A DNA stretch of 64,000 bases from a virus (lineage: Duplodnaviria; Caudoviricetes). The position numbers were made by a program, and so were the translations under genes. Shown here piece by piece: positions 1 to 64,000 of this stretch. Location: the IMG/VR virus record IMGVR_UViG_3300020420_000671; one strand, given 5' to 3'. The notes beneath the pieces are model-generated. The model had not been told where the DNA came from. It did not search any database and worked only from the letters and a program-made list of their open reading frames with translations. Positions within the stretch are counted from its first letter, which is position 1. Each line of letters opens with the position of its first letter.

Positions 1-1
1 C

Positions 2-793
2 ATGGCAGGTATATTTGATATTTTTAAACGTGCTGTTCCAAAAGATTTTAAAGGATTTTTCAAAGGAGATTTATTATATTATAAGACTCCTAAAGTAATT
101 GATAATAATTTTGTGTTTAAGCCTAATCCAGGGGGTGTTGAATATGCTGTAGATGTGTCAAGTGATTTAGGAAAACGTATTGCTAATTCACAAACAGCAG
201 TGGTCATTCATAGAATGGTAGACATAGATGGAACTGAATCAGCATTAAAAGACTTAGGTATGTTCCAAGGAAATGATTTATTAGTAGTACCTCCAATGAG
301 TGTAGAAACTCCACCAGAAGTTCCTAATGCTGAAATAGATAGATTAGCACAAATAATAAAAAGTGATAGTTCTGATCTTGATAGTTTGTTAGATAAAAAT
401 AAATTAAGAACAATGAAGCTAACTAATTTTTCAGATATTTTATATAACTATGTAAACCAAAGTGTAGATAGAGGTACTTTAGATAGTATCGGAAGAGATT
501 TTATGAAATGGTTGATGAGCCACGAAAAGATAAGTGATGTAAAGAAAAACAAAATAGCAGATTATATTAAACAGAACATGAAAGCATTTAAAAGTTTATG
601 GGAAGTAGTTGGTGGTATTATGAAAGTAAAGAATAATATAATAGCACAACTAGATTCACAGTCAGGATCCGTAAAGGCAACCACAGCTGGTAAGCCTGGT
701 GGAGAAGGTTATGTCCTAGCACACCCTGGTGGGGATATGAAACTAGTAAATAGAGCAGGGTTTACAGCGGCCAACAGAGCCGTACAACGATAG
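2..793 (+). CDS. Conserved phage hypothetical protein, probably the C-terminal part of a gene starting upstream of the window
   Basis: 263-aa ORF at the window edge; KGDLLY...GEGYV motifs recalled from hypothetical proteins of large marine phages. Confidence 0.6.
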   Translation: MAGIFDIFKRAVPKDFKGFFKGDLLYYKTPKVIDNNFVFKPNPGGVEYAVDVSSDLGKRIANSQTAVVIHRMVDIDGTESALKDLGMFQGNDLLVVPPMSVETPPEVPNAEIDRLAQIIKSDSSDLDSLLDKNKLRTMKLTNFSDILYNYVNQSVDRGTLDSIGRDFMKWLMSHEKISDVKKNKIADYIKQNMKAFKSLWEVVGGIMKVKNNIIAQLDSQSGSVKATTAGKPGGEGYVLAHPGGDMKLVNRAGFTAANRAVQR

Positions 794-802
794 GAGAACG
801 TT

Positions 803-1222
803 ATGAAAATGACAGAAATGATGGACAGCGATCAGTTTGGTACAATAAAAGCTGATATGCCGTTAGAGGCTATGCCTGCTAAAGGTGGCAGTCCATACGA
901 TATGACAGATAGTCAAAAAAAATACGCAAAGATGGGTCAACAAATTAAAGCATCATTGAGTCCAAGAAGCAGTGATATAAAATGGCCTGATGATCAACAA
1001 TGGTTAGATGCTTTGAAGTTTTCAGAAGCATTGATAGACGCAGGACCAGAAGATAAAATCGCAGATATTATGCGAAAAGTTCCACAGTTAAGTCCTGAGG
1101 GAGCAAACGAAATCATTGAAAAAGTAAAAGCAGGTAATGTTGATATAACTAAATCAGTTCCAGATCCAGATGGAGATTCAGATGGAATTGACAAATTGGC
1201 ACAAGCGATTAAAAAAGCCTAA
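803..1222 (+). CDS. Hypothetical acidic protein, possible head internal protein
   Basis: SD AGGAG upstream; N-terminus MKMTEM fits the shared M-x-h-x-E-h motif of this cluster. Confidence 0.6.
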   Translation: MKMTEMMDSDQFGTIKADMPLEAMPAKGGSPYDMTDSQKKYAKMGQQIKASLSPRSSDIKWPDDQQWLDALKFSEALIDAGPEDKIADIMRKVPQLSPEGANEIIEKVKAGNVDITKSVPDPDGDSDGIDKLAQAIKKA

Positions 1223-2094
1223 TGGATTTTATCAAAGAGATACACGAAGCACGTCTGACAAGAGGTAACGGAGTAAGATCCCTAACCTATACAGACTGTT
1301 GTGAGAGAGCTTATCTTACAATGTTAGTGCTGGAAGTTCTTAGAAAGTTTCCAGGTACTACTCCTATCGTACAGCAATACGCAAGGAATACTTCAGGATA
1401 TGATAGTTACAAACATTTTAGATTAAGTGGCTCAGACTTATATAACTTCGTGTATTTCATTGTAGGTGATGAAGACGCACATAAAAAACTAAAGGATCCT
1501 GGTGCGGCAAGAAAAATGAGAGAACGTACACAATTTCCTTTGATGAACTTTAATCGTTATATTGAAAGATTAAGATATAACAGATCTCCTCAAGCCGATG
1601 ATCAAAATCTTTTTATAAGACTAGAAGGTGTTCTGAGAATTACCAACTCTGATTACAAAACTGTAAGAAGAAATATTTTTTCTTTTCAAAGAATCTCTAC
1701 TAGAGAAAAACAAAGTACCATTACTAGATTACTATTAGCCGCAAGAGCTAAACTTAGAACCAGTGACGTGATAGGTTATATAGAAGAATTAAGTGCACTT
1801 AAAGACTTAGAAATATTTAAGGTAACAGATCCTGAACCTAAAGTTAGTGTGCCTGATATTGATGTTACAGGTAAAGACTTAGGTGGATATCGCTACCTTG
1901 TAGGTGCTAAGAACCTTTTGTTAACAAAAAAGTTTTTAGAATTAGCAAAAGATAATAAAAGTATACCCGCTAATGTGGTACAAGCATACATTCCTGCTAT
2001 AGCAACTATAGATAATATAGTTAAAGCAGGCCCTGGTTTCGTACAAATGCTTAGAACACTAGAAAATCGAGCCAAAAAACACCCTAAAAGCTAG
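1222..2094 (+). CDS. Hypothetical phage protein
   Basis: 290-aa ORF, translationally coupled (TAATG) to the upstream gene. Confidence 0.7.
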   Translation: MDFIKEIHEARLTRGNGVRSLTYTDCCERAYLTMLVLEVLRKFPGTTPIVQQYARNTSGYDSYKHFRLSGSDLYNFVYFIVGDEDAHKKLKDPGAARKMRERTQFPLMNFNRYIERLRYNRSPQADDQNLFIRLEGVLRITNSDYKTVRRNIFSFQRISTREKQSTITRLLLAARAKLRTSDVIGYIEELSALKDLEIFKVTDPEPKVSVPDIDVTGKDLGGYRYLVGAKNLLLTKKFLELAKDNKSIPANVVQAYIPAIATIDNIVKAGPGFVQMLRTLENRAKKHPKS

Positions 2095-2111
2095 TTATTT
2101 TCCTGTTTTGG

Positions 2112-2117
2112 TAAATA
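2112..2117 (+). promoter_or_regulatory. T4-like late promoter box TAAATA
   Basis: TAAATA 59 nt upstream of the 2176 gene; the same box recurs upstream of many genes on both strands. Confidence 0.6.
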
Positions 2118-2175
2118 CATATAACAACTTCTTAGAGTAAAGAAGTATGTCATTAAGAGAAAATAGGAGAAAACA

Positions 2176-2520
2176 ATGGCAGGAATAACAAAAGTAAACC
2201 CAACAGCAACTACATTGGGTTATGAAGTAATTGGTAAAGACGCTCAGTTCTTTACAGTTGATTACATTAACGCAATCAATGGTTCAGCAGGACCAAACGG
2301 CGCACAAAAAGCAGTATTAGACACAATCTCTACTACAGCTACAATTTTGTCAGCAGGTCCATTAGGTAACTCAAACACAGAGCAGACTTTCATGACTGAA
2401 GGTACAGACTCAGTGGTTGCGGCTACTTTACAAGCGGCTATCAGAGCATTAGGTACAGTTGACTCAGTTGACTTATCAGGCGCTACTGTAACAGCAAAAA
2501 CTTTATACATTGCTGTATAA
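2176..2520 (+). CDS. Small Ala/Thr/Gly-rich protein, probable virion structural (head decoration-like)
   Basis: Strong SD (TAGGAG), own late promoter and terminator, composition typical of structural proteins; function inferred. Confidence 0.65.
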   Translation: MAGITKVNPTATTLGYEVIGKDAQFFTVDYINAINGSAGPNGAQKAVLDTISTTATILSAGPLGNSNTEQTFMTEGTDSVVAATLQAAIRALGTVDSVDLSGATVTAKTLYIAV

Positions 2521-2552
2521 TAACAGTAATTAAGTTTTTTACTAAAACAATT

Positions 2553-2588
2553 AAAAGGGCTCATTCACATTGTTTGAGCCCTTTTTTT
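2553..2588 (+). terminator. Rho-independent terminator
   Basis: AAAAGGGCTCA-loop-TGAGCCCTTTT followed by a T run. Confidence 0.85.
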
Positions 2589-2606
2589 ATGACCGGTAAA
2601 TAGAGT

Positions 2607-3014
2607 ATGCTCAAAGTATACACATTAATAGACATCACCGAAACAAAGAGCTATAGAAGTGCTGATCAAAAATTAAATCACCAGCAGGCAAACTTTATGA
2701 CTTTTCTACAGACTTTGATGTTGACAATGAACTTTTTTTATGATAAAGCACCTACTTTAATTGAGTGCGATGAAAAAAAATTAAAGGAGCTAGGCTTTGG
2801 TTCAGATTACAAAGGAAGCCATAACGTGTGGTGCCTAGAAGCAAGGGTTGACGAAGGCAGACAGATACCTGATGTCGAAACTTTACAAAATGATTTTGAT
2901 TTAGTACCGGTGATACCAAACCTTAATGAGACTATATTGATAAATAATAATGTATTTAGAGCAAAAGATAAAAAGGCAACGAACATAACATTTAACAAGG
3001 CAAACATTACATAA
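2607..3014 (+). CDS. Hypothetical phage protein
   Basis: 135-aa ORF; ATG 4 nt after TAAATA (2597-2602), no SD. Confidence 0.65.
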   Translation: MLKVYTLIDITETKSYRSADQKLNHQQANFMTFLQTLMLTMNFFYDKAPTLIECDEKKLKELGFGSDYKGSHNVWCLEARVDEGRQIPDVETLQNDFDLVPVIPNLNETILINNNVFRAKDKKATNITFNKANIT

Positions 3015-3069
3015 TCAGGCAGAGATTAAAGGCCCCTTCCGAGAGACAAGAGGAATGGAGATTTAGATT

Positions 3070-3306
3070 ATGGCAAGAGCCACAAAATTAGAGCGTGAGA
3101 GCTTAGAAGCACATGTTGATTTGTGTGAACAGCGTTACATTAATTTAGAAACACGCTTAGAAAAGATTGAAGTAAAAGTTGAACACATTCATGCTGATAT
3201 TACCAGCGGTAATAAAGCAATGATGAAGGTAGTTCTTGGTGCTACCGGTACCATCGTAGCTGGTTTGTTGTCAACTATAGTAGTCCTCTTAATATCATTT
3301 AACTAA
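3070..3306 (+). CDS. Small coiled-coil protein with C-terminal transmembrane helix (XhlA/holin-like topology)
   Basis: Heptad segment RYINLETRLEKIEVKVEHI, then hydrophobic VVLGATGTIVAGLLSTIVVLLISF; SD GGAG. Confidence 0.65.
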   Translation: MARATKLERESLEAHVDLCEQRYINLETRLEKIEVKVEHIHADITSGNKAMMKVVLGATGTIVAGLLSTIVVLLISFN

Positions 3307-3315
3307 AACAATCTA

Positions 3316-3323
3316 TATAAATA
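3316..3323 (+). promoter_or_regulatory. Late promoter TATAAATA (exact T4 late consensus)
   Basis: Exact TATAAATA 5 nt before ATG 3329. Confidence 0.7.
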
Positions 3324-3328
3324 CTGTT

Positions 3329-3613
3329 ATGCTAGTAACAGACATCACATCTACGGACCTAAACGAAAAACAGATCTGGGGCAGACGAGGTAAAAAACTT
3401 GTCAGAAAGTATAGATGTACCTCTGGACGTCGTAAAAATAGGATCGTCGCTAACATGTCTCAGTGCTTTGCCGCACCTAATATGAAGGCAAGGATGTCAA
3501 TGAAAAGAACCAGAGCTAGACTAGGCGCAAGGATTGTTAGAAAAGCACAGAGAACGAAAAGAACAAACCCAGCATCAATAGCATTAAAAAGACTTAACAG
3601 GAGAATCAAATGA
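3329..3613 (+). CDS. Small highly basic protein, paralog A
   Basis: RKYRCTSG-R-K-x-RIVA...C motif shared with the next ORF. Confidence 0.75.
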   Translation: MLVTDITSTDLNEKQIWGRRGKKLVRKYRCTSGRRKNRIVANMSQCFAAPNMKARMSMKRTRARLGARIVRKAQRTKRTNPASIALKRLNRRIK

Positions 3614-3930
3614 TAATTTCCGAAATAGTTGATGAAGGTGCTGTACAGATATTCGGTAGGAAAAAAGGAAAAGTTGTTCGTAAATATAGATGTACCAGTG
3701 GACAGAAAAAAGGCAGAATTGTCGCAAAACCACAAACCTGTAGTAATCCTATAAGGGTTTCGAGCAGGATAAGTATTAAAAAGGCAAAAGCTAGACGTAG
3801 TCCGTTAATTAAAGTAAAAACAAGATTCACTAAAAGGACAAGTCCTACAAGTCAAAGGTTACAAAGATTAAATGTATCTAGACTTAAACCAACAAAGCGT
3901 TCTATCAAAAAAACAAAGAGAATGAAATGA
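3610..3930 (+). CDS. Small highly basic protein, paralog B
   Basis: RKYRCTSGQKKGRIVA...C; ATGA overlap with the upstream gene. Confidence 0.75.
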   Translation: MIISEIVDEGAVQIFGRKKGKVVRKYRCTSGQKKGRIVAKPQTCSNPIRVSSRISIKKAKARRSPLIKVKTRFTKRTSPTSQRLQRLNVSRLKPTKRSIKKTKRMK

Positions 3931-4418
3931 GATTGAAAGAATTCAAAATAGATGAAAGACAATATCTAAAAGAAAAATATCCTCATTTGACTGAAGAACA
4001 ATTGGACGAAATACTTCCGGCAATAGGAGCCGCGGCAGGAATGGCAGGAAGATTAGCTGTCAAGGGTGGCATGGCCGCAGGCAGATTGGGAGCTAAAATG
4101 GGTAAAGGAGCTCTTTCATATGCTACAAAAGGAGCCGGTAAGTTACTTACAAAAGGAACTAACCTAGCCAAACAAGTAACAAAAAATGTTACCAAGGCTG
4201 GACAACAAATTGCCACTGATGTAGCAGACAAAGCCGGACAAACTATGCTTAAAGTTGGATCACAGATACCTATCGGAGGACAGACTGTCAAAGTTGATAA
4301 GTTACAAGGTGACGAAGTAACCTTTGCTGATCCTAAAAAACCAGATGCTCCTAAAACCGTAGTAAAGAAAAATAGTCCTATTGTAAAAGCGGCGTTGAAC
4401 GCCTTGATTCCAAGATGA
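3927..4418 (+). CDS. Gly/Ala-rich hypothetical protein, possible head internal protein
   Basis: ATGA coupling; MRLKEF N-terminus; LDEILPAIGAAAG segment. Confidence 0.7.
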   Translation: MRLKEFKIDERQYLKEKYPHLTEEQLDEILPAIGAAAGMAGRLAVKGGMAAGRLGAKMGKGALSYATKGAGKLLTKGTNLAKQVTKNVTKAGQQIATDVADKAGQTMLKVGSQIPIGGQTVKVDKLQGDEVTFADPKKPDAPKTVVKKNSPIVKAALNALIPR

Positions 4419-4624
4419 AAATAAACGAATTAATTACAAGTTTCGAAATACAAAGAAGCAACGAAGAAAAAAGAGTATTAGAAAAATGCTCAAAACAACC
4501 AATACCAATACGTAATTTCGCTGAGAGAGATAGATTCATATTAGATGGCCTAATCCGAAAGGCATTAGTAAGTAAAATAATAGAAGATGATGGATCTGTA
4601 TTGGTAATTGTTAATGAAATATAA
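4415..4624 (+). CDS. Small hypothetical protein
   Basis: ATGA coupling; MKINEL N-terminus. Confidence 0.6.
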   Translation: MKINELITSFEIQRSNEEKRVLEKCSKQPIPIRNFAERDRFILDGLIRKALVSKIIEDDGSVLVIVNEI

Positions 4625-5042
4625 CCCACTTTACGTAAAACAGCTAGAAGAAATAATTAGTGCTGGATTAAAAGAAGTTCCTATTCCTTATCAAAAGGGG
4701 AACAGTATTAGAATAAAGCATATGATTGTTAGAAAACATACGAATGGATACAGAGTGTTTGATTGTAGATGTAATAAACATATTGAGACAGTATTCTGTA
4801 AAACTGCGGCTGTTGCTATAGCAAAAGGCCTAGCTGAAAACAAGAATTATCGCATTGATCCTGTGTTATCATTAGATCATCAAGTATCTAAACACTACAA
4901 TGACGCTTTATATGCCAAAAGATCTATGAAAAACGCCGAAAATGAAGATACTAAAACTACAGCAGAGATTAAATACGATATAGCTGTTGATAAGGCTTGG
5001 TCCTGTTTAGACCAATTAGAAAAGTTTATCTTTGATAAATAA
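4614..5042 (+). CDS. Hypothetical phage protein
   Basis: ATG at 4614 preferred over the track's TTG at 4608. Confidence 0.65.
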   Translation: MKYNPLYVKQLEEIISAGLKEVPIPYQKGNSIRIKHMIVRKHTNGYRVFDCRCNKHIETVFCKTAAVAIAKGLAENKNYRIDPVLSLDHQVSKHYNDALYAKRSMKNAENEDTKTTAEIKYDIAVDKAWSCLDQLEKFIFDK

Positions 5043-5071
5043 ATATGTAGTTGCAATACAAGGAATAAAAC

Positions 5072-5857
5072 ATGCTAATAAATGAGTTTTCAAAACCAGT
5101 CACGCTTGAATCCTTAAATGAGAATCTAGCACAAAGATTTGGACAAAAAATAGATGTATCTAAGTTCACACGTGAGCAACTTGAAGATGCCCGTAACAAA
5201 CTTAGAACACAAATATCACAAATAGAAACTAACGAAAGTTATGAAGCTGTAAACACAGACTCATATCAGAAAAGCAAACTATTCCTTGATATCATAAATC
5301 AAGCAATTGATGAAATGGACAGCTCATCAGAAAACACAACTCCTGAAACAGAAGAAAAAATAGTTGAAGGCGCAGAGGAACAATCAGCTCTTGTTATGGC
5401 CGCAAAGGACATGGTAGACAGAGTTACAGGCTGGATGGAAGACACAGCAGAAATGCAGACTGAATCTATGCTAGAAATAGGCGATAAGATTAGAGATGAA
5501 TATGGCATTGACAAATCCGAAGAGTTTATTAATACGGTAAAACCGGCACTCGAAGGATTGTTTACTTCATTGGAAAGCACTAGAGACTCCTTGACAGGTG
5601 GCGTAGCTATTTTGACAGGAGAAGGCGCACCACAAACAATGGGCGATGAAGTTCCTGCGGAGGAACCAGAGATGGAACCTACAGTAGATGATGAAGCAGG
5701 AGCGGAAGCAGAAGACCCAGTAGGCGACGAGTTTGGAGCATCAGGCCCAGCGGCAGGTGAGGACGAAGAGGCGGATAGGCCCAAACGAGAAAGTGTAGAA
5801 TTAAGTAAAAGATTAGGTTTGCTCTTAGCAGACTCAAAAAAAAAGGCTATAGATTAA
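5072..5857 (+). CDS. Acidic coiled-coil protein (scaffold/core-like); ends just past a slippery A9G run
   Basis: SD AGGA; late box at 5036-5045; E/D-rich C-terminal half; ends ...DSKKKAID*. Confidence 0.75.
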   Translation: MLINEFSKPVTLESLNENLAQRFGQKIDVSKFTREQLEDARNKLRTQISQIETNESYEAVNTDSYQKSKLFLDIINQAIDEMDSSSENTTPETEEKIVEGAEEQSALVMAAKDMVDRVTGWMEDTAEMQTESMLEIGDKIRDEYGIDKSEEFINTVKPALEGLFTSLESTRDSLTGGVAILTGEGAPQTMGDEVPAEEPEMEPTVDDEAGAEAEDPVGDEFGASGPAAGEDEEADRPKRESVELSKRLGLLLADSKKKAID

Positions 5858-6150
5858 GCGAAGACGTCAAAGACAATCTTACCCAGATATTACATCTTAA
5901 GCACAAAGAAGGCGCAACCAGTATAAGCTGGGATGACCTAAATAATTTCCTAGACAACGTAGGCAGTGAACATTACGACAGAGAAAGTTTTGTCAAGGCT
6001 TATAACAATGATCCAAGAGTACAGGAATTGGTATCAAGTTTTGATGAAAATGGTGTGGTGCTTAAAGGGGGCGAAGCACCACAGTCAGAACCAGAAGACG
6101 ATACAGTGGACCAAATGGCTTCAAGAGCCGCAAAATCAGCTTTAAAATAA
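5845..6150 (+). CDS. Start-less 101-codon ORF in the -1 frame (GYRLSEDVKDNLTQ...DQMASRAAKSALK*), probably a frameshift extension of 5072..
   Basis: Not in the track. Frame open from 5809 (after TAA 5806) to TAA 6148-6150, with no ATG/GTG/TTG in its first ~70 codons. Fills the gap exactly to the next promoter. Confidence 0.7.
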   Translation, partial: GYRLSEDVKDNLTQILHLKHKEGATSISWDDLNNFLDNVGSEHYDRESFVKAYNNDPRVQELVSSFDENGVVLKGGEAPQSEPEDDTVDQMASRAAKSALK

Positions 6151-6153
6151 CAC

Positions 6154-6182
6154 TTGACAATTAAGATAAATTAGTGTAGTAT
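6154..6182 (+). promoter_or_regulatory. Sigma70-type promoter
   Basis: TTGACA-17nt-TAGTAT. Confidence 0.7.
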
Positions 6183-6199
6183 CTTAAAAGAGAAATATA

Positions 6200-6487
6200 A
6201 TGAGCGAACGAACAAAAGAAGAAATAGTAGAAAATATTAATTTCATTGTAGATAAACATATTCAACCTGCTGTAGCACAGCATGGAGGAGTGGTCAAGCT
6301 AGAAGATTTTGATTTGGAAACAGGCGATGCCCTTATGCTTTTATCAGGTGCCTGCTCTGGTTGTGCCAGTAGCAGTATCACACTCAAGTTAGGTGTTGAA
6401 AATATGTTGAAGCATTACATTCCAGAAGTTCAAAAAGTCACTGGTATGGACGATCCAAATTCTACAGTAGATCCTTATTATGTTTAG
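6200..6487 (+). CDS. nifU: NifU/NfuA C-terminal-domain Fe-S scaffold protein
   Basis: IQPAVAQHGGVV...LSGACSGCASSSITLKLGVE (CxxC) NifU signature. Confidence 0.85.
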   Translation: MSERTKEEIVENINFIVDKHIQPAVAQHGGVVKLEDFDLETGDALMLLSGACSGCASSSITLKLGVENMLKHYIPEVQKVTGMDDPNSTVDPYYV

Positions 6488-6501
6488 AAGTAGGAACATA
6501 A

Positions 6502-7110
6502 ATGGCTTTAATAAACAAAGTAAATGACATAGAGTTTTATGCCGTGCCAAATCAGCATTGGGTGGTATCGGCTTTTTATCCTGACTATAAGGATTTAGAA
6601 AAGTTTTTTGATTTCACAGATATAGATATCAGTGAAAAGACTGCTACAGTAAATGGCCTACAGCGTCCTATCAAGAACGAAGAATGGACCGAAGAAAGAT
6701 CCAAATATATGGATTGGATCTTAGATACATGTAAACAAGCACAAATTCCTGTAACTGCTATTAAAGAAAGACAAAGCAAAGACCAAAGTGGTTGGAACTC
6801 TGCTTGGACTATTAATTATTTTCCAGGCGGTTGGCAGGCAGGACATTTTCATTCTACAGATAGAGCGGCACAATCTAACAAACGTTTTATATCAACAGTT
6901 ATGTTTTTTGATGACATAAAACCTACAAAAGATAATCGTTGGAATGGATGCTTGTATACCTTATTACAAAATCCTTATGGATATACATATGATCATAAGT
7001 TTCACCCAAAAGCAGGACAAGTAATAATGATGGATGATAGGGTATGGCATGGAACTTATCCTACAGAAGACAATCGTAGAGTTTTTGTAAGCGATTTTGA
7101 TGTAGAATGA
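6502..7110 (+). CDS. Putative 2OG-Fe(II) oxygenase superfamily protein
   Basis: GHFHS...DDRVWHGTYP...RRVFV pattern of the DSBH oxygenase fold. Confidence 0.55.
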   Translation: MALINKVNDIEFYAVPNQHWVVSAFYPDYKDLEKFFDFTDIDISEKTATVNGLQRPIKNEEWTEERSKYMDWILDTCKQAQIPVTAIKERQSKDQSGWNSAWTINYFPGGWQAGHFHSTDRAAQSNKRFISTVMFFDDIKPTKDNRWNGCLYTLLQNPYGYTYDHKFHPKAGQVIMMDDRVWHGTYPTEDNRRVFVSDFDVE

Positions 7111-7289
7111 CAAAATTAGTTTTTATATTGATGCTTATGAATGGAACCGAAGTTGAAGGGGAAAAGCAATATCCCAGTATGCAAAAGTGTAGTTGGTATG
7201 CTAAAAGTATTAATCAAGAAAGTGATAGATTAGCAGGAAGATATTCTGCTTGGTGTAAACCAAAAATAGTAACAGTGAATGAAAATTAG
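7107..7289 (+). CDS. Small Cys-pair family protein
   Basis: Hydrophobic N-terminus, YPSMQKC...WCKP; ATGA coupling. Confidence 0.6.
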   Translation: MTKLVFILMLMNGTEVEGEKQYPSMQKCSWYAKSINQESDRLAGRYSAWCKPKIVTVNEN

Positions 7290-7527
7290 ATATTACAAAG
7301 ATTTAAGTGGTTTAAGATGGGTTGGATTTGCTTTGGCAATGATCGGTGCTTTTATCTTATCAAACGCAGATGTGAATACACAATGGATGGGTTGGGCAAT
7401 AGCAACTATGTCTTGCTCCATTTGGGTTTACATGGGAATGAGAGACGGAGACATTCCAAGAGCATTAATGGAATTTTGTTATCTCTGTCTTGCTCTTAGA
7501 GCAATTTATAACTGGGTGTTAGCATGA
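7279..7527 (+). CDS. Small multi-pass membrane protein (PnuC-like fragment)
   Basis: Three hydrophobic segments, Trp-rich. Confidence 0.55.
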   Translation: MKIRYYKDLSGLRWVGFALAMIGAFILSNADVNTQWMGWAIATMSCSIWVYMGMRDGDIPRALMEFCYLCLALRAIYNWVLA

Positions 7528-8201
7528 CATTAATTAAAAACAAATATGACTATCAAGAGATCAAAAAGAAAAGTGTTGAAGGCAAAAGACTATATGCTTG
7601 TCCAGATGGCAATGCAGTCGCGAGTGTCACAACAATATTAGATGCTACTAAAGATAAAACACATCTTATAGCATGGCGAAAGAGAGTGGGCGAACAGAAA
7701 GCTAAGGAAGTAGTTACAGAAGCATCTGGGGTTGGTACAAGAATGCACAAGTACCTAGAAGATTATGTTGAATCAGGAAACTGGGGGCAACCAGGATCTA
7801 ATCCTTATGCGAAACAAGCACACAGTATGGCAAAACAAATTAAAGATAATGTAATGAGTGATGTAGAAATATGGGGGAGTGAAGTACAGCTTTATCATCC
7901 AAAGATTTATGCTGGCACTACAGATTTAGTTGGTACATATAAAGGACAACCAGCAATAATGGATTTCAAACAAACAAACAAACCTAAGAAAGAAGAATGG
8001 GTTGAGGATTATTATCTACAGCTTACAGCATACGCCCTGGCTCATAATGAGCTCTATGGTACAGAAATAAAAGAAGGACATGTATTCATGTGTTCTAGAG
8101 ACTTACAGTACCAGCAATTTGATCTATTGCCAGAAGACTTTGCTAAATGGGAGTCTAAATGGTGGGATAGGGTTTATGAGTATTACGACAAATACGCATA
8201 A
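7524..8201 (+). CDS. PD-(D/E)XK exonuclease (RecB/MGME1-like)
   Basis: SVTTIL...GTRMHKYLE...YAGTTDLVG...IMDFKQT...QLTAYALA motifs. Confidence 0.85.
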   Translation: MTLIKNKYDYQEIKKKSVEGKRLYACPDGNAVASVTTILDATKDKTHLIAWRKRVGEQKAKEVVTEASGVGTRMHKYLEDYVESGNWGQPGSNPYAKQAHSMAKQIKDNVMSDVEIWGSEVQLYHPKIYAGTTDLVGTYKGQPAIMDFKQTNKPKKEEWVEDYYLQLTAYALAHNELYGTEIKEGHVFMCSRDLQYQQFDLLPEDFAKWESKWWDRVYEYYDKYA

Positions 8202-8204
8202 ATA
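8199..8204 (+). promoter_or_regulatory. Late promoter box overlapping the upstream stop codon
   Basis: TAAATA whose TAA is the exonuclease stop codon. Confidence 0.6.
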
Positions 8205-8226
8205 CTATTGAATTAAGGAGTATACA

Positions 8227-9846
8227 GTGGCAGTCGTACAGATATCCAGAATACAAGTAAGAAGAGGACAAAAGAATCAAGGTTCAGGTGTCCCTCAACT
8301 ATCTGGCGGTGAATTTGGTTGGGCAGTAGATTCAAGAGAGTTATATATAGGAAATGGATCAGTTGCTGAAGGATCACCAGCGGTAGGTAACACAAAAATA
8401 ATTACAGAGCACGATGATCTTTTTACATTAGCTAATACATACACGTATTTAGGAGGACAGACTGTACAAACAGGACTTACTTCTACATCACCTGTAAAAA
8501 GAACATTACAACAAAGATTAGATGAACTTGTATCTATAAAATCATTTGGAGCTCCTGGTGATGGTTCAGACCAAACCATAGCAATTCAACGTGCTATAGA
8601 CCAACTGTATATTAATAGCTCTACAAAAGGCACAGAAGAAAGCAGAGCGACACTTTACTTTCCTCCAGGAATATACAAAATTACAGCAACTATTTACATA
8701 CCACCGTTTGCTACGATAGTAGGAGCAGGTAAAGATAAAACAAAATTTAATGTAACAAACAACGTTGTAGCATTTCAGACAGTAAATGAATCAAGCACAC
8801 CTGGTAACTATGCTAACGATAGTTCTAGCACAACAGTAAACCAACCAAGACAAATTGTATTGAAAGACTTTACAGTTGCCACTACACAAACAACACAACC
8901 CGTATTAAAATTACAGAGTTGTAAAATGAGTAATTTTGAAAATATAAGAATCACAGGACCTTGGACGACAGGAACAGCTATTACCCGAGCAAACGCAGGT
9001 TTAGAATTAAGTTCATTAAGTACAGTGGTTTGTACACAAGAAAATAAATTTGATCATGTAAGTGTAAATGGAATGAGTGTTGGTGTTGTCAGCGACGATG
9101 ATGCTTACAATAATCATTTCCATTGTTGTTACTTTACAAACTTAGGACAAGGTGTTCAATTTGGACAAAACACTACACTTGGTTCCCAAGGACAAACAAC
9201 AGGTCCAAGTAAAAATAAATTTGGATTCAGTGAATTTAAGAACATAGATAGAGAAGCCATTGCTATTCAAAATGGCTCAAACAATTTCAGCACCCATAAT
9301 AATTTTGAAAGCGTGGGTAATGTTGGAGGCACAGAAGGCAACGCTCAATATAGTGTTATTGATTTTGTTGTTCCTGGTAATTCTTCAGTTGAAGATTCAT
9401 TTACAAGGACAGCAGATCTTTCCTATGGACAAACTTTTATAACAAACAAACCGTACATTTCTGAAATAAAAGGTTATGTCAACGCAACTTTAGGCGGGTT
9501 TCATAACTTGGAAGTATCAGAAACTTCTAGCTACACATACTTTTTCAGGCTACCAGGCGACTATACTAGGACTTATGAAGTGGATTACTTTTACAACAGC
9601 TCATTGGTAAACGCACAACGAAGTGGTAAAATGACTTTTCAACTAGATCAATCTACTAGTTCTGTAAATTTTATAGATGACTACGATTACCAAGGAGATA
9701 GCAATTACGAAACTGCTATGAAGTTTCAAGCTAGTTTGGTAAACACAGATGGCATATCTTCGGTTGACACAATCGTGGTTTCTGTGTTAAACTCTGTTAC
9801 AAATGATACAGGAAGATTCACTTTTAAGATCAAAGTATTGGGATAG
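8227..9846 (+). CDS. Tail/receptor-binding protein with Mtd-type N-terminus and pectate-lyase-like beta-helix
   Basis: GTG start with SD AAGGAG; IQVRRG...LSGGEFGWAVDSRELYIGNG; SIKSFGAPGDGSDQTIAIQRAID...LYFPPGIYKI. Confidence 0.8.
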   Translation: MAVVQISRIQVRRGQKNQGSGVPQLSGGEFGWAVDSRELYIGNGSVAEGSPAVGNTKIITEHDDLFTLANTYTYLGGQTVQTGLTSTSPVKRTLQQRLDELVSIKSFGAPGDGSDQTIAIQRAIDQLYINSSTKGTEESRATLYFPPGIYKITATIYIPPFATIVGAGKDKTKFNVTNNVVAFQTVNESSTPGNYANDSSSTTVNQPRQIVLKDFTVATTQTTQPVLKLQSCKMSNFENIRITGPWTTGTAITRANAGLELSSLSTVVCTQENKFDHVSVNGMSVGVVSDDDAYNNHFHCCYFTNLGQGVQFGQNTTLGSQGQTTGPSKNKFGFSEFKNIDREAIAIQNGSNNFSTHNNFESVGNVGGTEGNAQYSVIDFVVPGNSSVEDSFTRTADLSYGQTFITNKPYISEIKGYVNATLGGFHNLEVSETSSYTYFFRLPGDYTRTYEVDYFYNSSLVNAQRSGKMTFQLDQSTSSVNFIDDYDYQGDSNYETAMKFQASLVNTDGISSVDTIVVSVLNSVTNDTGRFTFKIKVLG

Positions 9847-10272
9847 ATGCTAGGAAACAAGTTAGAAGATAAGATAAAAGTCTGGAAAAATCTAAGAAAC
9901 AAATTAGAAGACCATCCAAGACCATTTGATGCTTTGGTACAATATTGTAACAAGCTACATGTTTCTGCTAAGAAAACTAATGCCTGGGATCCAAAGGCGA
10001 AGATAGAACCTTGGCACTTGATAGAGAAAGATGAATTTACTGAGTATGAAATCGCACAACTTATGGCATATACTTTACAGTTAACCGATAGGTTTAGTAG
10101 TGCGAACATTGAGATACATATCAGTAAGGATACACAAAAAGACAAATTGGTGTACCTTGTATATCTAGACAGAGGAATTATTTTGGGATACTACAACGAA
10201 GCAATTACTGTTGATGAACTTCCAAAACATGTTGTCTCACAAAAGATATACAAGTTGCCACCGCTCCACTAA
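9847..10272 (+). CDS. Hypothetical phage protein
   Basis: 141-aa ORF starting immediately after the upstream stop. Confidence 0.6.
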   Translation: MLGNKLEDKIKVWKNLRNKLEDHPRPFDALVQYCNKLHVSAKKTNAWDPKAKIEPWHLIEKDEFTEYEIAQLMAYTLQLTDRFSSANIEIHISKDTQKDKLVYLVYLDRGIILGYYNEAITVDELPKHVVSQKIYKLPPLH

Positions 10273-10298
10273 ATATTTTTTATTATGAAGGAAGTATA

Positions 10299-12638
10299 AT
10301 GAAGGAAGATATACATATCAAAAAGCGAGACGGAAGCAGAGTTCCGTTAGATATACAAAAGATTCACAAGGTTGTAAATTTTGCCTGCGAAGGATTAGCA
10401 GGAGTATCAAGCAGTTTAATACAAATGAACGCAGGTATACAATTTGCTGACGGAATGACATCAAGAGAAATACAAGATTTATTAATAAGATCAGCAAACG
10501 ATCTAATCACATTAGAAAATCCCAACTATCAATATGCCGCGGCAAGATTATTATTGTACGGAATTTATAAAGATGTGTTTGGTGGATTCGAAAAGATTAC
10601 ATTATATGAAATGGTTACAAGAAATATAGAAAGAAAAGTTTACGACTCAGCTATTCTTGATATGTACACAGAAGAAGAGTTTGACAAGATGGAAAAATAT
10701 ATCCATCACGGAAGAGATGAAAACTTTACCTATGCTGGACTTAGACAGATAGTAGATAAGTATCTTTGCCAGGATAGAAGTTCATCAGAGATATATGAAT
10801 CACCGCAACACATGTATATGATGATTGCCGCTACATTATTTGCTAGGTATCCTAAGGAGGATAGGTTACACTATGTAAGGAGATATTATGACGCGACCTC
10901 ACTTTTTAAAATTAATATCCCAACGCCAGTCATGGCCGGTGTCAGAACGCCTATTAGACAGTTTGCTTCGTGTGTCCTTGTTGACAGTGACGATACCCTT
11001 GATAGTATCTTCGCAAGTGATATGTCGATTGGTAGATACACGGCACAGAGAGCAGGCATTGGAATCAACGCAGGGCGTATCAGAGGAATCAACTCTAAGA
11101 TCAGGGGAGGAGAAGTAGCACACACAGGAGTAGTCCCGTTCCTAAAAAAGTTCGAAGCTACTGTAAGGTGTTGTACTCAGAATGGTGTACGTGGAGGAAG
11201 TGCTACAACTCATTTTCCTTTTTGGCATCAAGAAATTGAAGACATCCTAGTCTTAAAAAATAACAAAGGCACTGAAGATAATAGAGTACGTAAGTTAGAT
11301 TATTCTATTCAGCTTAATAAAACTATGTATGAGAGGTTGCTCAACCAGGGCGACATTACTCTTTTCTCGCCACACGATGTGCCAGGCTTGTACGAAGCAT
11401 ACTTTGGAGATGCTGATGAATTTAAAATTTTATACGAAAAGTATGAAAAAAATACAAAGATAAAGAAGACAAAGATCAGTGCTATGAATTTGTTTTCAGC
11501 ATTGGTAAAAGAACGTGCTGAAACAGGACGTATCTATATTATGAATGTTGATCATGCCAACAACCATAGTTCATTTAAAGATACTGTATACATGAGTAAT
11601 CTTTGTCAAGAGATTACACTTCCAACCAAACCCTTACAACACATCGACGATGAGCAAGGTGAAATAGCACTTTGTATTCTATCAGCAATCAATGTAGGTG
11701 TAATTAAAGAGTTAGATGACATGGAGGATCTTTGTGATCTAGCAGTAAGAGCATTAGATGAAATTATTGATTATCAAAAATATCCTGTAAAAGCCGCAGA
11801 AATATCTACAAAGGCAAGAAGAAGTCTTGGGGTAGGATACATTGGTTTAGCACACTATCTTGCGAAGCATGGATGTAAGTATTCAGATAAGAAAGCATTA
11901 ACAAAAGTACATGAGCTTACAGAAGCATTTCAATACTATTTGTTGAGAGCAAGTAATCAATTAGCACAGGAAAAAGGTCAATGTGAGTATTATGATCGCA
12001 CTAAATATAGTGATGGCATACTGCCTATTGATACATACAAAAAAGAATTAGATGATATATGTTCTATAACATTAAAATATGACTGGGATGATCTTCGCAA
12101 GAGCATTGGACTTTACGGCCTTAGGCACTCAACATTGTCCGCACAAATGCCATCGGAGAGCAGTTCCATTGTGTCGAACGCAACCAACGGAATCGAACCA
12201 CCTAGAGGGTTCTTGTCCGTTAAGAAGTCAAAAAAAGGGCCTCTTAAGCAGATTGTTCCACAGTATACTACGTTAAAGAATAACTACACATTACTTTGGG
12301 ACATGCCAAGCAACGATGGTTATATCAATATAGTAGCAGTAATGCAAAAGTTCTTTGATCAAGCTATTTCAGGAAACTGGAGTTATAATCCTACACATTT
12401 TGATAATAATGAAGTGCCTATGAGCATAATGCTCAAAGACTTGTTAAATACATACAAGTACGGTTGGAAAACTTCTTACTATCAAAACACTTACGATTAT
12501 AAGACTGATGGTGATGTAGAAGAACCACAACATCCTTTGGGCTGGCACGACAACGTGAAAGAGAATCCAGTTGAAAGGACAGAATTTAACGGTACCGATG
12601 AGGAGTATGAAGAATATTGTGACAGTTGTGCTATTTAG
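10299..12638 (+). CDS. nrdA: Ribonucleotide reductase class Ia alpha subunit with N-terminal ATP cone
   Basis: KKRDG ATP cone, TPVMAG, FASCVLV, SNLCQEI, PSESSS, NGIEP, C-terminal CDSCAI. Confidence 0.97.
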   Translation: MKEDIHIKKRDGSRVPLDIQKIHKVVNFACEGLAGVSSSLIQMNAGIQFADGMTSREIQDLLIRSANDLITLENPNYQYAAARLLLYGIYKDVFGGFEKITLYEMVTRNIERKVYDSAILDMYTEEEFDKMEKYIHHGRDENFTYAGLRQIVDKYLCQDRSSSEIYESPQHMYMMIAATLFARYPKEDRLHYVRRYYDATSLFKINIPTPVMAGVRTPIRQFASCVLVDSDDTLDSIFASDMSIGRYTAQRAGIGINAGRIRGINSKIRGGEVAHTGVVPFLKKFEATVRCCTQNGVRGGSATTHFPFWHQEIEDILVLKNNKGTEDNRVRKLDYSIQLNKTMYERLLNQGDITLFSPHDVPGLYEAYFGDADEFKILYEKYEKNTKIKKTKISAMNLFSALVKERAETGRIYIMNVDHANNHSSFKDTVYMSNLCQEITLPTKPLQHIDDEQGEIALCILSAINVGVIKELDDMEDLCDLAVRALDEIIDYQKYPVKAAEISTKARRSLGVGYIGLAHYLAKHGCKYSDKKALTKVHELTEAFQYYLLRASNQLAQEKGQCEYYDRTKYSDGILPIDTYKKELDDICSITLKYDWDDLRKSIGLYGLRHSTLSAQMPSESSSIVSNATNGIEPPRGFLSVKKSKKGPLKQIVPQYTTLKNNYTLLWDMPSNDGYINIVAVMQKFFDQAISGNWSYNPTHFDNNEVPMSIMLKDLLNTYKYGWKTSYYQNTYDYKTDGDVEEPQHPLGWHDNVKENPVERTEFNGTDEEYEEYCDSCAI

Positions 12639-12641
12639 AGA

Positions 12642-12670
12642 TTGACATATAAGTCTTATGATAGTATAGT
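12642..12670 (+). promoter_or_regulatory. Sigma70-type promoter
   Basis: TTGACA-17-TATAGT. Confidence 0.75.
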
Positions 12671-12696
12671 AGTTACACACGTAGAGGAAAATAAAA

Positions 12697-13800
12697 ATGG
12701 CAAAAACAGTATTTAATAAAGAAAAAGTGGATTTCACAAAGAGCACGATGTTCTTTGGTCCTGACCAGAACACACAGAGATATGACGTATTCAAGTTTCC
12801 AGAGTTTGATAAACTTAACCAAACCATGTTAGGTTACTTTTGGAGACCTGAAGAAGTTTCATTACAAAAGGATAGAGCAGACTTTGCTAACTTTAGACCG
12901 GAACAAAAACATATCTTTACTGCCAACTTGAAATACCAAACTTTATTGGATAGTGTACAAGGAAGAGGACCTAGTCTAGCATTCCTACCTTATGTTTCAT
13001 TGCCTGAGTTAGAAGGTTGTATTGTTACTTGGGACTTCTTTGAAACAATCCATTCACGTTCATATACACATATTATAAAAAATGTATACTCAGACCCAAG
13101 TGAAGTATTTGATACAATATTAGATGACAAAGAAATTTTGAAACGTGCTCAGTCAGTAACTAAAAACTATGACAGTTTCACCCTAGCGGCTGATGATTGG
13201 TTTCATCGTAAACAAGGAACTATGTATGATGTTAAGAAAAAACTTTTCTTAGCTATGATGAATGTAAACATACTAGAAGGTTTACGTTTTTATGTATCAT
13301 TCGCTTGTACATTTTCTTTTGCTGAATCAAAAAATATGGAAGGCTCAGCTAAAATTGTTTCACTCGTAGCTAGAGACGAAGCAACACATCTAAATTTATC
13401 AACACATGTTCTTAAGAACTGGATCAAAGGAAACGATGACCCAGACATGAAAAAAATTGCTCGTGAATGCGAAGACGAAGTTTTAGAAATGTGGAGAACC
13501 TGCGTTGATGAAGAAAAGGCCTGGGCAAATTATCTTTTCAAAGACGGAGCAATAATTGGTTTGAACGAAGAACTATTACATCATTATGTAGAGTTCATTG
13601 CTAACAAAAGACTGAAAGCATTAGGATACAAAACCATTTATGACCGTCCACTTAACAACAACCCGTTACCTTGGACACAACATTGGCTTTCGAGCTCAGG
13701 ACTTCAAGTAGCACCACAGGAAACAGAAGTAGAAAGTTATATCATTGGTGGTATTAAACAAGATGTTGACAAGGATGTACTGAAAGGTTTCAAATTGTGA
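12697..13800 (+). CDS. nrdB: Ribonucleotide reductase class Ia beta subunit
   Basis: FWRPEE, LDSVQGR, ETIHSRSY, LEGLRFYVSF, RDEATH, APQETE. Confidence 0.97.
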   Translation: MAKTVFNKEKVDFTKSTMFFGPDQNTQRYDVFKFPEFDKLNQTMLGYFWRPEEVSLQKDRADFANFRPEQKHIFTANLKYQTLLDSVQGRGPSLAFLPYVSLPELEGCIVTWDFFETIHSRSYTHIIKNVYSDPSEVFDTILDDKEILKRAQSVTKNYDSFTLAADDWFHRKQGTMYDVKKKLFLAMMNVNILEGLRFYVSFACTFSFAESKNMEGSAKIVSLVARDEATHLNLSTHVLKNWIKGNDDPDMKKIARECEDEVLEMWRTCVDEEKAWANYLFKDGAIIGLNEELLHHYVEFIANKRLKALGYKTIYDRPLNNNPLPWTQHWLSSSGLQVAPQETEVESYIIGGIKQDVDKDVLKGFKL

Positions 13801-14072
13801 TGAAAGCATTAATCTATAGTAAAACTCATTGCCCTAGTTGTTTAAAGGCAAAGGCAGAGTTTAAGAAATTGGGTGTCGAATATGATGAAAAACTTATTGG
13901 AACTGACATCCAACCTCAAGAATTGTTTACCATTTTCGAGGAAAAAGGATTAGCACAGCCAAGAACAGCACCGCAGATCTTTATAAGTGATACTTATATA
14001 GGAGGATATGAAGCATTGTTGAAATATATTGAAGATACAGGCTTCAACGGAACAGGAGCGTCAGTAGGCTAA
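13797..14072 (+). CDS. Glutaredoxin
   Basis: CPSC active site, TAPQIF, YIGGYE; follows nrdB. Confidence 0.9.
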   Translation: MMKALIYSKTHCPSCLKAKAEFKKLGVEYDEKLIGTDIQPQELFTIFEEKGLAQPRTAPQIFISDTYIGGYEALLKYIEDTGFNGTGASVG

Positions 14073-14365
14073 TGTTAATTGAAAAACCATACGGTATTGG
14101 AGATACCGTTACGTTTAAGACTGGGGCCGGCGAAGAAGTAGTAGCCAGAGTCACAGAAGTAAAAGATGATTCTATAAAGGTTAGAAAGCCCATGGTATTG
14201 ACTATGACGGAGAAGGGAATTGGAATGGTTCCTTATGCTTTGACAGTCAGCATGGATACTGAGATGCTTATTAATTTAGCTAACATAGTATTCATTGCTA
14301 AGACAAGTCCAACAACCTCCAAGCAATATGTAGAATCAACGACAGGACTAAAGGTAGTCAACTAA
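14072..14365 (+). CDS. Conserved phage hypothetical protein (Sm/SH3-like beta fold suspected)
   Basis: GDTVTFKTGAGEEVVARV; TAATG coupling. Confidence 0.6.
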   Translation: MLIEKPYGIGDTVTFKTGAGEEVVARVTEVKDDSIKVRKPMVLTMTEKGIGMVPYALTVSMDTEMLINLANIVFIAKTSPTTSKQYVESTTGLKVVN

Positions 14366-14375
14366 AGGAGATAAT

Positions 14376-14555
14376 ATGTCAGATATACACGAACAAATAA
14401 AAGCTCATTACGAAGCATACTTGGCTGAGGCAGAGTCTTTTGATACAAAAGGTGTAAAGGCCGCGGCCGCTAGAGCAAGAAAAGCTCTTGGCGAAATGGG
14501 CAAATTGGCAAAAGCTCGAAGAGCTGAGATCCAAGAAAAAAAGAATAATATGTAA
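14376..14555 (+). CDS. Histone H1-like (Hc1-family) small basic protein, 59 aa
   Basis: Below the track cutoff; SD AAGGAG; MSDIHEQIKAHYEAYLAEAESFDTKGVKAAAARARKALGEMGKLAKARRAEIQEKKNNM. Confidence 0.8.
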   Translation: MSDIHEQIKAHYEAYLAEAESFDTKGVKAAAARARKALGEMGKLAKARRAEIQEKKNNM

Positions 14556-14565
14556 ATAAATATAG

Positions 14566-14589
14566 TTAAGGAGGAGAAATCCTCCTTAA
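14566..14589. other. Perfect 10-bp stem with GAAA tetraloop
   Basis: TTAAGGAGGA-GAAA-TCCTCCTTAA, no U tract; lies in the Csp leader after TAAATA. Confidence 0.8.
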
Positions 14590-14606
14590 TCTTAGAAGGG
14601 CAAACT

Positions 14607-14825
14607 ATGGCACAACAAGGTAAGCTAAAATGGTATAATCATGTCAAGGGGTACGGCTTCATTTCAAGAGAAGAAGACCAGAAAGACCTCTTTTGTCACG
14701 TGTCTGAATTTAGAAAGTCAGGCATCAAGAAAGTTAAAGAAGGTATGATTATTGAATATGAACTTTCAGACCATAATGGCAAACCAGTAGCAGTCGATAT
14801 CAAAGTAGTTCACATTCCAGAATAG
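14607..14825 (+). CDS. Cold-shock domain protein
   Basis: GKLKWYNHVKGYGFI (RNP1), DLFCHVS (RNP2). Confidence 0.92.
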   Translation: MAQQGKLKWYNHVKGYGFISREEDQKDLFCHVSEFRKSGIKKVKEGMIIEYELSDHNGKPVAVDIKVVHIPE

Positions 14826-14834
14826 GAGAGGTAG

Positions 14835-15203
14835 ATGGCGGAAGCCATGTTGTTATTCATGTTGGTTATAAAACATGCCCTAGCTGATCTGGTACTACAG
14901 AGCAGACTTACTTCTGGAGACAAAAGCAATCTAAAGAGTTGGAAAGGTTACATACACGCAGGAGACCACGGCCTTCTTACGTTCGTTGTTCTCTTGTTCT
15001 TTACTACCTTTGAAAATTCTGTAATCATAGGCATGTTGGATTACGTGCTTCATTTCCTTATAGACTATATCAAAACTGTATTAGTAAGACGTTTTGGTGT
15101 AGTACAGAATAGCCGAACATTTTGGATTGTACAAGGTGTTGATCAAATAGCACATTATTCTTGTTATTTTCTTTACGTTCTTCTCTTGACAAATCTATTA
15201 TAA
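14835..15203 (+). CDS. DUF3307-like membrane protein
   Basis: KHALADLVLQ...HAGDHG...LHFLIDYIK...GVDQIAH. Confidence 0.75.
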   Translation: MAEAMLLFMLVIKHALADLVLQSRLTSGDKSNLKSWKGYIHAGDHGLLTFVVLLFFTTFENSVIIGMLDYVLHFLIDYIKTVLVRRFGVVQNSRTFWIVQGVDQIAHYSCYFLYVLLLTNLL

Positions 15204-15216
15204 GATGCTATAAATA
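15186..15216 (+). promoter_or_regulatory. Composite sigma70 and late promoter for the tmRNA
   Basis: TTGACA-17-TATAAA; the -10 extends to TATAAATA. Confidence 0.75.
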
Positions 15217-15220
15217 ATAC

Positions 15221-15283
15221 TACAACGTTGAAGCAATTCAAACGCTGGACAGGACCTGGGGGCAGTACCCAGCAGGTCCACCA
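15221..15283 (+). ncRNA. ssrA: Two-piece (circularly permuted) tmRNA, acceptor piece
   Basis: GGAC-CTGGG-GGCAGTA-CCCAG-CAGGTCC-A-CCA: alphaproteobacterial-type T-arm plus 3' acceptor strand with encoded CCA; 5' end approximate. Confidence 0.9.
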
Positions 15284-15296
15284 TAAGGACATTGCT

Positions 15297-15485
15297 ATGG
15301 AAGTCATTTGGCATATTCTACTTACGGTTTGTTTAGGTTCGACCTGCCTAGAGCAAGACGTACAAAGGTTTGAGTCCAAGGTAGAATGTTACAAAGTATT
15401 GAAATACTATGAAACAACACCAGCAGATGGTCGTTGGGACACAGTAGAATATATTTGTAAGCCAGTTGGCTCAGTGTCTTTATGA
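15297..15485 (+). CDS. 62-aa Cys-pair family protein inside the tmRNA intervening segment
   Basis: SD AAGGA just after the CCA; ATG 15297; MEVIWHILLTVCLG...FESKVEC...YICKPVGSVSL*; stop 1 nt before the tmRNA 5' G. Confidence 0.75.
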   Translation: MEVIWHILLTVCLGSTCLEQDVQRFESKVECYKVLKYYETTPADGRWDTVEYICKPVGSVSL

Positions 15486-15486
15486 T

Positions 15487-15711
15487 GGGCCTGAAATAGG
15501 ATCGACTGACGGATTAGTAGAAGAGTGGAGTTGTCCGGATGTAAGCTCGGTTAACGCGAACAAACGTTATAAATGCAAACGATAATGCATCAAACGTATT
15601 TTCTTTCGTAGATTTTTCTAACGCGAGAAAGTACGTGAATGAGGATTTCGCCTTAGCGGCTTAATCGCTCGGGGTTGGCAACTTACCTAGCAACAGAAAA
15701 GTTGCTTTTTT
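15487..15711 (+). ncRNA. ssrA: Two-piece tmRNA, coding piece
   Basis: 5' GGGCCTG pairs 7/7 with CAGGTCC including G3:U70; AAATAGGATCGAC D-loop region; resume context ATAAAT-GCA; ends in GCAACTT...GCAACAGAA...AAGTTGC-T7. Confidence 0.9.
15575..15664 (+). other. tmRNA tag reading frame ANDNASNVFSFVDFSNARKYVNEDFALAA*
   Basis: Translated by hand from resume codon GCA 15575 to TAA 15662-15664; ANDN start and ALAA end. Confidence 0.85.
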
Positions 15712-15723
15712 ATGGGAGCTAGT

Positions 15724-16554
15724 ATGAATATTGGAGTTAGAGGTAGCAAACTAGCAATTGAATATGCTAAACAAGTAGAAGCACAATGTTTTAACAGTTT
15801 CCATACCAATCTCATTACAATCAAAACAGACGGTGATATCTTTGAGAATAAAAGCATACAAGACATAGGCGGCAAAGGTGTTTTTGTTTCTGCTATTGAA
15901 CAGCAATTATTAGATAAAAAGATAGATGTTGCTGTACACTCTTTCAAAGATCTTCCTGCGGTAATGGATTCAAGATTAGAAATATCAGCAGTATTAGAAC
16001 GCAATGATCCGAGAGATTGTTATATTGGAACGTTGTTTCCGAAAGCTAAAGTAGGTACAGGTAGTCCTAGACGTATTGCCCAACTACAAACAAACTTCAA
16101 TGTAGACTTTGATATACAGCACATAAGAGGCAATATAGATACTAGAATAAAAAAGCTAGAACAAGGAAAGTATGACGCTATTGTTTTAGCAGTAGCAGGA
16201 CTAGAAGCATTGGGTTTACAACACAAAATTACAAAGATATTTCCATTTGATAAAATGTTGCCTTGTGTAGGACAAGGAGTAATAGCAATACAAACTAGAA
16301 AAGGATCATCGCATAGTGAGGTTGCGAAACTAAATAATCACTGGAATACATACTATTCTGTGATGGCTGAACGTGCTATGTTACAAGAGATAGACGGAGA
16401 CTGCCATACTGCCGTAGGTGCTATTTCTACTCTAGTTGGAGGCTGTATAAATTTAAAAGCAATAAATTATAATACAGGAAAACAGTTTGAGTCAACCAGT
16501 AAACTGTTAGAGTATAAATTATTAGGTGAGGAAGTAGGTAAACAGTTAAAGTGA
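15724..16554 (+). CDS. hemC: Hydroxymethylbilane synthase (porphobilinogen deaminase)
   Basis: GVRGSKLA, KTDGD, GGKGVF, AVHSFKD, VGTGSPRR, IRGNIDTR, GQG, AERA...GDC cofactor Cys; SD GGGAG before ATG 15724. Confidence 0.93.
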   Translation: MNIGVRGSKLAIEYAKQVEAQCFNSFHTNLITIKTDGDIFENKSIQDIGGKGVFVSAIEQQLLDKKIDVAVHSFKDLPAVMDSRLEISAVLERNDPRDCYIGTLFPKAKVGTGSPRRIAQLQTNFNVDFDIQHIRGNIDTRIKKLEQGKYDAIVLAVAGLEALGLQHKITKIFPFDKMLPCVGQGVIAIQTRKGSSHSEVAKLNNHWNTYYSVMAERAMLQEIDGDCHTAVGAISTLVGGCINLKAINYNTGKQFESTSKLLEYKLLGEEVGKQLK

Positions 16555-17531
16555 ATAAAAAATTTGAAAACGCCTGTAATAGGAAGAGCCAAAAAGTTCC
16601 TCCTATTTGGTTTATGCGACAAGCAGGTAGATATCATTCTCATTATAGAGATCTTAAAAAAGTAAACACATTCGAACTTTTATGTAAAACTCCGGAACTA
16701 GCCGCTGAAGTGGCATTAGGTCCTATAAAAGAATTTGATTATGATGTTTCAATATTATTTTCTGATATACTATTTCCTTTGGAGGGACTAGGCTTACCAT
16801 TAAGATTCGATCCAGGACCTAAGTTTCAGTTTAATCTTAGCAAAGATAATGTTAAACATCTGAGAGATGTTGATAAAGCAATTGAATTCCTTTCGTTTCA
16901 GAGAGATGCTCTTATAACAACAAGAGCAATACTGCCCAAAAGAAAAAGTCTAATTGGTTTTGTTGGAGGACCTTGGACATTAATGAACTATGCTTGTGGA
17001 AAAGCAAAAGTAACAGATAAGTTTAAATTAGATTATATGAAGTCTACTCTTATACCGTTACTAAAAAGAAATATAGAGTTACAGATAAATGCTGGTGCTG
17101 AGAAGGTTATGATTTTCGATAGCGGACTTCAAAACATGACGACTAAATTTTTTAATTCTAAATATTCTCCTTTATTGATGTCTTTGGCCATGCCACAAAC
17201 TGCTTACTATAGCAGAAACCTGCCCAGAAAATGTATCAATAAAGTAGTAGAAGGAGACTGGGGTGGCATAGGCGTTGATAGTAAGATAGACATAATAGAC
17301 TGTTTAGAAACTGTAGATAAAGGTTTTGTTCAAGGAAACTTTGATGAACGTAAAATGCTTTTACCTAAGTACAAGTTTATGTATGAAATAGAAAGATACT
17401 GTGACGATATTAGAAAATCAAAAGTTGACACAACAGGTTGGGTATGTGGATTGGGACATGGTATAGATAAGACGACTCCGGAAGAACACGTACATTTATT
17501 CATAGAAACTGTTAGAAACAGATTCTCATAA
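16551..17531 (+). CDS. hemE: Uroporphyrinogen decarboxylase
   Basis: PPIWFMRQAGRY, ILFSDIL, LIGFVGGPWTL, VQGN, GLGHGI; GTGA overlap with hemC. Confidence 0.93.
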   Translation: MNKKFENACNRKSQKVPPIWFMRQAGRYHSHYRDLKKVNTFELLCKTPELAAEVALGPIKEFDYDVSILFSDILFPLEGLGLPLRFDPGPKFQFNLSKDNVKHLRDVDKAIEFLSFQRDALITTRAILPKRKSLIGFVGGPWTLMNYACGKAKVTDKFKLDYMKSTLIPLLKRNIELQINAGAEKVMIFDSGLQNMTTKFFNSKYSPLLMSLAMPQTAYYSRNLPRKCINKVVEGDWGGIGVDSKIDIIDCLETVDKGFVQGNFDERKMLLPKYKFMYEIERYCDDIRKSKVDTTGWVCGLGHGIDKTTPEEHVHLFIETVRNRFS

Positions 17532-17660
17532 TTTCTTTTTTTTATTCATGCCCATGTAATGCTCAGATGGTTCGTAATCCCATCTTTTGCCATGGTGGCC
17601 ACGTATGTCTGCGTACCACATTCTCATTCGGACAATGAACTTTCTAAGTCCAAGACTCAC
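17526..17660 (-). CDS. Small hypothetical protein (44 aa)
   Basis: GTG start overlapping the stop of 17660..17857; MSLGLRKFIVRMRMWYADIRGHHGKRWDYEPSEHYMGMNKKKKL. Confidence 0.5.
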   Translation of the reverse strand: MSLGLRKFIVRMRMWYADIRGHHGKRWDYEPSEHYMGMNKKKKL

Positions 17661-17857
17661 TAGATGCTCCTATAAGATTTAGGAATACCATCCCTTCCGC
17701 GTATCATTTCACCTGTATCAGAATAAGCACCACACATTCTACCGTTTGCTCCAGGTCCATAATATCTTACTGGCTTTACTTCAATCGCTTCTCCATCTCT
17801 CATTGCTGTCTTTTTATGATTGACGGATATTACTCCTCTTTGCTTTATGCCAGCCAT
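17660..17857 (-). CDS. Small hypothetical protein
   Basis: 65-aa ORF in a short minus-strand operon. Confidence 0.55.
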   Translation of the reverse strand: MAGIKQRGVISVNHKKTAMRDGEAIEVKPVRYYGPGANGRMCGAYSDTGEMIRGRDGIPKSYRSI

Positions 17858-17858
17858 A

Positions 17859-18062
17859 TTACTTTCCTATCTTCTTAGATCTTCCTAATGGCAACTTTAT
17901 CTTCTTAGTCATGTCTTTACCTTTTTTACCGATCCAGCTTACAACAGTTTCAGTAGCTTTGGCTCCTCCTTGGAATGACTTTACAGCCTTCTTCCAACCA
18001 AGAGCTGTGACTTCCTTGATTTCTTCCCCATTAGTGAATTTAAATATACGTTTTTTGGACAT
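17859..18062 (-). CDS. Small basic hypothetical protein
   Basis: SD AAGGA and minus-strand ATAAATA box upstream. Confidence 0.6.
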   Translation of the reverse strand: MSKKRIFKFTNGEEIKEVTALGWKKAVKSFQGGAKATETVVSWIGKKGKDMTKKIKLPLGRSKKIGK

Positions 18063-18128
18063 AGTATTTCCTTTTGGGTTTATTTATATGTATTTAATAA
18101 ATATACGTATATAATATGGAGGAATACA

Positions 18129-18272
18129 ATGGCAAAGATGTTCACTACGTCAACTCATGAAACTACCAAGAAGAAAACCAGCATTGGTAATAAGAAATCC
18201 ATGACGAAGACTAGCTCTATGAATAAGAGCAAACGCAGAAGCTATAAAGTATATCGCGGACAAGGGAGATAA
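18129..18272 (+). CDS. 47-aa basic protein ending in YRGQGR
   Basis: Below the track cutoff; SD GGAGG; TAAATA 18098; MAKMFTTSTHETTKKKTSIGNKKSMTKTSSMNKSKRRSYKVYRGQGR. Confidence 0.7.
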   Translation: MAKMFTTSTHETTKKKTSIGNKKSMTKTSSMNKSKRRSYKVYRGQGR

Positions 18273-18274
18273 AG

Positions 18275-18706
18275 ATGTATGAGTATAAATGTAAAATATT
18301 AAGAGTGGTCGATGGTGATACAGTAGATGTTGATATAGATCTAGGATTTGGTATGTGGATGCATAAGGAAAGAGTACGCATCATGGGAATTGATACACCA
18401 GAGTCTAGAACGAGAGATAAGATAGAAAAGAAGTTTGGTTTGGCAAGCAAGGCAAGACTAAAAGAACTTTTACCCATAGGATCTAAACAGGTTTTACACA
18501 CTCAAATAGATAAGTCTGGAGAAGATAAAAAAGGAAAGTTTGGACGCATTCTAGGAGACTTCATGATAGACACAAAATTTGCTACTAGCATTATGATAGA
18601 TGAAGGATATGCTGTAGCTTATAACGGCCAAAACAAAGACGCAGTTGAACAAGCTCACTTAAATAATAGGGAACGTCTTATAAAGGAAGGAAAGGTCCAA
18701 GTATGA
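18275..18706 (+). CDS. Staphylococcal-nuclease (thermonuclease) family protein
   Basis: RVVDGDTVD...RVRIMGIDTPESR...KFGRILG. Confidence 0.88.
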   Translation: MYEYKCKILRVVDGDTVDVDIDLGFGMWMHKERVRIMGIDTPESRTRDKIEKKFGLASKARLKELLPIGSKQVLHTQIDKSGEDKKGKFGRILGDFMIDTKFATSIMIDEGYAVAYNGQNKDAVEQAHLNNRERLIKEGKVQV

Positions 18707-18999
18707 ATGTAGCATACATTTTTCTAGCAACAATTTTTTATATCGCAACTCCAAACATTCAAGAAAACTTATACAGTTGGCAAATATCGTTTAATAGTTT
18801 TGAAAAGTGTGAACAGTTTTTTGATCTATATGGAGCTAGTTTGATGAATGGTGTCATAGATCACGGAACAAACAAATATGGACAACAAGTAGGATTGGAT
18901 TATCTAGCTTGTGCCAAAGTAACAATAGATCCTCAATCTTTAATAGATGGAGATACACATCCAAAAATTTTAGATCAACGGGTCATGTATAAAAGGTAA
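18703..18999 (+). CDS. Small Cys-pair family protein
   Basis: Hydrophobic N-terminus; FNSFEKC...LACAK. Confidence 0.6.
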   Translation: MNVAYIFLATIFYIATPNIQENLYSWQISFNSFEKCEQFFDLYGASLMNGVIDHGTNKYGQQVGLDYLACAKVTIDPQSLIDGDTHPKILDQRVMYKR

Positions 19000-19005
19000 A
19001 AATAA

Positions 19006-19266
19006 ATGAAAGTACTAATAGTAGCTTTAATGGCAATAACTATGACAGACGGAAGTAGAGATATTTTCGTATTTACAAAACCACAATTCCAAAATACAAC
19101 TCAATGTGTCGAATATGTACAACAAAACTCACGAGCATTGATGTATAGATTGTATAAAGAGTATCCTGGAGATAAATTGGACAGAATTATGTGTATTCCT
19201 GAAGAGAATGTAGAGAAGATACTTGAGATGTCTGTGCCAAAATCCAAACCTGAACTAGGTGCTTAA
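19006..19266 (+). CDS. Small Cys-pair family protein
   Basis: Hydrophobic N-terminus; FQNTTQC...IMCIP. Confidence 0.6.
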   Translation: MKVLIVALMAITMTDGSRDIFVFTKPQFQNTTQCVEYVQQNSRALMYRLYKEYPGDKLDRIMCIPEENVEKILEMSVPKSKPELGA

Positions 19267-19275
19267 CCAAAACAC

Positions 19276-19304
19276 TTGACAGAACCTGCACTTTATTATA
19301 TAGT
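19276..19304 (+). promoter_or_regulatory. Sigma70-type promoter containing the TGCACTTTATTA motif
   Basis: TTGACA-17-TATAGT. Confidence 0.75.
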
Positions 19305-19379
19305 GTTACTATGTTTATAAAAGATAAACTTAAAACAACTAGAGTTCTTTTGAGCTCTATTTTCAATAAAGGAGGCCCA

Positions 19380-19640
19380 ATGATGGCAACAATAAACAAA
19401 GGTTCTACTTACTATAGAGTAGGTTCACAAAACCAACAAATCCTAGCAAACTACTGGGGTACTGGTAAAACTTTCACCTTAGAAGGTTTGAAGGCTAAAT
19501 TAGACATAGCATCGCCAGGTGCTAGAATCTCTGAATTAAGAGAAAATGGTTTCAACGTAAAAGCAAAACCACAAAATGATGGTAACGTTGGAAGACCAGT
19601 TCTTGAATACCAAATTTCAAGAAGAAGAACTTTTGCGTAA
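19380..19640 (+). CDS. Winged helix-turn-helix DNA-binding protein
   Basis: SD AGGAGG before ATG 19380 (track start 19311 lies in the leader); SPGARISELRENGFNV. Confidence 0.7.
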   Translation: MMATINKGSTYYRVGSQNQQILANYWGTGKTFTLEGLKAKLDIASPGARISELRENGFNVKAKPQNDGNVGRPVLEYQISRRRTFA

Positions 19641-19654
19641 TTAACCAAAAGAAC

Positions 19655-19683
19655 TTGACATTTGCGCCTGTGAGTGCTATAAT
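19655..19683 (+). promoter_or_regulatory. Consensus sigma70 promoter
   Basis: TTGACA-17-TATAAT. Confidence 0.85.
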
Positions 19684-19714
19684 ATTATATATTAATTAGG
19701 CAGGAGCAGGCGCA

Positions 19715-20164
19715 ATGACAATGCATTTACAAAGAGGACTTACGACTCTTAATACAAAAAAACGTAAAGCATCTAAAAGAAAGCCAGACAGTCACTATAT
19801 GGATGGCTGGCGTAAACAAAATAAGTTTTACAAACAAAAAAATCTTCCTACAATGACACTTACAGAATATATTGATTATGTTCACGGTGTGTACAAACCT
19901 AAGACTGAGCCTCGTGCGATATCTACGCCATGGCATCATGTGGATTCAACCTACAGAAGAGAAACTCCTAATGTTCCTAGTTCTAATAGTGAACATAGTT
20001 TTGCTCCTGCTACAAAGAAAGAGTCATTACAATACACGGGAGAGAGACGACTTGTTGGTATAGCAATGATGCATAAGAGTAATTTGGTTCCTGTATTTGC
20101 TGATGATGACGATAAGACTGGTTCAAAGCAGGCAACAGAGATAGCACAGATGAGGAGAAACTAA
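19715..20164 (+). CDS. Conserved T4-like phage hypothetical protein
   Basis: YTGERRLVGIAMMHKSNLVPV motif. Confidence 0.7.
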   Translation: MTMHLQRGLTTLNTKKRKASKRKPDSHYMDGWRKQNKFYKQKNLPTMTLTEYIDYVHGVYKPKTEPRAISTPWHHVDSTYRRETPNVPSSNSEHSFAPATKKESLQYTGERRLVGIAMMHKSNLVPVFADDDDKTGSKQATEIAQMRRN

Positions 20165-20784
20165 TGTTGGAGTATTACAATCTCATTAACCAATTTAAAT
20201 ATTATATGAAACTAGTATCTAAATTCTTTCTTACTTTAAGTTTAATCTTCATAAGCATTCCTATGTCGTTTGCTTCTGCTATTACATTACAGAACGCAGT
20301 TGAAGGTGAATTATACACAGAAAAATCACAACCAGAATTATATTGTATGGCTATGAACATTTACTTTGAAGCCAAATCAGAACCAAAGGCAGGACAATAT
20401 GCTGTCGCTGACGTTACTTTAAATCGTGTAAATGATAGTAGATATCCTAATTCTATCTGTGAAGTTGTATTACAAGGACCTACTCGTGAGAGTTGGAAAA
20501 CAAGACAAAACGAAACTCTAACAGAAGACGAAAGAAAATTTTATCCTGTAAAACACAGATGTCAGTTTTCCTGGTATTGTGACGGTAAAGCTGATAAAGT
20601 TAGAGATGGAGATGCTTGGAGGAAAGCACAGGAGTATGCCTATAGAATTGTTGTAGAAGGCAAGTATAGAGGTATTACTGAAGGAGCGACTCACTACCAT
20701 GCCACTTATGTTAGTCCCAAATGGGCACCGCAATTGGATTTGGTTGGAAGAGTAGGAAGGCATATATTTTATAGATGGCCATAA
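20164..20784 (+). CDS. Cell wall hydrolase (SleB/Hydrolase_2 family) with export signal
   Basis: CMAMNIYFEAKSE...VADVTLNRV...ICEVV...CQFSWYCDG...GATHYHATYV.P.WA. Confidence 0.92.
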   Translation: MLEYYNLINQFKYYMKLVSKFFLTLSLIFISIPMSFASAITLQNAVEGELYTEKSQPELYCMAMNIYFEAKSEPKAGQYAVADVTLNRVNDSRYPNSICEVVLQGPTRESWKTRQNETLTEDERKFYPVKHRCQFSWYCDGKADKVRDGDAWRKAQEYAYRIVVEGKYRGITEGATHYHATYVSPKWAPQLDLVGRVGRHIFYRWP

Positions 20785-21458
20785 AACTTTGGAAAAAAAT
20801 TCCGCAAAGAATAAGAACCATATTTTTATTGACCTTATTTTGGCTCGTTACGGTTAGTGGAGCCTACATGATAGGCACTACCCAACCCAATAAATGGGTA
20901 GTAGCTGATATTACCAAAGCAGTTCAAAATGATGTTCAGTCTGAATGGAAAGAGTACGGATTCTTTGAACCAGACATGAGTTATAGTAATAATACTAGCT
21001 TTATAAAAGCAGTTACAAAATGTATTGACTATGTGAATCTTACAACTCCTGTTGAACTACGAGTACCACGTGAAATAATAGTAGCAATGGCTGTATTAGA
21101 AACTGGGTACGGATCAAGTAGATTTGCTCTAAAAGGAAATAATCTCTTTGGGATTAGAACTTGGAACAAAGATGAAGCACAACTGAAACCAAAAGACAAT
21201 CCTGACGTAGAATGGGGCGTAAAACAATACATTACTAAATGCCAATCTGTAAAGGATATGGTTTCTATTATTAATAGGTTACCAGTTTATGCTGATTTCA
21301 GAGAAGCAAGAGCAGAACAATTGAAGACCGGTGATCGTGATGTGTTTGCTCTTGTGCCTCTTTTGAGTGAATGGAGTACCAATCCAAACTACTCAAACCT
21401 AATAATATCAAAGGTTAAAAAGATTCAAAAGATTTTGGCAAAAAAAGTTTCCAAATAG
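20775..21458 (+). CDS. Glucosaminidase-family (Bax/FlgJ-like) peptidoglycan hydrolase with signal anchor
   Basis: AMAVLETGYGSSRFA...NNLFGIR...WSTNPNY. Confidence 0.85.
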   Translation: MAIKLWKKIPQRIRTIFLLTLFWLVTVSGAYMIGTTQPNKWVVADITKAVQNDVQSEWKEYGFFEPDMSYSNNTSFIKAVTKCIDYVNLTTPVELRVPREIIVAMAVLETGYGSSRFALKGNNLFGIRTWNKDEAQLKPKDNPDVEWGVKQYITKCQSVKDMVSIINRLPVYADFREARAEQLKTGDRDVFALVPLLSEWSTNPNYSNLIISKVKKIQKILAKKVSK

Positions 21459-21460
21459 TC

Positions 21461-21489
21461 TTGACATTTGCACTTTATTATCGTATAAT
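21461..21489 (+). promoter_or_regulatory. Consensus sigma70 promoter containing the TGCACTTTATTA motif
   Basis: TTGACA-17-TATAAT. Confidence 0.85.
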
Positions 21490-21529
21490 GTAATTATAAA
21501 TGTAACTCGTTCACAATGAACGCAATGAA

Positions 21530-22054
21530 ATGGAGGCTTTGATGAAAGGCATTTTAAAAATAGGCGCATTAGTAACAATAGTAGGTATGCTACAGGCATG
21601 TTCAGGTATGGTTACAATCGCTGAACGTGAAGACTATGCTCAACCAAAATGGTACGCCAACTGTGTTGAGAGTGGAACTACTGGCTGGTTCTGGTGGAAA
21701 GAAGAATATGCTTATGCTTGTGGAGCAGGTGAAAGTGTTTTCCAACAAGCCGCAGAAGAGCAGATGTATGCTATAGCAATGAATAATTTTGCTAAAAGAA
21801 TTAACAGTGAAGTAAATTCTAACACTAAACTAAAGTTTGTAGATAATAACGGCAAAGAATCTAGAGCAACAAGCACTACGATTTCTTATGTAGTTAAAGA
21901 CACAACTATTAGAGAGCATATTGCTAAAGAAACAGGTACTTTTAAATACCAAGGTAAAATGTTTACCTTTGTAAAACTAAGGATGCCAAAGACTATCTTT
22001 GACGAACTCATCCAGGAGGCAAAAAGTGCGAAAGTTTCAGTGGCAACTAATTAA
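21530..22054 (+). CDS. Lipoprotein (LPP20-like)
   Basis: Lipobox MLQAC; PKWY...ACGAG. Confidence 0.7.
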   Translation: MEALMKGILKIGALVTIVGMLQACSGMVTIAEREDYAQPKWYANCVESGTTGWFWWKEEYAYACGAGESVFQQAAEEQMYAIAMNNFAKRINSEVNSNTKLKFVDNNGKESRATSTTISYVVKDTTIREHIAKETGTFKYQGKMFTFVKLRMPKTIFDELIQEAKSAKVSVATN

Positions 22055-22379
22055 TCCAATAATTATCGTAGGAGCAGTCATGGCTTTGAGTGCCTGCTCT
22101 TCGCACAACAAACCTGTGATGTCACAGTTCCAACCACAGTATTGCCATACAGATAGCAATCACACATTGGTTGACGGGAACAAAGCATCTAGCAGAGTGG
22201 ATGTCAGATGTACTGATAATCCTAAGGATAAACACTTCTTGGCTTACAGTGGTATTGCCAAGACATGTAGGGAGCATTATTATGAAATTTGGCTTAACGG
22301 AAAGGCTGTTAAACAACGTGGCTTTGTATGTCAAAAACTCGACGGTAGTTGGGAAATCGTTAATCATCCTTACAATTAG
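22026..22379 (+). CDS. Lipoprotein, Cys-rich
   Basis: GTG 22026 with SD AGGAGG; lipobox ALSAC. Confidence 0.65.
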   Translation: MRKFQWQLINPIIIVGAVMALSACSSHNKPVMSQFQPQYCHTDSNHTLVDGNKASSRVDVRCTDNPKDKHFLAYSGIAKTCREHYYEIWLNGKAVKQRGFVCQKLDGSWEIVNHPYN

Positions 22380-22782
22380 TTTATTTTTGACTGCTTGTGG
22401 GGCGACATCCCAACAATATTCGTCCACAAGTATAAGCACAGGAGCAAGTACGGCTCAATACTATCATTCAAAAAACAGTATGCTAGGATTGGGTATAAAT
22501 TATTTTAAATGGACCTATCATATGATGGAACCTTATGATAGGGAGCAACAACAACATGCGATATTCTTCGCACTTAACAATCTACAAAACGGCGAAACAA
22601 CACGTTGGTATAATGGAAATACTGGCGCCAAAGGTGCGGTTCAAGTAGCAATGACTTATCCGCAAGGAAGTGGTTATTGTAGGGTTTTAATGAGTCAAAT
22701 CTACTATAAAGGTAAGCAAAGAGACTTTAAAGAGACAGCTTGTATTAACTCTGTTGATAACACCTGGCGTTTCGTCCGATAA
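22282..22782 (+). CDS. Lipoprotein of the 17-kDa surface antigen (RT0821/Lpp0805-like) family
   Basis: Lipobox FLTAC; ALNNLQNGETTRWYN.NTG..G.V.....YPQGSGYCR...ETAC; start uncertain (ATG 22282 has SD AGGGAG). Confidence 0.7.
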   Translation: MKFGLTERLLNNVALYVKNSTVVGKSLIILTISLFLTACGATSQQYSSTSISTGASTAQYYHSKNSMLGLGINYFKWTYHMMEPYDREQQQHAIFFALNNLQNGETTRWYNGNTGAKGAVQVAMTYPQGSGYCRVLMSQIYYKGKQRDFKETACINSVDNTWRFVR

Positions 22783-22806
22783 ATATTAAATTAATAAAGG
22801 ACGATT

Positions 22807-24807
22807 ATGGCATTAGGTATATTAGTATTATTATCTGCTTTAAGTATTTCAGCAGTAGCGATTTATTACAGTATAGCAGGACTCGTAGCAATATTTGCCG
22901 CGGCCGCTATTCCCATCATGGTTATGGGAACTGTATTAGAAGTAGGTAAACTTGTAACCGCGGTATGGTTACATAAGTATTGGGGTAAGGCAGTATGGTG
23001 GCTGAAAACTTATTTAAGTGTTGCCGTTGTCGTCCTTATGTTTATTACAAGTATGGGTATCTTTGGATATCTATCAAAAGCACATATCGAACAAACATCA
23101 GCAAGTATTGAAACAACTGAAAAAATAACACAACTAGAAACAGAGATTGCTCGTTATACAGGAATTGTTGAAAGAGCAGAACAAAAGATTGATAAGGCTG
23201 AAAACGCCGGTGCCAATAAAAATGATACAATACAGGATCAAATAGATAGAGAACAAAAACGTATTGATACTGCCTACGATAGAATACAACCTTTAGTACA
23301 AGAACAACAAAACCTAATACAACAGGAAATTATTAGAAAAGATAAGAAAATAGAACCTTATCTTGCCCAAGTGTCTAATATAGATGCTGACTTACAAACA
23401 CTTTCAGATTTGCTTAATAGACGTGATAGGGAAAGTATTAGACGTTTACAAAGTATTGTTGGAACTAGAGTGGATGGCACATATGGTAGTAGAACTGCTA
23501 AACAGGTTGAAAATTATAGAGATGGCCTTATCGCTAAACGTGAAAGCATACTAGAAACAATAGCCCAATTAGAAGAAAAAGATTCTCCTATTATTACTGC
23601 GGCAAACGAAGAAATAAAAAGATTACGTAACATTGCTGAACAGGAAATAGCAGATTCAAATAAAGTTATTAACAAATTAAGAAGTGAGATTGGCAATGTT
23701 GTTACTACTGACAGCACAGATTTTATAGATGCTGAATTACTTAAAATTAAAAATGCTAACGTAGAAATAGAACTTCTTACAGAAGAAAAGTATAAAATAG
23801 AAGCTGAGTATAGGAAACTAGAAGCTGAAGTAGGTCCTATTAAGTACATAGCTGAATTTGTATACGGTGAAGAAGCCGATAGAGATTTATTAGAAGAAGC
23901 CGTAAGATGGGTAATAATTTTAATTATATTTGTATTTGACCCATTGGCTGTTTTGTTGTTAATCGCAAGTCAATATACATTTGACTTTGCTAACCCTAAA
24001 CGCAGGGGGTTAGCCTGGCGTGAGTACGAACAAGCCAGGGCTAAAAAAATTATGGAGAATGTAAATGATACATCAGATACTACAGTACCAGTTCAAGAAT
24101 CTACAGATGATGGACCAGATGATGGGGACGAAAAACGAAATGATCTACAAGAAATTAATGTGGCAGATAATGAACGAGATGGAGAAGCCGGTAATGAAGC
24201 AGATATTCAGTCAGGGCCGGAAGTGGAGAAGATTGAAGAACAAGTTCCTGACACCGAAGTAGAATCAGACACTATCGAAAAAAAAGATACCGCATCATCG
24301 GAAGAGTCAAAAACAGATTTAGATAATTGGAATGAATGGGTAGAGGCCGCAAATAAAGAAGCTGAAAAAGAAGTAGAAAAAGAACCAGAAGTAATCACAG
24401 GTATAGGAGCAGTGAAAGGTACTTTCAAACAAGCAGAAGTAGAAAAACAAAAACAAGAGGAGATGTTGGCCGGTGACGACAATCCTAAAAAGACAGAAAT
24501 AAAAGAACGGGCTTCACTTGTACAAAAGTATGATCAAGATAATGCTTGGTCTGAGGCGAAAAGAATATGGAAATCTAAGAATCCAGAACAAAACATTAAA
24601 GATTGGAAACATGCTTTCATTTCAGGCAGGATACATGAATTACCATGGCAACAATACTTAGATTATCAAGATAAAGAAGTACAAGACGCATTAGAAAGTA
24701 GAATCAAGCCCGATTTAACCGAAGTAATTGAACCAGATGGATACAAACAAAATGCTGAACAAAGTGATAAGTCAGTATGGAGCAAGATACGTGACAATGA
24801 AAAATAA
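22807..24807 (+). CDS. Membrane-anchored long coiled-coil protein with a PG-binding-like motif
   Basis: Three N-terminal TM helices, coiled coil, LQSIVGTRVDGTYGSRT, second TM (IFVFDPLAV), acidic tail. Confidence 0.7.
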   Translation: MALGILVLLSALSISAVAIYYSIAGLVAIFAAAAIPIMVMGTVLEVGKLVTAVWLHKYWGKAVWWLKTYLSVAVVVLMFITSMGIFGYLSKAHIEQTSASIETTEKITQLETEIARYTGIVERAEQKIDKAENAGANKNDTIQDQIDREQKRIDTAYDRIQPLVQEQQNLIQQEIIRKDKKIEPYLAQVSNIDADLQTLSDLLNRRDRESIRRLQSIVGTRVDGTYGSRTAKQVENYRDGLIAKRESILETIAQLEEKDSPIITAANEEIKRLRNIAEQEIADSNKVINKLRSEIGNVVTTDSTDFIDAELLKIKNANVEIELLTEEKYKIEAEYRKLEAEVGPIKYIAEFVYGEEADRDLLEEAVRWVIILIIFVFDPLAVLLLIASQYTFDFANPKRRGLAWREYEQARAKKIMENVNDTSDTTVPVQESTDDGPDDGDEKRNDLQEINVADNERDGEAGNEADIQSGPEVEKIEEQVPDTEVESDTIEKKDTASSEESKTDLDNWNEWVEAANKEAEKEVEKEPEVITGIGAVKGTFKQAEVEKQKQEEMLAGDDNPKKTEIKERASLVQKYDQDNAWSEAKRIWKSKNPEQNIKDWKHAFISGRIHELPWQQYLDYQDKEVQDALESRIKPDLTEVIEPDGYKQNAEQSDKSVWSKIRDNEK

Positions 24808-24815
24808 GTATTAGG

Positions 24816-25205
24816 ATGACTGATACTCTTATTAATTTGATCACATATCCAGATAAACTTTTTAATGATAACAAAAGTCTAATATTTGTTAACCCTAGCG
24901 ATATTTTAAAAAACCATTTTAACGAATTAGCTAAAGATCTAAAAAGTCCTATAAATGTATATCTATATGAAAACAATAAGGACGAAATAGAATGGTTACT
25001 AGATGTAAGCCAAAACGTAGATAATATCATATTAGATATTGATAATACCAAAATAGAACAATGGGTAATTGGTTATCTACTTAACTTTGGCAAAACTTTT
25101 TACTTGACAAACCAGGTGAGTATGCCTTATAATATAATTAATTCAAATAGAATATATGAGTTAAAACAATTTATGGAAGGAGTAAAATATTTTGAGATAC
25201 AATAA
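24816..25205 (+). CDS. Hypothetical phage protein
   Basis: 129-aa ORF; contains an internal TTGACA-18-TATAAT (25104-25133) upstream of rpsU. Confidence 0.6.
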   Translation: MTDTLINLITYPDKLFNDNKSLIFVNPSDILKNHFNELAKDLKSPINVYLYENNKDEIEWLLDVSQNVDNIILDIDNTKIEQWVIGYLLNFGKTFYLTNQVSMPYNIINSNRIYELKQFMEGVKYFEIQ

Positions 25206-25458
25206 ATTTAATAGAAGGCATGACAGGAATAAAGAAAAAGAAATTGGTAAAGGCATATATGTAGAAGTACGTGGCGGTGATGCTACAAAAGCTATTAGAA
25301 TTTTTAAAAAGAAAGTTCAAGACGCAGGCATTATACAAGAATATAGAGAACGACAGTATTATGTCAAGCCCAGCGAGAAGAAGAGAAAAGCCAAACAAGC
25401 TGGTAGAAAACGTTGGGAAAAGAAACAAGAAAAAGATAAATTAGAGCGAGGATATTAA
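25192..25458 (+). CDS. rpsU: Ribosomal protein bS21 with N-terminal extension
   Basis: VEVRGGDATKAIRIFKKKVQDAGIIQEYRERQYYVKPSEKKRKAK. Confidence 0.9.
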   Translation: MRYNKFNRRHDRNKEKEIGKGIYVEVRGGDATKAIRIFKKKVQDAGIIQEYRERQYYVKPSEKKRKAKQAGRKRWEKKQEKDKLERGY

Positions 25459-25461
25459 TCA

Positions 25462-26037
25462 ATGCCACTAAAGGCAGAAGCATGGTTTCCTAGTCTTATC
25501 TGGTCTGGATTACTAGACAATACTCATAACGACAAAATCAAAAAATTTGCTTATGAAAGAAAAGAGCAAGACGAAGGGGTTGAGTTATCTAACTACATAG
25601 GCTGGCAAAGCAGTTCTATTAGGCAAGGAGATAATGAAACATTTGATAGACTAGTTGAATCCATATCTTCTAATGTTGAAGATTGTAGAAACCTAGTTGA
25701 ACTTCCTGAATTACAACTTTATAATATTTGGATTAACATTAACACACCTGGAGCATATAATGCCTTACACAATCACCCAGGAAGTGTTTTAAGTGGTGTT
25801 TACTATGTAGAGAGTACTGAAGAACAAGGTAACATATTTTTTGAAAGAGGTGATAATGCTGAATATTTTTTACCTCCCGTGAAACAAACTAATTACTTCA
25901 ATGGTACTGCTACGTCATATAAAGCTATAACAGGTGCTATGTATGTGTTTCCTAGCTGGTTAAAGCATAGTGTACAACCTAATAAAACAGATAAAGATAG
26001 AATATCAATATCATTTAACTACGGAGTGAAAAAATGA
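25462..26037 (+). CDS. 2OG-Fe(II) oxygenase (TIGR02466-like)
   Basis: WININ...HNHPG..LSGVYYV...FPSWLKHSV..N....RISISFN. Confidence 0.88.
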   Translation: MPLKAEAWFPSLIWSGLLDNTHNDKIKKFAYERKEQDEGVELSNYIGWQSSSIRQGDNETFDRLVESISSNVEDCRNLVELPELQLYNIWININTPGAYNALHNHPGSVLSGVYYVESTEEQGNIFFERGDNAEYFLPPVKQTNYFNGTATSYKAITGAMYVFPSWLKHSVQPNKTDKDRISISFNYGVKK

Positions 26038-27083
26038 GAATCGAACAGGATATTAAATTAGATTACCAAGACGTGCTTTTTAAGCCAAAGCGATCTACTT
26101 TAACATCAAGAAAAGATGTAGATCTTACAAGAACATTTAAATTTTACAATAGCGGAAAAGAATGGACAGGCATTCCTATCATGTCAAGCAACATGGACGG
26201 AGTAGGAACATTCGCTATGGCTAAAGTTTTACAAGAACAAAAGATGATTACTGTGTTGAGAAAACACTACACACTAGACGATTGGAAAGTAGCCATAGGT
26301 GACGGTGTAAAGATGAAGTATCTTTCTGTGTGTACAGGTACAGGCGTGATATGGGATAAAGATGCTTTAGATTATAACACTATGAAAAAGGTATTAGAAA
26401 AATATCCAGATGTGCCTTTTATCTGTGTTGACGTAGCAAATGGCTATCATGAAAATTACGGTGACTTTATAGAAAAATTAAGATACGAATACCAAGATAA
26501 AACAATTATTGCTGGCAATGTAATCACAGCCGAAATGACTGAGGAACTGATCCTACGAGGTGCTGATATTGTTAAATGCGGAATTGGTCCTGGATCTGTA
26601 TGTACAACTAGATTAATGACTGGTGTTGGTGTTCCACAATTATCTGGTATTATTGAATGTGCTGATGCGGCCAATGGCGTAGGAGGACACATTATTGCTG
26701 ACGGTGGTTGTGTGTATCCAGGAGATGTAGCAAAGGCATTTGGAGCAGGAGCACACTTTGTAATGCTAGGAGGCATGTTAGCAGGACATGATGAAGCAGA
26801 AGGTGAAGTTGTTAATGGCAAGGTACAGTTTTATGGCATGAGTTCAAATGCGGCAATGTCCAAGCACGGATCACGTAAAGACGGTTATAGAGGTGCTGAA
26901 GGTAAAGTTGTAGAGTTGCCACATAAAGGACCAGTAAGAGATACAGTTACAGAAATACTAGGCGGTGTTAGATCAGCGGCAACATATATTGGTGCTAAAC
27001 GTATAAAAGACATGCCAAAATGTACTACCTTTGTACGTGTGAACAATGTAGTAAATCAGGTATACAAATCATTTGAAGCATAA
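26034..27083 (+). CDS. guaC: GMP reductase
   Basis: KLDYQDVLFKPKRSTL, SSNMDGVGT, DVANGY, GIGPGSVCTTR, ADGG, GMSS, GGVRSA. Confidence 0.95.
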   Translation: MRIEQDIKLDYQDVLFKPKRSTLTSRKDVDLTRTFKFYNSGKEWTGIPIMSSNMDGVGTFAMAKVLQEQKMITVLRKHYTLDDWKVAIGDGVKMKYLSVCTGTGVIWDKDALDYNTMKKVLEKYPDVPFICVDVANGYHENYGDFIEKLRYEYQDKTIIAGNVITAEMTEELILRGADIVKCGIGPGSVCTTRLMTGVGVPQLSGIIECADAANGVGGHIIADGGCVYPGDVAKAFGAGAHFVMLGGMLAGHDEAEGEVVNGKVQFYGMSSNAAMSKHGSRKDGYRGAEGKVVELPHKGPVRDTVTEILGGVRSAATYIGAKRIKDMPKCTTFVRVNNVVNQVYKSFEA

Positions 27084-27110
27084 ATTGGTTAAAAACATAG
27101 GAAAAATCAC

Positions 27111-27158
27111 TTGACTTTTAGCCTAATCATGCTTATATTAGTATTAGTATGATAAATA
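27111..27158 (+). promoter_or_regulatory. Sigma70-type promoter plus late box upstream of hsp20
   Basis: TTGACT-17-TATATT (27111-27139) and TAAATA (27153-27158). Confidence 0.6.
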
Positions 27159-27162
27159 CTAT

Positions 27163-27246
27163 TGTTGAAGATATGCCAGGGTTGGGTATTTTCAATAGGG
27201 CATGTAGCCCAAATAACGTTAACTTGCTTAATATAAGGAGAAAACA
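27163..27246 (+). promoter_or_regulatory. ROSE-like RNA thermometer in the hsp20 leader
   Basis: Three hairpins; the last, CTTGCTT-AATAT-AAGGAG (27223-27240), pairs the SD with U(U/C)GCU and a bulged G. Confidence 0.7.
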
Positions 27247-27687
27247 ATGACAAGAGTAACTACACTAAACCTACCCACTTTTCACAGATCAATGATTGGC
27301 TTCGACAGCTTGTTCGATGAGATGGACAGAATGTTCGAAAACAGTTCTAATGGATCAGGTGGATACCCTCCATACAATATTGCTAAAATCAACGAAGATG
27401 AGTTTATGATCTCAATCGCAGTTGCTGGCTTTGGTATGGATAACCTAAAGATTGAAAAGGACAAGAATGTGCTTACAATCGAAGGAACACAGCCTAAAGG
27501 CGTTGATGAAGTAAACTATGTTCACAGAGGTATTGCTGGACGTAACTTTACTAGACAATTTACATTAGCAGAACACGTTGATGTAAAATCAGCTAAACTA
27601 GAAAAGGGCATGTTAAATGTTCACCTAGTTAGAGAAGTTCCAGAAGAACTTAAACCAAAAACAATTGATATTGTTGAGGCTGAGTAA
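27247..27687 (+). CDS. Small heat-shock protein Hsp20 (IbpA-like)
   Basis: IGFDSLFDEM, YPPYNI, IAVAGF, HRGIAGRNFTRQFTL, LEKGMLNV. Confidence 0.95.
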   Translation: MTRVTTLNLPTFHRSMIGFDSLFDEMDRMFENSSNGSGGYPPYNIAKINEDEFMISIAVAGFGMDNLKIEKDKNVLTIEGTQPKGVDEVNYVHRGIAGRNFTRQFTLAEHVDVKSAKLEKGMLNVHLVREVPEELKPKTIDIVEAE

Positions 27688-27699
27688 CAGAGGTAAGTT

Positions 27700-27719
27700 T
27701 AGGGGGTGAAAACCCCCTA
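27700..27719. other. GC-rich intergenic hairpin
   Basis: TAGGGGG-TGAAAA-CCCCCTA; no U tract on either strand. Confidence 0.7.
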
Positions 27720-27736
27720 GACAGACAGGATTTATT

Positions 27737-28051
27737 ATGACTGAGATTATTTTAGAAAAAGAAATAAACGTAAAAGAGCAGATTGAAGAAGTTACTAAAG
27801 AACCTTCAAAGTATAAGGTCATATTTATGAATGATAACGAAACTCCTATGGACTTCGTTGTTGCTCTTTTAATAGAAATATTCAAACATTCAGAAAAAAC
27901 CGCCCAAGAGTTGACCATGAAAATACATGCTGATGGTCAGGCAATAGTAGGTATATACTCGTTCGAAATAGCAGAACAAAAGGCAGTAGAGGCCACTAAA
28001 TTATCACGTGAAAATGGCTATCCACTACAGATAGCAATAGACAAAGAATAG
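27737..28051 (+). CDS. clpS: ATP-dependent Clp protease adaptor ClpS
   Basis: PSKYKVIFMNDNETPMDFVV..LIEIF...IHADG.AIVG...EIAEQK. Confidence 0.92.
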   Translation: MTEIILEKEINVKEQIEEVTKEPSKYKVIFMNDNETPMDFVVALLIEIFKHSEKTAQELTMKIHADGQAIVGIYSFEIAEQKAVEATKLSRENGYPLQIAIDKE

Positions 28052-28094
28052 CATAAATACTTTGTTGAATGATAATTTTTACAAGGAGTAAAGC

Positions 28095-28676
28095 ATGAGT
28101 TTAGAATCTTTAACACAAGCGGCAAAACAAAATGCTGACAGAACGGAATTTGCTCGAGTAATGACAGCAGGTAATCTATCAGAGGACAAGTATAAAACTT
28201 TCCTTTGGAATGCTTATTTGGTGTACGATATCCTAGAAGATGTTGCGGCAAGTATGGGTGCATTTGCGCCTATGGATCCTTCAATGCCAGCTGATGATTT
28301 ACCACTTGATGGACTTAAACAAGCAGATGATATATTAGCAGACTTTGTTGAACTAGGTGGCGATCCAGATAATCCTCCAGCAGTAGTACAAGCTACTGAG
28401 GATTACAGAAGTCACGTCGTGAAAAATATACAACACGACAAGCAGAAGCTTATAGCTCACTTATATGTTAATCATATGACGGACTTAACTAACGGACCAA
28501 CATTAGAGAAAAAAGTACCAGGTTCAGGAAAAATGTACAAGTTTGAAGAAATGTCTCACTCTATCGAGGAGATGAAAGAACTTGTTTCAAGACGTTTTTC
28601 TGATGATGATGCTATTGAAGCTAACATTGGTTTTGGTTACAGAACACAACAGTACGAACAGTTAAACGCACTATAA
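28095..28676 (+). CDS. Heme oxygenase-like protein with degenerate heme-binding motifs
   Basis: Overall HO pattern (LT...NADRTEF...Y..FL.N.Y.VY..LE...AHLYV.HM.DL..G...KKVPGSG.MY.F), but Lys replaces the proximal His and GDLSGG is TDLTNG. Confidence 0.75.
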   Translation: MSLESLTQAAKQNADRTEFARVMTAGNLSEDKYKTFLWNAYLVYDILEDVAASMGAFAPMDPSMPADDLPLDGLKQADDILADFVELGGDPDNPPAVVQATEDYRSHVVKNIQHDKQKLIAHLYVNHMTDLTNGPTLEKKVPGSGKMYKFEEMSHSIEEMKELVSRRFSDDDAIEANIGFGYRTQQYEQLNAL

Positions 28677-28677
28677 G

Positions 28678-29361
28678 ATGATTTGGGACAAACTGGTTGA
28701 ATGCCAGGACCAAATCATTAAACTGTTCGATCATCATGGGACTGAGATAAATGAACCAGGAATGGATCATTTTAATCAACCCGGAAGCGGATGGATTAAC
28801 AGAGTCTGGGCAAACGACGACATCAGAAGAGCTCACATAGACGTGGTAGATGCTAGAGATACAAAAGGTCTCTGGATGATGCACGTTTGTGTTTTACCTC
28901 AACTTAACAACGATGGACCTATATACGGCTTTGATGTTATAGCAGGTAAAACAAAAATGACAGGAGCATTCCACGATTTTTCAGCAAGTTCAGGTGGCGA
29001 AGACCATCCAATGGTTCAATGGTATCAGGATGAGGTAAAAGATTTTATTCCGGAGAAAAAAAGAGAACTTCCGGAATGGGCAACAAATATTTTTACTCCT
29101 AGCATGATTGCGGCAAGTAATGTCAAGGAAGAAGAAGCATCAGTTATCATTCAAATAGCTCTTGATAATCTTTTCGAGTATCTTGATACCATTGGTGAAT
29201 ACACAGGACAAGGCGATAGAGATCTAACTCTAGCAAGCCAAAATTATTATTGTCATAATCAGCAACAGAACCCACATACGCCTAGAGTTATGAAATCCTT
29301 AGGATTAAATGAAGCTGACGTAGAAAAGTTCTGTACTGATATGTTATTTCCGAAAAGTTAA
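28678..29361 (+). CDS. pcyX: Ferredoxin-dependent bilin reductase, PcyX-type
   Basis: INRVW...RRAHIDVVD...WMMHVC...YGFDVIAG...GAFHDFS...QQQNPHT; adjacent to an HO-like gene. Confidence 0.82.
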   Translation: MIWDKLVECQDQIIKLFDHHGTEINEPGMDHFNQPGSGWINRVWANDDIRRAHIDVVDARDTKGLWMMHVCVLPQLNNDGPIYGFDVIAGKTKMTGAFHDFSASSGGEDHPMVQWYQDEVKDFIPEKKRELPEWATNIFTPSMIAASNVKEEEASVIIQIALDNLFEYLDTIGEYTGQGDRDLTLASQNYYCHNQQQNPHTPRVMKSLGLNEADVEKFCTDMLFPKS

Positions 29362-29870
29362 TTAGCCTTTACAGGATTATTCAATGGATTGTCTAATGCT
29401 CTCTGTATCTTAAGATCTAACTGTTCTTCAAGTTCATCGATCTTCTTATCCAGTCTATCTAGTTTGCTATCCATTCTTAATTCAAATGTATTGATAACAC
29501 CTCTAACTGTGTCAACATTAGCCCTGTTTCTTTCGTCCTGTTTGTCCATGCTGTCATGTAAATCTCCTACATCATCTTTGAGTTCTATCTTTATATCATG
29601 AACATCACTTTTTGTATCACCTAAAGTCTCTTTGAACATACCTATTTCGTCTTTCATTAAGATATAGTCCTCTTTAAGTATTGCTAGGTTTTTATCAAAT
29701 TCGCTAAGGTCGGGAGCCACATAAGCATCTATCTTTTTCTCCATCATAAGATATCTGTTATAAAGTTCAAAGCCTCCCCAAAGTCCACCGATAATGGTAC
29801 CCACTAAAGGAATGACAAGTAACAATTTACTGCCGCCTACTTTGATACCTTTATATTCTATTTCTGCCAT
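29358..29870 (-). CDS. Membrane-anchored coiled-coil protein
   Basis: N-terminal TM (LLLVIPLVGTIIGGLWGG) then heptad repeats; SD AGGAG and minus-strand late box. Confidence 0.65.
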   Translation of the reverse strand: MAEIEYKGIKVGGSKLLLVIPLVGTIIGGLWGGFELYNRYLMMEKKIDAYVAPDLSEFDKNLAILKEDYILMKDEIGMFKETLGDTKSDVHDIKIELKDDVGDLHDSMDKQDERNRANVDTVRGVINTFELRMDSKLDRLDKKIDELEEQLDLKIQRALDNPLNNPVKAN

Positions 29871-29893
29871 GTGTTTCTCCTATTAAATAGTAT

Positions 29894-32077
29894 TTATTGT
29901 AAACCAAGTCCATATCCTGGTTTATACTGTTCATTTATCATATCGTTCATCAGGTTGTCCTGTGCTGAACCAAATAAAGCACCGTATGGATCGCCCAACA
30001 TCTGTTGATCTCTGTACACTTGTTCATCAGAATACCACATCAAAGCGTCTTCATTCTGTTTTTGTATGTATTTTTTGTAGTTTTCTGTATCGGCTAAAGA
30101 CTGTATTAGGGCTATTTTAGTTGTTTCATTAATAGCACTATAAGTATCAGCCATAGCACTTAAAATTCTGTTGGCTATTTTTTGTTTAGCCTTTGCTATT
30201 TCGGTCTTAATTCTTTCCTTAGTCTGCTTCGATTTTGTGCCGGACTTAGATTTTTTATTTCCTCCTTTTTCTTTAGCATCTGTTTTTTCTCCTCCAGACT
30301 CTTCTCTCCCGACATCATCTCCATCTTCCGCATTGGTCTCATCTGTTCTGCTATCTCCGGCTTCGGATTCGGCTTCTGATTCACTGGTATTTTCTCCAGA
30401 ATCAGAGTCTCCATCGGACTCTGTCCTAGATTCTGTTTCAGTGTTATTTTCTTCCACTGACTGTTCAGCATTACTATCGGACTCTTGTACACTTTCTTGG
30501 TTAGACTCAGAAGTGGACGAATCTGTACTGCTTTCGGTTTCGGAAACTTCCGCTTCCACACTGGCATTTTCTGTTGCTCCCTCTTCTACAGTATTTACTT
30601 CAATATCAACTGTGGCTTCTGTTGTTGGCTCTACGTTAACTTCCATTTCAACGTTTGTAGAACCTGCGTCAGCAACCTCTATGTTAGTGTCTGGCATATC
30701 TATTTCTATTTCTATTTCACCAACAGCATCTGCTACCGCTGTATCAATTTGTGAACCAATGTCTGCTTCTATTTCTGCTACAGTAATTTCTGGAAGTTCT
30801 GTTGGACCTACATCTAAGTCAAAGTTTAGATCTATTTCAGCAATAGTTTCTACTTGTACAACTCCTGTGTCTAAGTTTGTTGAAGCCATTTCAACTGTAG
30901 TAACATTTGATGTTTCGTCTACTTCTACTGTAAACTCCATTTCAATACCGCCGCCTGTTTCTTCGTTTACTATTTCTATCTCGAATGAATCAACTTCTGT
31001 GTAATCTATAGGCTCAACTACTATTGTGTCTTGTATAGGATCACCTATGAACACACTTGTTAATGTATCTTCGCTGGTATTATAAACTGTTGTTTGGTTG
31101 CTTAATATAATTTGTGTTATTGTTTCTGTAATAGTTGTTATAGCATCATAAGTAAGTGTCATAAAAGGATTACTAAACACAGGACCATAATAACCTGAGT
31201 GGTATCCTGCATCAACTCCCCACAGTTCCATCTGTCCCCATACTTCTGTTATAGAATTGGTGCTTAATGTTTGTGCCAAGATATCCTGCGTGAATGAATG
31301 TGTTTGTGTGCCGTTGTAAGTAAGTGTTACGGTATTTGAATATTCAGCAAAGTTGGTTATATTATTACTTGGACCGCCATAAAGTCTTGTAGTGATTCTA
31401 AATACATCTTTACAGTCACCATTGGTGTTGGCACATAAAGGCACAGAAGTATTTGATTTGTGTGATTGTACATCAACACCATAGTTTAGTGTCATGCCTG
31501 ATTGTATCTCCGCTATGGTCAAGTCGTGTGTCATTTCAAATCGTTCTGAAGTTATTTGTCCGCCACCCAATGCCGTGAAGTTATAATTATTACCATCTTG
31601 GATAAGACTGTTATTGTTATTGTGTTGGTAACCTGTACAGGCTTGACCTGCACCAACAGTTGCATTTGATCCGCCTGTTCTACATTGTGTTTGACCTTCT
31701 AACTTTATTCTACCTTCAGTTGACCAATCACTTGAATTAATAGTTGGCACAAAGTTTGAAGTTGTTGTGGCTGTTATCTGTGATGTTTGTTGTGTAGTAG
31801 TTGTAGATGTGGCAATCTCTTCAACCACTGTTTCAGTCCAGTTAGTTGTAACTGTCGTATCTTCGAAGCCACCATTGAGTGTTACCTCTGTATTTGTAAC
31901 AACAGATGTGACTGTGCTGGAGGTTACAGTACCTCCGTTAGGTCCAGTATCGCCAACGTTATATTGTTGTGTGTATGCTTCTAATGGATTAGAGTAAGAA
32001 CAACAGAAGAGCACCAATACCAATGCTCCAAGTAGTTGCTTTATTCTGCCACTCTTTTTCGTATGCTTCAAGATCAT
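29894..32077 (-). CDS. Large secreted/surface protein with beta-rich domain and long acidic tract
   Basis: Signal-like LLGALVLVLFCC, Thr-rich region, Cys pairs, E/D/S-rich linker, basic C-terminus; start uncertain. Confidence 0.65.
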   Translation of the reverse strand: MILKHTKKSGRIKQLLGALVLVLFCCSYSNPLEAYTQQYNVGDTGPNGGTVTSSTVTSVVTNTEVTLNGGFEDTTVTTNWTETVVEEIATSTTTTQQTSQITATTTSNFVPTINSSDWSTEGRIKLEGQTQCRTGGSNATVGAGQACTGYQHNNNNSLIQDGNNYNFTALGGGQITSERFEMTHDLTIAEIQSGMTLNYGVDVQSHKSNTSVPLCANTNGDCKDVFRITTRLYGGPSNNITNFAEYSNTVTLTYNGTQTHSFTQDILAQTLSTNSITEVWGQMELWGVDAGYHSGYYGPVFSNPFMTLTYDAITTITETITQIILSNQTTVYNTSEDTLTSVFIGDPIQDTIVVEPIDYTEVDSFEIEIVNEETGGGIEMEFTVEVDETSNVTTVEMASTNLDTGVVQVETIAEIDLNFDLDVGPTELPEITVAEIEADIGSQIDTAVADAVGEIEIEIDMPDTNIEVADAGSTNVEMEVNVEPTTEATVDIEVNTVEEGATENASVEAEVSETESSTDSSTSESNQESVQESDSNAEQSVEENNTETESRTESDGDSDSGENTSESEAESEAGDSRTDETNAEDGDDVGREESGGEKTDAKEKGGNKKSKSGTKSKQTKERIKTEIAKAKQKIANRILSAMADTYSAINETTKIALIQSLADTENYKKYIQKQNEDALMWYSDEQVYRDQQMLGDPYGALFGSAQDNLMNDMINEQYKPGYGLGLQ

Positions 32078-32531
32078 TTTCTTTTAACCATTTCTCATAG
32101 TCTGGACGCTTCTCTGGATTTTCTGCCCAGGCTTTAGCCGCTTCAATACCAATCTTGCCTTTGTAAGGACAAGGAGTACCTGCCATCTCCATGGCTTCAA
32201 ACACTCTTGCATCTTGACATAACAAACTGACCGCCGCAACCTTCATACCCATACCATATAATGATCTAGATAGTTTTAGTCTTTCACAGTTTAGATCTCT
32301 GATTGTTGTACCACCGGCAATACCCAACACCTGTGTTTGTACTGCGGCACTGGTTCCTGTAGAACATACATCTTGATTGTTAATCATCACATTAGGAGCA
32401 GAAGCAGTAGGTGGTGTTTTGTCCACTGTTGTTGTTCCTGTGACAGTTGATGTCACTGTATTCGTTTCTGCTTGTAAGGCCATAGGCCAGAAGAATGCGA
32501 TTAATGATATAATAATTAAGATTTTTTTCAC
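31989..32531 (-). CDS. Exported Cys-rich protein
   Basis: Signal peptide; VDKTPPTASAP...DVC...RDLNCERLK...LLCQD.RV..AM..AGTPCP. Confidence 0.7.
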   Translation of the reverse strand: MKKILIIISLIAFFWPMALQAETNTVTSTVTGTTTVDKTPPTASAPNVMINNQDVCSTGTSAAVQTQVLGIAGGTTIRDLNCERLKLSRSLYGMGMKVAAVSLLCQDARVFEAMEMAGTPCPYKGKIGIEAAKAWAENPEKRPDYEKWLKENDLEAYEKEWQNKATTWSIGIGALLLFLL

Positions 32532-32592
32532 TGTGTTTTGCCCTCTAAACTTTCTTTTTAAGTCAAATTTGCTTCAGTGTTATTTATCACCT

Positions 32593-32612
32593 GGTGTAAA
32601 AATTTTTACACC
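32593..32612. repeat. Perfect 20-bp palindrome
   Basis: GGTGTAAAAA|TTTTTACACC between divergent genes. Confidence 0.9.
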
Positions 32613-32649
32613 TAGTATTATAAGAGTGTATTATAGAATAAATAAACGT

Positions 32650-32916
32650 ATGGACGACAGCAACGCACAGATGAAAAGAGAGCAAGAAGAGTTCAATCAA
32701 GCATTCGACGAATTATGGGGTCCTATAACACACCATATTAACCCGGTCACTTTACCAGAAGAAATAGCAGATTTAGAAAGAAAAAGAATCATTTTAGCTT
32801 TAGATGTTAATGACGGAAATAGAACACGGGCGGCTGATCAATTAGGTCTAGGAAGAACTAATTTGATAGCAAAATTGAAAAAGTATGAATTGGATGAATA
32901 CTTAGAAGCTTGTTAG
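32650..32916 (+). CDS. Fis/NtrC-type HTH_8 regulator
   Basis: LERKRIILAL...GNRTRAADQLGLGRTNLIAKLKKY; ATG 5 nt after TAAATA (track start 32377 is an artefact). Confidence 0.85.
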   Translation: MDDSNAQMKREQEEFNQAFDELWGPITHHINPVTLPEEIADLERKRIILALDVNDGNRTRAADQLGLGRTNLIAKLKKYELDEYLEAC

Positions 32917-33027
32917 AGCCCTCACGCTCTGCAATTTTATTTAGCTTAGATTTCACTTTTAAGCTGACCAGCCTTTTGTCCTGGTATATACAACAAAGCA
33001 GATATTGCTAATTCAAAAAAAGGATAT

Positions 33028-33561
33028 ATGATGATTGAAGGATTTGTGATACCAAAAGTCACATTTAGAACTAGAGTGTTTGACAACACCAAAATGGAAA
33101 ACAGCTGGCAAGACGTCACTACTGATGATTACCTCAAAGGGAAGAGAGTAGTTCTGTTTAGTTTACCAGGTGCGTTTACTCCTACATGTTCAACTTATCA
33201 ATTGCCCGGCTTTGAAGAAAATTATGATGCTATTCGTAACCAAGATATAGACGAAGTGTATTGTATTTCAGTAAACGACGCATTTGTAATGAATGCTTGG
33301 GGCAAAGATCAAAAAATTCAAAACGTGAAGATGATACCAGACGGATCGGGAAACTTTACTAGATACATGGGAATGTTGATAGGTAAAAATCACCTAGGCT
33401 TTGGTATGCGTAGTTGGAGATACATGGCAATTATTAATGATGGCATCGTAGAAAAATGGTGGCAAGAGCCCGGTATCAATAATGATGGATCCGACGATGA
33501 TCCGTATATCGAAACCACTCCAGAAAACTGTATAAGTTATCTGAGAACTAAATTATCTTAG
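33028..33561 (+). CDS. Peroxiredoxin (Prx5/redoxin family)
   Basis: VVLFSLPGAFTPTCS, CISVNDAFVM, DGSGNFT, RSWRY. Confidence 0.93.
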   Translation: MMIEGFVIPKVTFRTRVFDNTKMENSWQDVTTDDYLKGKRVVLFSLPGAFTPTCSTYQLPGFEENYDAIRNQDIDEVYCISVNDAFVMNAWGKDQKIQNVKMIPDGSGNFTRYMGMLIGKNHLGFGMRSWRYMAIINDGIVEKWWQEPGINNDGSDDDPYIETTPENCISYLRTKLS

Positions 33562-33570
33562 GGAGAAAAT

Positions 33571-33771
33571 ATGTATAAATTAATTATGATCATTTCAGCT
33601 GGACTGATGCTCACAGCCTGTGGTACAAGTTATATAACCAATGATGGCAAAAGACTATTAGAAAATAGTGCTTTAGGTTGTGTAGCAGGTGAAGTATTGT
33701 TTGGCGAATGTGCCAAAGGTGCGGCAGTCGGTGCTGGTGCTACTGTAATTTCTGATCAAAAGAAGGATTAG
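33571..33771 (+). CDS. Small lipoprotein with glycine-zipper-like segment
   Basis: Lipobox MLTAC; AKGAAVGAGA. Confidence 0.65.
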   Translation: MYKLIMIISAGLMLTACGTSYITNDGKRLLENSALGCVAGEVLFGECAKGAAVGAGATVISDQKKD

Positions 33772-34171
33772 ATTTTATCGACATCTCAATGAAGTCGCCT
33801 AAGAAGTCAAAATGATATGCCAACTTGCCAAACAGCTCTTGGTGTAACACTTCTGAAACAATTTCATAACTAGATTTTCCTATCTGAGAATAATAACTTT
33901 TCTGTATTCCGTAACGTTTTCCGTAATTAGGAAATACACCCCTAACAAATAAGCAAGTATCGCCGAGAGTTTTAGCATCATACTTTTTTTGTTCTTGTAA
34001 AGTTAGATAACATTGAGCAAATGTTTTCTGAGGTAGGAAATTAGGTTTATCAATGAAAGAAGCCAACAACATTACGATGTAAGACTCGATCTCTAAAGGG
34101 AGTTCGTAACCAGACTTACATTGTGTTTCTTTTACGACATCGTAAAAGGCTGAAGAGTAAGCATCTTCCAT
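33740..34171 (-). CDS. Hypothetical phage protein
   Basis: ATG 34171 lies 5 nt after a minus-strand TAAATA (34182-34177). Confidence 0.6.
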   Translation of the reverse strand: MEDAYSSAFYDVVKETQCKSGYELPLEIESYIVMLLASFIDKPNFLPQKTFAQCYLTLQEQKKYDAKTLGDTCLFVRGVFPNYGKRYGIQKSYYSQIGKSSYEIVSEVLHQELFGKLAYHFDFLGDFIEMSIKSNPSFDQKLQ

Positions 34172-34193
34172 AAAAATATTTAGCAAAAAACAC

Positions 34194-34222
34194 TTGACAG
34201 TTGTATGGATAGATGTTAAAGT
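34194..34222 (+). promoter_or_regulatory. Sigma70-type promoter for tRNA-Trp
   Basis: TTGACA-17-TAAAGT. Confidence 0.65.
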
Positions 34223-34233
34223 TTAAAAACATT

Positions 34234-34308
34234 ATGGGTGTAGTGTTAATGGTAGCACGTCGGTCTCCAAAACCGAAAGTAGGGGTTCAAATCCTCTCAC
34301 CTATGCCA
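34234..34308 (+). tRNA. tRNA-Trp(CCA)
   Basis: ATGGGTG/CACCTAT acceptor stem, anticodon arm TCGGT-CTCCAAA-ACCGA, GTTCAAATC T-loop, encoded CCA. Confidence 0.95.
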
Positions 34309-34330
34309 ACTGAAGGAGTAAATAGAACGT

Positions 34331-34816
34331 ATGAAAATATTCGGAAAAAAGTTAGAAGACTTTTACAAATGGGTAAAAGGCACAGAACTTGTAATACTAG
34401 AAGACATTGATGTTAAAGAAGATCCTGTGAGACCAGAACTAACTTTAGAATGGCGTAAGGAATACGGTAGACAAATATACGGTTTAAAATATGAAGACAG
34501 CATAGAAGGAGTAGTATGTGTTGCTTATACTAAAGGCGTTCCCTATAGTGTTCGAGAACTTGAATTGATGAGTGAGAATGCCAATATGAAAAGTGATGCT
34601 GATACTGCCGTTGCTTATACAGTATGGTCACGTAAGAGGGGTGCTGGTAAGGAAATTATAGCTAAACTGTTGGAACATGTTCAAAAAAAGACCGAACTAA
34701 AACGTATGGTCACACTTTCACCTTTGACCCCTATGGCAACACACTTTCACATAAGAAATGGTGCCAAATTGATAAAACATAACCCGGATACACAAAATTT
34801 CGAGTACAAACTGTAA
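34331..34816 (+). CDS. Hypothetical protein with GNAT-like C-terminal motif
   Basis: AYTVWSRKRGAGKEII...VTLSP...HFHIRNGA. Confidence 0.6.
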   Translation: MKIFGKKLEDFYKWVKGTELVILEDIDVKEDPVRPELTLEWRKEYGRQIYGLKYEDSIEGVVCVAYTKGVPYSVRELELMSENANMKSDADTAVAYTVWSRKRGAGKEIIAKLLEHVQKKTELKRMVTLSPLTPMATHFHIRNGAKLIKHNPDTQNFEYKL

Positions 34817-34887
34817 ATACGGTTAAATCGACCAAAAATTTCTACAATTAACTACAGCTTTAATTGGCAAATCACCCACCAAAAAAG

Positions 34888-34916
34888 TTGACAAACTGAT
34901 TAAATATTGTTATAAT
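34888..34916 (+). promoter_or_regulatory. Consensus sigma70 promoter
   Basis: TTGACA-17-TATAAT. Confidence 0.85.
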
Positions 34917-34945
34917 ATATTTAATTATTCATAGCGGAGATCAGA

Positions 34946-35431
34946 ATGCATATTACTACTAGAGGCGGTTCAAAAACACAGAAGAAATATGTCAAAAGCA
35001 TGGCTGATTTCTGTGGTGAAAAATTACTTGGTTCAAGATTATATCCAAAAATTGAATTGAGAATAGAACTTGTTAAAGACCTAATGAAAAAAGAAAAGAT
35101 CTATGGTGATGCTATTTGGGAAGACGATGAACGTTATCCAAAAGAGTTCCATATCAGAGCAGATGCTTCGCAACCTTTAAGACGTGTGTTAGAAACTATA
35201 GCACACGAAATGGTACATGTCAAACAGTATGCTAAGAATGAATTACATGAATACACAATGAAAAAAGGACATAGATATAAAGGAAAATTCTTTTCTGATA
35301 AACTAGATTACTGGGATGAGCCATGGGAAATAGAAGCTCATGGTAGAGAAACTGGTTTGTTTGTACGTTGGGCAGAAAAAAATAAACTTGGTAAAAGAAA
35401 ATGGACCCAAGATCCTGGAGAAGCCCAATAG
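34946..35431 (+). CDS. Zn-metallopeptidase-like protein (HExxH)
   Basis: ETIAHEMVHVKQY...PWEIEA. Confidence 0.75.
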   Translation: MHITTRGGSKTQKKYVKSMADFCGEKLLGSRLYPKIELRIELVKDLMKKEKIYGDAIWEDDERYPKEFHIRADASQPLRRVLETIAHEMVHVKQYAKNELHEYTMKKGHRYKGKFFSDKLDYWDEPWEIEAHGRETGLFVRWAEKNKLGKRKWTQDPGEAQ

Positions 35432-35435
35432 AAGC

Positions 35436-35528
35436 ATGGATATACTTCTTGCTTTTCTTCCGCTAATTGGTATTTACGGATTTGTAATTTGGTTACTGGT
35501 TATGTGGAACAACGAAAAAATCTCTTGA
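35436..35528 (+). CDS. 30-aa single-TM peptide
   Basis: MDILLAFLPLIGIYGFVIWLLVMWNNEKIS. Confidence 0.4.
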   Translation: MDILLAFLPLIGIYGFVIWLLVMWNNEKIS

Positions 35529-35553
35529 CAAATTAGCTTTTCTTTGTTATATT
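35525..35553 (+). promoter_or_regulatory. Sigma70-type promoter
   Basis: TTGACA-17-TATATT. Confidence 0.7.
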
Positions 35554-35586
35554 AGTAGTATGACATTTATAACAAAAGAGGCACCC

Positions 35587-36273
35587 GTGACACAGGCAAT
35601 CCAAACACAAACTGCTTTGGCAGTAGCATTTATGGCAGATAGACTCAATAAAGGCTATATCAAAGAAACAAGAAGATTTTCAGAAGATACGCCAACACAA
35701 TTTGCTAACAAAGAAATTGTAAAATTTTATTTTAACGAAGAGCATAGCTTTACACCAGAGGATTACGTGAAGGCTATTCCTACAGATGAAGACTTTGATA
35801 GTGTAGATTTAGCCCTTACACATTTCAAAAGATATTCCATGGAATTACTAGGCGACGGCTTATCTGATTTCCAAAAGAGTGTGTTTGGTTCTATTCAAGG
35901 TACAACTGTACAGAAAAATCAACTAGGACTAGTTTCTTATGTTCCTGAGTTAGTAAGAAGAGAAATATCAGACGCAAAGCTCAAAAAATTATTAAGAATA
36001 GAGTACAGAGATAGCAAACCAATTGGTCAGCATGGTGAAGGATGTTATGGTAACCTTAAGATACTAGACAGAAAATGGAGCCAAAACTGGGAAAGCTATA
36101 ACTATGTTGCTGACTTTGGAGGTAACATTGTAAGTTTTATGAATAAAATTAAATTTAATATAGATCAAAGATTGAACTTCAAAGCCAAAATAAAAGCACA
36201 TCAAGAAAATAATTTGTTTAAAGTTCAAGAGACAAGATTGAACTATCTGAGAATTACGAAAAATGCAAAATAA
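35587..36273 (+). CDS. Hypothetical phage protein
   Basis: GTG 35587 with SD GAGG (alternative ATG 35560). Confidence 0.65.
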   Translation: MTQAIQTQTALAVAFMADRLNKGYIKETRRFSEDTPTQFANKEIVKFYFNEEHSFTPEDYVKAIPTDEDFDSVDLALTHFKRYSMELLGDGLSDFQKSVFGSIQGTTVQKNQLGLVSYVPELVRREISDAKLKKLLRIEYRDSKPIGQHGEGCYGNLKILDRKWSQNWESYNYVADFGGNIVSFMNKIKFNIDQRLNFKAKIKAHQENNLFKVQETRLNYLRITKNAK

Positions 36274-36760
36274 CATTAAAATTATTAATGAGACAACTTT
36301 ACAAAAAATAGGTTTTAGAACTGACCTTGATGAAAAATGGGTTGAAGCTTACACAAAATTATCTAGACTTGAGCCTATGTTAGTAAATGTAACCAAGGTT
36401 CAAAGCAATATCATCACAATGGAAAATCTTACAAAAAGTCATGAGATGTCATTTAGAATGTTTTTGGACACTATGATAGCAAACTCTACAGAAACAAACC
36501 AAAATTTTATATCCAATTTCTTTACTTTAATCAAAAACTTGTGTATATTCGCTGAAAAGTATAACTTTTTCCACAACGACTTAAACGATGCTAATATACT
36601 GATAGATAGTAAAGGAAATATTAAACTTGTCGATCCTGACTCATTTGTCTTTATTAATAAGTTTGAGAGGTATAGATGTCAATGGAAATATACACAAATA
36701 ACAAAAGAATTTTTTGATGCTTTTTTTGAAAGGAAATATCATGAAACCTACGTACGATAA
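36263..36760 (+). CDS. Minimal protein-kinase-like (APH/RIO-type) protein
   Basis: FFHNDLNDANILID...IKLVDPDS catalytic and Mg-binding loops. Confidence 0.7.
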   Translation: MQNNIKIINETTLQKIGFRTDLDEKWVEAYTKLSRLEPMLVNVTKVQSNIITMENLTKSHEMSFRMFLDTMIANSTETNQNFISNFFTLIKNLCIFAEKYNFFHNDLNDANILIDSKGNIKLVDPDSFVFINKFERYRCQWKYTQITKEFFDAFFERKYHETYVR

Positions 36761-36974
36761 CAAATGTATGATTACCTGTACAGACAACGATAATGTTGCT
36801 GAAGCAGAAGTTGATAGATTTGAAGAAAAGAAATTTTTAGATGTATTTTTAGCACAAAATAAAATACACATGGAATGGAACGGTAAAGTGTTTGTGGGCA
36901 ATAAACTAGGAATGGAATTCACAACACCAGGACCAGAAGAATTAGCAATACTGAAAGGAAGAGGAGATGCCTAA
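36741..36974 (+). CDS. Hypothetical phage protein
   Basis: SD AAGGA before ATG 36741. Confidence 0.6.
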
Positions 36975-37551
36975 TCTAGTACCAGTCATTATAGAAAAAG
37001 AAGCAAGAGGAGAAAGAAGCTACGACATATATAGTAGACTTCTCAAGGACAGAATCATTATGTTAGACACTGATGTGAATAGCACCAGTGCCAGTTTAAT
37101 TGTAGCACAGATGCTTTTCTTAGAATCAACATCTCCTGGAAAACCTATTAATTTTTATATTAATTCACCAGGTGGTAGTGTAACTGCTGGAATGAGCATA
37201 TATGACACAATGCAATTTATAAAATCACCAATACATACAACAGTGATGGGAATTGCGGCAAGTATGGGAAGTTTTCTTGCTATGGCAGGAGAGCCAGGTA
37301 AAAGAGCGATATTACCTCATGCTAGACACATGATTCATCAGCCTAGTGGAGGAGCATCTGGACAGGCAAGTGATGTTGAGATAAGATACAAAGAATTACA
37401 GTATTGGAAAGAAACACTCACTGACTTGTATGTGAAACACATAGGTTTAGATAGAGAAAAGGTAGCCAAAGACATGGATAGAGATTTCTTTATGAGTGCT
37501 CAGGAATCTATCGATTATGGGTTAGCAGATTACATAGCAGAGAAAAAATAA
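36967..37551 (+). CDS. clpP: ATP-dependent Clp protease proteolytic subunit
   Basis: [26 protein letters not shown] (Ser), MIHQP (His), DRDFF (Asp). Confidence 0.96.
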
Positions 37552-37694
37552 TGGATAAGAAACATTGGGAACAAATAGAAAAAGAAAACGAATATATCAT
37601 GGAGAGAATGCATCCAGCAGTAATGATACCTGGATTCTTCATAGGAATTATGGTTTTAGTAGGATGCCTATTTAAAGGATACATGGGGTGGTAA
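37551..37694 (+). CDS. 47-aa membrane peptide
   Basis: Coupled on both sides (TAATG); MHPAVMIPGFFIGIMVLVGCLF. Confidence 0.5.
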   Translation: MDKKHWEQIEKENEYIMERMHPAVMIPGFFIGIMVLVGCLFKGYMGW

Positions 37695-38125
37695 TGAAAA
37701 TTAAATTAGACTTAGAAAAAGTGAATAGCAAACTGCATTGGACAACATTGTACAGTGAAAAAATATTGCTGGCGGTGATAGGAACATTAACTATGTTAGC
37801 GGCCGGCATGGATATTTATAAAATGGTGTTAACACTTAATATTACACTTGCGGATTTATTTTTACTTTTTATCTATGCGGAAATCGTAGGTATGGTAGGA
37901 GCATTTTATATCAGTAATAGGATACCTGTTACTTTGCCAATTGTTATTGCTATGACGGCATTATGTAGATTAATAGTGCTACACAGTAAAGATGCTGATC
38001 CGTGGGTGCTTATCGCAGAAGCAGGTGCTATTTTAGTATTAGGTGGAGCCGCTTATATAATGAGCTACAAGGATAAATTGAGTTTGGAAAAAGAACAGTT
38101 AAGGAAACAAAATGAATCTAGTTAA
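37694..38125 (+). CDS. psiE: Phosphate-starvation-inducible PsiE family membrane protein
   Basis: LADLFLLFIYAEIVGMV..FY...RIPVTLPIVIAMTALCRLIVL. Confidence 0.85.
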   Translation: MKIKLDLEKVNSKLHWTTLYSEKILLAVIGTLTMLAAGMDIYKMVLTLNITLADLFLLFIYAEIVGMVGAFYISNRIPVTLPIVIAMTALCRLIVLHSKDADPWVLIAEAGAILVLGGAAYIMSYKDKLSLEKEQLRKQNESS

Positions 38126-38399
38126 AGAAAAAGTTGCTGAAATGAAAGGTATTCCAGAAGAGAAGGAACTTGTGGAAGCATTACAAAAGGCAATATTTGA
38201 AATCACGTTTAATAAGTTGGACGGCGAAGAAAGAATTATGACATGTACGAAAATTACAGATATGATTCCAGAAGATAAAAGACCAAAAACAGATAAGCCT
38301 GGTAAAGAAGGTACTATTACTGTTTGGGATATTAAAGCTGATGGATGGCGAAGTTTTCGTTACGACCGTGTTACTAAGGCAGTAGCATGTGTGTTCTAA
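38112..38399 (+). CDS. SH3/WYL_2-like small phage protein
   Basis: ITFNKLDGEERIMTCT...VWDIKADGWRSFRYDRV. Confidence 0.75.
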   Translation: MNLVKEKVAEMKGIPEEKELVEALQKAIFEITFNKLDGEERIMTCTKITDMIPEDKRPKTDKPGKEGTITVWDIKADGWRSFRYDRVTKAVACVF

Positions 38400-38402
38400 A
38401 GA

Positions 38403-38479
38403 CTTCTCGTAGCTCAGCTGGATAGAGCGTCGGTTTGCGGAACCGGAGGCCACAGGTTCGAATCCTGTCGGGAAGGCCA
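38403..38479 (+). tRNA. tRNA-Arg(GCG)
   Basis: CTTCTCG/CGGGAAG acceptor stem; anticodon arm TCGGT-TTGCGGA-ACCGG, anticodon 38437-38439; A20-type D-loop; GTTCGAATC; CCA. Confidence 0.92.
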
Positions 38480-38494
38480 TTATAAGGAGATAAA

Positions 38495-38758
38495 ATGACT
38501 AAAAAGAATAAAGATTTTTCCGGTAACTTAATTAGGATATCAATACTGGAGAAAGAAATAGAGTTTGCTAGAAGCCAACTACAACCACATGATACTGGAC
38601 ATATTCATACAGCCATAAGCTGGTTAGAATCAAGACTAAATCATTTGAAAGGTATTAAAGAAGAAGAAATAGATTATCCTGATGGATATTCAAATGAATG
38701 GCGACAGCAACAACAAGATCCAAGACATAATCAATCTGCTTTTAAAGGAAACATTTAG
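38495..38758 (+). CDS. Hypothetical phage protein
   Basis: SD AAGGAG; RSQLQPHDTGHIHTAISWL. Confidence 0.65.
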   Translation: MTKKNKDFSGNLIRISILEKEIEFARSQLQPHDTGHIHTAISWLESRLNHLKGIKEEEIDYPDGYSNEWRQQQQDPRHNQSAFKGNI

Positions 38759-39348
38759 TGAACAACACTTTTAACAATGTTTTTCCTACACTAGTTGGCA
38801 CTTTTGAATTAAAAACTGTCAACAACGAAACACTTATGAACAAGATGGACATGGCAGGTAACGTAGGGCATGGACTGATAGAAAATGGAGTAAGCAGTTA
38901 TGTTGGTGGAGAAGATTGTTTCTTAACAAGATTGAATATTGAAGACTTAAAAAAAGAAATACTATATCATTTGAATGAATACTGTTTTCAAGCAGGTATT
39001 GCTCCTAACTATATCATAAACAGTTGGGCTAATGTGCTTGAACAACAGGGATTAGTAAAAAGGCATAGGCATGAAAAATCAATCATTAGTGGTGCTTACT
39101 ATCCGAATGATAGTGATGCTAATTTAATTTTAGAAAATCCTAATACAATATTTCAAATGACACAAACGAATGTAAACGATAGCATTTACAATTCAGAAAA
39201 AATTTCAATTAAACCTAAGGCAGGTTTGTTGGTAATGTGGCCTAGTCACATCTATCATTATACAGAAAGCAATGATAAAAATAAAAGATACACGGTAAGT
39301 TTTAATACTTTAGACGAATCTTACAAAAGTGCACTAAATAGAAGATAA
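38758..39348 (+). CDS. 2OG-Fe(II) oxygenase (TIGR02466-like)
   Basis: SWANV...HRHE...SGAYYP...WPSHIYHYT..N...RYTVSFN. Confidence 0.85.
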   Translation: MNNTFNNVFPTLVGTFELKTVNNETLMNKMDMAGNVGHGLIENGVSSYVGGEDCFLTRLNIEDLKKEILYHLNEYCFQAGIAPNYIINSWANVLEQQGLVKRHRHEKSIISGAYYPNDSDANLILENPNTIFQMTQTNVNDSIYNSEKISIKPKAGLLVMWPSHIYHYTESNDKNKRYTVSFNTLDESYKSALNRR

Positions 39349-39377
39349 TTTAGATTAATCAGTAAAGGAGTAAAATT

Positions 39378-39578
39378 ATGTTAGCAGGATTTATAGTCAT
39401 GGTCACCGCGTTGTGGTCAATGGACAACAAGGAATATATAGATACAATGAACGAACAACTTGCCAAAGGATATAGTTGGGAACAGATAGAGTGTAGAGCT
39501 CCAACACCAGGAGTACCACATATTGCTATTGAGACTCCTTTAGGCAATAAGTATGTCTGTAACAAGCTAATCAAGTAA
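39378..39578 (+). CDS. Small membrane-anchored hypothetical protein
   Basis: SD AAGGAG; N-terminal TM; two Cys. Confidence 0.6.
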   Translation: MLAGFIVMVTALWSMDNKEYIDTMNEQLAKGYSWEQIECRAPTPGVPHIAIETPLGNKYVCNKLIK

Positions 39579-39579
39579 T

Positions 39580-39655
39580 GCTGGCATAGCTCAGCTGGTA
39601 GAGCAACTGATTTGTAATCAGTAGGTCCGCGGTTCGAATCCGTGTGCCAGCACCA
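39580..39655 (+). tRNA. tRNA-Thr(TGT)
   Basis: GCTGGCA/TGCCAGC acceptor stem; ACTGA-TTTGTAA-TCAGT anticodon arm; CCA. Confidence 0.96.
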
Positions 39656-39874
39656 TTAATGGTCATAGACGTGCGGACCATCCTGTGTCTTAATAGGTTT
39701 ACAATAAGCAGTCACTCTGTGTTCTAGAGGAACTAAATTGCTATAGGAATAGTTTCCATACTGTCTTGGAATGCGTTGAGCATAGTATTGACAAACATCT
39801 ATACTTCTAAATATCATAGGATCTTTCTGTTGGGTCTCGCCTATCAAGACCACTAAGAGAAAGGCGTGGATCAT
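39656..39874 (-). CDS. Small Cys-pair family protein
   Basis: MIHAFLLVVLIG...FRSIDVC...TAYCKP; stop codon abuts the tRNA-Thr CCA. Confidence 0.6.
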   Translation of the reverse strand: MIHAFLLVVLIGETQQKDPMIFRSIDVCQYYAQRIPRQYGNYSYSNLVPLEHRVTAYCKPIKTQDGPHVYDH

Positions 39875-40350
39875 TAGTAGCCTCTATTTACGTAAAGATA
39901 TGCTATTCCGATTACAAAGCCACATATGGTTACCCCCAACAAAATAACCGCACATATTTCTAACACCTTTTGTCTACGTTCTTCTTGAGCATAAATCATT
40001 GCCTGACGTTTTTTACGTATGTCACCTTCGGTCTTTAGAAGTTCATCCCAGGCACTTAATCCACGTGTCATTATTATTATCTGTTTCAATTGGTCCCGCA
40101 TGTCTTCTGCTTTTTTCTTTGCCATAAAGACTGCCATGGCTTCTTCTTCTACCGAACCTGAAGCAAATAATTTTTTAAATAATGGAGGTTTTTTGTTGTA
40201 TTCTTCAGCTTTCTTAATATCAGAAACACAATTCATCCAACGGCCTAAATCTCCTGCCATAGACTCTATGTCTCGGCCGACCGAAAATCCTGCTTTGATG
40301 GTGTTGAAAGCGGCTGTGGCCCCTGCCAATGCGGTTACTGGATCTATCAA
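39874..40350 (-). CDS. Hypothetical protein with C-terminal TM helix
   Basis: TTG start; DPVTALAGATAAFNTIKAG...; hydrophobic C-terminus. Confidence 0.7.
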   Translation of the reverse strand: MIDPVTALAGATAAFNTIKAGFSVGRDIESMAGDLGRWMNCVSDIKKAEEYNKKPPLFKKLFASGSVEEEAMAVFMAKKKAEDMRDQLKQIIIMTRGLSAWDELLKTEGDIRKKRQAMIYAQEERRQKVLEICAVILLGVTICGFVIGIAYLYVNRGY

Positions 40351-40444
40351 TTTATTAGCCCTATTCTGTAACTTGTGGCCCTACTTTGGGTCTTCAAAGT
40401 ATTTATATGATAACCGTTTTGGTTATATAAGTATAAAATAATGG

Positions 40445-40473
40445 TTGACTAATAAAGTGCAAGATGTTATTAT
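40445..40473 (+). promoter_or_regulatory. Sigma70-type promoter overlapping an inverted TGCACTTTATTA motif
   Basis: TTGACT-17-TATTAT. Confidence 0.55.
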
Positions 40474-40502
40474 TAGTTATAATTAAATTTTGAGAGGCAC
40501 AA

Positions 40503-41840
40503 ATGAGAACACAACCACAAGAAGTTATTACAAAATTAGAGGCAGATAATTCAAGGCTAGCAAAAGAATTGGTTTTGGCAGGAGCCATGAACGAAGGATT
40601 GGATGAATTTTTTGAAGGAGTCAAAATGGCACTTGATCCTTTATATACTTTTGGTGTAAAGAAGGTTCCAGAATCCAAAGTTGATGGACAAGGACTTAAA
40701 TGGGAAGTATTTAAAAAACTAGCAGACCAATTACATGACAGAGAACTTACAGGACATGATGCCAGAGATGCTATTCTGCTAACAAGAGACATAGCAACAA
40801 TAGAGCAATGGAATAAGTTTTATAGAAGAATTTTAATTAAAGATCTACGTTGTGGAGTCAGTGAAAAAACTGTAAACAAGGTAGCAAAGGATTTCCCACA
40901 GTATTCAATTCCAATTTTTACTTGTCCACTAGCACACGATTCAGCTAATCATGAAAAGAAAATGATTGGTAAGAAACAGGTAGAGGTAAAACTTGACGGT
41001 GTTAGGGTAATTACTATTATACAAGGTGATACAAGCCATGGTAATTTTAGCAGGGTAGAGATGTTTAGCAGAAATGGAAAACAGTTTCATAACTTTGGAC
41101 ATATCATTTCCGAAATAGAAGAAGTGATAAAAGATAATCCTCCACCATATGATTTGGTTTTGGACGGAGAAGTAATGAGTGCTAACTTCCAAGACCTTAT
41201 GAAACAGGTTCATAGAAAGAGTGGTGGTGTTGCCAAAGACGCAGTTCTACATTTATTTGATATGTGTCCATTATCCGAATTCCAAAAAGGTGTTTGGGAC
41301 AAGCCACAGTCATTTAGAAGCCAAGCAGTTAAGGCTTGGGTAGACCAGCATAGAAGCATTTTAAAGCACGTACAAACACTGGATTGGGAAGATGTGAACT
41401 TAGATACCCAAGAAGGTCAAGATCGCTTTGTAGAGCTTAATAAAGCGGCTGTAGACGGTGGTTATGAGGGGGTTATGATCAAAGATCCTGAAGCTGTCTA
41501 TGAATGTAAAAGAACACATAGTTGGTTGAAGGCAAAACCATTTATTGAAGTAACATTAAAGGTAGTTGCGGTTGAAGAAGGCACAGGCCGTAATGAAGGT
41601 AGATTGGGTGCCGTAATATTAGAAGGAGAAGATGATGGATACAATTATAGCCTTAACTGTGGGAGCGGCTTCACTGATGCTCAACGTGATGAGTACTGGA
41701 CTGAACGTGATAGTCTCATTGGTCAGCTAGTAGAAGTAAGGGCTGATGCTAGAACGCAGTCTCAAGATTCTGAAACGTATAGTCTCAGGTTCCCAAGATT
41801 CAAGTGCTTCCGAGGTTTCGAAGCAGGCGAAAAAGTTTAA
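40503..41840 (+). CDS. lig: ATP-dependent DNA ligase (T4 gp30-like)
   Basis: EVKLDGVR (KxDG), VLDGE, YEGVMIKD, Y..KR...WLKAK, RFPRF. Confidence 0.95.
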   Translation: MRTQPQEVITKLEADNSRLAKELVLAGAMNEGLDEFFEGVKMALDPLYTFGVKKVPESKVDGQGLKWEVFKKLADQLHDRELTGHDARDAILLTRDIATIEQWNKFYRRILIKDLRCGVSEKTVNKVAKDFPQYSIPIFTCPLAHDSANHEKKMIGKKQVEVKLDGVRVITIIQGDTSHGNFSRVEMFSRNGKQFHNFGHIISEIEEVIKDNPPPYDLVLDGEVMSANFQDLMKQVHRKSGGVAKDAVLHLFDMCPLSEFQKGVWDKPQSFRSQAVKAWVDQHRSILKHVQTLDWEDVNLDTQEGQDRFVELNKAAVDGGYEGVMIKDPEAVYECKRTHSWLKAKPFIEVTLKVVAVEEGTGRNEGRLGAVILEGEDDGYNYSLNCGSGFTDAQRDEYWTERDSLIGQLVEVRADARTQSQDSETYSLRFPRFKCFRGFEAGEKV

Positions 41841-41932
41841 TCCTCGCGAACGTAAGGACGGCGAAAAAATGACGGACAAAGAAAAAATGGACGCAGGATA
41901 CAAGGGTAAAACATTCACAATTAACGGTATAG

Positions 41933-42136
41933 ATGGAGATTTTTGATATGTATTGGTTAGTAGTTGTGTTAAGTATAGGAGGATATCCAGAAATGAATTT
42001 ACAGTTTGAATTCAGTAGAAGTTATTATTGTAATTTAGCTAAAGATAAATTTATACAAGCAGATCCGCCTACTATGAAAATTGGAGGTAAGAGTGTATCT
42101 TCAAAGATTAAGAGTATTGAGTGCGAAAAAAGATAA
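41933..42136 (+). CDS. Small Cys-pair family protein
   Basis: MYWLVVVLSIG...FSRSYYC...IECEK. Confidence 0.5.
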   Translation: MEIFDMYWLVVVLSIGGYPEMNLQFEFSRSYYCNLAKDKFIQADPPTMKIGGKSVSSKIKSIECEKR

Positions 42137-42152
42137 TTGAAAGGGTTTTAAA

Positions 42153-42533
42153 ATGAGGAGATTTATTTACGATTGTTGGAATCATATAATGGATGCTGAG
42201 GTTAATCCATTAAGACACATTCCAGATTTAAATGTTAGACACATGATTATGCAGGTTTTAGCTTTTATGTGGTCAGCAGTATTTTCAATTGCCATAGCAG
42301 ACAGTATTATGGCATTTGGTATAAGTGCTATGGTACACGTATTTTTTGTTGCGGCTGTGGTAATAACGGTAGCAACATTCAAAGTGGCAGAATATAAACC
42401 GGGTGTGTTCACTTGGAGAACAGGCTACCATTCTCATGGTAGAGGTAGAACATATACAATTTATAGGGATAAAAAAGGGAATGCCCATAAGGTAGAATTA
42501 CCTGAAGGTGATCCCGGCGGTGAGCATGAATGA
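42153..42533 (+). CDS. Membrane hypothetical protein
   Basis: Two TM helices; NPLRHIPD...RHMIMQVLAFMWS. Confidence 0.65.
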   Translation: MRRFIYDCWNHIMDAEVNPLRHIPDLNVRHMIMQVLAFMWSAVFSIAIADSIMAFGISAMVHVFFVAAVVITVATFKVAEYKPGVFTWRTGYHSHGRGRTYTIYRDKKGNAHKVELPEGDPGGEHE

Positions 42534-43209
42534 TATTAAATTTATAAGTCATGATAAACACGTATTAAAACACTTTCCTATCGTTCCCGCCAAAGATTGC
42601 TTACCGAAATGGTATGCTGATTTAAAGGCCACCGATCCTAATATTTCTAAATGTATGCCAGTACGTGATATGATCACTGCTGGCTACATTATTCCTAATC
42701 CTTATGAACAGGTAGTAGGTATATTAAGTGAAGATGATATAGAGAATCCGGAAGTGATTTTTCCGGTAGAAAGACCTGGAGAGTTTTTCACTGCTATGAA
42801 TCATATGACTGCTCCTAATGCCTTTCATACCCATGACCAATGTCCTGTTCACATTGACGGTAACAAAAAGTCTTATTACAAAATTAAATTGCCTTGGAGA
42901 ATTATTACTCCAAAAGGGTACAGTACACTTTTTATTCAACCTTTTTATCAGTTTACAACTGATTTTGTAATGTTACCTGCTATTATAGACACAGATGAGT
43001 ACGATCATAGTAATTTAATTTTTCCTTGTTACTTCAAAAAAGAAGTTGACATCAAACCTGGATCACCTCTGGTACAAGCAATACCGTTCAAGAGAGATCA
43101 GTGGCAACATTCATTATCATATGAAGAAGAAGGCACTTCGAGCAAGATGAATTTCTTCCTTAATAACATGTACAAGAGAGCTTTTCATCAGAAAAAGACT
43201 TTCAAATAA
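42526..43209 (+). CDS. Conserved phage hypothetical protein
   Basis: PKWY...CMPVRD...GYIIP...PWRIITPKGYS.LF...G.PLVQAIPFKR. Confidence 0.7.
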   Translation: MNDIKFISHDKHVLKHFPIVPAKDCLPKWYADLKATDPNISKCMPVRDMITAGYIIPNPYEQVVGILSEDDIENPEVIFPVERPGEFFTAMNHMTAPNAFHTHDQCPVHIDGNKKSYYKIKLPWRIITPKGYSTLFIQPFYQFTTDFVMLPAIIDTDEYDHSNLIFPCYFKKEVDIKPGSPLVQAIPFKRDQWQHSLSYEEEGTSSKMNFFLNNMYKRAFHQKKTFK

Positions 43210-43210
43210 A

Positions 43211-43239
43211 TTGACTTTTATATATAAAGAATATATACT
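43211..43239 (+). promoter_or_regulatory. Sigma70-type promoter
   Basis: TTGACT-17-TATACT. Confidence 0.65.
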
Positions 43240-43265
43240 ACTAAAAAATCACAGTTGGAGCTACC

Positions 43266-44540
43266 ATGGCAAAGAAAAGAAAAGGTAATATTTTTAAGAC
43301 AAAAGCCACTGAGCCTAAGTGGGACGATGCTAAAGATCTTACAGGTGAACAGTACAGTCGTAGAATGCATGCCGCACAAGAACATTATAGGATGGATTTT
43401 AAGACTGATGCTTATAAAAAATGGATAATAGAATACTGTAAAAGATCTGATAAATGGAAAGATGATGTTAAAACAATATCAAAATGTCCAGACAGAGAAT
43501 TTAGATCTGCTTTGGCAGGACTATGTAGATTGGCAAATATGGGTTGTCCTGATTACCATAAACCGTATGCCGAATACTGGAGAGGTTTGGCAGGCACTAT
43601 GGGAGAGGTCAAGCCACATTCTGAAACAATAGACAAATGGATACAAGAAATTGTAAACGTAGGTAGTACAATTAAAAAGACTGAAGATAAGAAAAAAGAA
43701 GCCGAGAAGAAGAAAGGTAATGTATACAAACCTAGTATACAAGAAAGAATTAAAGAACAAGCACATCTACAATCAGAAGCTATTGAAGACTGGTTAGAAA
43801 AGTGGACAAAGGATCCTAAAAAATTCAAAAAAGACGAGTTTAAATTTAGTAAACATTTTATATCAGCTAAAGTTACCCAAGCTCATGCTAGAGTCATGCT
43901 TGGTTGGTATGAACCTATGGCCGTTGAATTAAATGAAGTATTGAATCCTCCTACAAAAGCTGAATATGAAAGGATGACAGAAAAAGAAAAAGACCTTGCT
44001 GATCAACTGATAGAAGGATATTCAATATATGAAAAGAAGGATCTACAAAATCTATATGAAGGTTATACTAACTTATTAGGTGCTTTGAATATGCTGATAG
44101 ATATGGCTAAAGCTAGTAGAAAAACACGAAAAAGAGTGCCTAAGAGCAAGGACAAATTAGTACAAAAACTTAAATTTAGAATATCCGATGACAAGTATAA
44201 AGTAGCAAGTATCAACCCAATCGATATTATAGGCTGTAACGAGCTATGGGTATTCAATGTTAAAACAAGAAAGATAGGAAAATATGTGGCAAGTCAAATT
44301 GATCCGCTGAAACAAGAAAGAGAAGGCACTGGGTTGAGTGTGAAAGGGACAACTATTACACAATTTAAAGAATCACAGAGCATACAAAAAACTATTAGGA
44401 AACCGGAAGATAAACTTAAAGAATTCCATGACGCAGGTAAGGTTAAATTAAGAACCTATTTGGAAGACATTAATGCTGTGGAGATCAAGCTGAATGGTAG
44501 AATAAACAACGAAACTATTCTTCTTAAGGCAGTAAGATAA
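43266..44540 (+). CDS. Conserved large-phage hypothetical protein
   Basis: 424-aa ORF; C-terminal LWVFNVKTRKIGKY...LSVKGTTI...KTIRKPE...NGRIN. Confidence 0.75.
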   Translation: MAKKRKGNIFKTKATEPKWDDAKDLTGEQYSRRMHAAQEHYRMDFKTDAYKKWIIEYCKRSDKWKDDVKTISKCPDREFRSALAGLCRLANMGCPDYHKPYAEYWRGLAGTMGEVKPHSETIDKWIQEIVNVGSTIKKTEDKKKEAEKKKGNVYKPSIQERIKEQAHLQSEAIEDWLEKWTKDPKKFKKDEFKFSKHFISAKVTQAHARVMLGWYEPMAVELNEVLNPPTKAEYERMTEKEKDLADQLIEGYSIYEKKDLQNLYEGYTNLLGALNMLIDMAKASRKTRKRVPKSKDKLVQKLKFRISDDKYKVASINPIDIIGCNELWVFNVKTRKIGKYVASQIDPLKQEREGTGLSVKGTTITQFKESQSIQKTIRKPEDKLKEFHDAGKVKLRTYLEDINAVEIKLNGRINNETILLKAVR

Positions 44541-44548
44541 ATACTTGC

Positions 44549-45613
44549 ATGGATCAGATAACAAACATTAGAGAAGGTCTCGCTAAACTAACATCAGCAT
44601 TAGAGACTATTGTAACAAAGGATACACCAGCTACACCTGATGCGACTGTAAACAGTATCAGTGGTAATGCTATTCACGGTGGCAAAATCACTTTGTTAAG
44701 AAGCACAGGAATAAGAGATCAAGCAACTAGAACATCATTGCTTGTAGAAGATGATAAAATTACGGTAGGTAGTGCTGATATAGATAACGTAATGGGCGAT
44801 TTAACTGTTGAAGACAATCTTACAATAGGTGGCGAAATAAAAGCTAAAACATTAAGAGTAGACGAAACATATACAGATCAAAAACACAACACATCATTAG
44901 ATTTTCAAGTAGAAGGCGATACACGTTTAATTGGTTTACAATGGCGTAAGAAAGGTGAAGCAACTAAACAATTAGTTTGGCGTGATGATAGATTTTACAT
45001 AAGCAATACTGTTGATCTTCATAGAGATGCTTCATATAGTATTGATAACATTCCTGTAATTACACAGGACTCATTAGGTGCTACAGTAACTAAAAGTAAC
45101 CTTTCAACTGTAGGTAGATTACAAAATTTACAAACAGATGGTGATCTTACTGTGGACGATTATATTTTTTATGAAAGTGGTACAAGTAGATTAGGAATAG
45201 GAACAGAAGCACCAAACGGACAATTAAGTGTTTCTAGCGATGAAGCAGAATTCGTCGTTGATCCAGATTTTGACCACTTAAGAGTAGGTGCTTGGACGAC
45301 AAGTAAAATGTCTTTGATTACAGATAACAAAGAAAGAATTGTAATCAAACAGCACGGAGGAGTTGAAATAAAAGATAAGCTAGGAATCAACACAGCATAT
45401 CCTGGCGAAGATGTTGACTTAGAGGTCAAAGGTAATATAAGATTTAATGCCAAGAAGTTTACAGTTGGCGAATTTCCTCCCACAGAAGGTAATTATAATT
45501 TGGGAGACATACAGTATGATACAAATCCAAGACAAGGTGGATTCATCGGATGGGTTTGTATTATTCCAGGTAATCCTGGTACATGGAAGGGCTTTGGAGC
45601 GATAGAAAAATAA
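44549..45613 (+). CDS. Probable virion fibre-like protein
   Basis: Late box 5 nt upstream; beta-rich; RLGIGTEAP; C-terminal YNLGDI...GWVC...PGTW. Confidence 0.65.
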   Translation: MDQITNIREGLAKLTSALETIVTKDTPATPDATVNSISGNAIHGGKITLLRSTGIRDQATRTSLLVEDDKITVGSADIDNVMGDLTVEDNLTIGGEIKAKTLRVDETYTDQKHNTSLDFQVEGDTRLIGLQWRKKGEATKQLVWRDDRFYISNTVDLHRDASYSIDNIPVITQDSLGATVTKSNLSTVGRLQNLQTDGDLTVDDYIFYESGTSRLGIGTEAPNGQLSVSSDEAEFVVDPDFDHLRVGAWTTSKMSLITDNKERIVIKQHGGVEIKDKLGINTAYPGEDVDLEVKGNIRFNAKKFTVGEFPPTEGNYNLGDIQYDTNPRQGGFIGWVCIIPGNPGTWKGFGAIEK

Positions 45614-46029
45614 TGACAAAACTTTTTAATATTGATATTCAAGCTATTTCTGAAATAAAGTCAGGATTAAATGATCTTTCAAATTGGATTCTTACAATGG
45701 AAAGATTAGCCGGCACAAGTAATTCTAAACTGTCAATTGATAGTAAAGGAAGACTACACGTTGCTGGCAAGGAAGATACTATAATCCACGGTAATCTTGG
45801 TGTCGGAGTTGACACCGTACCAAATGATGTAGCTATAGAAACAAGTTTGCCAGTACGATTTCAAGGAAAGAAATTTGAAGTGAACAGTGATGTTCCTCGG
45901 ACTGGACTTTATAACAAGGGTGATATTATATGGAATGACGATCCTGTACCAAACGGTATTGTTGGTTGGATCTGTATAAGAACAGGCACCCCTGGAGAGT
46001 GGCGCACATTTGGGATGATTGGTGGATGA
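45613..46029 (+). CDS. Short paralog of the C-terminal domain of 44549..45613
   Basis: YNKGDIIWN..P...VGWICIRTGTPGEW. Confidence 0.65.
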   Translation: MTKLFNIDIQAISEIKSGLNDLSNWILTMERLAGTSNSKLSIDSKGRLHVAGKEDTIIHGNLGVGVDTVPNDVAIETSLPVRFQGKKFEVNSDVPRTGLYNKGDIIWNDDPVPNGIVGWICIRTGTPGEWRTFGMIGG

Positions 46030-46352
46030 AGAAAGACGTAGATAAACAGGTAAACGCTTGGTACATGTTAGGCAGAGTTGCTCCGATAGGAGCTTTATTT
46101 TTACTTTGTCTAGTATTGATATTTGATGTATCAGGTTGGTTAGAACATACACTTATATTTTTAGGTACTGTATTTGCTGTTATTGCCTTTACATGGTGGT
46201 GGTGGGTTTTAGATACTGTCAAAGAACTTTTCAATTTACTAAAAGGTGCTCATAATAGATTTGACACAATAATCACTGATATCCAAGAAATCAAAAAAGA
46301 AATTAATGATAGTAATAGGAAACGGAACAAGCAGGACAACGATAAATCTTGA
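46026..46352 (+). CDS. Two-TM protein with C-terminal coiled coil
   Basis: ATGA coupling; two hydrophobic helices. Confidence 0.6.
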   Translation: MKKDVDKQVNAWYMLGRVAPIGALFLLCLVLIFDVSGWLEHTLIFLGTVFAVIAFTWWWWVLDTVKELFNLLKGAHNRFDTIITDIQEIKKEINDSNRKRNKQDNDKS

Positions 46353-46875
46353 CCGTTATCCTGAAACAAAGATAGGTTGTAATGCTATCTTTAGAGATAT
46401 TTACGTAGACCATCTGGTTTGTTGTGATAAGAAGATGGTCAAACAAGCCATCGGTGCTGGAGCTTCTCCAATTTATACACGACATAGATGGATAGCTGAT
46501 TTTCCAAAACAACAGGTAATTGCTTTACCAGAACTACCTTACAAAGGTGACAAAAGGCAAGATGATCCTTTTCATTGGGGTAGTGGGCCATATGCGTTAT
46601 TGTTAGCAACTACTTTGTCTAAATACATTAAGATTGTTGGATTTGATCTTTACGGAACTGAAGGCGGTAACACAAATAACGTTTATGTCAACACTGATGG
46701 ATATAAAACTTTACATGATGACGCTGTTGATTGGTCTTATTGGGTGTATCAAATCGCAAAACTTTTTGAATATAATCCAGACACAATATTTCATTTCTTT
46801 AATTTGGAGAACTGGAAGTGTCCAAAACAATGGGATTTTAAAAATATAAAGGTTGACAATATTAACAAATTATAA
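46306..46875 (+). CDS. Maf/sialyltransferase-like Rossmann-fold protein
   Basis: VIGNGTSR...IGCNAIFRD...DHLVCCD...GSGPYA...VGFD. Confidence 0.6.
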   Translation: MIVIGNGTSRTTINLDRYPETKIGCNAIFRDIYVDHLVCCDKKMVKQAIGAGASPIYTRHRWIADFPKQQVIALPELPYKGDKRQDDPFHWGSGPYALLLATTLSKYIKIVGFDLYGTEGGNTNNVYVNTDGYKTLHDDAVDWSYWVYQIAKLFEYNPDTIFHFFNLENWKCPKQWDFKNIKVDNINKL

Positions 46876-46881
46876 TATAAT
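46853..46881 (+). promoter_or_regulatory. Consensus sigma70 promoter
   Basis: TTGACA-17-TATAAT. Confidence 0.8.
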
Positions 46882-46905
46882 GTAATAAACTTGGAAAGGT
46901 AAACT

Positions 46906-47355
46906 ATGGGAAAATACTATTCTACTAAAACATACGGACACAATATAGGATTAAGTGCTGTATTTAGACAGCCAAATGCTGATCATTCCCATTGTCATTT
47001 GCTACACGGATATAGTTTACAATTTAAATTTACTTTTGGTTGTAAAGAACTTGACAACAAAAATTGGGCAGTTGACTTTGGTGGATTGAAACCTTTGAAA
47101 GCATGGTTGGAAGACAACTTTGATCACAAATTATGTTTAGATAATAATGATCCACACATTGGAAAATTTAAAGAACTTGAAGCATTGGACCTCGCTGAAC
47201 TTAGAATGTTTGATGGTGTTGGTGCTGAAAAGTTTGCCGAACACGCATTTAACTTTGCTGACAAACTTATCAGGGAAAAAACAAATGATAGATGTTTTGT
47301 AGTGAGTGTTGAATGTGCTGAGCATGGTGCTAATTCTGCTATATACGAGAAATAA
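46906..47355 (+). CDS. queD: 6-carboxytetrahydropterin synthase / PTPS family
   Basis: HSHCHLLHGYS, VDFGGLK, FDH, AEKFA, VE..E. Confidence 0.85.
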   Translation: MGKYYSTKTYGHNIGLSAVFRQPNADHSHCHLLHGYSLQFKFTFGCKELDNKNWAVDFGGLKPLKAWLEDNFDHKLCLDNNDPHIGKFKELEALDLAELRMFDGVGAEKFAEHAFNFADKLIREKTNDRCFVVSVECAEHGANSAIYEK

Positions 47356-47369
47356 GGCTACCATGTACA

Positions 47370-48251
47370 ATGGCAAAAATAGATAAATCACAATATACAA
47401 AAGAACAGTGGAAAGTCATTCGTGAGCAGAGGCGTAGGCAAAAAGCCGCAGATAGAGCTAAAAAGGCACAAAAGAATACTTTAGAAGCAAAAGACACAGA
47501 AAGAGCAGTTAAAGTAGCAGTTAATGAGCCTGTAGTAGATAAACGAGATAATTACATCGTTTGTTTGAAACACGGCACAAAGTACAGCTCACAATATGTA
47601 AACAATCTATACAACATGGTTAAGCGCCATTGTACTGTTCCATATGAATTTGTGTGTTTCACAGATGACATACGTGATATAAATCCAAACATCAAAACGA
47701 TTACACTAAAACACTTGGGAGTAAGTGGTTGGTGGTACAAGCCTATCTTCTTTGATAAAAATTTTCCTTTAGATGGCAATATACTTTACTTCGATCTTGA
47801 TGTTGTAATACACGAAAATATAGACAATCTTTTTTCTTATAATCCTGGAAAGTTTTTAATTTGTAGAGACTTCAACAGAAGCATTAGGCATGACTGGAGT
47901 AGAATGAATAGTAGTGTATTTAGATTAGTTTCAGGGTCATTGCCTTTTGTGTATGATGAGTTTATGGAAAACGCCGCAATGAACATGAGAAGGTTTCACG
48001 GTGACCAAGACTGGATATATGAAATGATGAGTGATAAAAAAAGTTTATGGATGTTTTGGCCAGACGAATGGATACGCAGTTACAAATGGGAAATGAGAGA
48101 TAGAGCCCATTTGGATAGGATCGGCGGTATAAGAAACTTTAAGGTAAAGGCAGATCCTATAGTACATCATCTATGTAATGTTGCTGTATTTCACGGAGAG
48201 CCACATCCACATCAAGTCGAGGACGATTGGGTAAAGGAGAATTGGAGATGA
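47370..48251 (+). CDS. Glycosyltransferase (GT-A fold, DxD)
   Basis: VCLKHGTKY...YVNNLY...FVCFTDD...GWWYK...YFDLDVVI...NSSV...GDQD...VFHG.P.P. Confidence 0.8.
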   Translation: MAKIDKSQYTKEQWKVIREQRRRQKAADRAKKAQKNTLEAKDTERAVKVAVNEPVVDKRDNYIVCLKHGTKYSSQYVNNLYNMVKRHCTVPYEFVCFTDDIRDINPNIKTITLKHLGVSGWWYKPIFFDKNFPLDGNILYFDLDVVIHENIDNLFSYNPGKFLICRDFNRSIRHDWSRMNSSVFRLVSGSLPFVYDEFMENAAMNMRRFHGDQDWIYEMMSDKKSLWMFWPDEWIRSYKWEMRDRAHLDRIGGIRNFKVKADPIVHHLCNVAVFHGEPHPHQVEDDWVKENWR

Positions 48252-48463
48252 CAAACGAAGACTATAAAGTAGACCCGGGCTCTATTAATGTCGATCAACG
48301 TAAACAAGACACAAGAAGAGATGCTTGGGATAGAGACTACATGCCTGCTGATTGGAAAAAGCCTGAGCCAACAACTACAAAAAAAATATCAAATGCGGCA
48401 CCAGTTTTTGTGTTTGCATTTTTTTATGTTTGTGTATTGGTAATGATGGGTAGTATTAGATGA
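48248..48463 (+). CDS. Small protein with C-terminal TM helix
   Basis: ATGA coupling. Confidence 0.5.
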   Translation: MTNEDYKVDPGSINVDQRKQDTRRDAWDRDYMPADWKKPEPTTTKKISNAAPVFVFAFFYVCVLVMMGSIR

Positions 48464-48630
48464 TTAGATTATGGCACTATTGGTGCAAAGCTATGGGAAG
48501 TCGTGCTTATGATAACGACAGGAAAGACGATCATATACACAATATTATTAGAACATTTTGGTTTTTACTACATATTATAACTTGTTGTATGATTATAGCA
48601 GGTAACGGAAGGATGTTGAATATATGGTAG
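48460..48630 (+). CDS. 56-aa membrane protein
   Basis: Below the track cutoff; MIRLWHYWCKAMGSRAYDNDRKDD...RTFWFLLHIITCCMIIAGNGR. Confidence 0.55.
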   Translation: MIRLWHYWCKAMGSRAYDNDRKDDHIHNIIRTFWFLLHIITCCMIIAGNGRMLNIW

Positions 48631-49334
48631 ATAAATTTATTTTTGATGTTGACGGAACACTTACACCTAGTAGACAAGAAATTGATATGGACTTTGCTGT
48701 TTTCTTTACAGACTTCTGTGCTGAAAATGATGTATATCTTGTTACTGGTAGTGATAGAGAAAAAACAATAGAACAGGTAGGCGAGGAAATATATAGCTTG
48801 GCTGACAGAGTTTACAACTGTTCAGGTAGCGATGTATGGGATGGAAATGTTAATGTTTACACAAGTGATTGGAAGATTCCTGAAGAAGCAGAACAATGGT
48901 TAAAGGCAGAATGTAGATGTAGCGAGTTTCCATTGAGAACAGGTTTACATATTGAAAAAAGGCCTGGCATGATAAATTTTAGTGTAGTTGGTAGAAACGC
49001 AACTATGGGTGAACGAAAGTTATATGTAGAATACGATAACAAAACAAAGGAAAGAATTAAAATTGCCAAAGAATTCCAAAAGTTTTTTCCTGCCATACAA
49101 GCAGTGGTTGGTGGCGAAACTGGTATTGATATCTTTCCTTATGGCAAAGACAAGGCCCAAATTATAAATGATTTTGATGAACTTAATGATACTTTACACT
49201 TTTTTGGTGATAGAATGGATCCAGCAGGAAATGATTATCCTTTGAAAAGAGTAATACTTGACAATGATTTGGGTATGTGCTATAGTGTTAAAGACTGGAA
49301 ACACACATGGAAGTTATTAAAAAAACATGACTAG
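48624..49334 (+). CDS. HAD-IIB phosphomannomutase (eukaryotic PMM-like)
   Basis: FDVDGTLT, VTGSD, IEKRPGMINFS, GGETGID, FFGD...GNDYP. Confidence 0.9.
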   Translation: MVDKFIFDVDGTLTPSRQEIDMDFAVFFTDFCAENDVYLVTGSDREKTIEQVGEEIYSLADRVYNCSGSDVWDGNVNVYTSDWKIPEEAEQWLKAECRCSEFPLRTGLHIEKRPGMINFSVVGRNATMGERKLYVEYDNKTKERIKIAKEFQKFFPAIQAVVGGETGIDIFPYGKDKAQIINDFDELNDTLHFFGDRMDPAGNDYPLKRVILDNDLGMCYSVKDWKHTWKLLKKHD

Positions 49335-50343
49335 AAGAATAGGCTTCGCATGTAAATACATGCATGAAGATCAAACACAAAAGAAAAAGCTTCTGGAAGA
49401 AATTCAAAGGCCTTTGAATACAAGGTCCACAACTGTTGCTTGGTTAAATAGACAGACAAAAGAAGTAGCAGAAGAAAGACTATGGGATATTTGTAAACAC
49501 AACATTCAATCCTATTACAATTTAATTAAGTACGTGGGAGGACTACAACATGATTTACGAATGGTTAGACTTGGTTCCGATGTTTTGCCTGTTTACACTG
49601 AGCCTACTTGGGGCTATTTCTGGAAGCTACCTGATGTACGTAAATATTGCGAACAGGCTTTGGCACCAGTCGGTGAGTTGGCTCGCAGTCTTGATGTACG
49701 CCTTAGTATGCACCCTGGTCAGTTCACTGTCCTTGCTAGTGATAGTGACGATATAGTAAATAGAAGTGTAGAGGAGTTTGAATATCATGTTGATGTCGCA
49801 AGATGGATGGGGTACGGTAGACAATTCCAGGACTTTAAGATCAATGTCCACATCTCCGGCCGTAAGGGTCCAGCCGGTATCCTCAACGTCCACCCAAGAT
49901 TATCTCCGGAGGCGAGAAACACAATTACAATCGAAAACGACGAAAACTCGTGGGGTATCGACGCAAGTTTGGAGTTACGAAAACACCTCGCATTGGTGCT
50001 TGACATACACCATCACTGGGTCAAAACAGGTGAATATATTCAGCCTACCGACGATAGATTTTCTCGCATAATAGACAGTTGGCGTGGTGTGCGTCCTGTC
50101 ATACATTACTCTGTATCACGAGAAGACATACTAATTGATCATGATATAAACACACTACCAAACATGGAGAAGTTACTTGAACAAGGATACAAAAAACAAA
50201 AACTACGTGCTCATAGCGACTATATGTGGAATACTGCTGTTAACGATTGGGCTTTATCTTTTAGAGATTACGCTGATATAATGGTAGAAAGCAAGGCAAA
50301 GAATTTAGCGAGTATAAAACTCTTCGAATCGGCCAATAAATAA
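49327..50343 (+). CDS. uvsE: UV damage endonuclease
   Basis: IGFACKY, RLSMHPGQF, INVH, TIENDE, LDIHHH, HYS, RAHSD, MVESKAK. Confidence 0.93.
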   Translation: MTRRIGFACKYMHEDQTQKKKLLEEIQRPLNTRSTTVAWLNRQTKEVAEERLWDICKHNIQSYYNLIKYVGGLQHDLRMVRLGSDVLPVYTEPTWGYFWKLPDVRKYCEQALAPVGELARSLDVRLSMHPGQFTVLASDSDDIVNRSVEEFEYHVDVARWMGYGRQFQDFKINVHISGRKGPAGILNVHPRLSPEARNTITIENDENSWGIDASLELRKHLALVLDIHHHWVKTGEYIQPTDDRFSRIIDSWRGVRPVIHYSVSREDILIDHDINTLPNMEKLLEQGYKKQKLRAHSDYMWNTAVNDWALSFRDYADIMVESKAKNLASIKLFESANK

Positions 50344-50365
50344 ATTTACGACAAAGGAGAAAACT

Positions 50366-50527
50366 ATGAAATGGTTAAAATCTAGAATCAGTGAAAGAAC
50401 ATCATGGGACGGAGCAGTATGTATCGCTCTAGGTCTTATGATATTATTCATGGCTCCCTTGGCAAAAATCGCGGCAGGATTAGCGATAGCTTGGGGTGTC
50501 TGGACTATTTGGAAGAAAGAAAAGTAA
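50366..50527 (+). CDS. 53-aa two-TM protein (holin-like size)
   Basis: SD AGGAG; MKWLKSRISERTSWDGAVCIALG...WKKEK. Confidence 0.65.
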   Translation: MKWLKSRISERTSWDGAVCIALGLMILFMAPLAKIAAGLAIAWGVWTIWKKEK

Positions 50528-50815
50528 TTATAGTTCATCAATAGTAATATCGGCGTCGACAGGGATATTAAGTTTTCTTCTTTGTTCGACGCCCTTTTTT
50601 TGGGCAAAGCGTTTAGGATCACAATCAGGGCAGACGTGAACATATAAATCATCTAATCTTTTAGGATCAACTTTACCTTTTTCACGTTTAAATTCTATAT
50701 GACACTCATCGCACTTGAAAACGGCATAACTACGTAGACGCTTGTAAGGATGGCTCTTACCAGATTTGCTTTGTCTTACATAAAAACGCATTTCTTTTTC
50801 AATTCTTAAGAACAT
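50528..50815 (-). CDS. Zn-finger-like protein
   Basis: CDEC...CPDC; minus-strand TAAATA 4 nt upstream. Confidence 0.65.
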   Translation of the reverse strand: MFLRIEKEMRFYVRQSKSGKSHPYKRLRSYAVFKCDECHIEFKREKGKVDPKRLDDLYVHVCPDCDPKRFAQKKGVEQRRKLNIPVDADITIDEL

Positions 50816-50869
50816 AATGTATTTATTTACATTCGGATTGTAAAAGATTATATAAATACTAAGGAGCAG

Positions 50870-51199
50870 ATGATGTCAAACATACTATTTTTAACTGATC
50901 AAGCAAAGGAACAAATGGTTACAATGCTTGAAGAACATGATAAAAAAGCAGTTAGATTGTCCTTAAAGGGCGGTGGCTGTGCTGGTTTTAAATACGATTG
51001 GACATTGGCAGATGAAGCAGAAAAAGACGATGAAGTGATAGAACTTCCAAAAGGAAAGTTTTTAATTGACCCAGCGAGTATTATGTACTTGATTGGATCA
51101 AAAGTAGACTACAAGAAGGAAGTATTCGGTTCATATTTTTCAATTGAAAATCCAGCTTCAACATCAAGTTGTGGTTGTGGAGAGAGCATAGGATTTTAA
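50870..51199 (+). CDS. iscA: A-type Fe-S carrier (IscA/HesB/SufA family)
   Basis: GGGCAGFKY, GSKVDY, CGCGES. Confidence 0.92.
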   Translation: MMSNILFLTDQAKEQMVTMLEEHDKKAVRLSLKGGGCAGFKYDWTLADEAEKDDEVIELPKGKFLIDPASIMYLIGSKVDYKKEVFGSYFSIENPASTSSCGCGESIGF

Positions 51200-51202
51200 T
51201 AC

Positions 51203-54200
51203 ATGGCTAGACAAGATATTTATTTAGGGGTTGAAGGTAACGACGGTACTGGTGATAGTATTCGTGAAGCATTTAAAAAAGCTAACGAAAACTTTACTGA
51301 ACTTTATGCTGTATTTGGACAAGGCGGAACAATCAGCTTTACAGCATTAAGTGATACACCCACAGCTATTACACCAAACGGACTTCTAATAGGTAACACG
51401 ACCGGAACAGAATTAATACAAAAAACATTAACAGGTGGTACAGGTATATCAATTGATAATACAAGTGCTACAAACATTACAATAACAAACACTGGTGCTA
51501 ATATTAATGCTGACACTAGTCCTATACTAGGTGGACCATTAAGTGGTAATGCTGTTTATCCTATAGGAAAAATTAACACATCTACTGCCGCTGTAGCAGA
51601 ATTTAATCAAACTCATGCTTCACAAATTACAATAGATGACCTTGTAACAGATAAAAAATATCAAGATAAAAATTACGCACCTCATACAGTCACACAAACT
51701 AATAAATCTGTGTATGCTAGATCTGAACCGACTAATGATGCGGAATACACACAAACAATTACAGAATATAGATCAGGTAACGTTGTAATATCCAACCATG
51801 GATTTGATAACAGCTTCAATGGTACACAATGGAAATATTCGACTACAAATACAGCACCAAATGGATTGACAAACAACACTGATTATTTTGTTAGATTTGT
51901 TTCTTCAGATCAACTCAGTCTACACACAACTAAAACTGAGGCACAAAATGATGACGATCTTACAAGAGTAAAAGTCAACATAGGTTTAGGATCAACAACT
52001 GCCGTAACAGGTACAGATGTAATTAAAGATCAAAGTTATAATGAAAGTTTATATGGTAATTACAGAATTGACGAAGTCATGCCGAGAAATGCTTCAGTTA
52101 GAAGACAGGGAGATGAATTAGCAGGACCTTTATATCTTTCAGACCATCCTGGTTATCTACAAGGCACTACAGGCCCTATAGAAGATAGACAAGCGGCTTC
52201 AAAACTTTATGTTGATAATTCTTCTTATGCGAGTACTGAAGATCTTTTTGTAACAAAACAAGGTGATGATACCCAAGCTAATACTCCAGTTGGTTTTGAA
52301 GGAAGAGGATTAAGCTATGCTTTTGGAAGTTTAAAAGCGGCGGCTTTAAAAGCACAAGAGATAATGGAGTCAGCACCAATAGAACCTGGTGCTTATAGAC
52401 AAACTATTACGTTCAATGCCGGCGACGGAATTTCATTAGTTACAAAATCTGAAACTAAAACACCTAACTCTGCGGCATCGAGTGCTATAAAATATTTACA
52501 AGGAAGTAAAAAGTTTGTACAAAAATCTGTAGTAGATTATGTAAAAGATAATTTTCCTACACACAGTTTCTTTGATACAAATGTTATTAATACAAACACA
52601 GAAAGTTTGTTATTTAAAAATAAAAAATTTATACAAGAAGAAGTTACAGCCTGGATTAATTATCAAATCAACACAGGAGCAACTGTAAGCTATAGTGATG
52701 GTACTGCTGACTTTACAGGATTCAAATACAGTTCAGCAAAATGTAAAAGAGATGTAGGATACATTGTTGACGCTTGGGAAAATGATTTAGCCAGAGGCGG
52801 AAACATTGAAACACGTAGAATAGCTTCAAGTTATCTAGCTGGTGCTGTGAATGCTGTAAACAAAAATACAAGTAACGCAGGTAATACTGTCAACCAAATA
52901 GCCCAAACAAATGCCGCAATCGAATTTGCTAGAGATTTAGTTAAGGATTATATTTTAACAGGAACAGCTTATCCTACAAAACAGGGATACTTCCAAGTTA
53001 ATGCTTCTAACTTAACTGGTACTGGTTTTAGATTTTATATTGGTACATCATCATACGCCAATGCTTATGTAAATGGTGGACTAGTTACCAAATCAGATGG
53101 AACACAACTTAACGTAAGCACATTCACATATGATTATACAACAGGATTTGCCGATGTAGTTACAACTACGACACATGGATTATCAGCAGGTAATACAGTA
53201 CAGCTAACTGGTATAAATGTTTCCTGTACATATGAAGGTTCAACACAGCAAAAAGTATATCCAGAACTTGTAAGTCAAGCAAACTGTTATAAATTTACAG
53301 TACAGAACACGGGTTACTTAGGAACAGCTCCTACATCAAATCAATTACAAATTTACGTAGGTCCAAGTAAGTACGGACACACTTATGTAAGTGGTGGTAC
53401 CATAAAAGGAACTTTAACAGAATTTTCTCCAACAGGAGCAACTTACAATCCTGCGACAGGAGATATGGTAATTACCATAGGTAACCATACCCTCACTACT
53501 TCTAACACAATTGAAATAGAACCAAACAGTTTTACGTTTACATGTGCCAAAGATAACAATGCTACATTACATTCTTATCCTAGAAAAGAATCTGTAACAT
53601 CATCGCCAAGCAGTGATCCAGCATACAATACAGCTTTAGCTATTACGGCAGTAGGCAGTACAACAATAACAGTTAATGTAGGTATATCTTCTGATACAAG
53701 TGTACACACTTTCGTAGGAGCAAGAACAAATGCTGTCAAGTATTACTCAGAAAGTAACACAATTACTGGTTTCAATTATAGTAACACAACAGGTTATGCT
53801 ACAATAACAACTTCAAATACACATAGTTTAGTAGCAGGAAACAAAGTCGAATTAGCTGACATTTATCTATCTTGTACAGCACCAACAGCAAGTAATACAT
53901 ATTACCCACAACCAATTTACGCAGATTACGGAACTGGTAACAAAGATATTCCTGGTAGAGCAAATACTCTTACAGAACTTATTGTAGATGTGATTGCTAA
54001 TGGATTAGGAAAAGTGCCTGCTCCAGTACAACCAGAAAAAGCTAACAACACTTGTGAAAGAGATTTGGGACTTATAATCGATGGTATGATAATCGATATT
54101 AGAAACGGAACAAATTCAAACTTCAACGCATTACAAGCGGCCAAGAGATATTTCAGTACACCTAGTGGAGCAAAAGCAAGAATAAGTCAAAAGACAGAAA

Positions 54201-57200
54201 CACTTGCGGCTATAACAAAAGCAAAATCCTATGTTAGAAGCGTTGTTTCTAATACAGATTTAAAAAGACAATCAAGATTATTCACAGTTGAAAGTGCTAA
54301 TTTATCAGGCACACAATTCCAAGTTGCCGTAGGTACTTCTAATACAGTTCATACTTACATCAGAGGTGGTACTGTTACTTTTGGAAATCAACAGTTTGCT
54401 ATAAACAATTTTGCTTATGATAATGTTACAGGAAAAGGTTTAATAACTACTACAACCACACACGGATTAACCACAGGTAATGTTGTTCAATTAGACGGTA
54501 TTGTATTTGAATGTAATACCGGTATCAAGGAGTATCCAGGAGAATTTTCAACAGACATTCCACAATACTTAGATAGCACTCTTTCAACAGTATCTGATAC
54601 AATTAAAAACGCATTAGATAATCAGTTTGATATTATTTTAGATATTTTAACAAACGGCTTTACAGCAGTAGATACTTATACAGTGGTTGAAGGTAGTACA
54701 TACAAGATTCAATTTAGTAATGGTGGATCAAACTACTACACTGACCAAGGTATAAACAGTAACGTAGATATTCTTCCAGGAAAAATTATTGTAGGTAAAA
54801 CTACCGGAGCAAGAGGTAGAATTGTAAAATATACAAGTGGTGTAGATTTAGGTAACGTTGCTTACGACGAAGTTGAAGTTGTATTAGTTGAGCCAAAAGA
54901 ATTTAGAATTGGTGAAGAACTAGAATATGGTAACGGAACAAAAGAGAAACAAATTTGTATCCATGTTGAATCAGGAATATACTACGAAGATTATCCTATT
55001 AAAGTTCCTGACAACGTATCAATTAAGGGAACAGACTTTAGACGTTGTCAAATCAGACCGGCACCGAGAATTTCTCAATCACCTTGGGCTAAAACTTATT
55101 TTTATAGAGATAAACTTTTAGACAATCTACAAATTACAGACTTTACCGGAGCAGACATTGCTACGGCACAAGATATTACAATTACAGGTACTAATGAAGC
55201 AGGCGGAGTTATTACTGTTACTCCAGCAGACAATATCGCTCCTATTGCTTGGGACGGTGCTTGGTTCTATACAGACAACGGCGCAGTTGGATTAATTTCA
55301 AACGCTGATGGTGGAAGTGACTTCAATGTTACTTTGACTGTAGATATTTTACCAAACTTGTCTAATATAAGTTCAGGTGCTTGGCATGTTAAGAAAACTG
55401 TCAATTACGGATATCACTATCTAACTGATCCAGGTGACGCAACTAGTGTGGCCAAACGTAACGACCAAATGGATGTATTCTTAATGAATGATGCTACAAG
55501 GTTAGCAAACATGTCATTCCAAGGACACGGTGGTTTTGCTCAGGTACTTGATCCAGCAGGACAAGTTCTTATTAAATCTCCATACACACAGGTTTGTGGA
55601 TCATTCTCAGGAAGTGTTAACAAACAAGCATTTAGAGGTGGTATGTTTATTGACGGTTTCTCAGGAAACTTAGAAACTGTTATCACAAGCAAAGATGACA
55701 ATTATACATTGAATGTTCAATCAGCTGTCGGAACAGGTTTGAGAATAAGAAAACCACAAACACCTGCTCCGTTCTTTATTAACGGTGTACGTTATCAGGT
55801 TGATGCTATATCAGAATATGATGGTGGAGCAGGAACAGGTAAACTTTTAATCAACAAACTTTCAAACGAAGGAAACGGCTACACTGATGCTATTCCAGGA
55901 AGTGGTACAGCTATATTCATTCAGACTGCTGGTAATAGGTCAATGTTGGCAAATGACTATACTCAGGTTAACGACTTAGGTTACGGATTATTTGTTAACA
56001 ACGCAGGTCTTTCAGAACAAGTTTCAACATTCACATACTACAACCACATAGCGTTCTTTAGTAACAACGGTTCAGAGATTAGAGCTCTTAACTGTTCTAA
56101 CGCAAATGGTAACTTTGGTTTAGTTGCGGCAGGATCAGATCCAAATGAAACTGTTGATGCTATTACTTCATTAAGAACTATGCAACAGCCTGCTAAGGTT
56201 TACAATGATGCTAGTAACACATACGGCTTCGGTGCTATTTCACATGCGGCTGGTGTTAACACAATCCATTTATATGATTGTGATTACCATCCATATCCTA
56301 ACAGTTTAATTGATGTTTACACTAGGGATGGAAGCGGAAACATCACAGCATTGAACACATATGAAGTCACAGCGGTATCGGCACTATCTGTTCCTACTTC
56401 TAACTCAGGAGGATACACGGGTGCTACAGGTCCTACAGGACGTAAAGGTGCTAACCAAACAATTTACAGATGTAACATATCAGGTGATACTGGATTAGCA
56501 AGTGCCATTACAGGTGACCATAATGTAAACTTGGCATCAGATGCTTCTCCTTACGTGATAATGAGAATGAATAAAAACCACTTGTTCTCAGGAGTATCAG
56601 GTGTTACAAGTATTAGACCATCAACAGCTTTGATATTTGATGAAAACTTAGATCAAGTTTATAGAACAATTAGCTTCAACAATCAAGACTCTGATAACAG
56701 TGCACTTGCGGCTGATAGGTTCCAAATAGTTTTTGATTCAGGATTTAAACATCTAAACCTTACAGTAAATCAAACAGAAGCTGTGAATAACACATACGCT
56801 GGTGCTGGTACAACAATGGGAGCAACGGTAGGTGACGTTGTAATTGCTATTGAAAAACTAACAGCGGCAGGTATTGCTAGAATCAATAATAACGATATGA
56901 TATTTGCTTGGGGAGGTAAACTTCACCAAGTATCAAACTACACGGATAGAACAACATTCGCTACAATTAATTTGTCCGATGTTGCGGCTTCTAATATTAA
57001 TAGTAATAACGGATTGTACACTGGTTCTGGTATAGCTAAAAAGGTTTATAGTGCTGGCGGAACTACAGCGATTACATTGACACTATCATTAGCGTCAAAT
57101 GAAGCGGCTAACATAACAGTTGGTATTTCAACATTAAGAGCAAACGGACATGACTTTGATAAAATTGGTACTGGTGGATTTAATACTACTAACTATCCTA

Positions 57201-59089
57201 GCATTATTTACGGTGAACCAGTTAACTCAGCTACACAGGCAAATGAAGTAAACGAAAGAGGAAAAGGTAGAGTATTCTTTGCTTCTACAGACCAAGACGG
57301 ATTCTTTAGAGTTGGTAAGTTCTTCAGTGTTGACCAAGGAACAGGTACAGTTACTTTTGCGGCATCGATTGCTATTAGTAACTTAGATGGACTAGGCTTT
57401 AAGCAAGGTGTTAGAATTACAGAATTTAGTAACGATGATACAATGGCAGATGCTGATCCAGCCGCGGTACCTACAGAATTTGCCGCTGAAGCATTCTTGA
57501 CAAGAAGATTACATTTCGATAGAACAGGAGCTTTACAAACAGTTGGTACAATAGGTCCTGGTGCGTTAGCAAGAGACGGTACAACACCTTTAACAGGAAA
57601 TTTAAATGCTGGTGGAACTAATAAAATATTTAACATGGCGGACCCAACCAATCAACAGGATGGGGCAACTAAATCATATGTAGATGCTAGAACTCCATTT
57701 GGCTCAGAAGCTATAGGAGTTAACATTGCCAACAGACAAACAAATGACTTCTTGGCATATACTGGTTCTAGTTACGACAACGTTACTCCAGCAGGTGACA
57801 TTGGCATTAGTGTCACAGGAAATATCGCTACATTTTCAATTACAGCAGATTCTATTGTAAACGCTGATGTAAACACAAACGCCGGTATAGCTCAAAGCAA
57901 GTTGGCAATGAATGCGGCAACTACAAGAGCTAATTCTACAGGCATTGCTCAAAGTGATTTAGGACTAGCAAGTTTTGACTCAGGTGACTTTACTGTAACA
58001 AATGGTTTTGTAACTTTAAAAGAAGGTAGTGTTGATTACGCAGACTTACCTGATATGGCGGCAAAAACTGTACTAGCAAATATAACCGCAGGCACAGCAG
58101 ACACAGTTGCAGTTACTATTGATGATTTAATTGACAACTATAGTAAATTCACAACTACTGGTGTTGCTTCTAGAATTGTACAAACTGGTACAGATGGTAG
58201 TATAGACGCACAGAAATTTAAACTTGATAACTATGATATCTTAGACCAAACTAACTTAACAATGACTCTTAAAACACCTGGTGGTGCTAAGGTATTTGAT
58301 ACTGTCGGATCAGTAGCAAGTAACACAACTACAACATTCCCAGGTACTATACAGATAGGTGACACAGATACTGCGGCATCTTTCTTCCAAAAGAATAGTA
58401 GCTATGGAGATCCAAGTGATGCTACACTTAACGAACCAAGATTAGCAAGTGATTGGGTATACACTTCATTTATAGAAGCTCCAGGAGAAAAGGGAGCATC
58501 TTCAACAGGTATAGCTGTAGGAGCAGGTACAGGATTTACAGCCGCAGGTGAAATAGCAGTCATAGCAAACAACAATGTGGCGGCTATTAAATTTACACAA
58601 ACAGCGGCAAGCCCTTCAAGTAATAATGGATATGCTTTAGGAACATCTGCTTTAAGATATTCTACAGTTTATGCTACAGCATTAGATGGTTTGGCAACTT
58701 CAGCAAAATACGCTGACTTGGCAGAAAACTATCTAGCAGATAATGATTACGAAGTAGGAACCGTGCTTATATTTGGTGGTGAACAAGAACTTACTACAAC
58801 AAATATTAAGGGAGATACCAAGGTAGCAGGTGTTGTTTCAGAAAATCCAGCACACTTAATGAACAGCCAATTAGAAGGTGACCATGTTACGCCATTGGCA
58901 CTACAAGGTAGAACTCCTTGTAAAGTAATTGGCACAGTCAAAAAAGGTGACATGATTGTTACAAGTGCGGTAGCAGGATACGGTATGGTAAACAACGTAC
59001 CAGGTATAGGAACAATAATTGGTAAAGCAGTGGGCACAAAAGATGATGACGGACATGGCATTGTTGAAGTTGTGATAGGGAGAGTATAA
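51203..59089 (+). CDS. Giant (2628 aa) tail/baseplate fibre protein
   Basis: gp9/gp10-type N-terminus (GNDGTGDSIREAFKKANENFTELY), internal repeats, beta-helix-like region, C-terminal ADLAENY..D..YE.GTV...ALQGR.PCKV chaperone-like domain. Confidence 0.85.
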   Translation: MARQDIYLGVEGNDGTGDSIREAFKKANENFTELYAVFGQGGTISFTALSDTPTAITPNGLLIGNTTGTELIQKTLTGGTGISIDNTSATNITITNTGANINADTSPILGGPLSGNAVYPIGKINTSTAAVAEFNQTHASQITIDDLVTDKKYQDKNYAPHTVTQTNKSVYARSEPTNDAEYTQTITEYRSGNVVISNHGFDNSFNGTQWKYSTTNTAPNGLTNNTDYFVRFVSSDQLSLHTTKTEAQNDDDLTRVKVNIGLGSTTAVTGTDVIKDQSYNESLYGNYRIDEVMPRNASVRRQGDELAGPLYLSDHPGYLQGTTGPIEDRQAASKLYVDNSSYASTEDLFVTKQGDDTQANTPVGFEGRGLSYAFGSLKAAALKAQEIMESAPIEPGAYRQTITFNAGDGISLVTKSETKTPNSAASSAIKYLQGSKKFVQKSVVDYVKDNFPTHSFFDTNVINTNTESLLFKNKKFIQEEVTAWINYQINTGATVSYSDGTADFTGFKYSSAKCKRDVGYIVDAWENDLARGGNIETRRIASSYLAGAVNAVNKNTSNAGNTVNQIAQTNAAIEFARDLVKDYILTGTAYPTKQGYFQVNASNLTGTGFRFYIGTSSYANAYVNGGLVTKSDGTQLNVSTFTYDYTTGFADVVTTTTHGLSAGNTVQLTGINVSCTYEGSTQQKVYPELVSQANCYKFTVQNTGYLGTAPTSNQLQIYVGPSKYGHTYVSGGTIKGTLTEFSPTGATYNPATGDMVITIGNHTLTTSNTIEIEPNSFTFTCAKDNNATLHSYPRKESVTSSPSSDPAYNTALAITAVGSTTITVNVGISSDTSVHTFVGARTNAVKYYSESNTITGFNYSNTTGYATITTSNTHSLVAGNKVELADIYLSCTAPTASNTYYPQPIYADYGTGNKDIPGRANTLTELIVDVIANGLGKVPAPVQPEKANNTCERDLGLIIDGMIIDIRNGTNSNFNALQAAKRYFSTPSGAKARISQKTETLAAITKAKSYVRSVVSNTDLKRQSRLFTVESANLSGTQFQVAVGTSNTVHTYIRGGTVTFGNQQFAINNFAYDNVTGKGLITTTTTHGLTTGNVVQLDGIVFECNTGIKEYPGEFSTDIPQYLDSTLSTVSDTIKNALDNQFDIILDILTNGFTAVDTYTVVEGSTYKIQFSNGGSNYYTDQGINSNVDILPGKIIVGKTTGARGRIVKYTSGVDLGNVAYDEVEVVLVEPKEFRIGEELEYGNGTKEKQICIHVESGIYYEDYPIKVPDNVSIKGTDFRRCQIRPAPRISQSPWAKTYFYRDKLLDNLQITDFTGADIATAQDITITGTNEAGGVITVTPADNIAPIAWDGAWFYTDNGAVGLISNADGGSDFNVTLTVDILPNLSNISSGAWHVKKTVNYGYHYLTDPGDATSVAKRNDQMDVFLMNDATRLANMSFQGHGGFAQVLDPAGQVLIKSPYTQVCGSFSGSVNKQAFRGGMFIDGFSGNLETVITSKDDNYTLNVQSAVGTGLRIRKPQTPAPFFINGVRYQVDAISEYDGGAGTGKLLINKLSNEGNGYTDAIPGSGTAIFIQTAGNRSMLANDYTQVNDLGYGLFVNNAGLSEQVSTFTYYNHIAFFSNNGSEIRALNCSNANGNFGLVAAGSDPNETVDAITSLRTMQQPAKVYNDASNTYGFGAISHAAGVNTIHLYDCDYHPYPNSLIDVYTRDGSGNITALNTYEVTAVSALSVPTSNSGGYTGATGPTGRKGANQTIYRCNISGDTGLASAITGDHNVNLASDASPYVIMRMNKNHLFSGVSGVTSIRPSTALIFDENLDQVYRTISFNNQDSDNSALAADRFQIVFDSGFKHLNLTVNQTEAVNNTYAGAGTTMGATVGDVVIAIEKLTAAGIARINNNDMIFAWGGKLHQVSNYTDRTTFATINLSDVAASNINSNNGLYTGSGIAKKVYSAGGTTAITLTLSLASNEAANITVGISTLRANGHDFDKIGTGGFNTTNYPSIIYGEPVNSATQANEVNERGKGRVFFASTDQDGFFRVGKFFSVDQGTGTVTFAASIAISNLDGLGFKQGVRITEFSNDDTMADADPAAVPTEFAAEAFLTRRLHFDRTGALQTVGTIGPGALARDGTTPLTGNLNAGGTNKIFNMADPTNQQDGATKSYVDARTPFGSEAIGVNIANRQTNDFLAYTGSSYDNVTPAGDIGISVTGNIATFSITADSIVNADVNTNAGIAQSKLAMNAATTRANSTGIAQSDLGLASFDSGDFTVTNGFVTLKEGSVDYADLPDMAAKTVLANITAGTADTVAVTIDDLIDNYSKFTTTGVASRIVQTGTDGSIDAQKFKLDNYDILDQTNLTMTLKTPGGAKVFDTVGSVASNTTTTFPGTIQIGDTDTAASFFQKNSSYGDPSDATLNEPRLASDWVYTSFIEAPGEKGASSTGIAVGAGTGFTAAGEIAVIANNNVAAIKFTQTAASPSSNNGYALGTSALRYSTVYATALDGLATSAKYADLAENYLADNDYEVGTVLIFGGEQELTTTNIKGDTKVAGVVSENPAHLMNSQLEGDHVTPLALQGRTPCKVIGTVKKGDMIVTSAVAGYGMVNNVPGIGTIIGKAVGTKDDDGHGIVEVVIGRV

Positions 59090-59370
59090 TGGCTATTCTA
59101 ACTATAAACATAGGAACAAGTGCTAACAAGGGCGATGGCGATCCGTTAAGAGTTGCGTTCGATAAAATTAACAAAAACTTTGCTGAACTTGATCTTACTA
59201 ATACTAAAAGAGATGTTGTTGGTTCAGTGTTCGCAGATGATTCTACTTTATTAGTAGATGCTGTTAATGGAGTGATACCAGGTTATGTAAGTTTACAAAC
59301 TTTAAAAACTGTGGCGGCGGCAAGCACAGACTTTGCTGATTTTAAAACAAGAATAGCGAACCTGACATAG
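59089..59370 (+). CDS. Mini baseplate protein (stand-alone gp9/gp10-type N-terminal module)
   Basis: INIGTSANKGDGDPLRVAFDKINKNFAEL. Confidence 0.7.
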   Translation: MAILTINIGTSANKGDGDPLRVAFDKINKNFAELDLTNTKRDVVGSVFADDSTLLVDAVNGVIPGYVSLQTLKTVAAASTDFADFKTRIANLT

Positions 59371-59385
59371 AGAGGATGATTAAAT

Positions 59386-61425
59386 ATGGCAAATAGATTT
59401 CCAATTATAGTTGACAGAGATGATCAAAACAAGCTAAAAGAATTACCGTCAGGTGATAATCTCGATCTTACAGGATCAGGTATAGTTGGTGCTGGAAATA
59501 TATCAGCAACTGGGCTTACAATTAATAATATTAGCTATAATCCATTTAGCGGTAGTTGGAACGATCTAGCAGATAAACCAACAGTAGCGGCAACAACAAC
59601 GGACTTACCAGAAGGCACTAATCAATACTTTACCAACGAGCGAGTAGATGATAGAGTTGCGGCAGTCCTAAGAGAAGGTACTGGAATAGATATCCAGTAT
59701 GACGATCTTAATGGCACTATCACAATTACAAATACAGGAACAAGCAGTGGAGGTAGTGGAGGACTTGCTCCAGCAACAAACTTTGACGGATTAGCAAATA
59801 ATCAAATTATTAAATATTCAACAACAGGTAATACCGATGGCGGAGCGGCATGGGTAAACGGAAGCATTAACTACAGTGAAATTGTTGGAACACCTAGTCT
59901 TGCTACTGTAGCTACCACTGGTAGTTACACTAATCTTACAAATAAACCTACTTTGGTAGATGACATAAGTGATTTAGCTGATGTAGATACTATTTCTAAT
60001 CCTCCAGCAACAGGACAAGTCTTAAAATGGGACGGTGGCAAATGGGCACCAGCAGATGATATTACAACAGGAGGTTCAGGCCTAAACGCAGATACACTAG
60101 ATGGATTTGATGGATCTTATTATTTAAATTATGTTAACTTAACAAATAAGCCAACCTTATTCGATAGTCAGTTTAGTTCATTAACAGGAACTCCTACAAC
60201 TTTATCAGGTTATGGAATTACAGATGCCATTAGTTCTAATCAAAGCTATACGCAAAACGGATCCATTACAATTAATGATGACAATGGATTACAAATCGGC
60301 GGCAGTTCCATAAGTAAGGTTTCATTAGGTATTACAGGCGGTAATGTTGTTTTACAAAATTTAGTTAATGAACAAGACTTTGAAATAAAAGTCAAACCTA
60401 TTGCTGGTGTAACTACAGCATTAAAAGTTGATACAGGTTCTGGTAGAGTAGGTATATATAAAACTACACCAACAAGAACACTAGACGTTGGAGGCGACGT
60501 TGGCGCTACAAACTTCTTTGGTGGCGGATCAAACTTAACAGGTATTACTCTTACACAGGTTACTACAGCTGGATCAGAAACAACTAACAGCGTGAGTTTT
60601 GGAAACGTAAATCCATCAGCTGATAGTGCTTATAGTTTAGGGTCTAACACTATTAGATGGGCAAACACTTATACAGATAACTTATCTATTGACGGAGGTT
60701 CAACATTCGCAGATGGAGCATTAAGTATTAAAACAGGCACAGGTAGTGTAGCTAGGATTGATTTATATTGTGAAACAAACAATGTCCATTACGTAAGAAT
60801 AGAACCACCAGCACATGCCAACTATACTGGAAATGTCACACTTACATTACCCAACACTTCAGGTACTATTGCTCGTACAGCAGATATTCCTACTGTACCA
60901 TCAACTATAAGTTCATTCACAAATGACTCAGGTTATATTACAGATATTACAGCACAAAGTATTAACAGCCTTAGTGATGTTACGATTACAAGTGTACAAA
61001 ACGATCAAATTTTAAAATACAATAGCTCATCAGGAAAATGGGAGAACGGCACAGGCGGTGGCCAGGTTGGAAACTTTACATTATCTAGTAGTGTAATTGA
61101 TACTGACGATAGTTCACAAATTGTTATGACACCAAGTGTTAGAATGAGCAGTGACTTAACTGTTGACGGAAATCTAACTGCTCAAAGATTTACAGCAGAC
61201 AGTTTTGAAAGTTCAGGAGTAGGTACGCCTCAAATAGATAGTGCTAGTTCAATAGAACTTATAGCACAGGATCAAGTTAAAATAACTAATAGTCCATTGA
61301 GATTGGCAAGTTTCACTACTACCCAAAGAGATGCATTAACGGCCGGCAACGGAGATACTATTTACAATACAACGACCAATAAGTTCCAAGGATATGCAAA
61401 CGGTGCTTGGGTTGATTTACATTAA
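59386..61425 (+). CDS. Tail fibre protein
   Basis: T/S/G-rich; repeated SYTNLTNKP and LSDLADV.../LKWDG..W motifs. Confidence 0.8.
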   Translation: MANRFPIIVDRDDQNKLKELPSGDNLDLTGSGIVGAGNISATGLTINNISYNPFSGSWNDLADKPTVAATTTDLPEGTNQYFTNERVDDRVAAVLREGTGIDIQYDDLNGTITITNTGTSSGGSGGLAPATNFDGLANNQIIKYSTTGNTDGGAAWVNGSINYSEIVGTPSLATVATTGSYTNLTNKPTLVDDISDLADVDTISNPPATGQVLKWDGGKWAPADDITTGGSGLNADTLDGFDGSYYLNYVNLTNKPTLFDSQFSSLTGTPTTLSGYGITDAISSNQSYTQNGSITINDDNGLQIGGSSISKVSLGITGGNVVLQNLVNEQDFEIKVKPIAGVTTALKVDTGSGRVGIYKTTPTRTLDVGGDVGATNFFGGGSNLTGITLTQVTTAGSETTNSVSFGNVNPSADSAYSLGSNTIRWANTYTDNLSIDGGSTFADGALSIKTGTGSVARIDLYCETNNVHYVRIEPPAHANYTGNVTLTLPNTSGTIARTADIPTVPSTISSFTNDSGYITDITAQSINSLSDVTITSVQNDQILKYNSSSGKWENGTGGGQVGNFTLSSSVIDTDDSSQIVMTPSVRMSSDLTVDGNLTAQRFTADSFESSGVGTPQIDSASSIELIAQDQVKITNSPLRLASFTTTQRDALTAGNGDTIYNTTTNKFQGYANGAWVDLH

Positions 61426-61434
61426 GGAGCAGAC

Positions 61435-63039
61435 ATGAGTGAAAAAGAATATGTTGTTACCTTAAACAAAGGTGTAGACTACTCACAATTCAATCAAGAA
61501 ATGATTGCTTCGACTGGAGCAGGAGATATTCCAGATAGAACTGTTGATGTAGCTAACGCTAGACACTTGTCTACAAGAAACACACACTACGCCTTAACAG
61601 ATGCTGAAGCTGTAGCATTAAGAAATGACGCAAGAGTGACTGACGTACAACTTCGTCCAGAAGACAGAGATGATATTGAAATTGGATATGATGCTATACA
61701 GACGGCAGATTTTAACAAATCATCTGCAGACTCAGGAGATTACAGAGACTGGGGTAAAATAAGACATAGCTTTGTAGAAAACAAATATGGAACATCAACT
61801 TCTTTAAGTTCAAATCCATTTGATAGACCTTATTCAATGGATGGAACTGGTGTAGACGTTGTTATACAAGATAGCGGTCTACAGGTAGACCATCCTGAAT
61901 TTAGAGATGCTGACGGAAACAGCAGAGTACAATTAATTGATTGGTTTGCTGAATCAGGAGTTACAGGATCACAAGATGCTAACCATTATAGAGATTATGA
62001 TGGACACGGTACACATTGCGGAGGAACAGCAACCGGATTAAATTTTGGTTGGGCCAGTAACGCTAGAGTGTATAGTGTTAAGGTAGGTGGATTGGAAGGT
62101 AGTGGAGATTCAGGAACAGGTATAAGTATCAGTAGTTGTTTTGATGTAATCAAAGGCTGGCATCAAAACAAACCGATTGATCCAAAGACAGGATATAAAC
62201 GTCCAACCATTGTAAATGCTAGTTGGGGTTACAGTGGAAACATAGGAAGTAGTTTTAGCAACATAGAAAGCTATGTGTATAGAGGAGTAACTTATAACTC
62301 AAGCACAGCAGGCTGGTCAAGCACAACAGCATATCATAGAGACACATATGGATTTTATCCTTATTATAGATTTCCAGTTTACAGATATCCATTAAGGGTA
62401 GCTGATGTTGATGCTGATGTACAAGATTGTATAGATGCTGGTGTACATATTTGTATAGCCGCAGGTAATAATAGTTTCAAAGCAGATACTTCCGTAGGGC
62501 CAGGAGTTGATTACGATAATGTAATTTTTTGGAGTGGTGGTTCAAACAATTACTATCACAGAGGCAGTTCACCTTTTGATGAAACAGCTAACATGGTAGG
62601 TTGTACAGATAGCACTCCTGAAAACGCAACAACAGAAAGAAAGACTAGTTTCAGCACAACAGGACCTGGGGTGTCAATATTTGCCGCTGGTGAAAATATT
62701 ATGAGCTGTTTCAGTACAACAAATAGATATACTGATGGTGCGTACTTTGGAGACAGCAGTTTCAGAGTAGGAAATATAAGCGGAACATCAATGGCATCAC
62801 CACAGGTATGCGGAGTGGGTGCTTTATATTTACAAGCTGATCCTAGCTTAACTCCAGCCCAATTGAAAAATAAATTAGAAAATGATGCCTTGGCAGTTTT
62901 GAAAGATGAATCAAACAACGCTAACTACGGTGACACAACAGATATATGTGGTGCTGAAAACAGAATGTTGTTTAATAGATACAATAGAGCAAATCCTTAT
63001 ACTAGTAACATATACGGTATGAGAAAAAAGAATAGGTAA
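61435..63039 (+). CDS. Subtilisin-like (S8) serine protease
   Basis: Triad motifs VIQDSG, HGTHCGG, GTSMASP; AAGN oxyanion Asn; prodomain-like N-terminus. Confidence 0.92.
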   Translation: MSEKEYVVTLNKGVDYSQFNQEMIASTGAGDIPDRTVDVANARHLSTRNTHYALTDAEAVALRNDARVTDVQLRPEDRDDIEIGYDAIQTADFNKSSADSGDYRDWGKIRHSFVENKYGTSTSLSSNPFDRPYSMDGTGVDVVIQDSGLQVDHPEFRDADGNSRVQLIDWFAESGVTGSQDANHYRDYDGHGTHCGGTATGLNFGWASNARVYSVKVGGLEGSGDSGTGISISSCFDVIKGWHQNKPIDPKTGYKRPTIVNASWGYSGNIGSSFSNIESYVYRGVTYNSSTAGWSSTTAYHRDTYGFYPYYRFPVYRYPLRVADVDADVQDCIDAGVHICIAAGNNSFKADTSVGPGVDYDNVIFWSGGSNNYYHRGSSPFDETANMVGCTDSTPENATTERKTSFSTTGPGVSIFAAGENIMSCFSTTNRYTDGAYFGDSSFRVGNISGTSMASPQVCGVGALYLQADPSLTPAQLKNKLENDALAVLKDESNNANYGDTTDICGAENRMLFNRYNRANPYTSNIYGMRKKNR

Positions 63040-63057
63040 ATACAGTAGGAAACAGAT

Positions 63058-63756
63058 ATGGCAATACAAACAGTAAACATAGGAACAATAGCAAACGACG
63101 GTACAGGTGATGACCTACGTGAAGCGTTTGTAAAAGTAAACAACAACTTCGCAGAACTAGATGCTAGAGATCCTGAAAAAACCACAGGTGCTAATCTTGG
63201 CACATCGGGTGAAGGAGTATTTGCTCAAGTAAGTGCCGCAGAGATGCAGTTTAAAAAATTAGTAGCTGGCACGGCCGTAAGTTTAGCAAGTGACAACAAC
63301 ACTATTACAATTAATTCTACAGCAACTGGCTTACCGCAATTACAGGTGTTTGCTGATAATACTAATGCTACTTTTGACGCTAACAATACAGCATTAACAC
63401 TAGCAGGTGGAAATTTAGTTACAACAAATTTAGTTGGAAGCACAATAACTATTACTTCAGAAACTTCGTTGTTTACAGACACAACTCCTAAACTTGCCGC
63501 AAACTTAGATGGACAACAAAAAGAAATCATTAATACAAGTGATATTAAAAGTACAATATATGGCGTCGATATTAGAAATATAAAAGATGTTGCTCCATAT
63601 TTAACTTTTGATCAAGGTCTTGCTTTTCCAACATCTTTCAGTAGTTCATTAGACTACCTAGTTGACGCCTTAAGCGTTGACTTTGACAACGGAACATCTA
63701 CATTTACAGCATCAGCATTACCTACCGCAGATATGGGTACACTTCCTACAGCATAA
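63058..63756 (+). CDS. Baseplate/tail structural protein
   Basis: VNIGTIANDGTGDDLREAFVKVNNNFAEL N-terminus; late box 63037. Confidence 0.8.
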   Translation: MAIQTVNIGTIANDGTGDDLREAFVKVNNNFAELDARDPEKTTGANLGTSGEGVFAQVSAAEMQFKKLVAGTAVSLASDNNTITINSTATGLPQLQVFADNTNATFDANNTALTLAGGNLVTTNLVGSTITITSETSLFTDTTPKLAANLDGQQKEIINTSDIKSTIYGVDIRNIKDVAPYLTFDQGLAFPTSFSSSLDYLVDALSVDFDNGTSTFTASALPTADMGTLPTA

Positions 63757-63776
63757 ATATAGTATAGGAGTACAAA

Positions 63777-64000
63777 ATGTCTGAACTATGGACTGTAAAC
63801 ACAGGGCACAATCTCGGAACATATAACGAAAGCATTACGCAAACTATTGCTTTACCTATCAATACCGTAGATAGTCTAACATTAATAAGTGGCTCTCTTC
63901 CTGGCGGTTTACGAATAGCAAATAATAATAGTTTGATAGGAACTCCATATGAAGTAAAATCACTAAAAGAATTTCAGTTTGTTCTACGTGCTAGAAAAGG
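63777..64000 (+). CDS. Structural protein, 3'-truncated by the window edge
   Basis: SD AGGAG, late box 63754; MSELWTVNTGHNLGTYNES...ISGSLPGGLRI. Confidence 0.6.
   Translation, partial: MSELWTVNTGHNLGTYNESITQTIALPINTVDSLTLISGSLPGGLRIANNNSLIGTPYEVKSLKEFQFVLRARK

What the first reader, a model, noticed from the sequence alone, without database searches (positions are those of the whole stretch)
5806..6150. Probable programmed -1 frameshift at A_AAA_AAG extends the acidic head protein
Seen: the 5072 ORF reads TCA AAA AAA AAG GCT ATA GAT TAA, placing A AAA AAG at 5839-5845 in the correct phase. The -1 frame is open from 5809 to TAA 6148-6150 and encodes a plausible 101-aa domain with no usable start codon; the next promoter begins 3 nt after its stop. 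Known: A_AAA_AAG is the highly shifty heptamer of E. coli dnaX and many IS elements; A9 runs can also cause transcriptional slippage. Inference: two isoforms (261 aa and about 359 aa) at a fixed ratio, a recoding event in a head-region rather than tail-chaperone gene. I found no strong 3' stimulatory structure or well-placed internal SD.
Basis: partly seen in the sequence, partly recalled or inferred. Interest (0 to 1): 0.75.

Follow-up and report, generated by a model that had tools for sequence, protein, structure and literature searches.

The report
Conserved A9 recoding site, phage gene
A gene of an uncultured giant marine phage ends in a run of nine A's at which some products slip back one base and gain a small winged-helix-like domain. 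The split is kept in every related phage examined, so it is a real, built-in way of making two proteins from one gene.

Summary
ORF 5072-5857 (261 aa) ends TCA AAA AAA AAG GCT ATA GAT TAA, and the -1 frame is open from 5809 to TAA 6148-6150. A fusion would be 359 aa.

It is not an assembly error. In 76 distinct junctions from about 230 marine viral contigs (55-99% protein identity), the conserved downstream domain is always in the -1 frame and has no start codon. The run is A9 in 74 (A8 once, A10 once), and the 0-frame stop follows 0-12 codons later.

Elsewhere in 470 kb of related DNA, A or T runs of 8 or more are nearly absent.

Two more distant relatives encode the same two proteins as separate genes. 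One uses an ATGA stop/start overlap at exactly this spot.

It covaries and was replaced by an unrelated hairpin in another clade. Such hairpins are reported to stimulate RNA-polymerase slippage and to attenuate -1 ribosomal frameshifting. I therefore rate polymerase slippage slightly above ribosomal frameshifting; both may contribute.

The added domain models as a winged helix. A [LIVMF]-x-E motif follows the junction.

The head-protein assignment is unproven.

This scan had already noted the same recoding in other genomes (e1-5320213).

The parts
5072..5857 (+). Gene A, 0-frame product of 261 aa. It is acidic and all-helical: an N-terminal bundle, a long helical hairpin, a disordered acidic stretch, and a C-terminal helix that ends at the slip site.
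   Evidence: There are 4080 homologues; the 26 aligned all end at SKKK plus 0-3 aa.
5816..5834 (+). RNA hairpin with an 8-bp stem and a 3-nt loop. It ends one base (C5835) before the A run.
   Evidence: One search gives -8.1 kcal/mol. Covariation: 90.6% of cells are paired against 17-54% when the partner is slid, 4 of 8 pairs show changes on both sides, and 0 of 500 shuffles reach the covariation score.
5836..5844 (+). A9 run, the slip site. It contains the in-phase heptamer A_AAA_AAG at 5839-5845.
   Evidence: The run is A9 in 74 of 76 distinct related junctions.
5855..5857 (+). The 0-frame stop, TAA. The +1 frame stops at TAG 5850-5852.
5845..6150 (+). The -1 frame extension (module B), 101 codons plus a TAA stop. 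It has no start codon of its own.
   Evidence: It is conserved in the -1 frame in all relatives where it is detected.
5854..5862 (+). L-S-E motif just after the junction, read in the -1 frame. It is a candidate prohead-protease-type site.
   Evidence: A [LIVMF]-x-E motif lies within 10 aa of the junction in 65 of 66 distinct extensions, against 8% of control windows. Its function is inferred.
5869..6066 (+). Folded core of module B with winged-helix-like topology (H-S-H-H-S-S).
   Evidence: pLDDT about 88. The best PDB matches are all winged-helix domains but are weak, E 0.08-0.7.
6103..6147 (+). Conserved C-terminal tail of B, motif TVDxMA(K/S)RA, placed after a variable acidic linker.
   Evidence: Alignment A1. 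It is disordered in the model.
6154..6182 (+). Promoter-like site TTGACA-17-TAGTAT ahead of the NifU-like gene at 6200-6487. It marks the end of the A/B unit.
   Evidence: 10 of 12 matches; a consensus match only. NifU is from Pfam, E 2e-20.

Best explanation
Gene A (5072-5857) and the start-less module B (-1 frame, to 6150) form one recoded gene. Most products stop at 5857 and give the 261-aa protein. A set fraction reads ...SKKK-GYRLSED... and gives a 359-aa A-B fusion carrying a winged-helix-like domain.

In this phage's clade I think the frame change comes mainly from RNA polymerase slipping on the nine A's, which yields an mRNA with ten A's. The nascent hairpin that ends one base before the run would assist this. 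Ribosomal -1 slippage on A_AAA_AAG, within the same run, probably contributes as well. Both routes give the identical protein.

Shown here: the recoding is conserved, the exact A9 length is conserved, the hairpin covaries, and B has no start codon. Inferred: which machine slips, the ratio of the two products, and the function of the fusion. For function, I propose that A carries B into the prohead, where B is released at the L-x-E site.
For: Recoding is real.
- Module B is in the -1 frame in every relative where it is detected, at 28-98% identity.
- 76 distinct junctions all carry the A run.
- In some relatives a -1-frame stop lies 10-13 nt before the 0-frame stop, so the shift can only occur within the run.
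- No continuous form appears among the 120 best of 4080 homologues.
- Near-identical DNA occurs in runs of 10 studies.

Evidence favouring polymerase slippage.
- The run is A9 in 74 of 76 junctions.
- The ninth A is the wobble base of a codon whose amino acid varies (TCA, CCA, GGA).
- A variant, TCG AAA AAA AAA G, keeps nine A's in another phase.
- A hairpin abuts the run in 24 of 46 distinct contexts, placing them in the best 5% of background positions. It covaries. Another clade replaced it with an unrelated hairpin carried on a 9-nt insertion.
- Literature: nine A's or T's give efficient bacterial RNA-polymerase slippage, and a 5'-adjacent nascent hairpin stimulates slippage (PMC5009743). 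A hairpin next to the E site attenuates -1 ribosomal frameshifting on 70S ribosomes (PMC6321510).
- Runs of 8 or more A or T are almost absent elsewhere in 470 kb of related DNA: A8 5 observed against 65 expected, A10 or longer 0 against 15, T8 or longer 0 against 12.
Against: - An in-phase X_XXY_YYZ heptamer is present in all 76 junctions, although any run of 8 or more contains one.
- The base after the run is G in 74 of 76, while the -1-frame amino acid there varies (Val, Gly, Asp, Arg). This fits selection for the especially shifty A_AAA_AAG.
- One relative has only A8 but keeps the heptamer (L170).
- One clade lacks the hairpin. It has GGAGG 11 nt upstream of the heptamer and a stop codon directly after it, a dnaX-like ribosomal arrangement.
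- In the known hairpin-stimulated case (Roseiflexus IS630) a base is deleted, whereas here one must be added or two removed.
- For the window sequence alone the hairpin is not exceptional: z -1.4, and 19 of 200 shuffles fold as well.
Confidence: 0.5

Rival explanations
1. One reading: purely or mainly ribosomal -1 programmed frameshifting. Tandem tRNA-Lys slippage on A_AAA_AAG (5839-5845) fuses B to A. Under this view the upstream hairpin tunes the efficiency downward or is unrelated to the shift.
For: The heptamer is in phase in the window and in 69 of 76 junctions, and the other junctions have A_AAA_AAA or A_AAA_AAC. G after the run is conserved at the nucleotide level. The A8 variant L170 keeps the heptamer. 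The hairpin-less clade has GGAGG 11 nt upstream, the spacing at which an SD-like element stimulates dnaX -1 frameshifting (from established knowledge of dnaX), plus an adjacent stop.
Against: The window has no 3' stimulator and no well-spaced SD. Tandem slippage at A_AAA_AAG does not need the two extra 5' A's, yet they are conserved even across amino-acid changes. The conserved, re-invented 5' hairpin sits next to the E site, where hairpins attenuate -1 frameshifting (PMC6321510). Nine A's alone are reported to be enough for efficient polymerase slippage (PMC5009743).
Confidence: 0.38
2. Module B is translated on its own from a non-canonical start, or by re-initiation after the stop of A. No fusion protein exists.
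For: In two more distant relatives B is a separate gene with its own ATG. One follows TAA after 5 nt (L254) and one uses an ATGA stop/start overlap (L256).
Against: In the window the first ATG/GTG/TTG in the B frame is at 6028, inside the conserved fold. In many relatives the -1 frame opens only 10-13 nt before the 0-frame stop and begins CTC AAA AAA AAA, which offers no start. The A9 run is conserved exactly where the ATG of the overlap would lie.
Confidence: 0.04
3. Homopolymer sequencing or assembly error. The true gene has A10 and is one continuous ORF.
For: Homopolymers are error-prone in some sequencing platforms.
Against: 74 of 76 distinct junctions from independent metagenomes have A9. 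The single A10 (L159) is followed by TAG and still needs a -1 shift. The 26 aligned protein-cluster representatives all end at SKKK. RNA-library contigs that cross the run show no indel.
Confidence: 0.01

Closest known systems
Thermus thermophilus dnaX and Citrobacter rodentium / Yersinia tssM: programmed transcriptional slippage at a run of A's
   Same: A run of 9 or more A's in the sense strand near the end of an ORF. Added A's in the mRNA give two length variants at a set ratio (PMC5009743; PMC4256274).
   Different: Here a covarying hairpin abuts the run, only the -1 frame is open, and the gene belongs to a phage. No RNA data yet show heterogeneous transcripts.
Roseiflexus IS630 transposase: nascent-hairpin-stimulated transcriptional realignment (Penno et al. 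2015, as reviewed in PMC5009743)
   Same: A hairpin lies directly 5' of a roughly 10-nt slippage motif, with terminator-like geometry. Here the stem ends 1 nt before the A9 run.
   Different: The IS motif is heteropolymeric (T5C5) and loses one base. Here the motif is a homopolymer and the productive change is +1 (or -2).
E. coli dnaX tau/gamma and IS-element -1 ribosomal frameshifting at A_AAA_AAG
   Same: The same heptamer, in phase. One clade of relatives also has an SD-like GGAGG 11 nt upstream.
   Different: The window has no SD at stimulatory spacing and no 3' hairpin. The frameshift product is the longer protein. The run is nine A's rather than six A's plus G.
Phage structural-gene frameshifts that add a C-terminal domain: T7/T3 gene 10A/10B, Lactobacillus phage A2, Listeria phages (PMC5009743)
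   Same: A -1 shift at the end of a phage gene gives a minor, C-terminally extended isoform.
   Different: Those genes are major capsid proteins with surface extensions, often Ig-like. Here the carrier is an acidic helical protein of unknown role, and the added module is winged-helix-like and is a separate gene in some relatives.
Retroviral Gag-Pol logic and T4 internal proteins with a capsid-targeting sequence
   Same: As an inference: fusing B to A could co-package a minor protein at a fixed ratio and release it at an L-x-E site like those cut by the T4 prohead protease (the T4 site preference is from my own knowledge).
   Different: No protease gene, virion proteomics or cleavage data are available here. 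The motif match alone is the evidence.

Membership tests
-1 programmed ribosomal frameshift site (dnaX / IS type) | In-phase X_XXY_YYZ slippery heptamer | tested here: met
   A_AAA_AAG at 5839-5845. A heptamer is in phase in all 76 junctions, but any A run of 8 or more contains one.
-1 programmed ribosomal frameshift site (dnaX / IS type) | SD-like element 10-14 nt upstream of the heptamer | tested here: not met
   In the window the nearest AGG is about 20 nt upstream, inside the hairpin. The feature is met only in another clade, which has GGAGG at 11 nt.
-1 programmed ribosomal frameshift site (dnaX / IS type) | Stable stem-loop or pseudoknot 5-8 nt downstream of the heptamer | tested here: not met
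   5846-5965 folds with z -0.47. No common 3' structure appears across 46 contexts.
Programmed transcriptional slippage at a homopolymer | Run of about 9 or more A or T, with length conserved independently of phase | tested here: met
   A9 in 74 of 76 junctions. The phase-0 variant keeps nine A's, and the wobble A is kept across Ser, Pro and Gly codons.
Programmed transcriptional slippage at a homopolymer | mRNA population with extra A's relative to the DNA | tested here: inconclusive
   Only assembled contigs of RNA libraries were available. Two cross the run without an indel, but contigs drop minority variants.
Nascent-hairpin-stimulated slippage (Roseiflexus IS630 type) | Conserved hairpin directly 5' of the slippage motif | tested here: met
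   Hairpin at 5816-5834. Covariation is, placement statistics, and the unrelated replacement hairpin in clade C.
Nascent-hairpin-stimulated slippage (Roseiflexus IS630 type) | Heteropolymeric motif with a unidirectional one-base deletion | tested here: not met
   The motif is a homopolymer. A one-base deletion would lead to TAG 5850-5852 in the +1 frame, not into B.
T4-type capsid-targeted, protease-processed internal proteins | N-terminal targeting leader and L/I-x-E cleavage sites | tested here: inconclusive
   A begins MLINEF...SLNE. [LIVMF]-x-E follows the junction in 65 of 66 extensions against 8% of control windows. The evidence is at motif level only.
T4-type capsid-targeted, protease-processed internal proteins | gp21-type prohead protease in the genome, and presence of the protein in virions | tested here: inconclusive
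   PF03420 was not found in five related contigs, but these are 21-33% complete and the control genomes gave no hit either. No proteomics data exist.
Winged-helix domain | H1-S1-H2-H3-S2-S3 topology with a significant structural match | tested here: inconclusive
   The topology is present at pLDDT about 88. All top PDB hits are winged-helix domains, but with E 0.08-0.7 and TM 0.4-0.6.

The most novel reading that the evidence does not exclude
A large group of abundant marine giant phages uses hairpin-assisted programmed transcriptional slippage on a homopolymer, a combination not yet described. Different clades have swapped the stimulator: two unrelated 5' hairpins in some, and an SD-like element plus an adjacent stop in another. 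The recoding replaced an ATGA stop/start overlap between two genes. It works like Gag-Pol: it fuses a winged-helix protein to a prohead-targeted carrier so that a fixed small number of copies is packaged and then released at an L-x-E protease site.
Probability: 0.25. Interest if true: 0.75.

Novelty: new member of a known kind. Interest (0 to 1): 0.6.

Why it matters
Recoding sites are routinely mis-annotated as two genes or as a truncated gene. Here thousands of metagenomic gene calls stop at SKKK and leave the winged-helix module as an orphan.

The family offers a natural comparative series for studying what makes a slippery run efficient. The same A9 run occurs with a covarying 5' hairpin, with an unrelated replacement hairpin, with an SD-like element plus a stop, and as an ATGA overlap without any run. 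The series could separate polymerase effects from ribosomal effects.

If the fusion is a packaging device, it also shows how giant T4-like phages set the dose of a minor internal protein.

Tried and rejected
- **Cultured-phage searches.** blastn of the locus and tblastn of A, of B and of a stand-alone B homologue (P0135) against the 50,697 cultured-phage records found nothing. Only the A homologue from L256 hit part of one jumbo Sinorhizobium phage protein.
- **Family libraries.** Pfam gave nothing for A or B. PHROGs gave only a partial match of A to phrog_14154, 'virion structural protein' (E 7e-10).
- **RNA evidence.** Four metatranscriptome runs were laid on the locus. Only assembled contigs were available. 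Two cross the run with A9 and no indel, which cannot show or exclude minority A10 transcripts.
- **Structure searches for A.** Swiss-Prot models gave only non-specific helical matches. BFVD gave uncharacterised phage proteins.
- **ESM Atlas for B.** Only unnamed viral clusters were returned.
- **Prohead protease.** The PF03420 search in five large related contigs was uninformative, because the contigs are fragments and the control search also found nothing.
- **Late-promoter motif.** TATAAATA / ATAAATA is not enriched in the window, so expression timing is unresolved.
- **Order of events.** In the tree of A proteins the ATGA-overlap relative sits on a long, unresolved branch. I therefore cannot say whether two separate genes or the recoded gene came first.
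- **Whole genome.** None is held for this window.
- **Long-protein hits to B.** The hits P0145 and P0170 carry unrelated repeat families (HTH_48, TPR). I take these and the other multi-stretch long hits to be spurious.

Full report
**1. The observation**

- ORF 5072-5857 encodes a 261-aa acidic protein, here called A. It ends TCA AAA AAA AAG GCT ATA GAT TAA.
- The nine A's are at 5836-5844, and A_AAA_AAG (5839-5845) is in phase.
- The -1 frame has a stop at 5806-5808 and is then open to TAA 6148-6150.
- The +1 frame stops at TAG 5850-5852.
- The first conventional start codon in the -1 frame is TTG at 6028, which would leave 40 aa.
- A shift on the run gives 258 + 101 = 359 aa.
- A TTGACA-17-TAGTAT match begins at 6154.
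- This is the only A or T run of 9 or more in the 64-kb window, against about 4.6 expected from a first-order model.

**2. The split is real and conserved**

Three scans of IMG/VR returned about 230 loci from marine viral contigs that encode relatives of A. A fourth, with module B as query, added 23.
- In every locus where the downstream module (B) is detectable, it lies in the -1 frame relative to A. This holds from 98% down to about 28% identity.
- Collapsing identical sequences leaves 76 distinct junctions. Of these, 74 carry exactly nine A's, one has A10 and one has A8.
- The A10 case (L159) reads TCA AAA AAA AAA TAG and still needs a -1 shift. The A8 case (L170) reads TCT AAA AAA AAG.
- The 0-frame stop follows the run's last lysine codon by 0-7 codons (12 in L094, which has two runs). 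The 0-frame tails are not conserved.
- In several clades a -1-frame stop lies only 10-13 nt before the 0-frame stop. The frame change must therefore happen within the run.
- A search of 5.8 billion proteins found 4080 homologues of A. The 120 best are 250-312 aa long, apart from one 397-aa protein with an internal insertion. All 26 that I aligned end at SKKK plus 0-3 residues. None is a continuous A-B protein.
- Near-identical DNA is present in sequencing runs from 10 studies.
- An assembly error is therefore excluded for practical purposes, and so is independent initiation of B.

**3. Selection on the run**

- In 71 distinct related loci (470 kb), A8 runs occur 5 times against 65 expected. 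A10 or longer occurs 0 times against 15. T8 or longer occurs 0 times against 12.
- The 75 A9 runs found are essentially the recoding site itself. Long A or T runs are purged everywhere except here.
- The ninth A is the wobble base of the codon before the lysines. It stays A although that codon changes amino acid (TCA Ser, CCA Pro, GGA Gly).
- In five junctions the run has moved by one base (TCG AAA AAA AAA G) yet is still nine long.
- The base after the run is G in 74 of 76 junctions, while the -1-frame codon it starts varies (GTA, GGC, GTC, GGA, GGT, GAC).

**4.

- Bases 5816-5823 pair with 5827-5834 (8 bp, loop CUU, -8.1 kcal/mol). The stem ends one base before the run.
- For the window sequence alone this is unremarkable (z -1.4).
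- Across 20 distinct sequences of the two largest clades, 90.6% of cells are paired, against 17-54% when the partner column is slid. Four of eight pairs change on both sides, and no shuffle out of 500 reaches the observed covariation score.
- Some compensating changes alter amino acids in concert: Leu to Gln on one arm and Ala to Thr on the other.
- A third clade lost this pairing. It carries a 9-nt insertion that forms an unrelated hairpin (AAGTAGC/GCTACTT and variants) at the same position.
- In 24 of 46 distinct upstream contexts, a hairpin ending within 3 nt of the run scores in the best 5% of all positions in the same locus.
- Two groups lack a compact hairpin. One of them has GGAGG 11 nt before the heptamer and a stop codon directly after AAG.
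- No conserved 3' structure was seen.

**5. Which machine slips**

The sequence can support either mechanism, and both give the same protein.

Points favouring RNA-polymerase slippage:
- Nine A's or T's give efficient slippage by bacterial RNA polymerase, and Thermus dnaX uses this (PMC5009743). So does tssM (PMC4256274).
- A nascent hairpin directly 5' of the motif stimulates slippage in Roseiflexus IS630 (same review).
- A hairpin next to the ribosomal E site attenuates -1 frameshifting on 70S ribosomes (PMC6321510).
- Exact A9 length and the re-invented hairpin fit this mechanism best.

Points favouring ribosomal -1 frameshifting:
- The conserved G makes A_AAA_AAG.
- The A8 variant retains the heptamer.
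- One clade has a dnaX-like SD element and an adjacent stop.

I put polymerase slippage as the main route in this clade at about 0.5 and mainly ribosomal frameshifting at about 0.38. Both probably contribute. The RNA data I could reach were assembled contigs, which cannot show minority transcripts.

**6. What is joined**

- **Protein A.** The model is all-helical. It has an N-terminal bundle, a long helical hairpin (residues 101-182, pLDDT 93), a disordered acidic stretch, and a C-terminal helix that runs into the slip site. Its only family link is a partial match to phrog_14154, annotated as a virion structural protein. Structural neighbours are uncharacterised proteins of large phages.
- **Module B.** It models with helix-strand-helix-helix-strand-strand topology at pLDDT about 88. 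All the best PDB neighbours are winged-helix domains, but the matches are weak (E 0.08-0.7). After a variable acidic linker, B ends in a conserved TVDxMA(K/S)RA tail.
- **The junction motif.** Immediately after the junction there is a [LIVMF]-x-E motif (LSE in the window) in 65 of 66 distinct extensions, against 8% of control windows. From my own knowledge this matches the site preference of the T4 prohead protease. It also echoes the M-x-hydrophobic-x-E N-termini of neighbouring genes noted by this scan (e1-5401379).
- **Possible function.** This suggests, but does not show, that A carries B into the prohead and that B is then cut free.

**7. Relatives with two genes**

- An exhaustive profile-free search with B found 76 cluster representatives. 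Many are stand-alone proteins of 85-118 aa with their own Met.
- In L254 a 35%-identical A homologue ends with TAA, and B (MRFSEF...) starts 5 nt later.
- In L256 the region is syntenic with the window up to nrdA and nrdB. There a 53%-identical A ends CCA AAA TGA, and the ATG of B overlaps that stop (AAAATGAAAA).
- In both relatives B is in the -1 frame. The recoding run therefore sits exactly where relatives have a stop/start junction, and two or three substitutions interconvert the two states.
- The tree does not resolve which arrangement is older.

**8. Novelty**

I found no paper describing this gene or its recoding. The kind of event is well known. The pairing of a homopolymer run with a covarying 5' hairpin, and the turnover of stimulators between clades, would be new if polymerase slippage is confirmed. 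This scan has already reported the same recoding in other genomes (e1-5320213, e1-5392704, e1-5392708). That follow-up independently reached the winged-helix reading.

Noticed in passing
L094:3828-3860 (also L097-L099): Two tandem copies of TCA-A9-G lie 12 nt apart. A -1 shift at the first run hits TAA at once, and only the second run leads into module B. This looks like a 24-nt duplication of the slip site.
   Followed up: partly
P0128 (215-aa metagenomic protein fragment): This fragment contains the core of A, then a Ser-rich stretch that looks like the acidic region read in another frame, then module B in the same ORF. It is probably an assembly indel or a variant with an earlier frame change.
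   Followed up: no
window 6200-6487 and 6502-7110: A NifU-like gene (Pfam E 2e-20) and a 2OG-Fe(II) oxygenase-like gene lie directly after the A/B unit, behind a TTGACA-17-TAGTAT promoter-like site at 6154-6182.
   Followed up: no
window 5035-5045: Two overlapping ATAAATA motifs, which resemble T4-type late promoters, lie about 30 nt upstream of the A start codon. The motif is not enriched in the window, so this is only a hint about timing.
   Followed up: partly
L024-L103 (470 kb of related loci): There is strong general avoidance of A or T runs of 8 or more in these phages, apart from the recoding site. T7 runs are more frequent than expected (77 against 32), probably because homologous sites are counted repeatedly.
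   Followed up: partly
BFVD hits: A-like and B-like structural neighbours have UniProt accessions from the same series, one pair consecutive (A0A345MN63 / A0A345MN64). This suggests that the two genes lie in the same genomes, perhaps side by side, as separate genes in some deposited phages. It was not verified.
   Followed up: no
window 5612-5640: A promoter-like TTGACA-17-AACAAT match lies inside gene A. It is probably chance, because the count of such matches in the region is at the shuffled expectation.
   Followed up: no

Follow-up and report, generated by a model that had tools for sequence, protein, structure and literature searches.

A permuted two-piece tmRNA gene of a marine T4-like phage whose spacer appears to double as a conserved small protein gene

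Work published by Buchholz et al. describes a two-piece ssrA of the alphaproteobacterial (alpha) type in the OM43 phage Melnitz and in related marine myophages (Buchholz et al., 2022; PMC9004378), and phage two-piece tmRNAs are thus not new as a kind. Permuted tmRNAs were found in 17 of 47 Melnitz-related contigs, and 53 two-piece tmRNAs were counted among 18,146 phage genomes (PMC9004378). Caulobacter provides the paradigm of the two-piece molecule (Keiler, Shapiro and Williams, 2000, as cited in PMC9004378). The passages of the 2025 tmRNA database article on which we draw give 79 phage tmRNAs, together with a survey of 11,946 permuted tmRNA sequences in which one spacer holds an intact tRNA-Ala gene and another a repetitive element; these passages mention no protein gene in a spacer (PMC11915505), whereas the spacer described here holds one that appears to be under selection. 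When we searched Melnitz, its ssrA matched both Rfam models used below (106.7 and 113.4 bits) and encodes the tag ANDNYVPVDYALAA. A glutamine riboswitch (RF01739, 52.8 bits) lies just 3' of it, a feature stressed for Melnitz and not presented as group-wide (PMC9004378).

The gene under study lies in the DNA of an uncultured marine T4-like myophage, of which we analysed one stretch of 64 kb, hereafter the window. Upstream of the tmRNA gene are nrdA, nrdB and genes for a glutaredoxin and a DUF3307 membrane protein; downstream are hemC (porphobilinogen deaminase) and hemE (uroporphyrinogen decarboxylase). The window also encodes a DNA ligase, virion structural and tail-fibre families, and three tRNA genes called by ARAGORN. 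NrdA is 69% identical to proteins of cyanomyophages and of the pelagimyophage Mosig. When 25 kb of the window were compared with isolate phages by megablast, only nrdA-level similarity (around 72%) appeared, and thus no close cultured relative. Fourteen metagenome runs, drawn from 10 studies, contain the stretch, and one of these runs may be the source of the window itself; this recurrence excludes an assembly artefact.

A first-pass annotation, made from the letters alone, had proposed a circularly permuted two-piece tmRNA gene at this locus. ARAGORN predicts a permuted tmRNA at 15189–15755 with the tag ANDNASNVFSFVDFSNARKYVNEDFALAA, and both Rfam models match over their full length and above their gathering cut-offs: alpha_tmRNA (RF01849) at 15182–15708 with 91.5 bits and E 1.5e-23 (cut-off 50 bits), and tmRNA_permuted (RF04321) at 15222–15664 with 91.2 bits (cut-off 47 bits). 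Two of the checks that the annotation had suggested, ARAGORN and the alpha_tmRNA model, therefore return the gene that it described, of the type and at the place that it gave. The order of the parts is permuted, since the CCA end at 15283 precedes G1 at 15487. As the annotation had read from the sequence, the two halves pair at 7/7 positions in the acceptor stem (CAGGTCC, 15273–15279, with GGGCCTG, 15487–15493), including the G3:U70 pair. Directly 3' of CAGGTCC, ACCA (15280–15283) provides an A discriminator and an encoded CCA. The tag ORF that had been noted coincides with the tag frame called by ARAGORN, and the terminal stem plus U tract was recovered by the terminator scan as a hairpin followed by a T run, its stem-loop sequence being kept in the aligned relatives. 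Upstream of the resume codon, where PK1 is expected, the Rfam alignment shows a small hairpin. In the minimum free energy (MFE) fold of 15215–15575 (-109 kcal/mol, z -3.5) the T arm and the acceptor stem both form, as does a further helix that closes the spacer. The annotation had added that standard tools often miss such genes; this does not apply to the present one, which ARAGORN and Rfam both find, and is borne out among its relatives, about a dozen of which have both halves and are missed by ARAGORN. The features are collected in Table 1.

Table 1. Parts of the predicted tmRNA gene and of the gene nested in its spacer (positions in the window)
Feature	Position	Strand	Basis
Promoter: -35 TTGACA (15186–15191), 17-nt spacer, TATAAATA (15209–15216)	15186..15216	+	Read directly
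Acceptor piece (3' tRNA-like half)	15222..15283	+	Rfam alignments, ARAGORN, covariation in 27 distinct relatives
P2, 5' strand	inside acceptor piece, 15222..15283	+	
T arm	stem 15256–15260/15268–15272, loop GGCAGUA 15261–15267	+	
Intervening segment, 203 nt, missing from the mature tmRNA	15284..15486	+	
Closing helix, 11 bp	15284–15294 x 15472–15482	+	MFE fold, comparison with relatives
Nested gene, 62 codons and TGA, four-cysteine mini-protein	15297..15485	+	Translation, homologues, dN/dS
Coding piece (5' tRNA-like half and mRNA-like domain); in order: acceptor 5' strand (15487–15493), D-loop analogue, P2 3' strand, resume GCA (15575), 3' domain, terminator	15487..15711	+	Rfam alignments, alignment with relatives
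Tag frame, 29 codons (ANDN...FALAA) and TAA	15575..15664	+	ARAGORN, alignment
Intrinsic terminator, hairpin with 6-bp stem and 6-nt loop, then T run	hairpin 15689–15706, T run to 15711	+	Terminator scan

The locus resembles that of Melnitz in its alpha-type permuted tmRNA, the T-loop GGCAGUA, the TTGACA-N17-TATAAATA promoter, the position of the closing helix and an ANDN...ALAA tag. Both phages are T4-like marine myophages, and neither Melnitz nor the present window has smpB. For the window, where the first-pass annotation had also reported none, tblastn with two alphaproteobacterial SmpB proteins gave only matches with E above 1 (best E 1.2), while the positive control worked. The two loci differ in their gene neighbourhood, in the length of the tag (14 residues in Melnitz, 29 here) and in the glutamine riboswitch, which Melnitz has 3' of ssrA and for which a search of the window with RF01739 found nothing, even with E allowed to reach 1. 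They also differ in the place of a small gene: gp85 of Melnitz adjoins ssrA upstream, whereas its counterpart here is inside the spacer. Compared with cellular alphaproteobacterial tmRNA genes, the present gene shares the permutation, the alpha-type T loop, G3:U70, an ANDN...ALAA tag and the full-length match to RF01849, but it belongs to a phage genome of lytic type, has a far longer, protein-coding spacer and a promoter with a T4-late-type octamer, and is without a linked smpB.

To which host the gene points is a separate matter. The first-pass annotation had taken the tmRNA to identify the host class, an inference that is unsafe because Melnitz carries the same alpha-type ssrA and infects OM43, a member of the Methylophilales and hence a non-alphaproteobacterium (PMC9004378). 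In our searches the T-arm motif was found mostly in alphaproteobacterial genomes, Pelagibacteraceae included, a distribution that speaks to the ancestry of the gene and not to the present host. Blastn of the tmRNA pieces against 80 cellular loci with the T-arm motif pointed to no donor or host: the matches were short and confined to the tRNA-like end, the mRNA-like piece having none. Alpha-type ssrA is common to a wide group of marine T4-like phages.

The protein encoded in the spacer was used to retrieve 80 IMG/VR loci, and both tmRNA halves could be located in 52 of them. Removing the spacer left 27 distinct tmRNA sequences, which we examined for covariation against a consensus structure. 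Acceptor pairs 4, 5 and 6 show compensatory changes (CG/GC, CG/GC/UA and UA/CG, respectively) and are paired in 27/27. Three T-stem pairs covary, again with 27/27 paired. In P2, five of the six predicted pairs covary with 27/27 paired and the sixth is held in 23/27. G3:U70 is invariant throughout the 27. Since its acceptor stem, T stem and P2 covary across these relatives, selection maintains the gene as a two-piece tmRNA.

The TTGACA-N17-TATAAATA element occurs once in the 64 kb, with 0 matches expected from 100 shuffles. In TATAAATA a sigma70 -10 (TATAAA) can be read that overlaps with a late-promoter octamer of the T4 type. Nearly all other sigma70-like -10 elements of the window end in T (TATAAT, TATAGT, TATATT); that of the tmRNA promoter ends in A, and it is this A that creates the T4-late octamer. 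Because it demands T at the last -10 position, a general promoter scan passes over the tmRNA promoter. In some 30 distinct upstream sequences, TTGACA, a 17- or 18-nt spacer and TATAAATA precede the T arm by 38–43 nt; the promoter spacers and flanks of these sequences have diverged, and the motif is retained. The combined sigma70/late element announced by the first-pass annotation is thus present and conserved in these diverged contexts, and a dual promoter, fitting early and late expression, is plausible on this evidence. We also considered an argument for late promoters from enrichment across the whole window and rejected it: TATAAATA is not over-represented (6 found, 9 +/- 3 expected), and the conservation argument alone stands.

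About the content of the spacer the first-pass annotation was silent. A conserved ORF nearly fills it, occupying 93% of the 203-nt intervening segment. Its product is 57% identical to Melnitz gp85 (E 2e-27), and relatives of it are encoded at all 80 of the loci mentioned above. Across 36 aligned homologues 22 residues are invariant, the four cysteines among them. Within the class of loci in which the ORF is nested in a tmRNA, the median dN/dS is 0.18 and the variable sites number 25/13/43 at the three codon positions. AlphaFold2 models the protein with a pLDDT of 89.8 as beta-beta-alpha-beta. The family has no match in Pfam or PHROGs, a Foldseek search of the PDB returned no hit at E <= 0.001 (best E 0.46), and the sole strong match among AlphaFold clusters is an uncharacterised 65-aa homologue, which leaves no informative fold match. 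Going by the conserved homologues, the dN/dS values and the confident predicted fold, we consider that the spacer ORF is a real, selected protein gene.

The signals of this gene are built into the structure of the predicted precursor RNA. Between the acceptor stem and the closing helix lies a 4x4 internal loop, with ACCA opposite UGAU. A closing helix of 9–12 bp is found at the same position in 52/52 tmRNA-bearing relatives, with many compensatory changes between classes. Within the nested class one pair of the helix runs through the series U-A, U.G and C-G, which switches a codon between Met and Val. In the nested class the 5' strand of the helix reads UAAGGACAUUG and contains the Shine-Dalgarno sequence, here AAGGA (15285–15289). 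Its 3' strand contains the last four sense codons (15471–15482), which read S-(V/M)-S-L in the nested class. The stop codon TGA (15483–15485) comes after the helix, with a single nucleotide between it and G1 of the tmRNA. Since the ribosome-binding site is buried in an 11-bp helix of the folded precursor, translation of the nested gene may be inefficient; with the Shine-Dalgarno sequence in the 5' strand, ribosomes would have access to the site only as long as the 3' strand is still to be transcribed. For this reason one and the same transcript probably undergoes mini-gene translation and tmRNA maturation either in succession or as alternative, competing fates.

Bacterial 23S rRNA intervening sequences, such as those of Leptospira and Coxiella, carry an ORF of the S23p family, and their excision is usually credited to RNase III cutting the closing stem. 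The likeness is that of a stem-closed segment, cut from a stable-RNA precursor, with a small ORF inside. The spacer described here differs from them in the RNA that hosts it, in the ORF family, and in that one of its ends would be set by RNase P.

The 80 loci show several arrangements of the mini-gene. At 25 loci or more it is inside the tmRNA spacer; these comprise four acceptor-stem variants and intervening segments of 202–205 nt, and the stop codon is always exactly 1 nt before G1. It lies immediately upstream of ssrA, as in Melnitz, at 9 loci (8 from IMG/VR and Melnitz), and some 400–500 nt upstream of ssrA at about 20. About 10 loci have it between tRNA-Thr(UGU), which ends 13–20 nt upstream of the ORF, and tRNA-Leu(UAG), which starts -1 to +6 nt from the stop codon. 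The remaining loci of the 80 have no RNA gene next to it. In a tree of the ORF, the nested, tRNA-flanked and Melnitz-like layouts are interleaved within a single supported clade, and at least two changes are required to explain the nested state; the tree has 189 columns only, and we claim no direction for the changes of layout. Because the tmRNA halves occupy the place that tRNAs take in other phages, the comparison suggests that tRNA-type processing sets the ends of the small messenger.

As an independent sample we fetched 120 viral contigs by the T-arm motif alone and located both halves in 90. The spacers of these 90 phage tmRNAs measure 3–266 nt (median 84 nt), and many are short and without an ORF. 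Long spacers in this sample are commonly filled to 74–96% by an ORF, and at least seven unrelated ORFs end 1–8 nt before G1. One family of spacer ORFs, found at 9 loci, is a membrane peptide of 38–44 aa. The 142-nt spacer of Melnitz is itself open in one frame, unannotated in the published record; 38 residues of this frame align at 68% identity with a 52-aa ORF found in the spacers of two other contigs. In the limited set of literature that we consulted we found no description of protein genes in tmRNA spacers, nor any report of the variant seen here, a conserved protein gene built into the processing helix of the spacer.

We consider it very probable, on these comparisons, that the locus is a functional alpha-type permuted phage ssrA whose spacer doubles as the messenger for the conserved four-cysteine protein. 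A single transcript would start at the TTGACA-N17-TATAAATA promoter and end at the terminator near 15711. In this precursor the acceptor strands would pair (7 bp, with G3:U70) and, past the internal loop, the 11-bp closing helix would continue the structure. Host RNase P would most likely cleave 5' of G15487, and host 3' processing would most likely expose the CCA at 15283; the spacer would be freed, while the acceptor and coding pieces would stay joined via the acceptor stem and P2. Charging would fall to host AlaRS and delivery to host SmpB, which we propose as the carrier because the window is without smpB. Stalled ribosomes would then have the 29-residue ANDN...FALAA degradation tag appended. 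The spacer would also be the messenger for the conserved protein of 62 aa.

A more far-reaching proposal is that one transcript is both messenger and stable-RNA precursor with the two roles coupled, and that tRNA-like structures punctuate small genes in marine phages; we put it forward tentatively and regard it, taken whole, as rather doubtful. Ribosomes would load only before the closing helix forms, so that each pre-tmRNA would give a brief burst of protein and then mature. The RNase P cut would leave a mini-messenger ending 1 nt past the stop codon. In the relatives flanked by tRNA-Leu the cut may fall inside the stop codon and produce a natural, nearly non-stop substrate for trans-translation. 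Punctuation by tRNA-like elements, the tmRNA halves included, would resemble the use of tRNAs in mitochondria.

The emphasis could also be reversed, the tRNA-like halves serving mainly as processing punctuation that releases or regulates the mini-gene messenger, with trans-translation secondary or absent. Real tRNA genes flanking the same ORF in about 10 relatives agree with this, as does the interleaving on the ORF tree of tRNA-flanked, tmRNA-nested and Melnitz-like layouts. We nevertheless judge it improbable: the resume codon, the open tag frame and the ALAA end are intact in the relatives called by ARAGORN, P2 and the T arm covary as those of a working tmRNA would, and many phage tmRNAs of the same type have short spacers without any ORF to punctuate.

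The integrity of the tmRNA parts also bears on whether the RNA might act as a decoy or modulator of host trans-translation, which would titrate SmpB or AlaRS or retarget tagging through its long tag. The tag frame is complete and has a canonical protease-recognition end, and the tRNA-like domain is complete and has the alanine identity pair; these parts are what an active tmRNA needs and go beyond what a decoy needs. Such a role is therefore highly improbable in our estimation, even with three observations that would suit it: no smpB accompanies the gene in the window or in Melnitz, tag length ranges from 9 to 29 residues among close relatives, and the CDS-less tmRNA of mycobacteriophage DS6A is cited as inhibiting host tmRNA (in PMC11915505). 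A last account would make the gene a dead passenger, a non-functional fragment of host ssrA acquired by the phage. Fragments of ssrA do occur in prophages, the gene being a common integration site (PMC9004378), but here dozens of diverged phage contigs keep the halves, promoter, closing helix, tag frame and terminator, with compensatory changes, and RNA-library contigs of four studies include the stretch. This account is strongly disfavoured, and we give it next to no chance.

Taken alone, the tmRNA is one more member of a published group. What a working tmRNA with a protein-coding spacer would add is that the supposedly discarded stretch of such a permuted gene can serve as a selected messenger, one whose translation signals are embedded in an RNA-processing helix and whose mini-gene, in related phages, takes the corresponding place between tRNAs. 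Experimental confirmation would make the locus a compact example of transcripts put to two uses in bacteria and phages. For host prediction the locus advises caution, as alpha-type ssrA moves among marine T4-like phages, including a phage of a non-alphaproteobacterial host. Annotators have a reason to check tmRNA genes for internal ORFs, the unannotated frame in the Melnitz spacer being a case in point.

Six seawater metatranscriptome runs contain 28–44% of the words sampled from the stretch. We aligned RNA-library contigs from four runs of four studies; being assembled, such contigs show no RNA ends, strand or level. One, at 15316–15670, bridges the nested ORF and the coding piece, and another spans 15150–15500, both of them assembled contigs for which DNA carry-over is possible. 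A third covers exactly 15495–15674, coordinates that, in an assembled contig, cannot be read as RNA ends. These contigs give a weak hint that the region is transcribed. A gap in cover beyond 15716 in the RNA runs was rejected as evidence, as the contigs continue into the different downstream sequence of relatives (loose ends at 15705).

The tag frame opens with GCA at 15575, an alanine resume codon, and ends in FALAA-TAA. It is open from GCA to the ...ALAA stop in all relatives called by ARAGORN. At 29 residues the tag far exceeds the length seen in close relatives: an in-frame insertion of 57 nt lengthens it in the window and in its two nearest relatives, and close relatives without this insertion have tags of 9–13 residues. 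A second sub-group, missed by ARAGORN, has a different insertion and a 24-residue tag ending in IAA.

We ran ARAGORN on six IMG/VR loci that encode relatives of the mini-gene nested in the tmRNA spacer (L010-L012, L014, L015, and L017), and no tmRNA was called in any of them. All six nevertheless contain both the acceptor and the coding piece of the tmRNA; the acceptor strands pair 7/7, and the nested ORF is in place. The tag frame comprises 24 codons and ends with the residues IAA in two of them (L010 and L014). Annotation pipelines based on ARAGORN will thus overlook this sub-group.

The spacer of the two-piece tmRNA of Melnitz, the published OM43 phage (L001, 3277-3418, 142 nt), also contains a frame open throughout, which is not annotated in record MZ577097. 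A 52-aa ORF fills the tmRNA spacer of two further viral contigs (L139 and L173) and shares 68% identity over 38 residues with this frame. According to the published description (PMC9004378), the tmRNA itself is the target of regulation by the Melnitz glutamine riboswitch. Since this element is situated beyond the alpha_tmRNA match and immediately precedes the downstream genes, it may regulate these genes rather than the tmRNA. The window has two genes directly downstream of its tmRNA: Pfam matches identified a porphobilinogen deaminase (hemC, E 4e-63) and a uroporphyrinogen decarboxylase (hemE, E 4.6e-56), neither of which matched a PHROG family. Tetrapyrrole-synthesis genes such as these appear unusual in phage.

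Positions of features in the window and in compared loci
Feature	Sequence	Position	Strand	Remark
hemC + hemE	window	15712-17531	+	directly 3' of tmRNA; Pfam
tRNA-Trp(CCA)	window	34234-34308	+	
tRNA-Arg(GCG)	window	38403-38479	+	
tRNA-Thr(UGU)	window	39580-39655	+	
sigma70-type promoters (examples)	window	12642, 19276, 19655, 21461, 25104, 34888, 35525, 46853, 49258	+	
ORF of 2,628 codons	window	51203-59089	+	
glutamine riboswitch	L001 (Melnitz)	3598-3646		3' of tmRNA, beyond alpha_tmRNA match, directly 5' of downstream genes
mini-gene ORF end	L013, L016, L018, L019, L026	399 or 1689		

In five loci encoding mini-gene relatives flanked by tRNA genes (L013, L016, L018, L019, and L026), the TAG stop of the mini-gene and the first base of tRNA-Leu(UAG) share 1 nt. 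Judging from this overlap, an RNase P cut at the tRNA would then leave the mini-gene messenger with an incomplete stop codon, an arrangement reminiscent of tRNA punctuation in mitochondria. The window carries three tRNA genes, among them tRNA-Thr(UGU), which flanks the mini-gene in other phages, whereas in the window the two are 24 kb apart.

Near-consensus sigma70-type promoters (TTGACA-N17/18-TATAAT-like) are common in the window, with 21 on the + strand and 7 on the - strand. This abundance, mostly on the + strand, fits what would be a long early-gene block read by unmodified host polymerase. The 2,628-codon ORF, preceded by an exact TATAAATA at 50851 and a small gene, probably encodes a giant late protein with a structural or fibre role.

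Follow-up and report, generated by a model that had tools for sequence, protein, structure and literature searches.

A conserved small reading frame fills the intervening segment of a two-piece phage tmRNA gene and is probably read on the tmRNA precursor

The tmRNA locus and its transcription

The locus considered here lies in a 64,000-nucleotide stretch of viral DNA (IMG/VR record IMGVR_UViG_3300020420_000671; Duplodnaviria, Caudoviricetes), which we call the window. The genes around it (NrdA, NrdB, glutaredoxin, a cold-shock protein, and hemC/hemE) are typical of a T4-like marine myophage, and the closest cultured relatives are cyanomyophages and the OM43 phage Melnitz. ARAGORN places a permuted tmRNA with a tag ending in ALAA at 15189-15755, and two Rfam models match the same region, namely, RF01849 (alpha_tmRNA) with 91.5 bits against a cut-off of 50 (15182-15708, model positions 1-355, a match span of 527 nt) and RF04321 (tmRNA_permuted) with 91.2 bits against a cut-off of 47 (15222-15664, model positions 1-213). 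Scoring above both cut-offs, the window tmRNA is an alpha-type permuted (i.e., two-piece) tmRNA. Both alignments leave a large unaligned insert between ...UCCACCA and GGGCCUGAAAUAGGAUCGAC, and this insert is the intervening segment (IVS) that separates the acceptor piece from the coding piece (Table 1).

The tmRNA around the insert is intact and evolving, as seen in G3.U70, the encoded CCA, the ALAA tag, and compensatory acceptor changes. That is, the acceptor stem, GGGCCUG paired with CAGGUCC, has 3 compensatory pairs among 17 sequences, in all of which the G.U pair is invariant, and the tag that ARAGORN reads, ANDNASNVFSFVDFSNARKYVNEDFALAA, has an alanine resume codon and the C-terminal ..ALAA. 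The 29-aa tag of the window is unusually long; tags of 9-13 aa (ADENLALAA, ANDNYAPEMALAA) are found in sister phages with the same IVS gene. Because ARAGORN missed about half of the permuted tmRNAs that are evident on inspection of the sequence, we disregarded its negatives. No intron family is among the Rfam matches at gathering level in the window.

A preliminary description of this DNA had placed a complete gene within the IVS, and its coordinates are exact in the sequence and its translation. The Shine-Dalgarno (SD) sequence AAGGA (15285-15289) sits 7 nt ahead of an ATG (15297-15299), which opens 62 sense codons that end at a TGA (15483-15485); a single spacer base, T15486, is then followed by G1 of the coding piece at 15487, and the whole comes to 203 nt. 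The gene is present once in the window.

Table 1. Features of the permuted tmRNA gene and of the gene in its intervening segment
Feature	Position	Strand	Basis
ssrA promoter: TTGACA (15186-15191), 17-nt spacer, TATAAATA (15209-15216)	15186..15216	+	Sequence; promoter columns of the Rfam alpha_tmRNA model align here
Acceptor piece of the permuted tmRNA	15222..15283	+	RF04321 alignment from 15222, ARAGORN, covarying acceptor pairs
T-arm and 3' strand of the acceptor stem, CAGGUCC (15273-15279); discriminator A15280; encoded CCA (15281-15283)	within acceptor piece	+	
5' strand of the predicted closing helix, CA + UAAGGACAUUG; includes the SD	15282..15294	+	MFE fold, conserved pairs
Intervening segment (IVS), 203 nt; not part of the mature two-piece tmRNA	15284..15486	+	Unaligned insert in both Rfam models; ends set by CCA and G1
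62-codon protein gene P0001, family WHILLTVCxGSxC...DGxWD...CKP	15297..15485	+	Translation, homologues, dN/dS, AlphaFold2
3' strand of the predicted closing helix, CAGUGUCUUUA + UG; last sense codons and first two bases of the stop	15472..15484	+	Fold, alignment
Coding piece of the tmRNA	15487..15711	+	ARAGORN tag, Rfam alignment, terminator scan
5' acceptor strand GGGCCUG, with G3.U70	15487-15493	+	Invariant G.U pair, alignment columns 12/226
Conserved GAAAUAGGAUCGAC	in coding piece	+	
Tag frame, 29-aa tag ANDN...ALAA	15575-15664	+	ARAGORN
Terminator hairpin and U tract	15689-15706	+	Terminator scan; the one terminator, after the coding piece

How is this gene transcribed? The element TTGACA-N17-TATAAATA is the sole promoter-like element ahead of the unit formed by the tmRNA and the open reading frame (ORF). 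Its TATAAATA box fits both the sigma-70 -10 box and the T4 late-promoter box, and the ssrA gene of Melnitz carries the identical element; such motifs suggest that ssrA may be transcribed both early and late. The consensus scanner left this promoter unlisted because the sixth base of its -10 box is A, and it returned no promoter-like site within the IVS. Given that the 62-codon gene has no detectable promoter of its own, it would be transcribed from the ssrA promoter within the tmRNA precursor. RNA-library contigs from three metatranscriptome studies bridge the junction between the ORF and the coding piece, one of them spanning 15115-15500. We used the bridging alone, disregarding depth differences and uncovered parts, and take it as weak evidence for a precursor, since DNA carry-over is possible and the contigs show neither ends nor strand. 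In addition, a conserved and covarying helix joins the two ends of the IVS (described below), and such a helix is sensible only on a single precursor. From these observations, we infer that the ORF and both tmRNA pieces are co-transcribed as one unit, in agreement with the preliminary description, which had treated them as such.

The upstream neighbor of ssrA (14835-15203) encodes a 122-aa membrane protein (DUF3307 / phrog_2470), the last codons of which overlap the -35 box of the ssrA promoter.

The 62-codon gene and its family

The claim that the IVS is almost exactly one protein gene stands up well to comparison. A search of 5.8 billion proteins yielded 93 clusters of homologues from marine metagenomes, with 58-100% identity and nearly all of 62 aa. 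An alignment of 34 sequences has 22 invariant columns (including W5, H6, C12, C17, C31, D44, G45, and W47) and a variable middle; four cysteines (C12, C17, C31, and C54) are conserved or almost so. In relatives with an IVS of 202-205 nt and a 62-codon ORF, an equally long ORF arises in only 0-2 of 300 shuffles. Across 21 distinct IVS-resident coding sequences, pN is 0.12, pS is 0.44, and the median dN/dS over 210 pairs is 0.18; a value near 1 had been named beforehand as the outcome that would speak against the gene. Copies of the family outside the IVS have a median dN/dS of 0.16. Finally, AlphaFold2, run on the family alignment, models a beta-hairpin, a helix, and a strand with a mean pLDDT of 89.7, a confident fold. 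On the evidence of sequence comparison, then, the 62-codon ORF is a real, conserved gene, and purifying selection acts on its protein.

Could the conservation instead be that of the RNA? One might argue that the ORF is untranslated and that what is conserved is the structure of the precursor RNA, or that ssrA is a disrupted relic with two dead halves. The IVS is indeed highly structured (see the z score below), and third positions are frozen also in a hairpin that spans codons 11-20 within it. However, an RNA-level constraint fits poorly with the many synonymous changes behind the low dN/dS or with the confident fold, and the protein sequence is kept in contexts that have neither a tmRNA nor the helix. 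Nor does the tmRNA resemble a relic, since every lineage has compensatory changes in it, along with G3.U70 and an intact tag. We consider this explanation highly improbable.

What the protein resembles is a shorter story. No Pfam family matches it at E <= 1, and a PHROGs search gave no match; a nuclease family is likewise absent from the Pfam and PHROGs results. Foldseek returned nothing significant in the PDB (best E = 0.28) or BFVD and, in AFDB, only the family's own cluster, which bears the automatic name “secreted protein”; the ESM Atlas gave just unnamed viral clusters. A signal peptide was considered for the hydrophobic N terminus and rejected, as AlphaFold2 models this part as a beta-hairpin.

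The preliminary description had pointed to the ssrA loci of related phages as the place to look for cargo genes, and the arrangement does recur there. An exact-pattern scan finds the 62-codon gene inside the IVS, at the same junctions, in 29 IMG/VR contigs, and sister IVSs hold other cargo ORFs. The tmRNAs of the IVS-bearing contigs have diverged (six different tags and compensatory acceptor-stem changes), and the junctions are nearly invariant, ...CCACCA/UAAGGACAUUGA-N0-3-AUG...UCU UUA UGA/U/GGGG.... What that description missed is how recurrent the IVS gene is: the slot is reused in phage ssrA, and the same gene lies between tRNA genes elsewhere.

In IMG/VR, 252 stretches encode a relative of the 62-aa protein, and 80 of the 252 were examined for context. 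The 54 distinct copies comprise 21 in an IVS, 14 flanked by tRNA genes, 2 beside ssrA, and 17 in ordinary positions; 37 of the 54 adjoin tRNA or tmRNA genes directly. In the second of these contexts, the gene is wedged between tRNA-Thr and tRNA-Leu, with its SD 14-21 nt past the tRNA, and the G of its stop TAG is G1 of tRNA-Leu, so that RNase P cleavage would take off the stop codon. Such wall-to-wall loci are L013, L017, L019-L023, L040, and L060 (the ORF being at 1501-1689 in most); at L061/L063/L064 and L071, tRNA-Leu begins 2-3 nt past the stop. The tRNA-flanked copies L013, L019, and L061 show a predicted pairing between leader and tail of -9 to -11 kcal/mol, which alone is not significant against shuffles, and this pairing (AGGAAGUUGA with UCAACUUCU) has two compensated positions. 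The third context is that of ordinary intergenic positions; among these, the Melnitz copy ends within the -35 box of the ssrA promoter, and the copies in L073-L078 lie ~430 nt upstream of ssrA.

The protein tree, built on 62 columns, has weak resolution. It places the IVS copies in two groups, and one of these joins the copies of Melnitz and L073 in a well-supported clade; the tree neither shows nor rejects that the IVS location arose only once (p-AU 0.079). Among 50,697 GenBank phage records, the family occurs only in four Melnitz isolates, and no cultured phage in these records has it inside an IVS. The only two “bacterial genome” matches of the family are on contigs of metagenome-assembled genomes (MAGs), L111 (Marinovum, NZGN01000038.1) and L112 (Verrucomicrobiales), and both are probably phage contigs binned into MAGs. 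The Marinovum MAG contains a second, phage-type alpha tmRNA (116.9 bits, IVS of 45 nt) beside its own (283.9 bits).

The helix that closes the intervening segment

The stretch from 15270 to 15500 folds with a minimum free energy of -80.4 kcal/mol (z = -5.6) into a near-continuous helix, in which the 7-bp acceptor stem and the pair A73-U(-1) are followed, past one C x A mismatch, by 13 more pairs (CA-UAAGGACAUUG with CAGUGUCUUUA-UG). The ends of the IVS are thus predicted, in the window fold as in 17 relatives, to form a helix of 13-14 bp stacked on the acceptor stem. RNAalifold gives a 14-bp version for the 17 relatives, with all pairs kept in 17/17 and one pair covarying as U-A / U.G / C-G. 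The duplex has an energy of -16.8 kcal/mol in the window and of between -18.4 and -22.2 kcal/mol in the relatives, as against about -7 to -9 kcal/mol for shuffles.

The signals for translation of the gene are part of this predicted structure. The SD pairs with codons 61-62; the start codon is in a 7-nt loop next to the inner end of the helix; and the stop codon faces the CCA end (U-A76, G-C75, and A x C74, where A15485 is opposite C15281). Even the single “spacer base,” U15486, pairs with the discriminator A15280. The third positions of codons 59, 61, and 62 and of the stop are invariant in the IVS copies (entropy 0) and have 0.93-1.57 bits in the non-IVS copies, which vary at codons 59, 61, and 62 even in the amino acid. 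Since it is only in the IVS copies that the last codons have frozen synonymous sites, the C terminus of the gene has been fitted to the closing helix.

An 11-bp internal hairpin (15327-15356, codons 11-20) is predicted as well in 17/17 IVS copies. Its third positions are frozen in the IVS copies and variable in the non-IVS copies, and its changes are one-sided, with no compensatory pair.

The helix is not peculiar to the 62-codon gene. A scan for the phage T-arm/CCA/UAA motif gave at least 120 further loci, from which 103 unique IVSs (9-266 nt) were obtained. The 99 unique phage IVSs with a length of 28 nt or more are closed by a stem of at least 10 bp; between 85 and 100% of them have a pair at each of stem positions 2-10, covariation is abundant (up to six pair types per position), and a shift of the register collapses the pairing. 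The closing stem is present also in short IVSs that have no ORF and in Melnitz. The IVS ends in UGAU in 86 of the 99, and because the UGA is present even in 50-nt, ORF-less IVSs, the stop codon of the gene is a structural element of the IVS.

Other cargo is common. Among 32 unique IVSs of 90 nt or more without the 62-aa family, the sense ATG-initiated ORF beats 95% of shuffles in 23 and is longer than the antisense ORF in 30, and most have an SD of the GGAG/AGGA type 15-25 nt past the CCA. Many of these cargo ORFs place the GGAG just inside the stem, so burial of the SD is not universal. They belong to many unrelated families; three with several members have dN/dS of 0.08-0.30 except for one close pair (0.51). 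One is recognizable: a 63-codon ORF filling a 223-nt IVS (L125:8744-8935) belongs to Pfam DUF6356 (43.3 bits; the cut-off is 24.4). Melnitz itself (MZ577097; L001:3296-3457) has an unannotated 54-codon ORF in the IVS of its own ssrA, which reads past G1 into the coding piece and shares 68% identity over 38 aa with the ORF in the IVS of an IMG/VR locus (L205). Several cargo ORFs in sister phages likewise run beyond G1, stopping at the UAG of the conserved GAAAUAGG, and ORFs that cross G1 would be readable only on the unprocessed precursor. The stem-closed spacer is, in sum, a recurrent slot for unrelated small genes in the ssrA of aquatic phages.

Bacterial permuted tmRNA genes present a different picture. 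In 121 sampled alphaproteobacterial genomes, of which 116 had a match above the cut-off, the full-length matches span 283-454 nt bar one of 634 nt (G041 is ordinary at 333 nt). The 33 bacterial IVSs that were read are of 10-76 nt, plus three of 120-333 nt, with a closing stem in some, and 0/33 are filled by an ORF. The 333-nt IVS of one alphaproteobacterial ssrA (L261; G107:C23:31600-32800) is AT-rich, with no ORF filling it.

Might the gene simply be a hitch-hiker? On this explanation, small accessory genes move among highly transcribed, insertion-tolerant gaps near tRNA-like genes, the position of the gene has no regulatory meaning, and the helix is an ancestral IVS stem. The several contexts of the family would fit, as would the well-supported clade that mixes IVS copies with copies just outside ssrA, the unrelated cargo that fills the same slot in sister phages, and the occurrence of the stem without cargo; the tRNA genes of the window also have an SD and an ATG within about 15 nt. 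Mere tolerance, however, would not account for an arrangement that was kept while synonymous sites neared saturation (pS up to 0.72 among the IVS copies), nor for an SD, C-terminal codons, and a stop that were remodelled to suit the helix. Moreover, some tRNA-flanked copies have matching pairing of leader and tail with the two compensated positions noted above, which suggests that pairing of the ends matters to the cassette. We regard the hitch-hiker explanation as quite unlikely.

A probable double role of one transcript as messenger and precursor

Given that the SD and the stop are built into the helix that closes the IVS, one transcript is probably both a messenger and the precursor of a stable RNA. 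We posit, and think it likely, that the small protein gene sits in the hairpin loop of the phage ssrA IVS and is read on the precursor, after which the helix shuts the SD and the segment is excised. In this model, ribosomes would load on the nascent transcript during the ~190 nt that are transcribed before the complementary strand of the SD is made, and the gene would thus be read on the precursor. When the closing helix and the acceptor stem form, the ribosome-binding site would be shut and initiation would stop. Enzymes of the tRNA type would then excise the IVS (i.e., RNase P at G1, together with trimming of the 3' end), possibly after a double-strand cut in the ~22-bp helix, the length of which suits an RNase III substrate. 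RNase III takes part in the processing of T4 tRNA precursors. Each transcript would serve as messenger first and as stable-RNA precursor later. To read the last codons, a ribosome would have to open the helix and would occupy the RNA from G1 on, so that a single molecule could not be translated and keep its tRNA-like fold at the same time. The preliminary description had offered, as its second option, that translation of the spacer might gate the folding and processing of the tmRNA. A 13-14 bp helix over the SD should also strongly repress initiation, and the yield of protein could therefore be low. Since burial of the SD is not universal among cargo ORFs, burial here may moreover be economy and not control.

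Alternatively, as in the first option of the preliminary description and much like the tRNA punctuation of mitochondria, the gene may be expressed mainly after processing, with RNase P and the formation of the CCA end freeing a monocistronic messenger of ~203 nt with paired ends, one for one with the tmRNA. The excised piece would be a complete mRNA, as its SD starts 1 nt after the CCA and its stop lies 1 nt before G1; the paired ends could shield it from exonucleases; and other phages have this gene packed tightly between tRNA-Thr and tRNA-Leu. Yet the SD would still be locked in the excised RNA by a helix of -17 to -22 kcal/mol, the tRNA-flanked copies would lose their stop to RNase P, and processing would truncate those other cargo ORFs that cross G1. 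We judge expression mainly from a released messenger to be unlikely; the anatomy as read from the sequence (the buried SD and stop, and the sister IVS ORFs that run past G1) argues for competition over simple release.

Can the model of translation on the precursor be taken further? We speculate that the closing helix might be a programmed switch, under which cargo translation and tmRNA maturation exclude each other on any one transcript, and that the cargo proteins might act on trans-translation or on tRNA-like RNAs. A hint of such an action is the share of family copies that directly adjoin tRNA or tmRNA genes (37/54, as above). We hold the switch, together with this role of the cargo, to be unlikely. 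If it were true, phage ssrA loci would make up a new class of dual-function RNA operon, their stable-RNA precursor being a timed messenger for its own modulators.

How does the arrangement compare with known systems? Transcripts punctuated by tRNAs are known from animal mitochondrial mRNAs, the thrU-tyrU-glyT-thrT-tufB operon of Escherichia coli, and the T4 tRNA cluster with its interspersed ORFs. In these systems, as here, a coding sequence abuts tRNA-like structures on one transcript, and tRNA-processing enzymes set the ends of the message; the tRNA-Thr/ORF/tRNA-Leu arrangement, with a stop that overlaps G1, recalls the incomplete stop codons of mitochondria. In contrast to tRNA-punctuated transcripts, the flanks of the window gene are halves of one molecule that pair across the gene, with the SD and the stop within the pairing.

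With the permuted tmRNA known from Alphaproteobacteria and from T4-like marine phages, Melnitz among them, the window has in common the order of acceptor piece, IVS, and coding piece, the T-arm, G3.U70, the CCA, the ANDN...ALAA tag, and the early-type promoter. A stem that closes the IVS is likewise common to the window, Melnitz, and some of the bacterial genes. The difference from the bacterial genes lies in the content of the IVS, which in the window is a complete protein gene under selection. The only IVS cargo named in the 2025 tmRNA database paper (PMC11915505) is a tRNA-Ala gene and a repetitive element, and the Melnitz paper (PMC9004378) leaves IVS ORFs unmentioned.

The ORF-bearing IVS of 23S rRNA (S23p; Coxiella burnetii and Leptospira; PMC4990558) is alike in that a segment with an ORF inside and a stem at the excision site is excised from a stable-RNA precursor. 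Its host RNA is an rRNA and is cut by RNase III, whereas the host RNA in the window is a tmRNA; furthermore, the window ORF has no Pfam match, is under clear purifying selection, and has copies outside the IVS, so that the likeness is an analogy only. A passage of the same paper has S23p as probably not made in vivo (PMC4990558). Assignment of the window gene to the S23p type of rRNA IVS was rejected on two counts, the lack of any Pfam family at E <= 1 and the tmRNA host. Group I introns, some with homing-endonuclease ORFs, also interrupt tmRNA genes (PMC11915505) and are similar in that a coding insert is removed at the RNA level, but those inserts are in the T-loop and self-splice (PMC11915505), unlike the IVS of the window. 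An insert of this kind was likewise rejected, as the window has no Rfam intron family and the protein has no Pfam or PHROG match.

None of these closest known systems combines a selected protein gene with a tmRNA IVS. The preliminary description knew of no such arrangement in a phage, and a search of a paper library found no description of a protein gene in a tmRNA IVS. As predicted from fold and alignment, what is new here is a helix of the IVS ends stacked on the acceptor stem, with pairing between the SD and the last sense codons and between the stop UGA and the CCA end.

The IVS of two-piece tmRNA has so far been treated as a disposable spacer; here it is a conserved coding slot, with translation signals in the helix that joins the two halves. 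It offers a natural system in which translation competes with the folding and processing of a stable RNA on one transcript, and it adds phage tmRNA to the cases of tRNA-punctuated gene expression. It points to dozens of small phage genes that lie unannotated within RNA-gene annotations, one of them in the cultured Melnitz. In the window itself, the genes for tRNA-Trp and tRNA-Arg (34305-34335 and 38476-38500) are each followed by an SD and an ATG within about 15-25 nt, so that this genome generally packs genes directly against the 3' ends of its tRNAs.

Follow-up and report, generated by a model that had tools for sequence, protein, structure and literature searches.

What would a phage gain from carrying hemC and hemE directly behind its tmRNA gene, and why is hemD skipped? 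The locus in question lies in a 64,000-nt stretch of viral DNA (IMG/VR record IMGVR_UViG_3300020420_000671), hereafter the window, and its features are presented in Table 1. We consider it probable (roughly 0.7) that both hem genes are true, functional auxiliary metabolic genes of a large marine myovirus and would sustain heme supply during infection.

Table 1 Features of the ssrA-hemC-hemE region and of the downstream bilin-related gene pair
Feature	Position	Strand	Characteristics
ssrA	15182..15708	+	Two-piece (permuted) alpha-type tmRNA; Rfam RF01849 91.5 bits, RF04321 91.2 bits; ARAGORN
Putative sigma-70-type promoter	15186..15214	+	TTGACA 15186-15191, 17-nt spacer, TATAAA 15209-15214; 5' of ssrA
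Weak hairpin and T6 run	15689..15711	+	6 pairs, ~ -6.8 kcal/mol; 3' end of ssrA
Ribosome-binding site	15714..15719	+	GGGAGC, 5 nt 5' of the hemC ATG; alignment of 7 junctions
hemC	15724..16554	+	Hydroxymethylbilane synthase (porphobilinogen deaminase), 276 aa, short phage type
hemE	16551..17531	+	Uroporphyrinogen decarboxylase, 326 aa, GTG start
Heme-oxygenase-like gene (hemO-like)	28095..28676	+	Pfam Heme_oxygenase 1.4e-11; 10.5 kb downstream of hemC-hemE
pcyX	28678..29361	+	PcyX-type ferredoxin-dependent bilin reductase (FDBR); Pfam Fe_bilin_red 6e-16; one base after the hemO-like gene

Integrity and viral setting of the hemC-hemE pair

The sequence-only reading had described two intact genes, with the catalytic Asp (KD) and cofactor Cys (GDC) in HemC, the RQAGR, FSD and GHG motifs in HemE, and a GTGA overlap between the two; profile scores and alignments to characterized enzymes bear out this description. 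The hemC reading frame is open from 15712, and the ATG at 15724 is kept across all relatives with GGAG preceding it, which identifies it as the correct start; in the seven aligned junctions, the ribosome-binding site of the relatives reads GGAG/GAGG. HemC matches Pfam Porphobil_deam at 4e-63 together with the C-terminal domain (PF01379 with 213.1 and PF03900 with 29.8 bits, each exceeding its cut-off) and passes the NCBIfam hemC equivalog TIGR00212 (268.6 bits, cut-off 164). In the alignment to E. coli HMBS (1ah5/1pda), R11, K83/D84, R131/R132, R149, R155 and the cofactor Cys242 of the GDC motif are all kept, and a set of 11 sequences from phages and SAR11 shows no variation in the catalytic Asp, substrate Arg and cofactor Cys.

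HemE matches Pfam URO-D (PF01208) over profile positions 3-345 of 346 (4.6e-56; 190.7 bits against a gathering score of 23.9), and PDB chains of uroporphyrinogen decarboxylase (UROD) match it with E values down to 2.8e-32. Its sole NCBIfam match, TIGR01464, reaches 192.7 bits and thus stays under the equivalog cut-off of 302.95, which marks HemE as a divergent type; in the tree, it falls in a divergent 'type 2' branch common to some streamlined alphaproteobacteria. Alignment to UROD 3cyv revealed that PIWxMRQAGRY, FSD, WTLxxY, IFDS, QGNxD and GLGHGI are kept. The active-site residues, also compared with 4zr8, are the two Arg of RQAGRY, the Asp of FSD, the Tyr of WTLxxY, the Ser of IFDS and the His of GLGHGI, and they are invariant in nine phage-type sequences. 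The hemE GTG at 16551 shares the GTGA with the hemC stop, an overlap that suggests coupled translation of the two genes. Both are under strong purifying selection, with dN/dS values of 0.01-0.09 at dS 0.1-1.2 (hemC, 0.06-0.09 in comparisons with unsaturated dS; hemE, 0.01-0.06).

Another important point is whether the pair belongs to the phage or could be an assembly artefact or host DNA in a viral bin. The window encodes ribonucleotide reductase (RNR), T4 gp9/10, tail fibre and virion proteins, ligase and UvdE, and its DNA is akin to that of Melnitz phages and pelagiphages; hemC-hemE sits among phage genes in independent assemblies. The gene order RNR, tmRNA, hemC, hemE, SNase is shared by ~ 17 contigs of independent origin, viral or metagenomic (synteny in contigs L001-L010 and L134-L145, from different samples, at 65-99% protein identity), the stretch is also present in runs of at least five other studies, and G+C is uniform across the window (0.35-0.39). 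A chimeric host insertion, which had been named among the findings that would undo the proposal, is contradicted by this recurrence. Moreover, the identity of the phage HemC and HemE to cellular homologues is low throughout (33-51%). What speaks for an artefact is that every tblastn match to HemC or HemE in the GenBank phage collection lies in a record resembling host contamination; these matches, in 'phages' of Salmonella, Acinetobacter and Staphylococcus, look like bacterial sequence and were dropped as evidence. The same search found neither gene in genuine phage isolate genomes, and PHROGs holds no family for HemC or HemE. Given the synteny, we regard the chance that the pair is an artefact as negligible.

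CheckV rated the IMG/VR relatives as 9-22% complete at 21-78 kb, from which a phage genome of several hundred kb is estimated, much larger than the ~ 140-150 kb of pelagimyophages; contigs of 280-370 kb are known among relatives. The carrier of hemC-hemE is most likely a giant or large marine myovirus with a SAR11-type alphaproteobacterium as its host; the host is indicated indirectly, by the alpha-type two-piece tmRNA, by the affinity of HemC with Pelagibacteraceae and by an FDBR that shares ~ 55% identity with its counterpart in Pelagibacter phage Mosig.

The tmRNA gene and transcription of the pair

The alpha_tmRNA match (RF01849) of ssrA lies well above its gathering score of 50, and the RF04321 match also exceeds its gathering score. 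ARAGORN reports a permuted tmRNA whose coding piece encodes the tag ANDNASNVFSFVDFSNARKYVNEDFALAA, ending in ALAA; the acceptor piece carries its terminal CCA at ~ 15283, and a 62-codon ORF (15297-15485) lies in the intervening segment. The tmRNA gene stands directly 5' of hemC in contigs L001-L008 as well. Methylophilales phage Melnitz, a Kyanoviridae isolate, likewise carries a two-piece tmRNA, as well as a homologue of the small ORF in the tmRNA gene of the window (PMC9004378); it lacks hemC and hemE according to tblastn, and heme genes are not mentioned in its description.

It had been noted from the sequence that hemC follows the tmRNA U tract by 12 nt with no separate promoter evident, and both observations hold. 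The T run lies at 15706-15711, and the 12 nt left before the hemC ATG offer no room for another promoter. Upstream of hemC-hemE, the element 5' of ssrA alone resembles a promoter. Its -35 and -10 hexamers are invariant in seven relatives while the spacer varies, and the transcription start predicted from it falls on the 5' end of the tmRNA_permuted match (15222). We take the box ahead of ssrA to be a sigma-70 -10 element. An automated promoter scan missed TTGACA-17-TATAAA and gave a weaker overlapping match instead. The motif TATAAATA, considered as a late promoter, was rejected, as its six copies in the window, against nine expected by chance, represent no enrichment.

The hairpin at the 3' end of ssrA has an invariant stem, and its U tract is degenerate in the relatives (GTCTTT, TTCTTT, ACTTTAAAA); it is a candidate leaky terminator or processing site. 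Since only this weak hairpin separates ssrA from hemC, co-transcription of ssrA, hemC and hemE is likely. In RNA libraries from three studies, contigs cover hemC and hemE in part, and one spans the junction between the two genes (16419-16633), although DNA carry-over is possible in these libraries. Among the contigs of four RNA runs, none bridged ssrA and hemC, and 15724-15970 was uncovered; the tmRNA-matching RNA contigs stop at ~ 15705 and then run into unlike sequence, and probably represent tmRNAs of other organisms. With protein genes placed immediately after the gene of a stable RNA, which itself contains a small gene, this locus is a useful case for the study of phage tmRNA precursor processing.

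Relatives of the phage proteins and the absence of hemD

The phylogenetic comparison with marine alphaproteobacterial homologues, proposed in the sequence-only reading, placed phage HemC in one clade (support 100/99) as the sister of Pelagibacteraceae HemC (100/100). Phage HemE also forms one clade (SH-aLRT 99); a minority type of HemE in streamlined marine alphaproteobacteria comes closest to it. The genome survey gave a match in 157 of 201 genomes, including the unpublished genome G047 among the 201, which enters no other claim made here. In the streamlined alphaproteobacteria, the heme operon comprises a long hemC, hemB, hemE, hemH and hemF with a divergent alaS. It resembles the phage locus in its tight packing, in the lack of a stand-alone hemD and in its HemE, the nearest cellular kin of the phage protein (39-51% identity). 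However, its HemC is 492-507 aa long and is extended at the C terminus, possibly by a reduced HemD, whereas the short phage HemC belongs to the Pelagibacteraceae type (tsaD-hemC-hemD) and not to the long type. Thus, with HemC of one cellular type and HemE nearest to another, the phage pair combines two cellular sources in a mosaic.

Is hemD really skipped? Neither Pfam searches of the ORFs nor our own HemD profile, run on all six frames, revealed HEM4/HemD in the window, and the profile found none in 97 phage heme loci, where the relatives' contigs are fragments. The same profile detects hemD in 63 of 81 cellular hemC loci, in which hemC is thus followed by hemD. The claim that hemD is skipped therefore holds for the window and for every related phage heme cluster examined. 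An ORF of 250-258 aa beside DUF6267, near some phage heme clusters, was considered as a hidden HemD and rejected, because no HemD signal emerged even in unfiltered searches; the ORF carries an NTase-like GGN..GDLD motif and has no homologue in the window. AlaS was found neither in the window nor in seven viral contigs of relatives, and coproporphyrinogen oxidase and formate dehydrogenase were not found in the window.

At least 136 IMG/VR contigs encode phage-type HemE. In the 97 phage loci (some contigs were fetched twice), hemE, hemC, hemF, hemB and alaS occur in several arrangements, and sister phage lineages possess hemF-hemC-hemE-hemB, hemE-hemF-hemC and alaS.

Possible functions of the pair and known phage systems

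How could such a pair act during infection? We propose that host sigma-70 RNA polymerase would start at the conserved promoter 5' of the phage ssrA, that the tmRNA pieces would be excised from the ssrA-hemC-hemE transcript, and that transcripts passing the weak 3' hairpin would carry hemC and hemE, which would be translated as a coupled pair by means of the Shine-Dalgarno sequence ahead of hemC and the GTGA overlap. The phage enzymes would then raise or maintain the hydroxymethylbilane synthase and uroporphyrinogen decarboxylase capacity of the infected cell, with host uroporphyrinogen III synthase (HemD) acting between them and the later membrane-associated steps left to the host. Heme supply would thereby be sustained for respiratory and other heme proteins, and part of the heme may become bilin and free iron via the phage heme oxygenase and PcyX.

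The sequence-only reading had gone further and suggested that the pair draws flux off the siroheme/B12 branch at uroporphyrinogen III. This reasoning is doubtful, since the likely SAR11-type hosts, to our knowledge, lack the siroheme and B12 branches. The presence of hemB, hemF and alaS in related phages makes the phage set look like a broad strengthening of the soluble steps of heme synthesis and not like a means of branch-point control.

Alternatively, phage HemC and/or HemE might work on other pyrrole or porphyrinogen substrates, or yield another product, and not reinforce heme synthesis at all. The HemE score under the equivalog cut-off would fit such an altered function, as would the 30 loci in which HemE occurs without other heme genes and the phage-clade HemC found inside clusters of at least six radical-SAM/SPASM enzymes, again with no other heme gene. 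However, every substrate-binding and catalytic residue of both proteins is kept, and the same clades adjoin hemB, hemF and alaS in other lineages, the company of the canonical pathway, so that we consider a changed activity unlikely. The absence of hemD from all examined phage heme clusters could also be read as a deliberate bypass, in which hydroxymethylbilane outpaces host HemD and yields uroporphyrinogen I and coproporphyrinogen I as a photosensitiser or sink. It is established that hydroxymethylbilane closes spontaneously to isomer I and that UROD accepts this isomer. HemF, in contrast, uses the III isomer only, and its addition in sister lineages, together with hemB and alaS, fits a productive pathway; nothing was found that points to a use for type-I porphyrins, and such a bypass appears very improbable.

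The hemO-like and pcyX genes downstream in the window allow a different emphasis, in which HemC and HemE push flux for heme oxygenase and PcyX, biliverdin, phycoerythrobilin and iron are the main purpose, and heme is an intermediate. In line with this, pcyX is present in both long contigs of relatives (G001 and G002), Mosig, a Kyanoviridae isolate, has a hemO-pcyX pair like that of the window with an FDBR 54.6% identical to the window protein, and alaS-hemO-pcyA/X cassettes have been characterised in aquatic phages, with activity for a freshwater set (Wegner et al. 2024, PMC11480375). Comparison with human HO-2, however, revealed that the proximal heme-ligating His, retained in G001 and Mosig, is replaced by Lys11 in the window and by Gln in G002, and the lack of this residue in the window protein weakens the local link from heme to bilin. 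Moreover, hemC/hemE and hemO/pcyX do not form one operon, hemO and pcyX are missing within 10 kb of hemE or hemC in many phage contigs, and no bilin role is known in a non-phototrophic host (PMC11480375). Bilin formation as the main purpose is therefore rather doubtful, and we favor the reinforcement of heme supply.

The phage heme toolkit is widespread and barely described. Whether it is an old, phage-specific set of SAR11-type phages, with its own HemC and HemE clades, HemF, HemB and AlaS but no HemD, and with HemC-HemE tied to the ssrA promoter, is a possibility that we put forward tentatively. If true, the set would span the soluble steps from 5-aminolevulinate to protoporphyrinogen, an early tmRNA promoter in a jumbo-phage lineage would switch on ribosome rescue and heme supply together, and the heme would be available to phage-encoded heme proteins and bilin synthesis. 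SAR11-type cells are among the most abundant in the sea, and the absence of HemD from the examined phage loci translates into a testable statement on which heme steps are limiting in an infected cell of this type. As two small genes, hemC and hemE offer a clean test case for complementation in E. coli.

How much of this was known? The statement that core tetrapyrrole genes are not among the commonly described phage auxiliary genes proved too strong, because two studies already report several. Zaragoza-Solas et al. (2020, PMC7029224) state in one sentence that GMP reductase, porphobilinogen deaminase and coproporphyrinogen oxidase are unique to 'deep ecotype' pelagimyophages, and their supplementary table lists ferrochelatase and heme oxygenase. 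Common to these phages and the window are hemC and GMP reductase (NF003470, 496.5 bits in the window), but their study makes no mention of uroporphyrinogen decarboxylase, tmRNA or gene order. The cassettes of PMC11480375 likewise represent tetrapyrrole auxiliary genes in pelagimyophage-like marine phages in which hemO adjoins a PcyX-type reductase, and in both cases the phage enzymes cluster apart from bacterial ones with Pelagibacteraceae as nearest cellular kin. That study deals with AlaS as the first step and with the catabolic end, and describes neither hemC, hemE, hemB and hemF nor a link to tmRNA or a lack of hemD; we found no published report of phage hemE, of the tmRNA linkage or of the missing hemD. 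Until now, phage tetrapyrrole genes have thus been those of the pathway ends, with alaS at the start and hemO and bilin reductases at the finish, whereas phages also carry genes for the steps in between, in clades of their own and in recurrent arrangements. Mosig lacks hemC and hemE according to tblastn. Unlike in the viral alaS-hemO-pcyA/X cassette, the hemO-like gene and pcyX adjoin in the window with no AlaS gene there or in the contigs of relatives. This downstream pair had not figured in the first interpretation of the locus.

Integrity and conservation of the hemC-hemE pair

The sequence-only reading had described intact-looking hemC and hemE genes that overlap by GTGA, with hemC directly behind a tmRNA gene, and this arrangement was confirmed by ORFs, motifs and Rfam/ARAGORN. 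hemC starts twelve bases past the T6 run of the tmRNA, and hemE starts at a GTG within the GTGA that it shares with the hemC stop codon. The hemC ATG and a GGAG/GAGG box 5-8 nt ahead of it were present in all relatives compared; a longer ORF starting at 15712 was rejected, as the upstream ATG was missing or out of frame in five of six relatives. HemC, at 276 aa, is short: relative to its SAR11 counterpart, 7 residues of a loop are deleted and the C-terminus ends earlier. It scores above the NCBIfam equivalog cut-off (268.6 vs 164) and retains each of the functionally important residues of E. coli HMBS, namely R11, K83/D84, R131/R132, R149, R155 and the cofactor Cys242. HemE matches Pfam URO-D from end to end and solved URODs with E = 2.8e-32, and the motifs PIWxMRQAGRY, FSD, WTLxxY, IFDS, QGNxD and GLGHGI are retained. 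Its score lies below the NCBIfam hemE equivalog cut-off (192.7 vs 302.95); HemE is therefore of a divergent type.

Features of the window discussed in the text
Feature	Position	Strand	Remarks
Sigma-70-type promoter	TTGACA 15186-15191, TATAAA 15209-15214		upstream of ssrA; 17-nt spacer; hexamers invariant in 7 relatives, spacer variable
Two-piece alpha-type tmRNA (ssrA)	15182-15708	+	Rfam 91.5 bits; ARAGORN
62-codon ORF	15297-15485	+	inside the tmRNA gene; own SD
hemC	15724-16554	+	
hemE	16551-17531	+	
2OG-Fe(II) oxygenase	25462-26037	+	GMP reductase next; pair kept in relatives
GMP reductase	26034-27083	+	NF003470 496.5 bits, above cut-off
Heme-oxygenase-like gene	28095-28676	+	ten and a half kb downstream of hemC-hemE
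PcyX-type bilin reductase	28678-29361	+	one base after the heme-oxygenase-like gene
ClpP protease, full-length	36967-37551	+	Pfam 2e-76
2628-aa ORF	51203-59089	+	upstream of the next two genes
Tail-fibre-like gene	59386-61425		
Subtilase gene	61435-63039		

The G+C content of the window is even (0.33-0.39), and the + strand bears nearly all genes. Encoded there are ribonucleotide reductase, DNA ligase, UvdE, cell-wall hydrolases, a T4 gp9/10-like protein and proteins of tail fibre and virion, along with three tRNAs. Likeness at the DNA level was found only to the Methylophilales phage Melnitz family and to pelagiphages. The CheckV completeness of 9-22% for related IMG/VR contigs of 21-78 kb points to a phage genome of several hundred kb.

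The window shares one gene order with seven IMG/VR contigs and three additional assemblies: the large and then the small subunit of ribonucleotide reductase, small ORFs, DUF3307, tmRNA, hemC, hemE, SNase, a pair of cell-wall hydrolases, 2OG oxygenase and GMP reductase. A second scan added more loci (L136-L145). GMP reductase is among the genes listed for deep-ecotype pelagimyophages (PMC7029224). In all 21 bare hemC-hemE loci (~17 distinct contigs), the tmRNA 3' motif lies directly ahead of hemC. Protein identity between the relatives and the window is 99% at the highest and 65-68% at the lowest, pairwise dN/dS, counted only for pairs with unsaturated dS, is 0.01-0.09, and window DNA is present in sequencing runs of at least five other studies. 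Recurrent synteny, low dN/dS and occurrence in several studies exclude an assembly chimera, and the chimeric host insertion considered in the sequence-only reading is ruled out by the same order in the ~17 contigs; the probability that the pair is an artefact is negligible.

The tmRNA gene and predicted transcription

The tmRNA tag is unusually long (29 aa) and ends in ALAA; together with ClpP, this tmRNA may constitute a phage-owned tag-and-degrade pair. The 62-codon ORF takes up the stretch that separates the acceptor piece of the permuted tmRNA from its coding piece. The window and the related loci L001, L002 and L008, with tmRNA genes of 505-527 nt, possess this ORF; L003-L007, with tmRNA genes of 359-377 nt, lack it. 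Melnitz phages have a homologue (70% DNA identity) directly before their tmRNA, where the annotation gives a hypothetical protein of 66 aa. A single RNA-library contig runs through the acceptor piece and the ORF into the first part of the coding piece. The conserved tmRNA 3' motif was also observed in the hemE-alone phage loci L105, L148, L206 and L207, so tmRNA genes may be common in this wider phage group.

TTGACA-17-TATAAA is a near-consensus sigma-70 promoter, and its predicted transcription start falls where the tmRNA match has its 5' end. The gap between ssrA and hemC fits a ribosome-binding site only, in agreement with the earlier remark that hemC has no separate promoter. At its 3' end, ssrA has a weak hairpin (-3.8 to -6.8 kcal/mol) with a U tract that is degenerate among the relatives. 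On grounds of economy, ssrA-hemC-hemE is best read as one early transcription unit, in which the tmRNA pieces would be cut out of the early transcript and read-through would yield hemC-hemE mRNA. RNA-library contigs, in which DNA carry-over is possible, cover parts of hemC and hemE and cross their junction at 16419-16633; among these contigs, none joining ssrA to hemC was found.

Absence of hemD from the loci examined and the proposed role of the pair

The skipping of hemD in the operon, also noted earlier, was borne out. A HemD profile built from ORFs flanking cellular hemC, which detects 63 of 81 cellular loci, gave no match even at E <= 1 in six-frame searches of the window and 97 phage loci, and Pfam HEM4 is absent from the two longest relatives; hemD skipping is a general rule within the loci examined; a highly divergent HemD, or a hemD gene in another part of the genome, may exist. 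Ferrochelatase was likewise not found in the window or these 97 loci.

With a probability of about 0.7, we suggest that the host polymerase drives early expression of two soluble heme enzymes, HemC and HemE, which would sustain or raise tetrapyrrole flux in the infected cell, with host HemD working between them and host enzymes completing the pathway. The choice of these two steps, and not of HemD, could be explained from the general biochemistry of the pathway: HMBS is slow, uroporphyrinogen III synthase tends to be present in large excess, and later steps of the heme pathway are membrane-associated. The observation made earlier is confirmed, and its interpretation is partly supported. The proposed pull of flux toward heme at the uroporphyrinogen III branch point is a conjecture, and a weak one should the host be of SAR11 type, as such cells, to our knowledge, are without the siroheme and B12 branches.

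Another question is whether a bilin could be the real end product. The PcyX-type reductase is also encoded in both long relative contigs, and the Pelagibacter phage Mosig carries the same heme-oxygenase/reductase pair, with a reductase 55% identical to that of the window; this pair ties the finding to work on alaS-hemO-pcyX (PMC11480375). In the heme-oxygenase-like protein of the window, Lys11 replaces the proximal heme-ligating His, which makes the local heme-to-bilin step uncertain; the distal GDLSGG motif is degenerate (TDLTNG). Since the proximal position is occupied by Lys in the window, His in an 88% identical relative (G001) and Gln in the other long contig (G002), it varies within one phage lineage; Mosig has His. 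A Pfam sweep revealed no further heme genes in the window. A bilin end product is considered unlikely. A changed enzyme function of HemC and HemE could accommodate the low HemE score, but the retained HMBS residues and UROD motifs make it quite improbable, and deliberate production of type-I porphyrins, with which the lack of phage hemD would agree, is still less likely.

Phage tetrapyrrole auxiliary genes are already known. Porphobilinogen deaminase and coproporphyrinogen oxidase were reported for a deep pelagimyophage group, and a supplementary table of that paper adds ferrochelatase and heme oxygenase (PMC7029224). Additional heme genes are suggested by sequences from pelagiphages and metagenomes (PMC11480375, Wegner et al.). 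The Melnitz tmRNA was described with heme genes unmentioned (PMC9004378). In the literature searched, nothing pairs uroporphyrinogen decarboxylase with pelagiphages or presents it as a jumbo-phage gene, and nothing concerns the link to tmRNA or the missing hemD; the gene kind is therefore known and the arrangement unreported there. The finding introduces no new principle and represents a clean, widespread and readily testable extension of a current topic.

Origin of the enzymes and heme genes in other phages

HemC was analyzed in a careful tree of 53 sequences and a quick tree of 151 rows. In the former, HemCs in phage context all fall into one clade (100/99) and Pelagibacteraceae-type HemCs into a separate one (100/99); these two clades group together (100/100) to the exclusion of all other alphaproteobacteria. 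SAR11-type cells have their hemC in the arrangement tsaD-hemC-hemD. Phage HemEs also form one clade (SH-aLRT 99), and ordinary Pelagibacteraceae HemE, with 33-38% identity, lies on the opposite side of the deepest split. The nearest cellular kin of the phage HemEs is a second HemE type (39-51% identity). Of 201 alphaproteobacterial genomes sampled, 3 have this type, as do 4 of 121 from the order containing the Pelagibacteraceae reference. In streamlined genomes of 1.2-1.4 Mb (G061, G122 and G037; loci L127, L128 and L129), the operon of this type comprises a long hemC (492-507 aa), hemB, hemE, hemH and hemF, with alaS adjoining. No HEM4 domain was detectable across these three whole genomes, and the C-terminal extension of the long HemC may be a reduced HemD. 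Given that HemC has its kin in Pelagibacteraceae and HemE in the other type, the phage pair is an old mosaic and not a recent host capture.

Phage-type HemE is encoded by at least 136 IMG/VR contigs, and larger heme clusters occur in other marine phage lineages (L011-L013, L106 and many of L146-L210). The 97 phage loci include hemE alone (30), hemC-hemE (21), hemE-hemF-hemC (15), hemF-hemC-hemE-hemB (13) and hemE then hemC (10). The hemF-hemC-hemE-hemB cluster, beside PRPP synthase, fatty-acid desaturase and lipase, is very abundant (145 index blocks) and sometimes accompanied by alaS; AlaS was found in six phage loci. hemE-hemF-hemC lies on a 281-kb contig, a T4-like pelagimyophage with curli genes has a lone hemC beside gp23, and lone hemE sits between peroxiredoxin and desaturase or KDO-8-P synthase and cytidylyltransferase genes. 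In two further loci on metagenome contigs of 39-135 kb (L016 7001-7840, L017 7001-7837), a phage-clade HemC 51-58% identical to that of the window is encoded midway within a run of co-directional genes, which specify at least six radical-SAM/SPASM enzymes, an aminotransferase and UDP-glucose dehydrogenase-like proteins. The cluster contains no further heme gene and may make an unknown pyrrole or tetrapyrrole-derived product.
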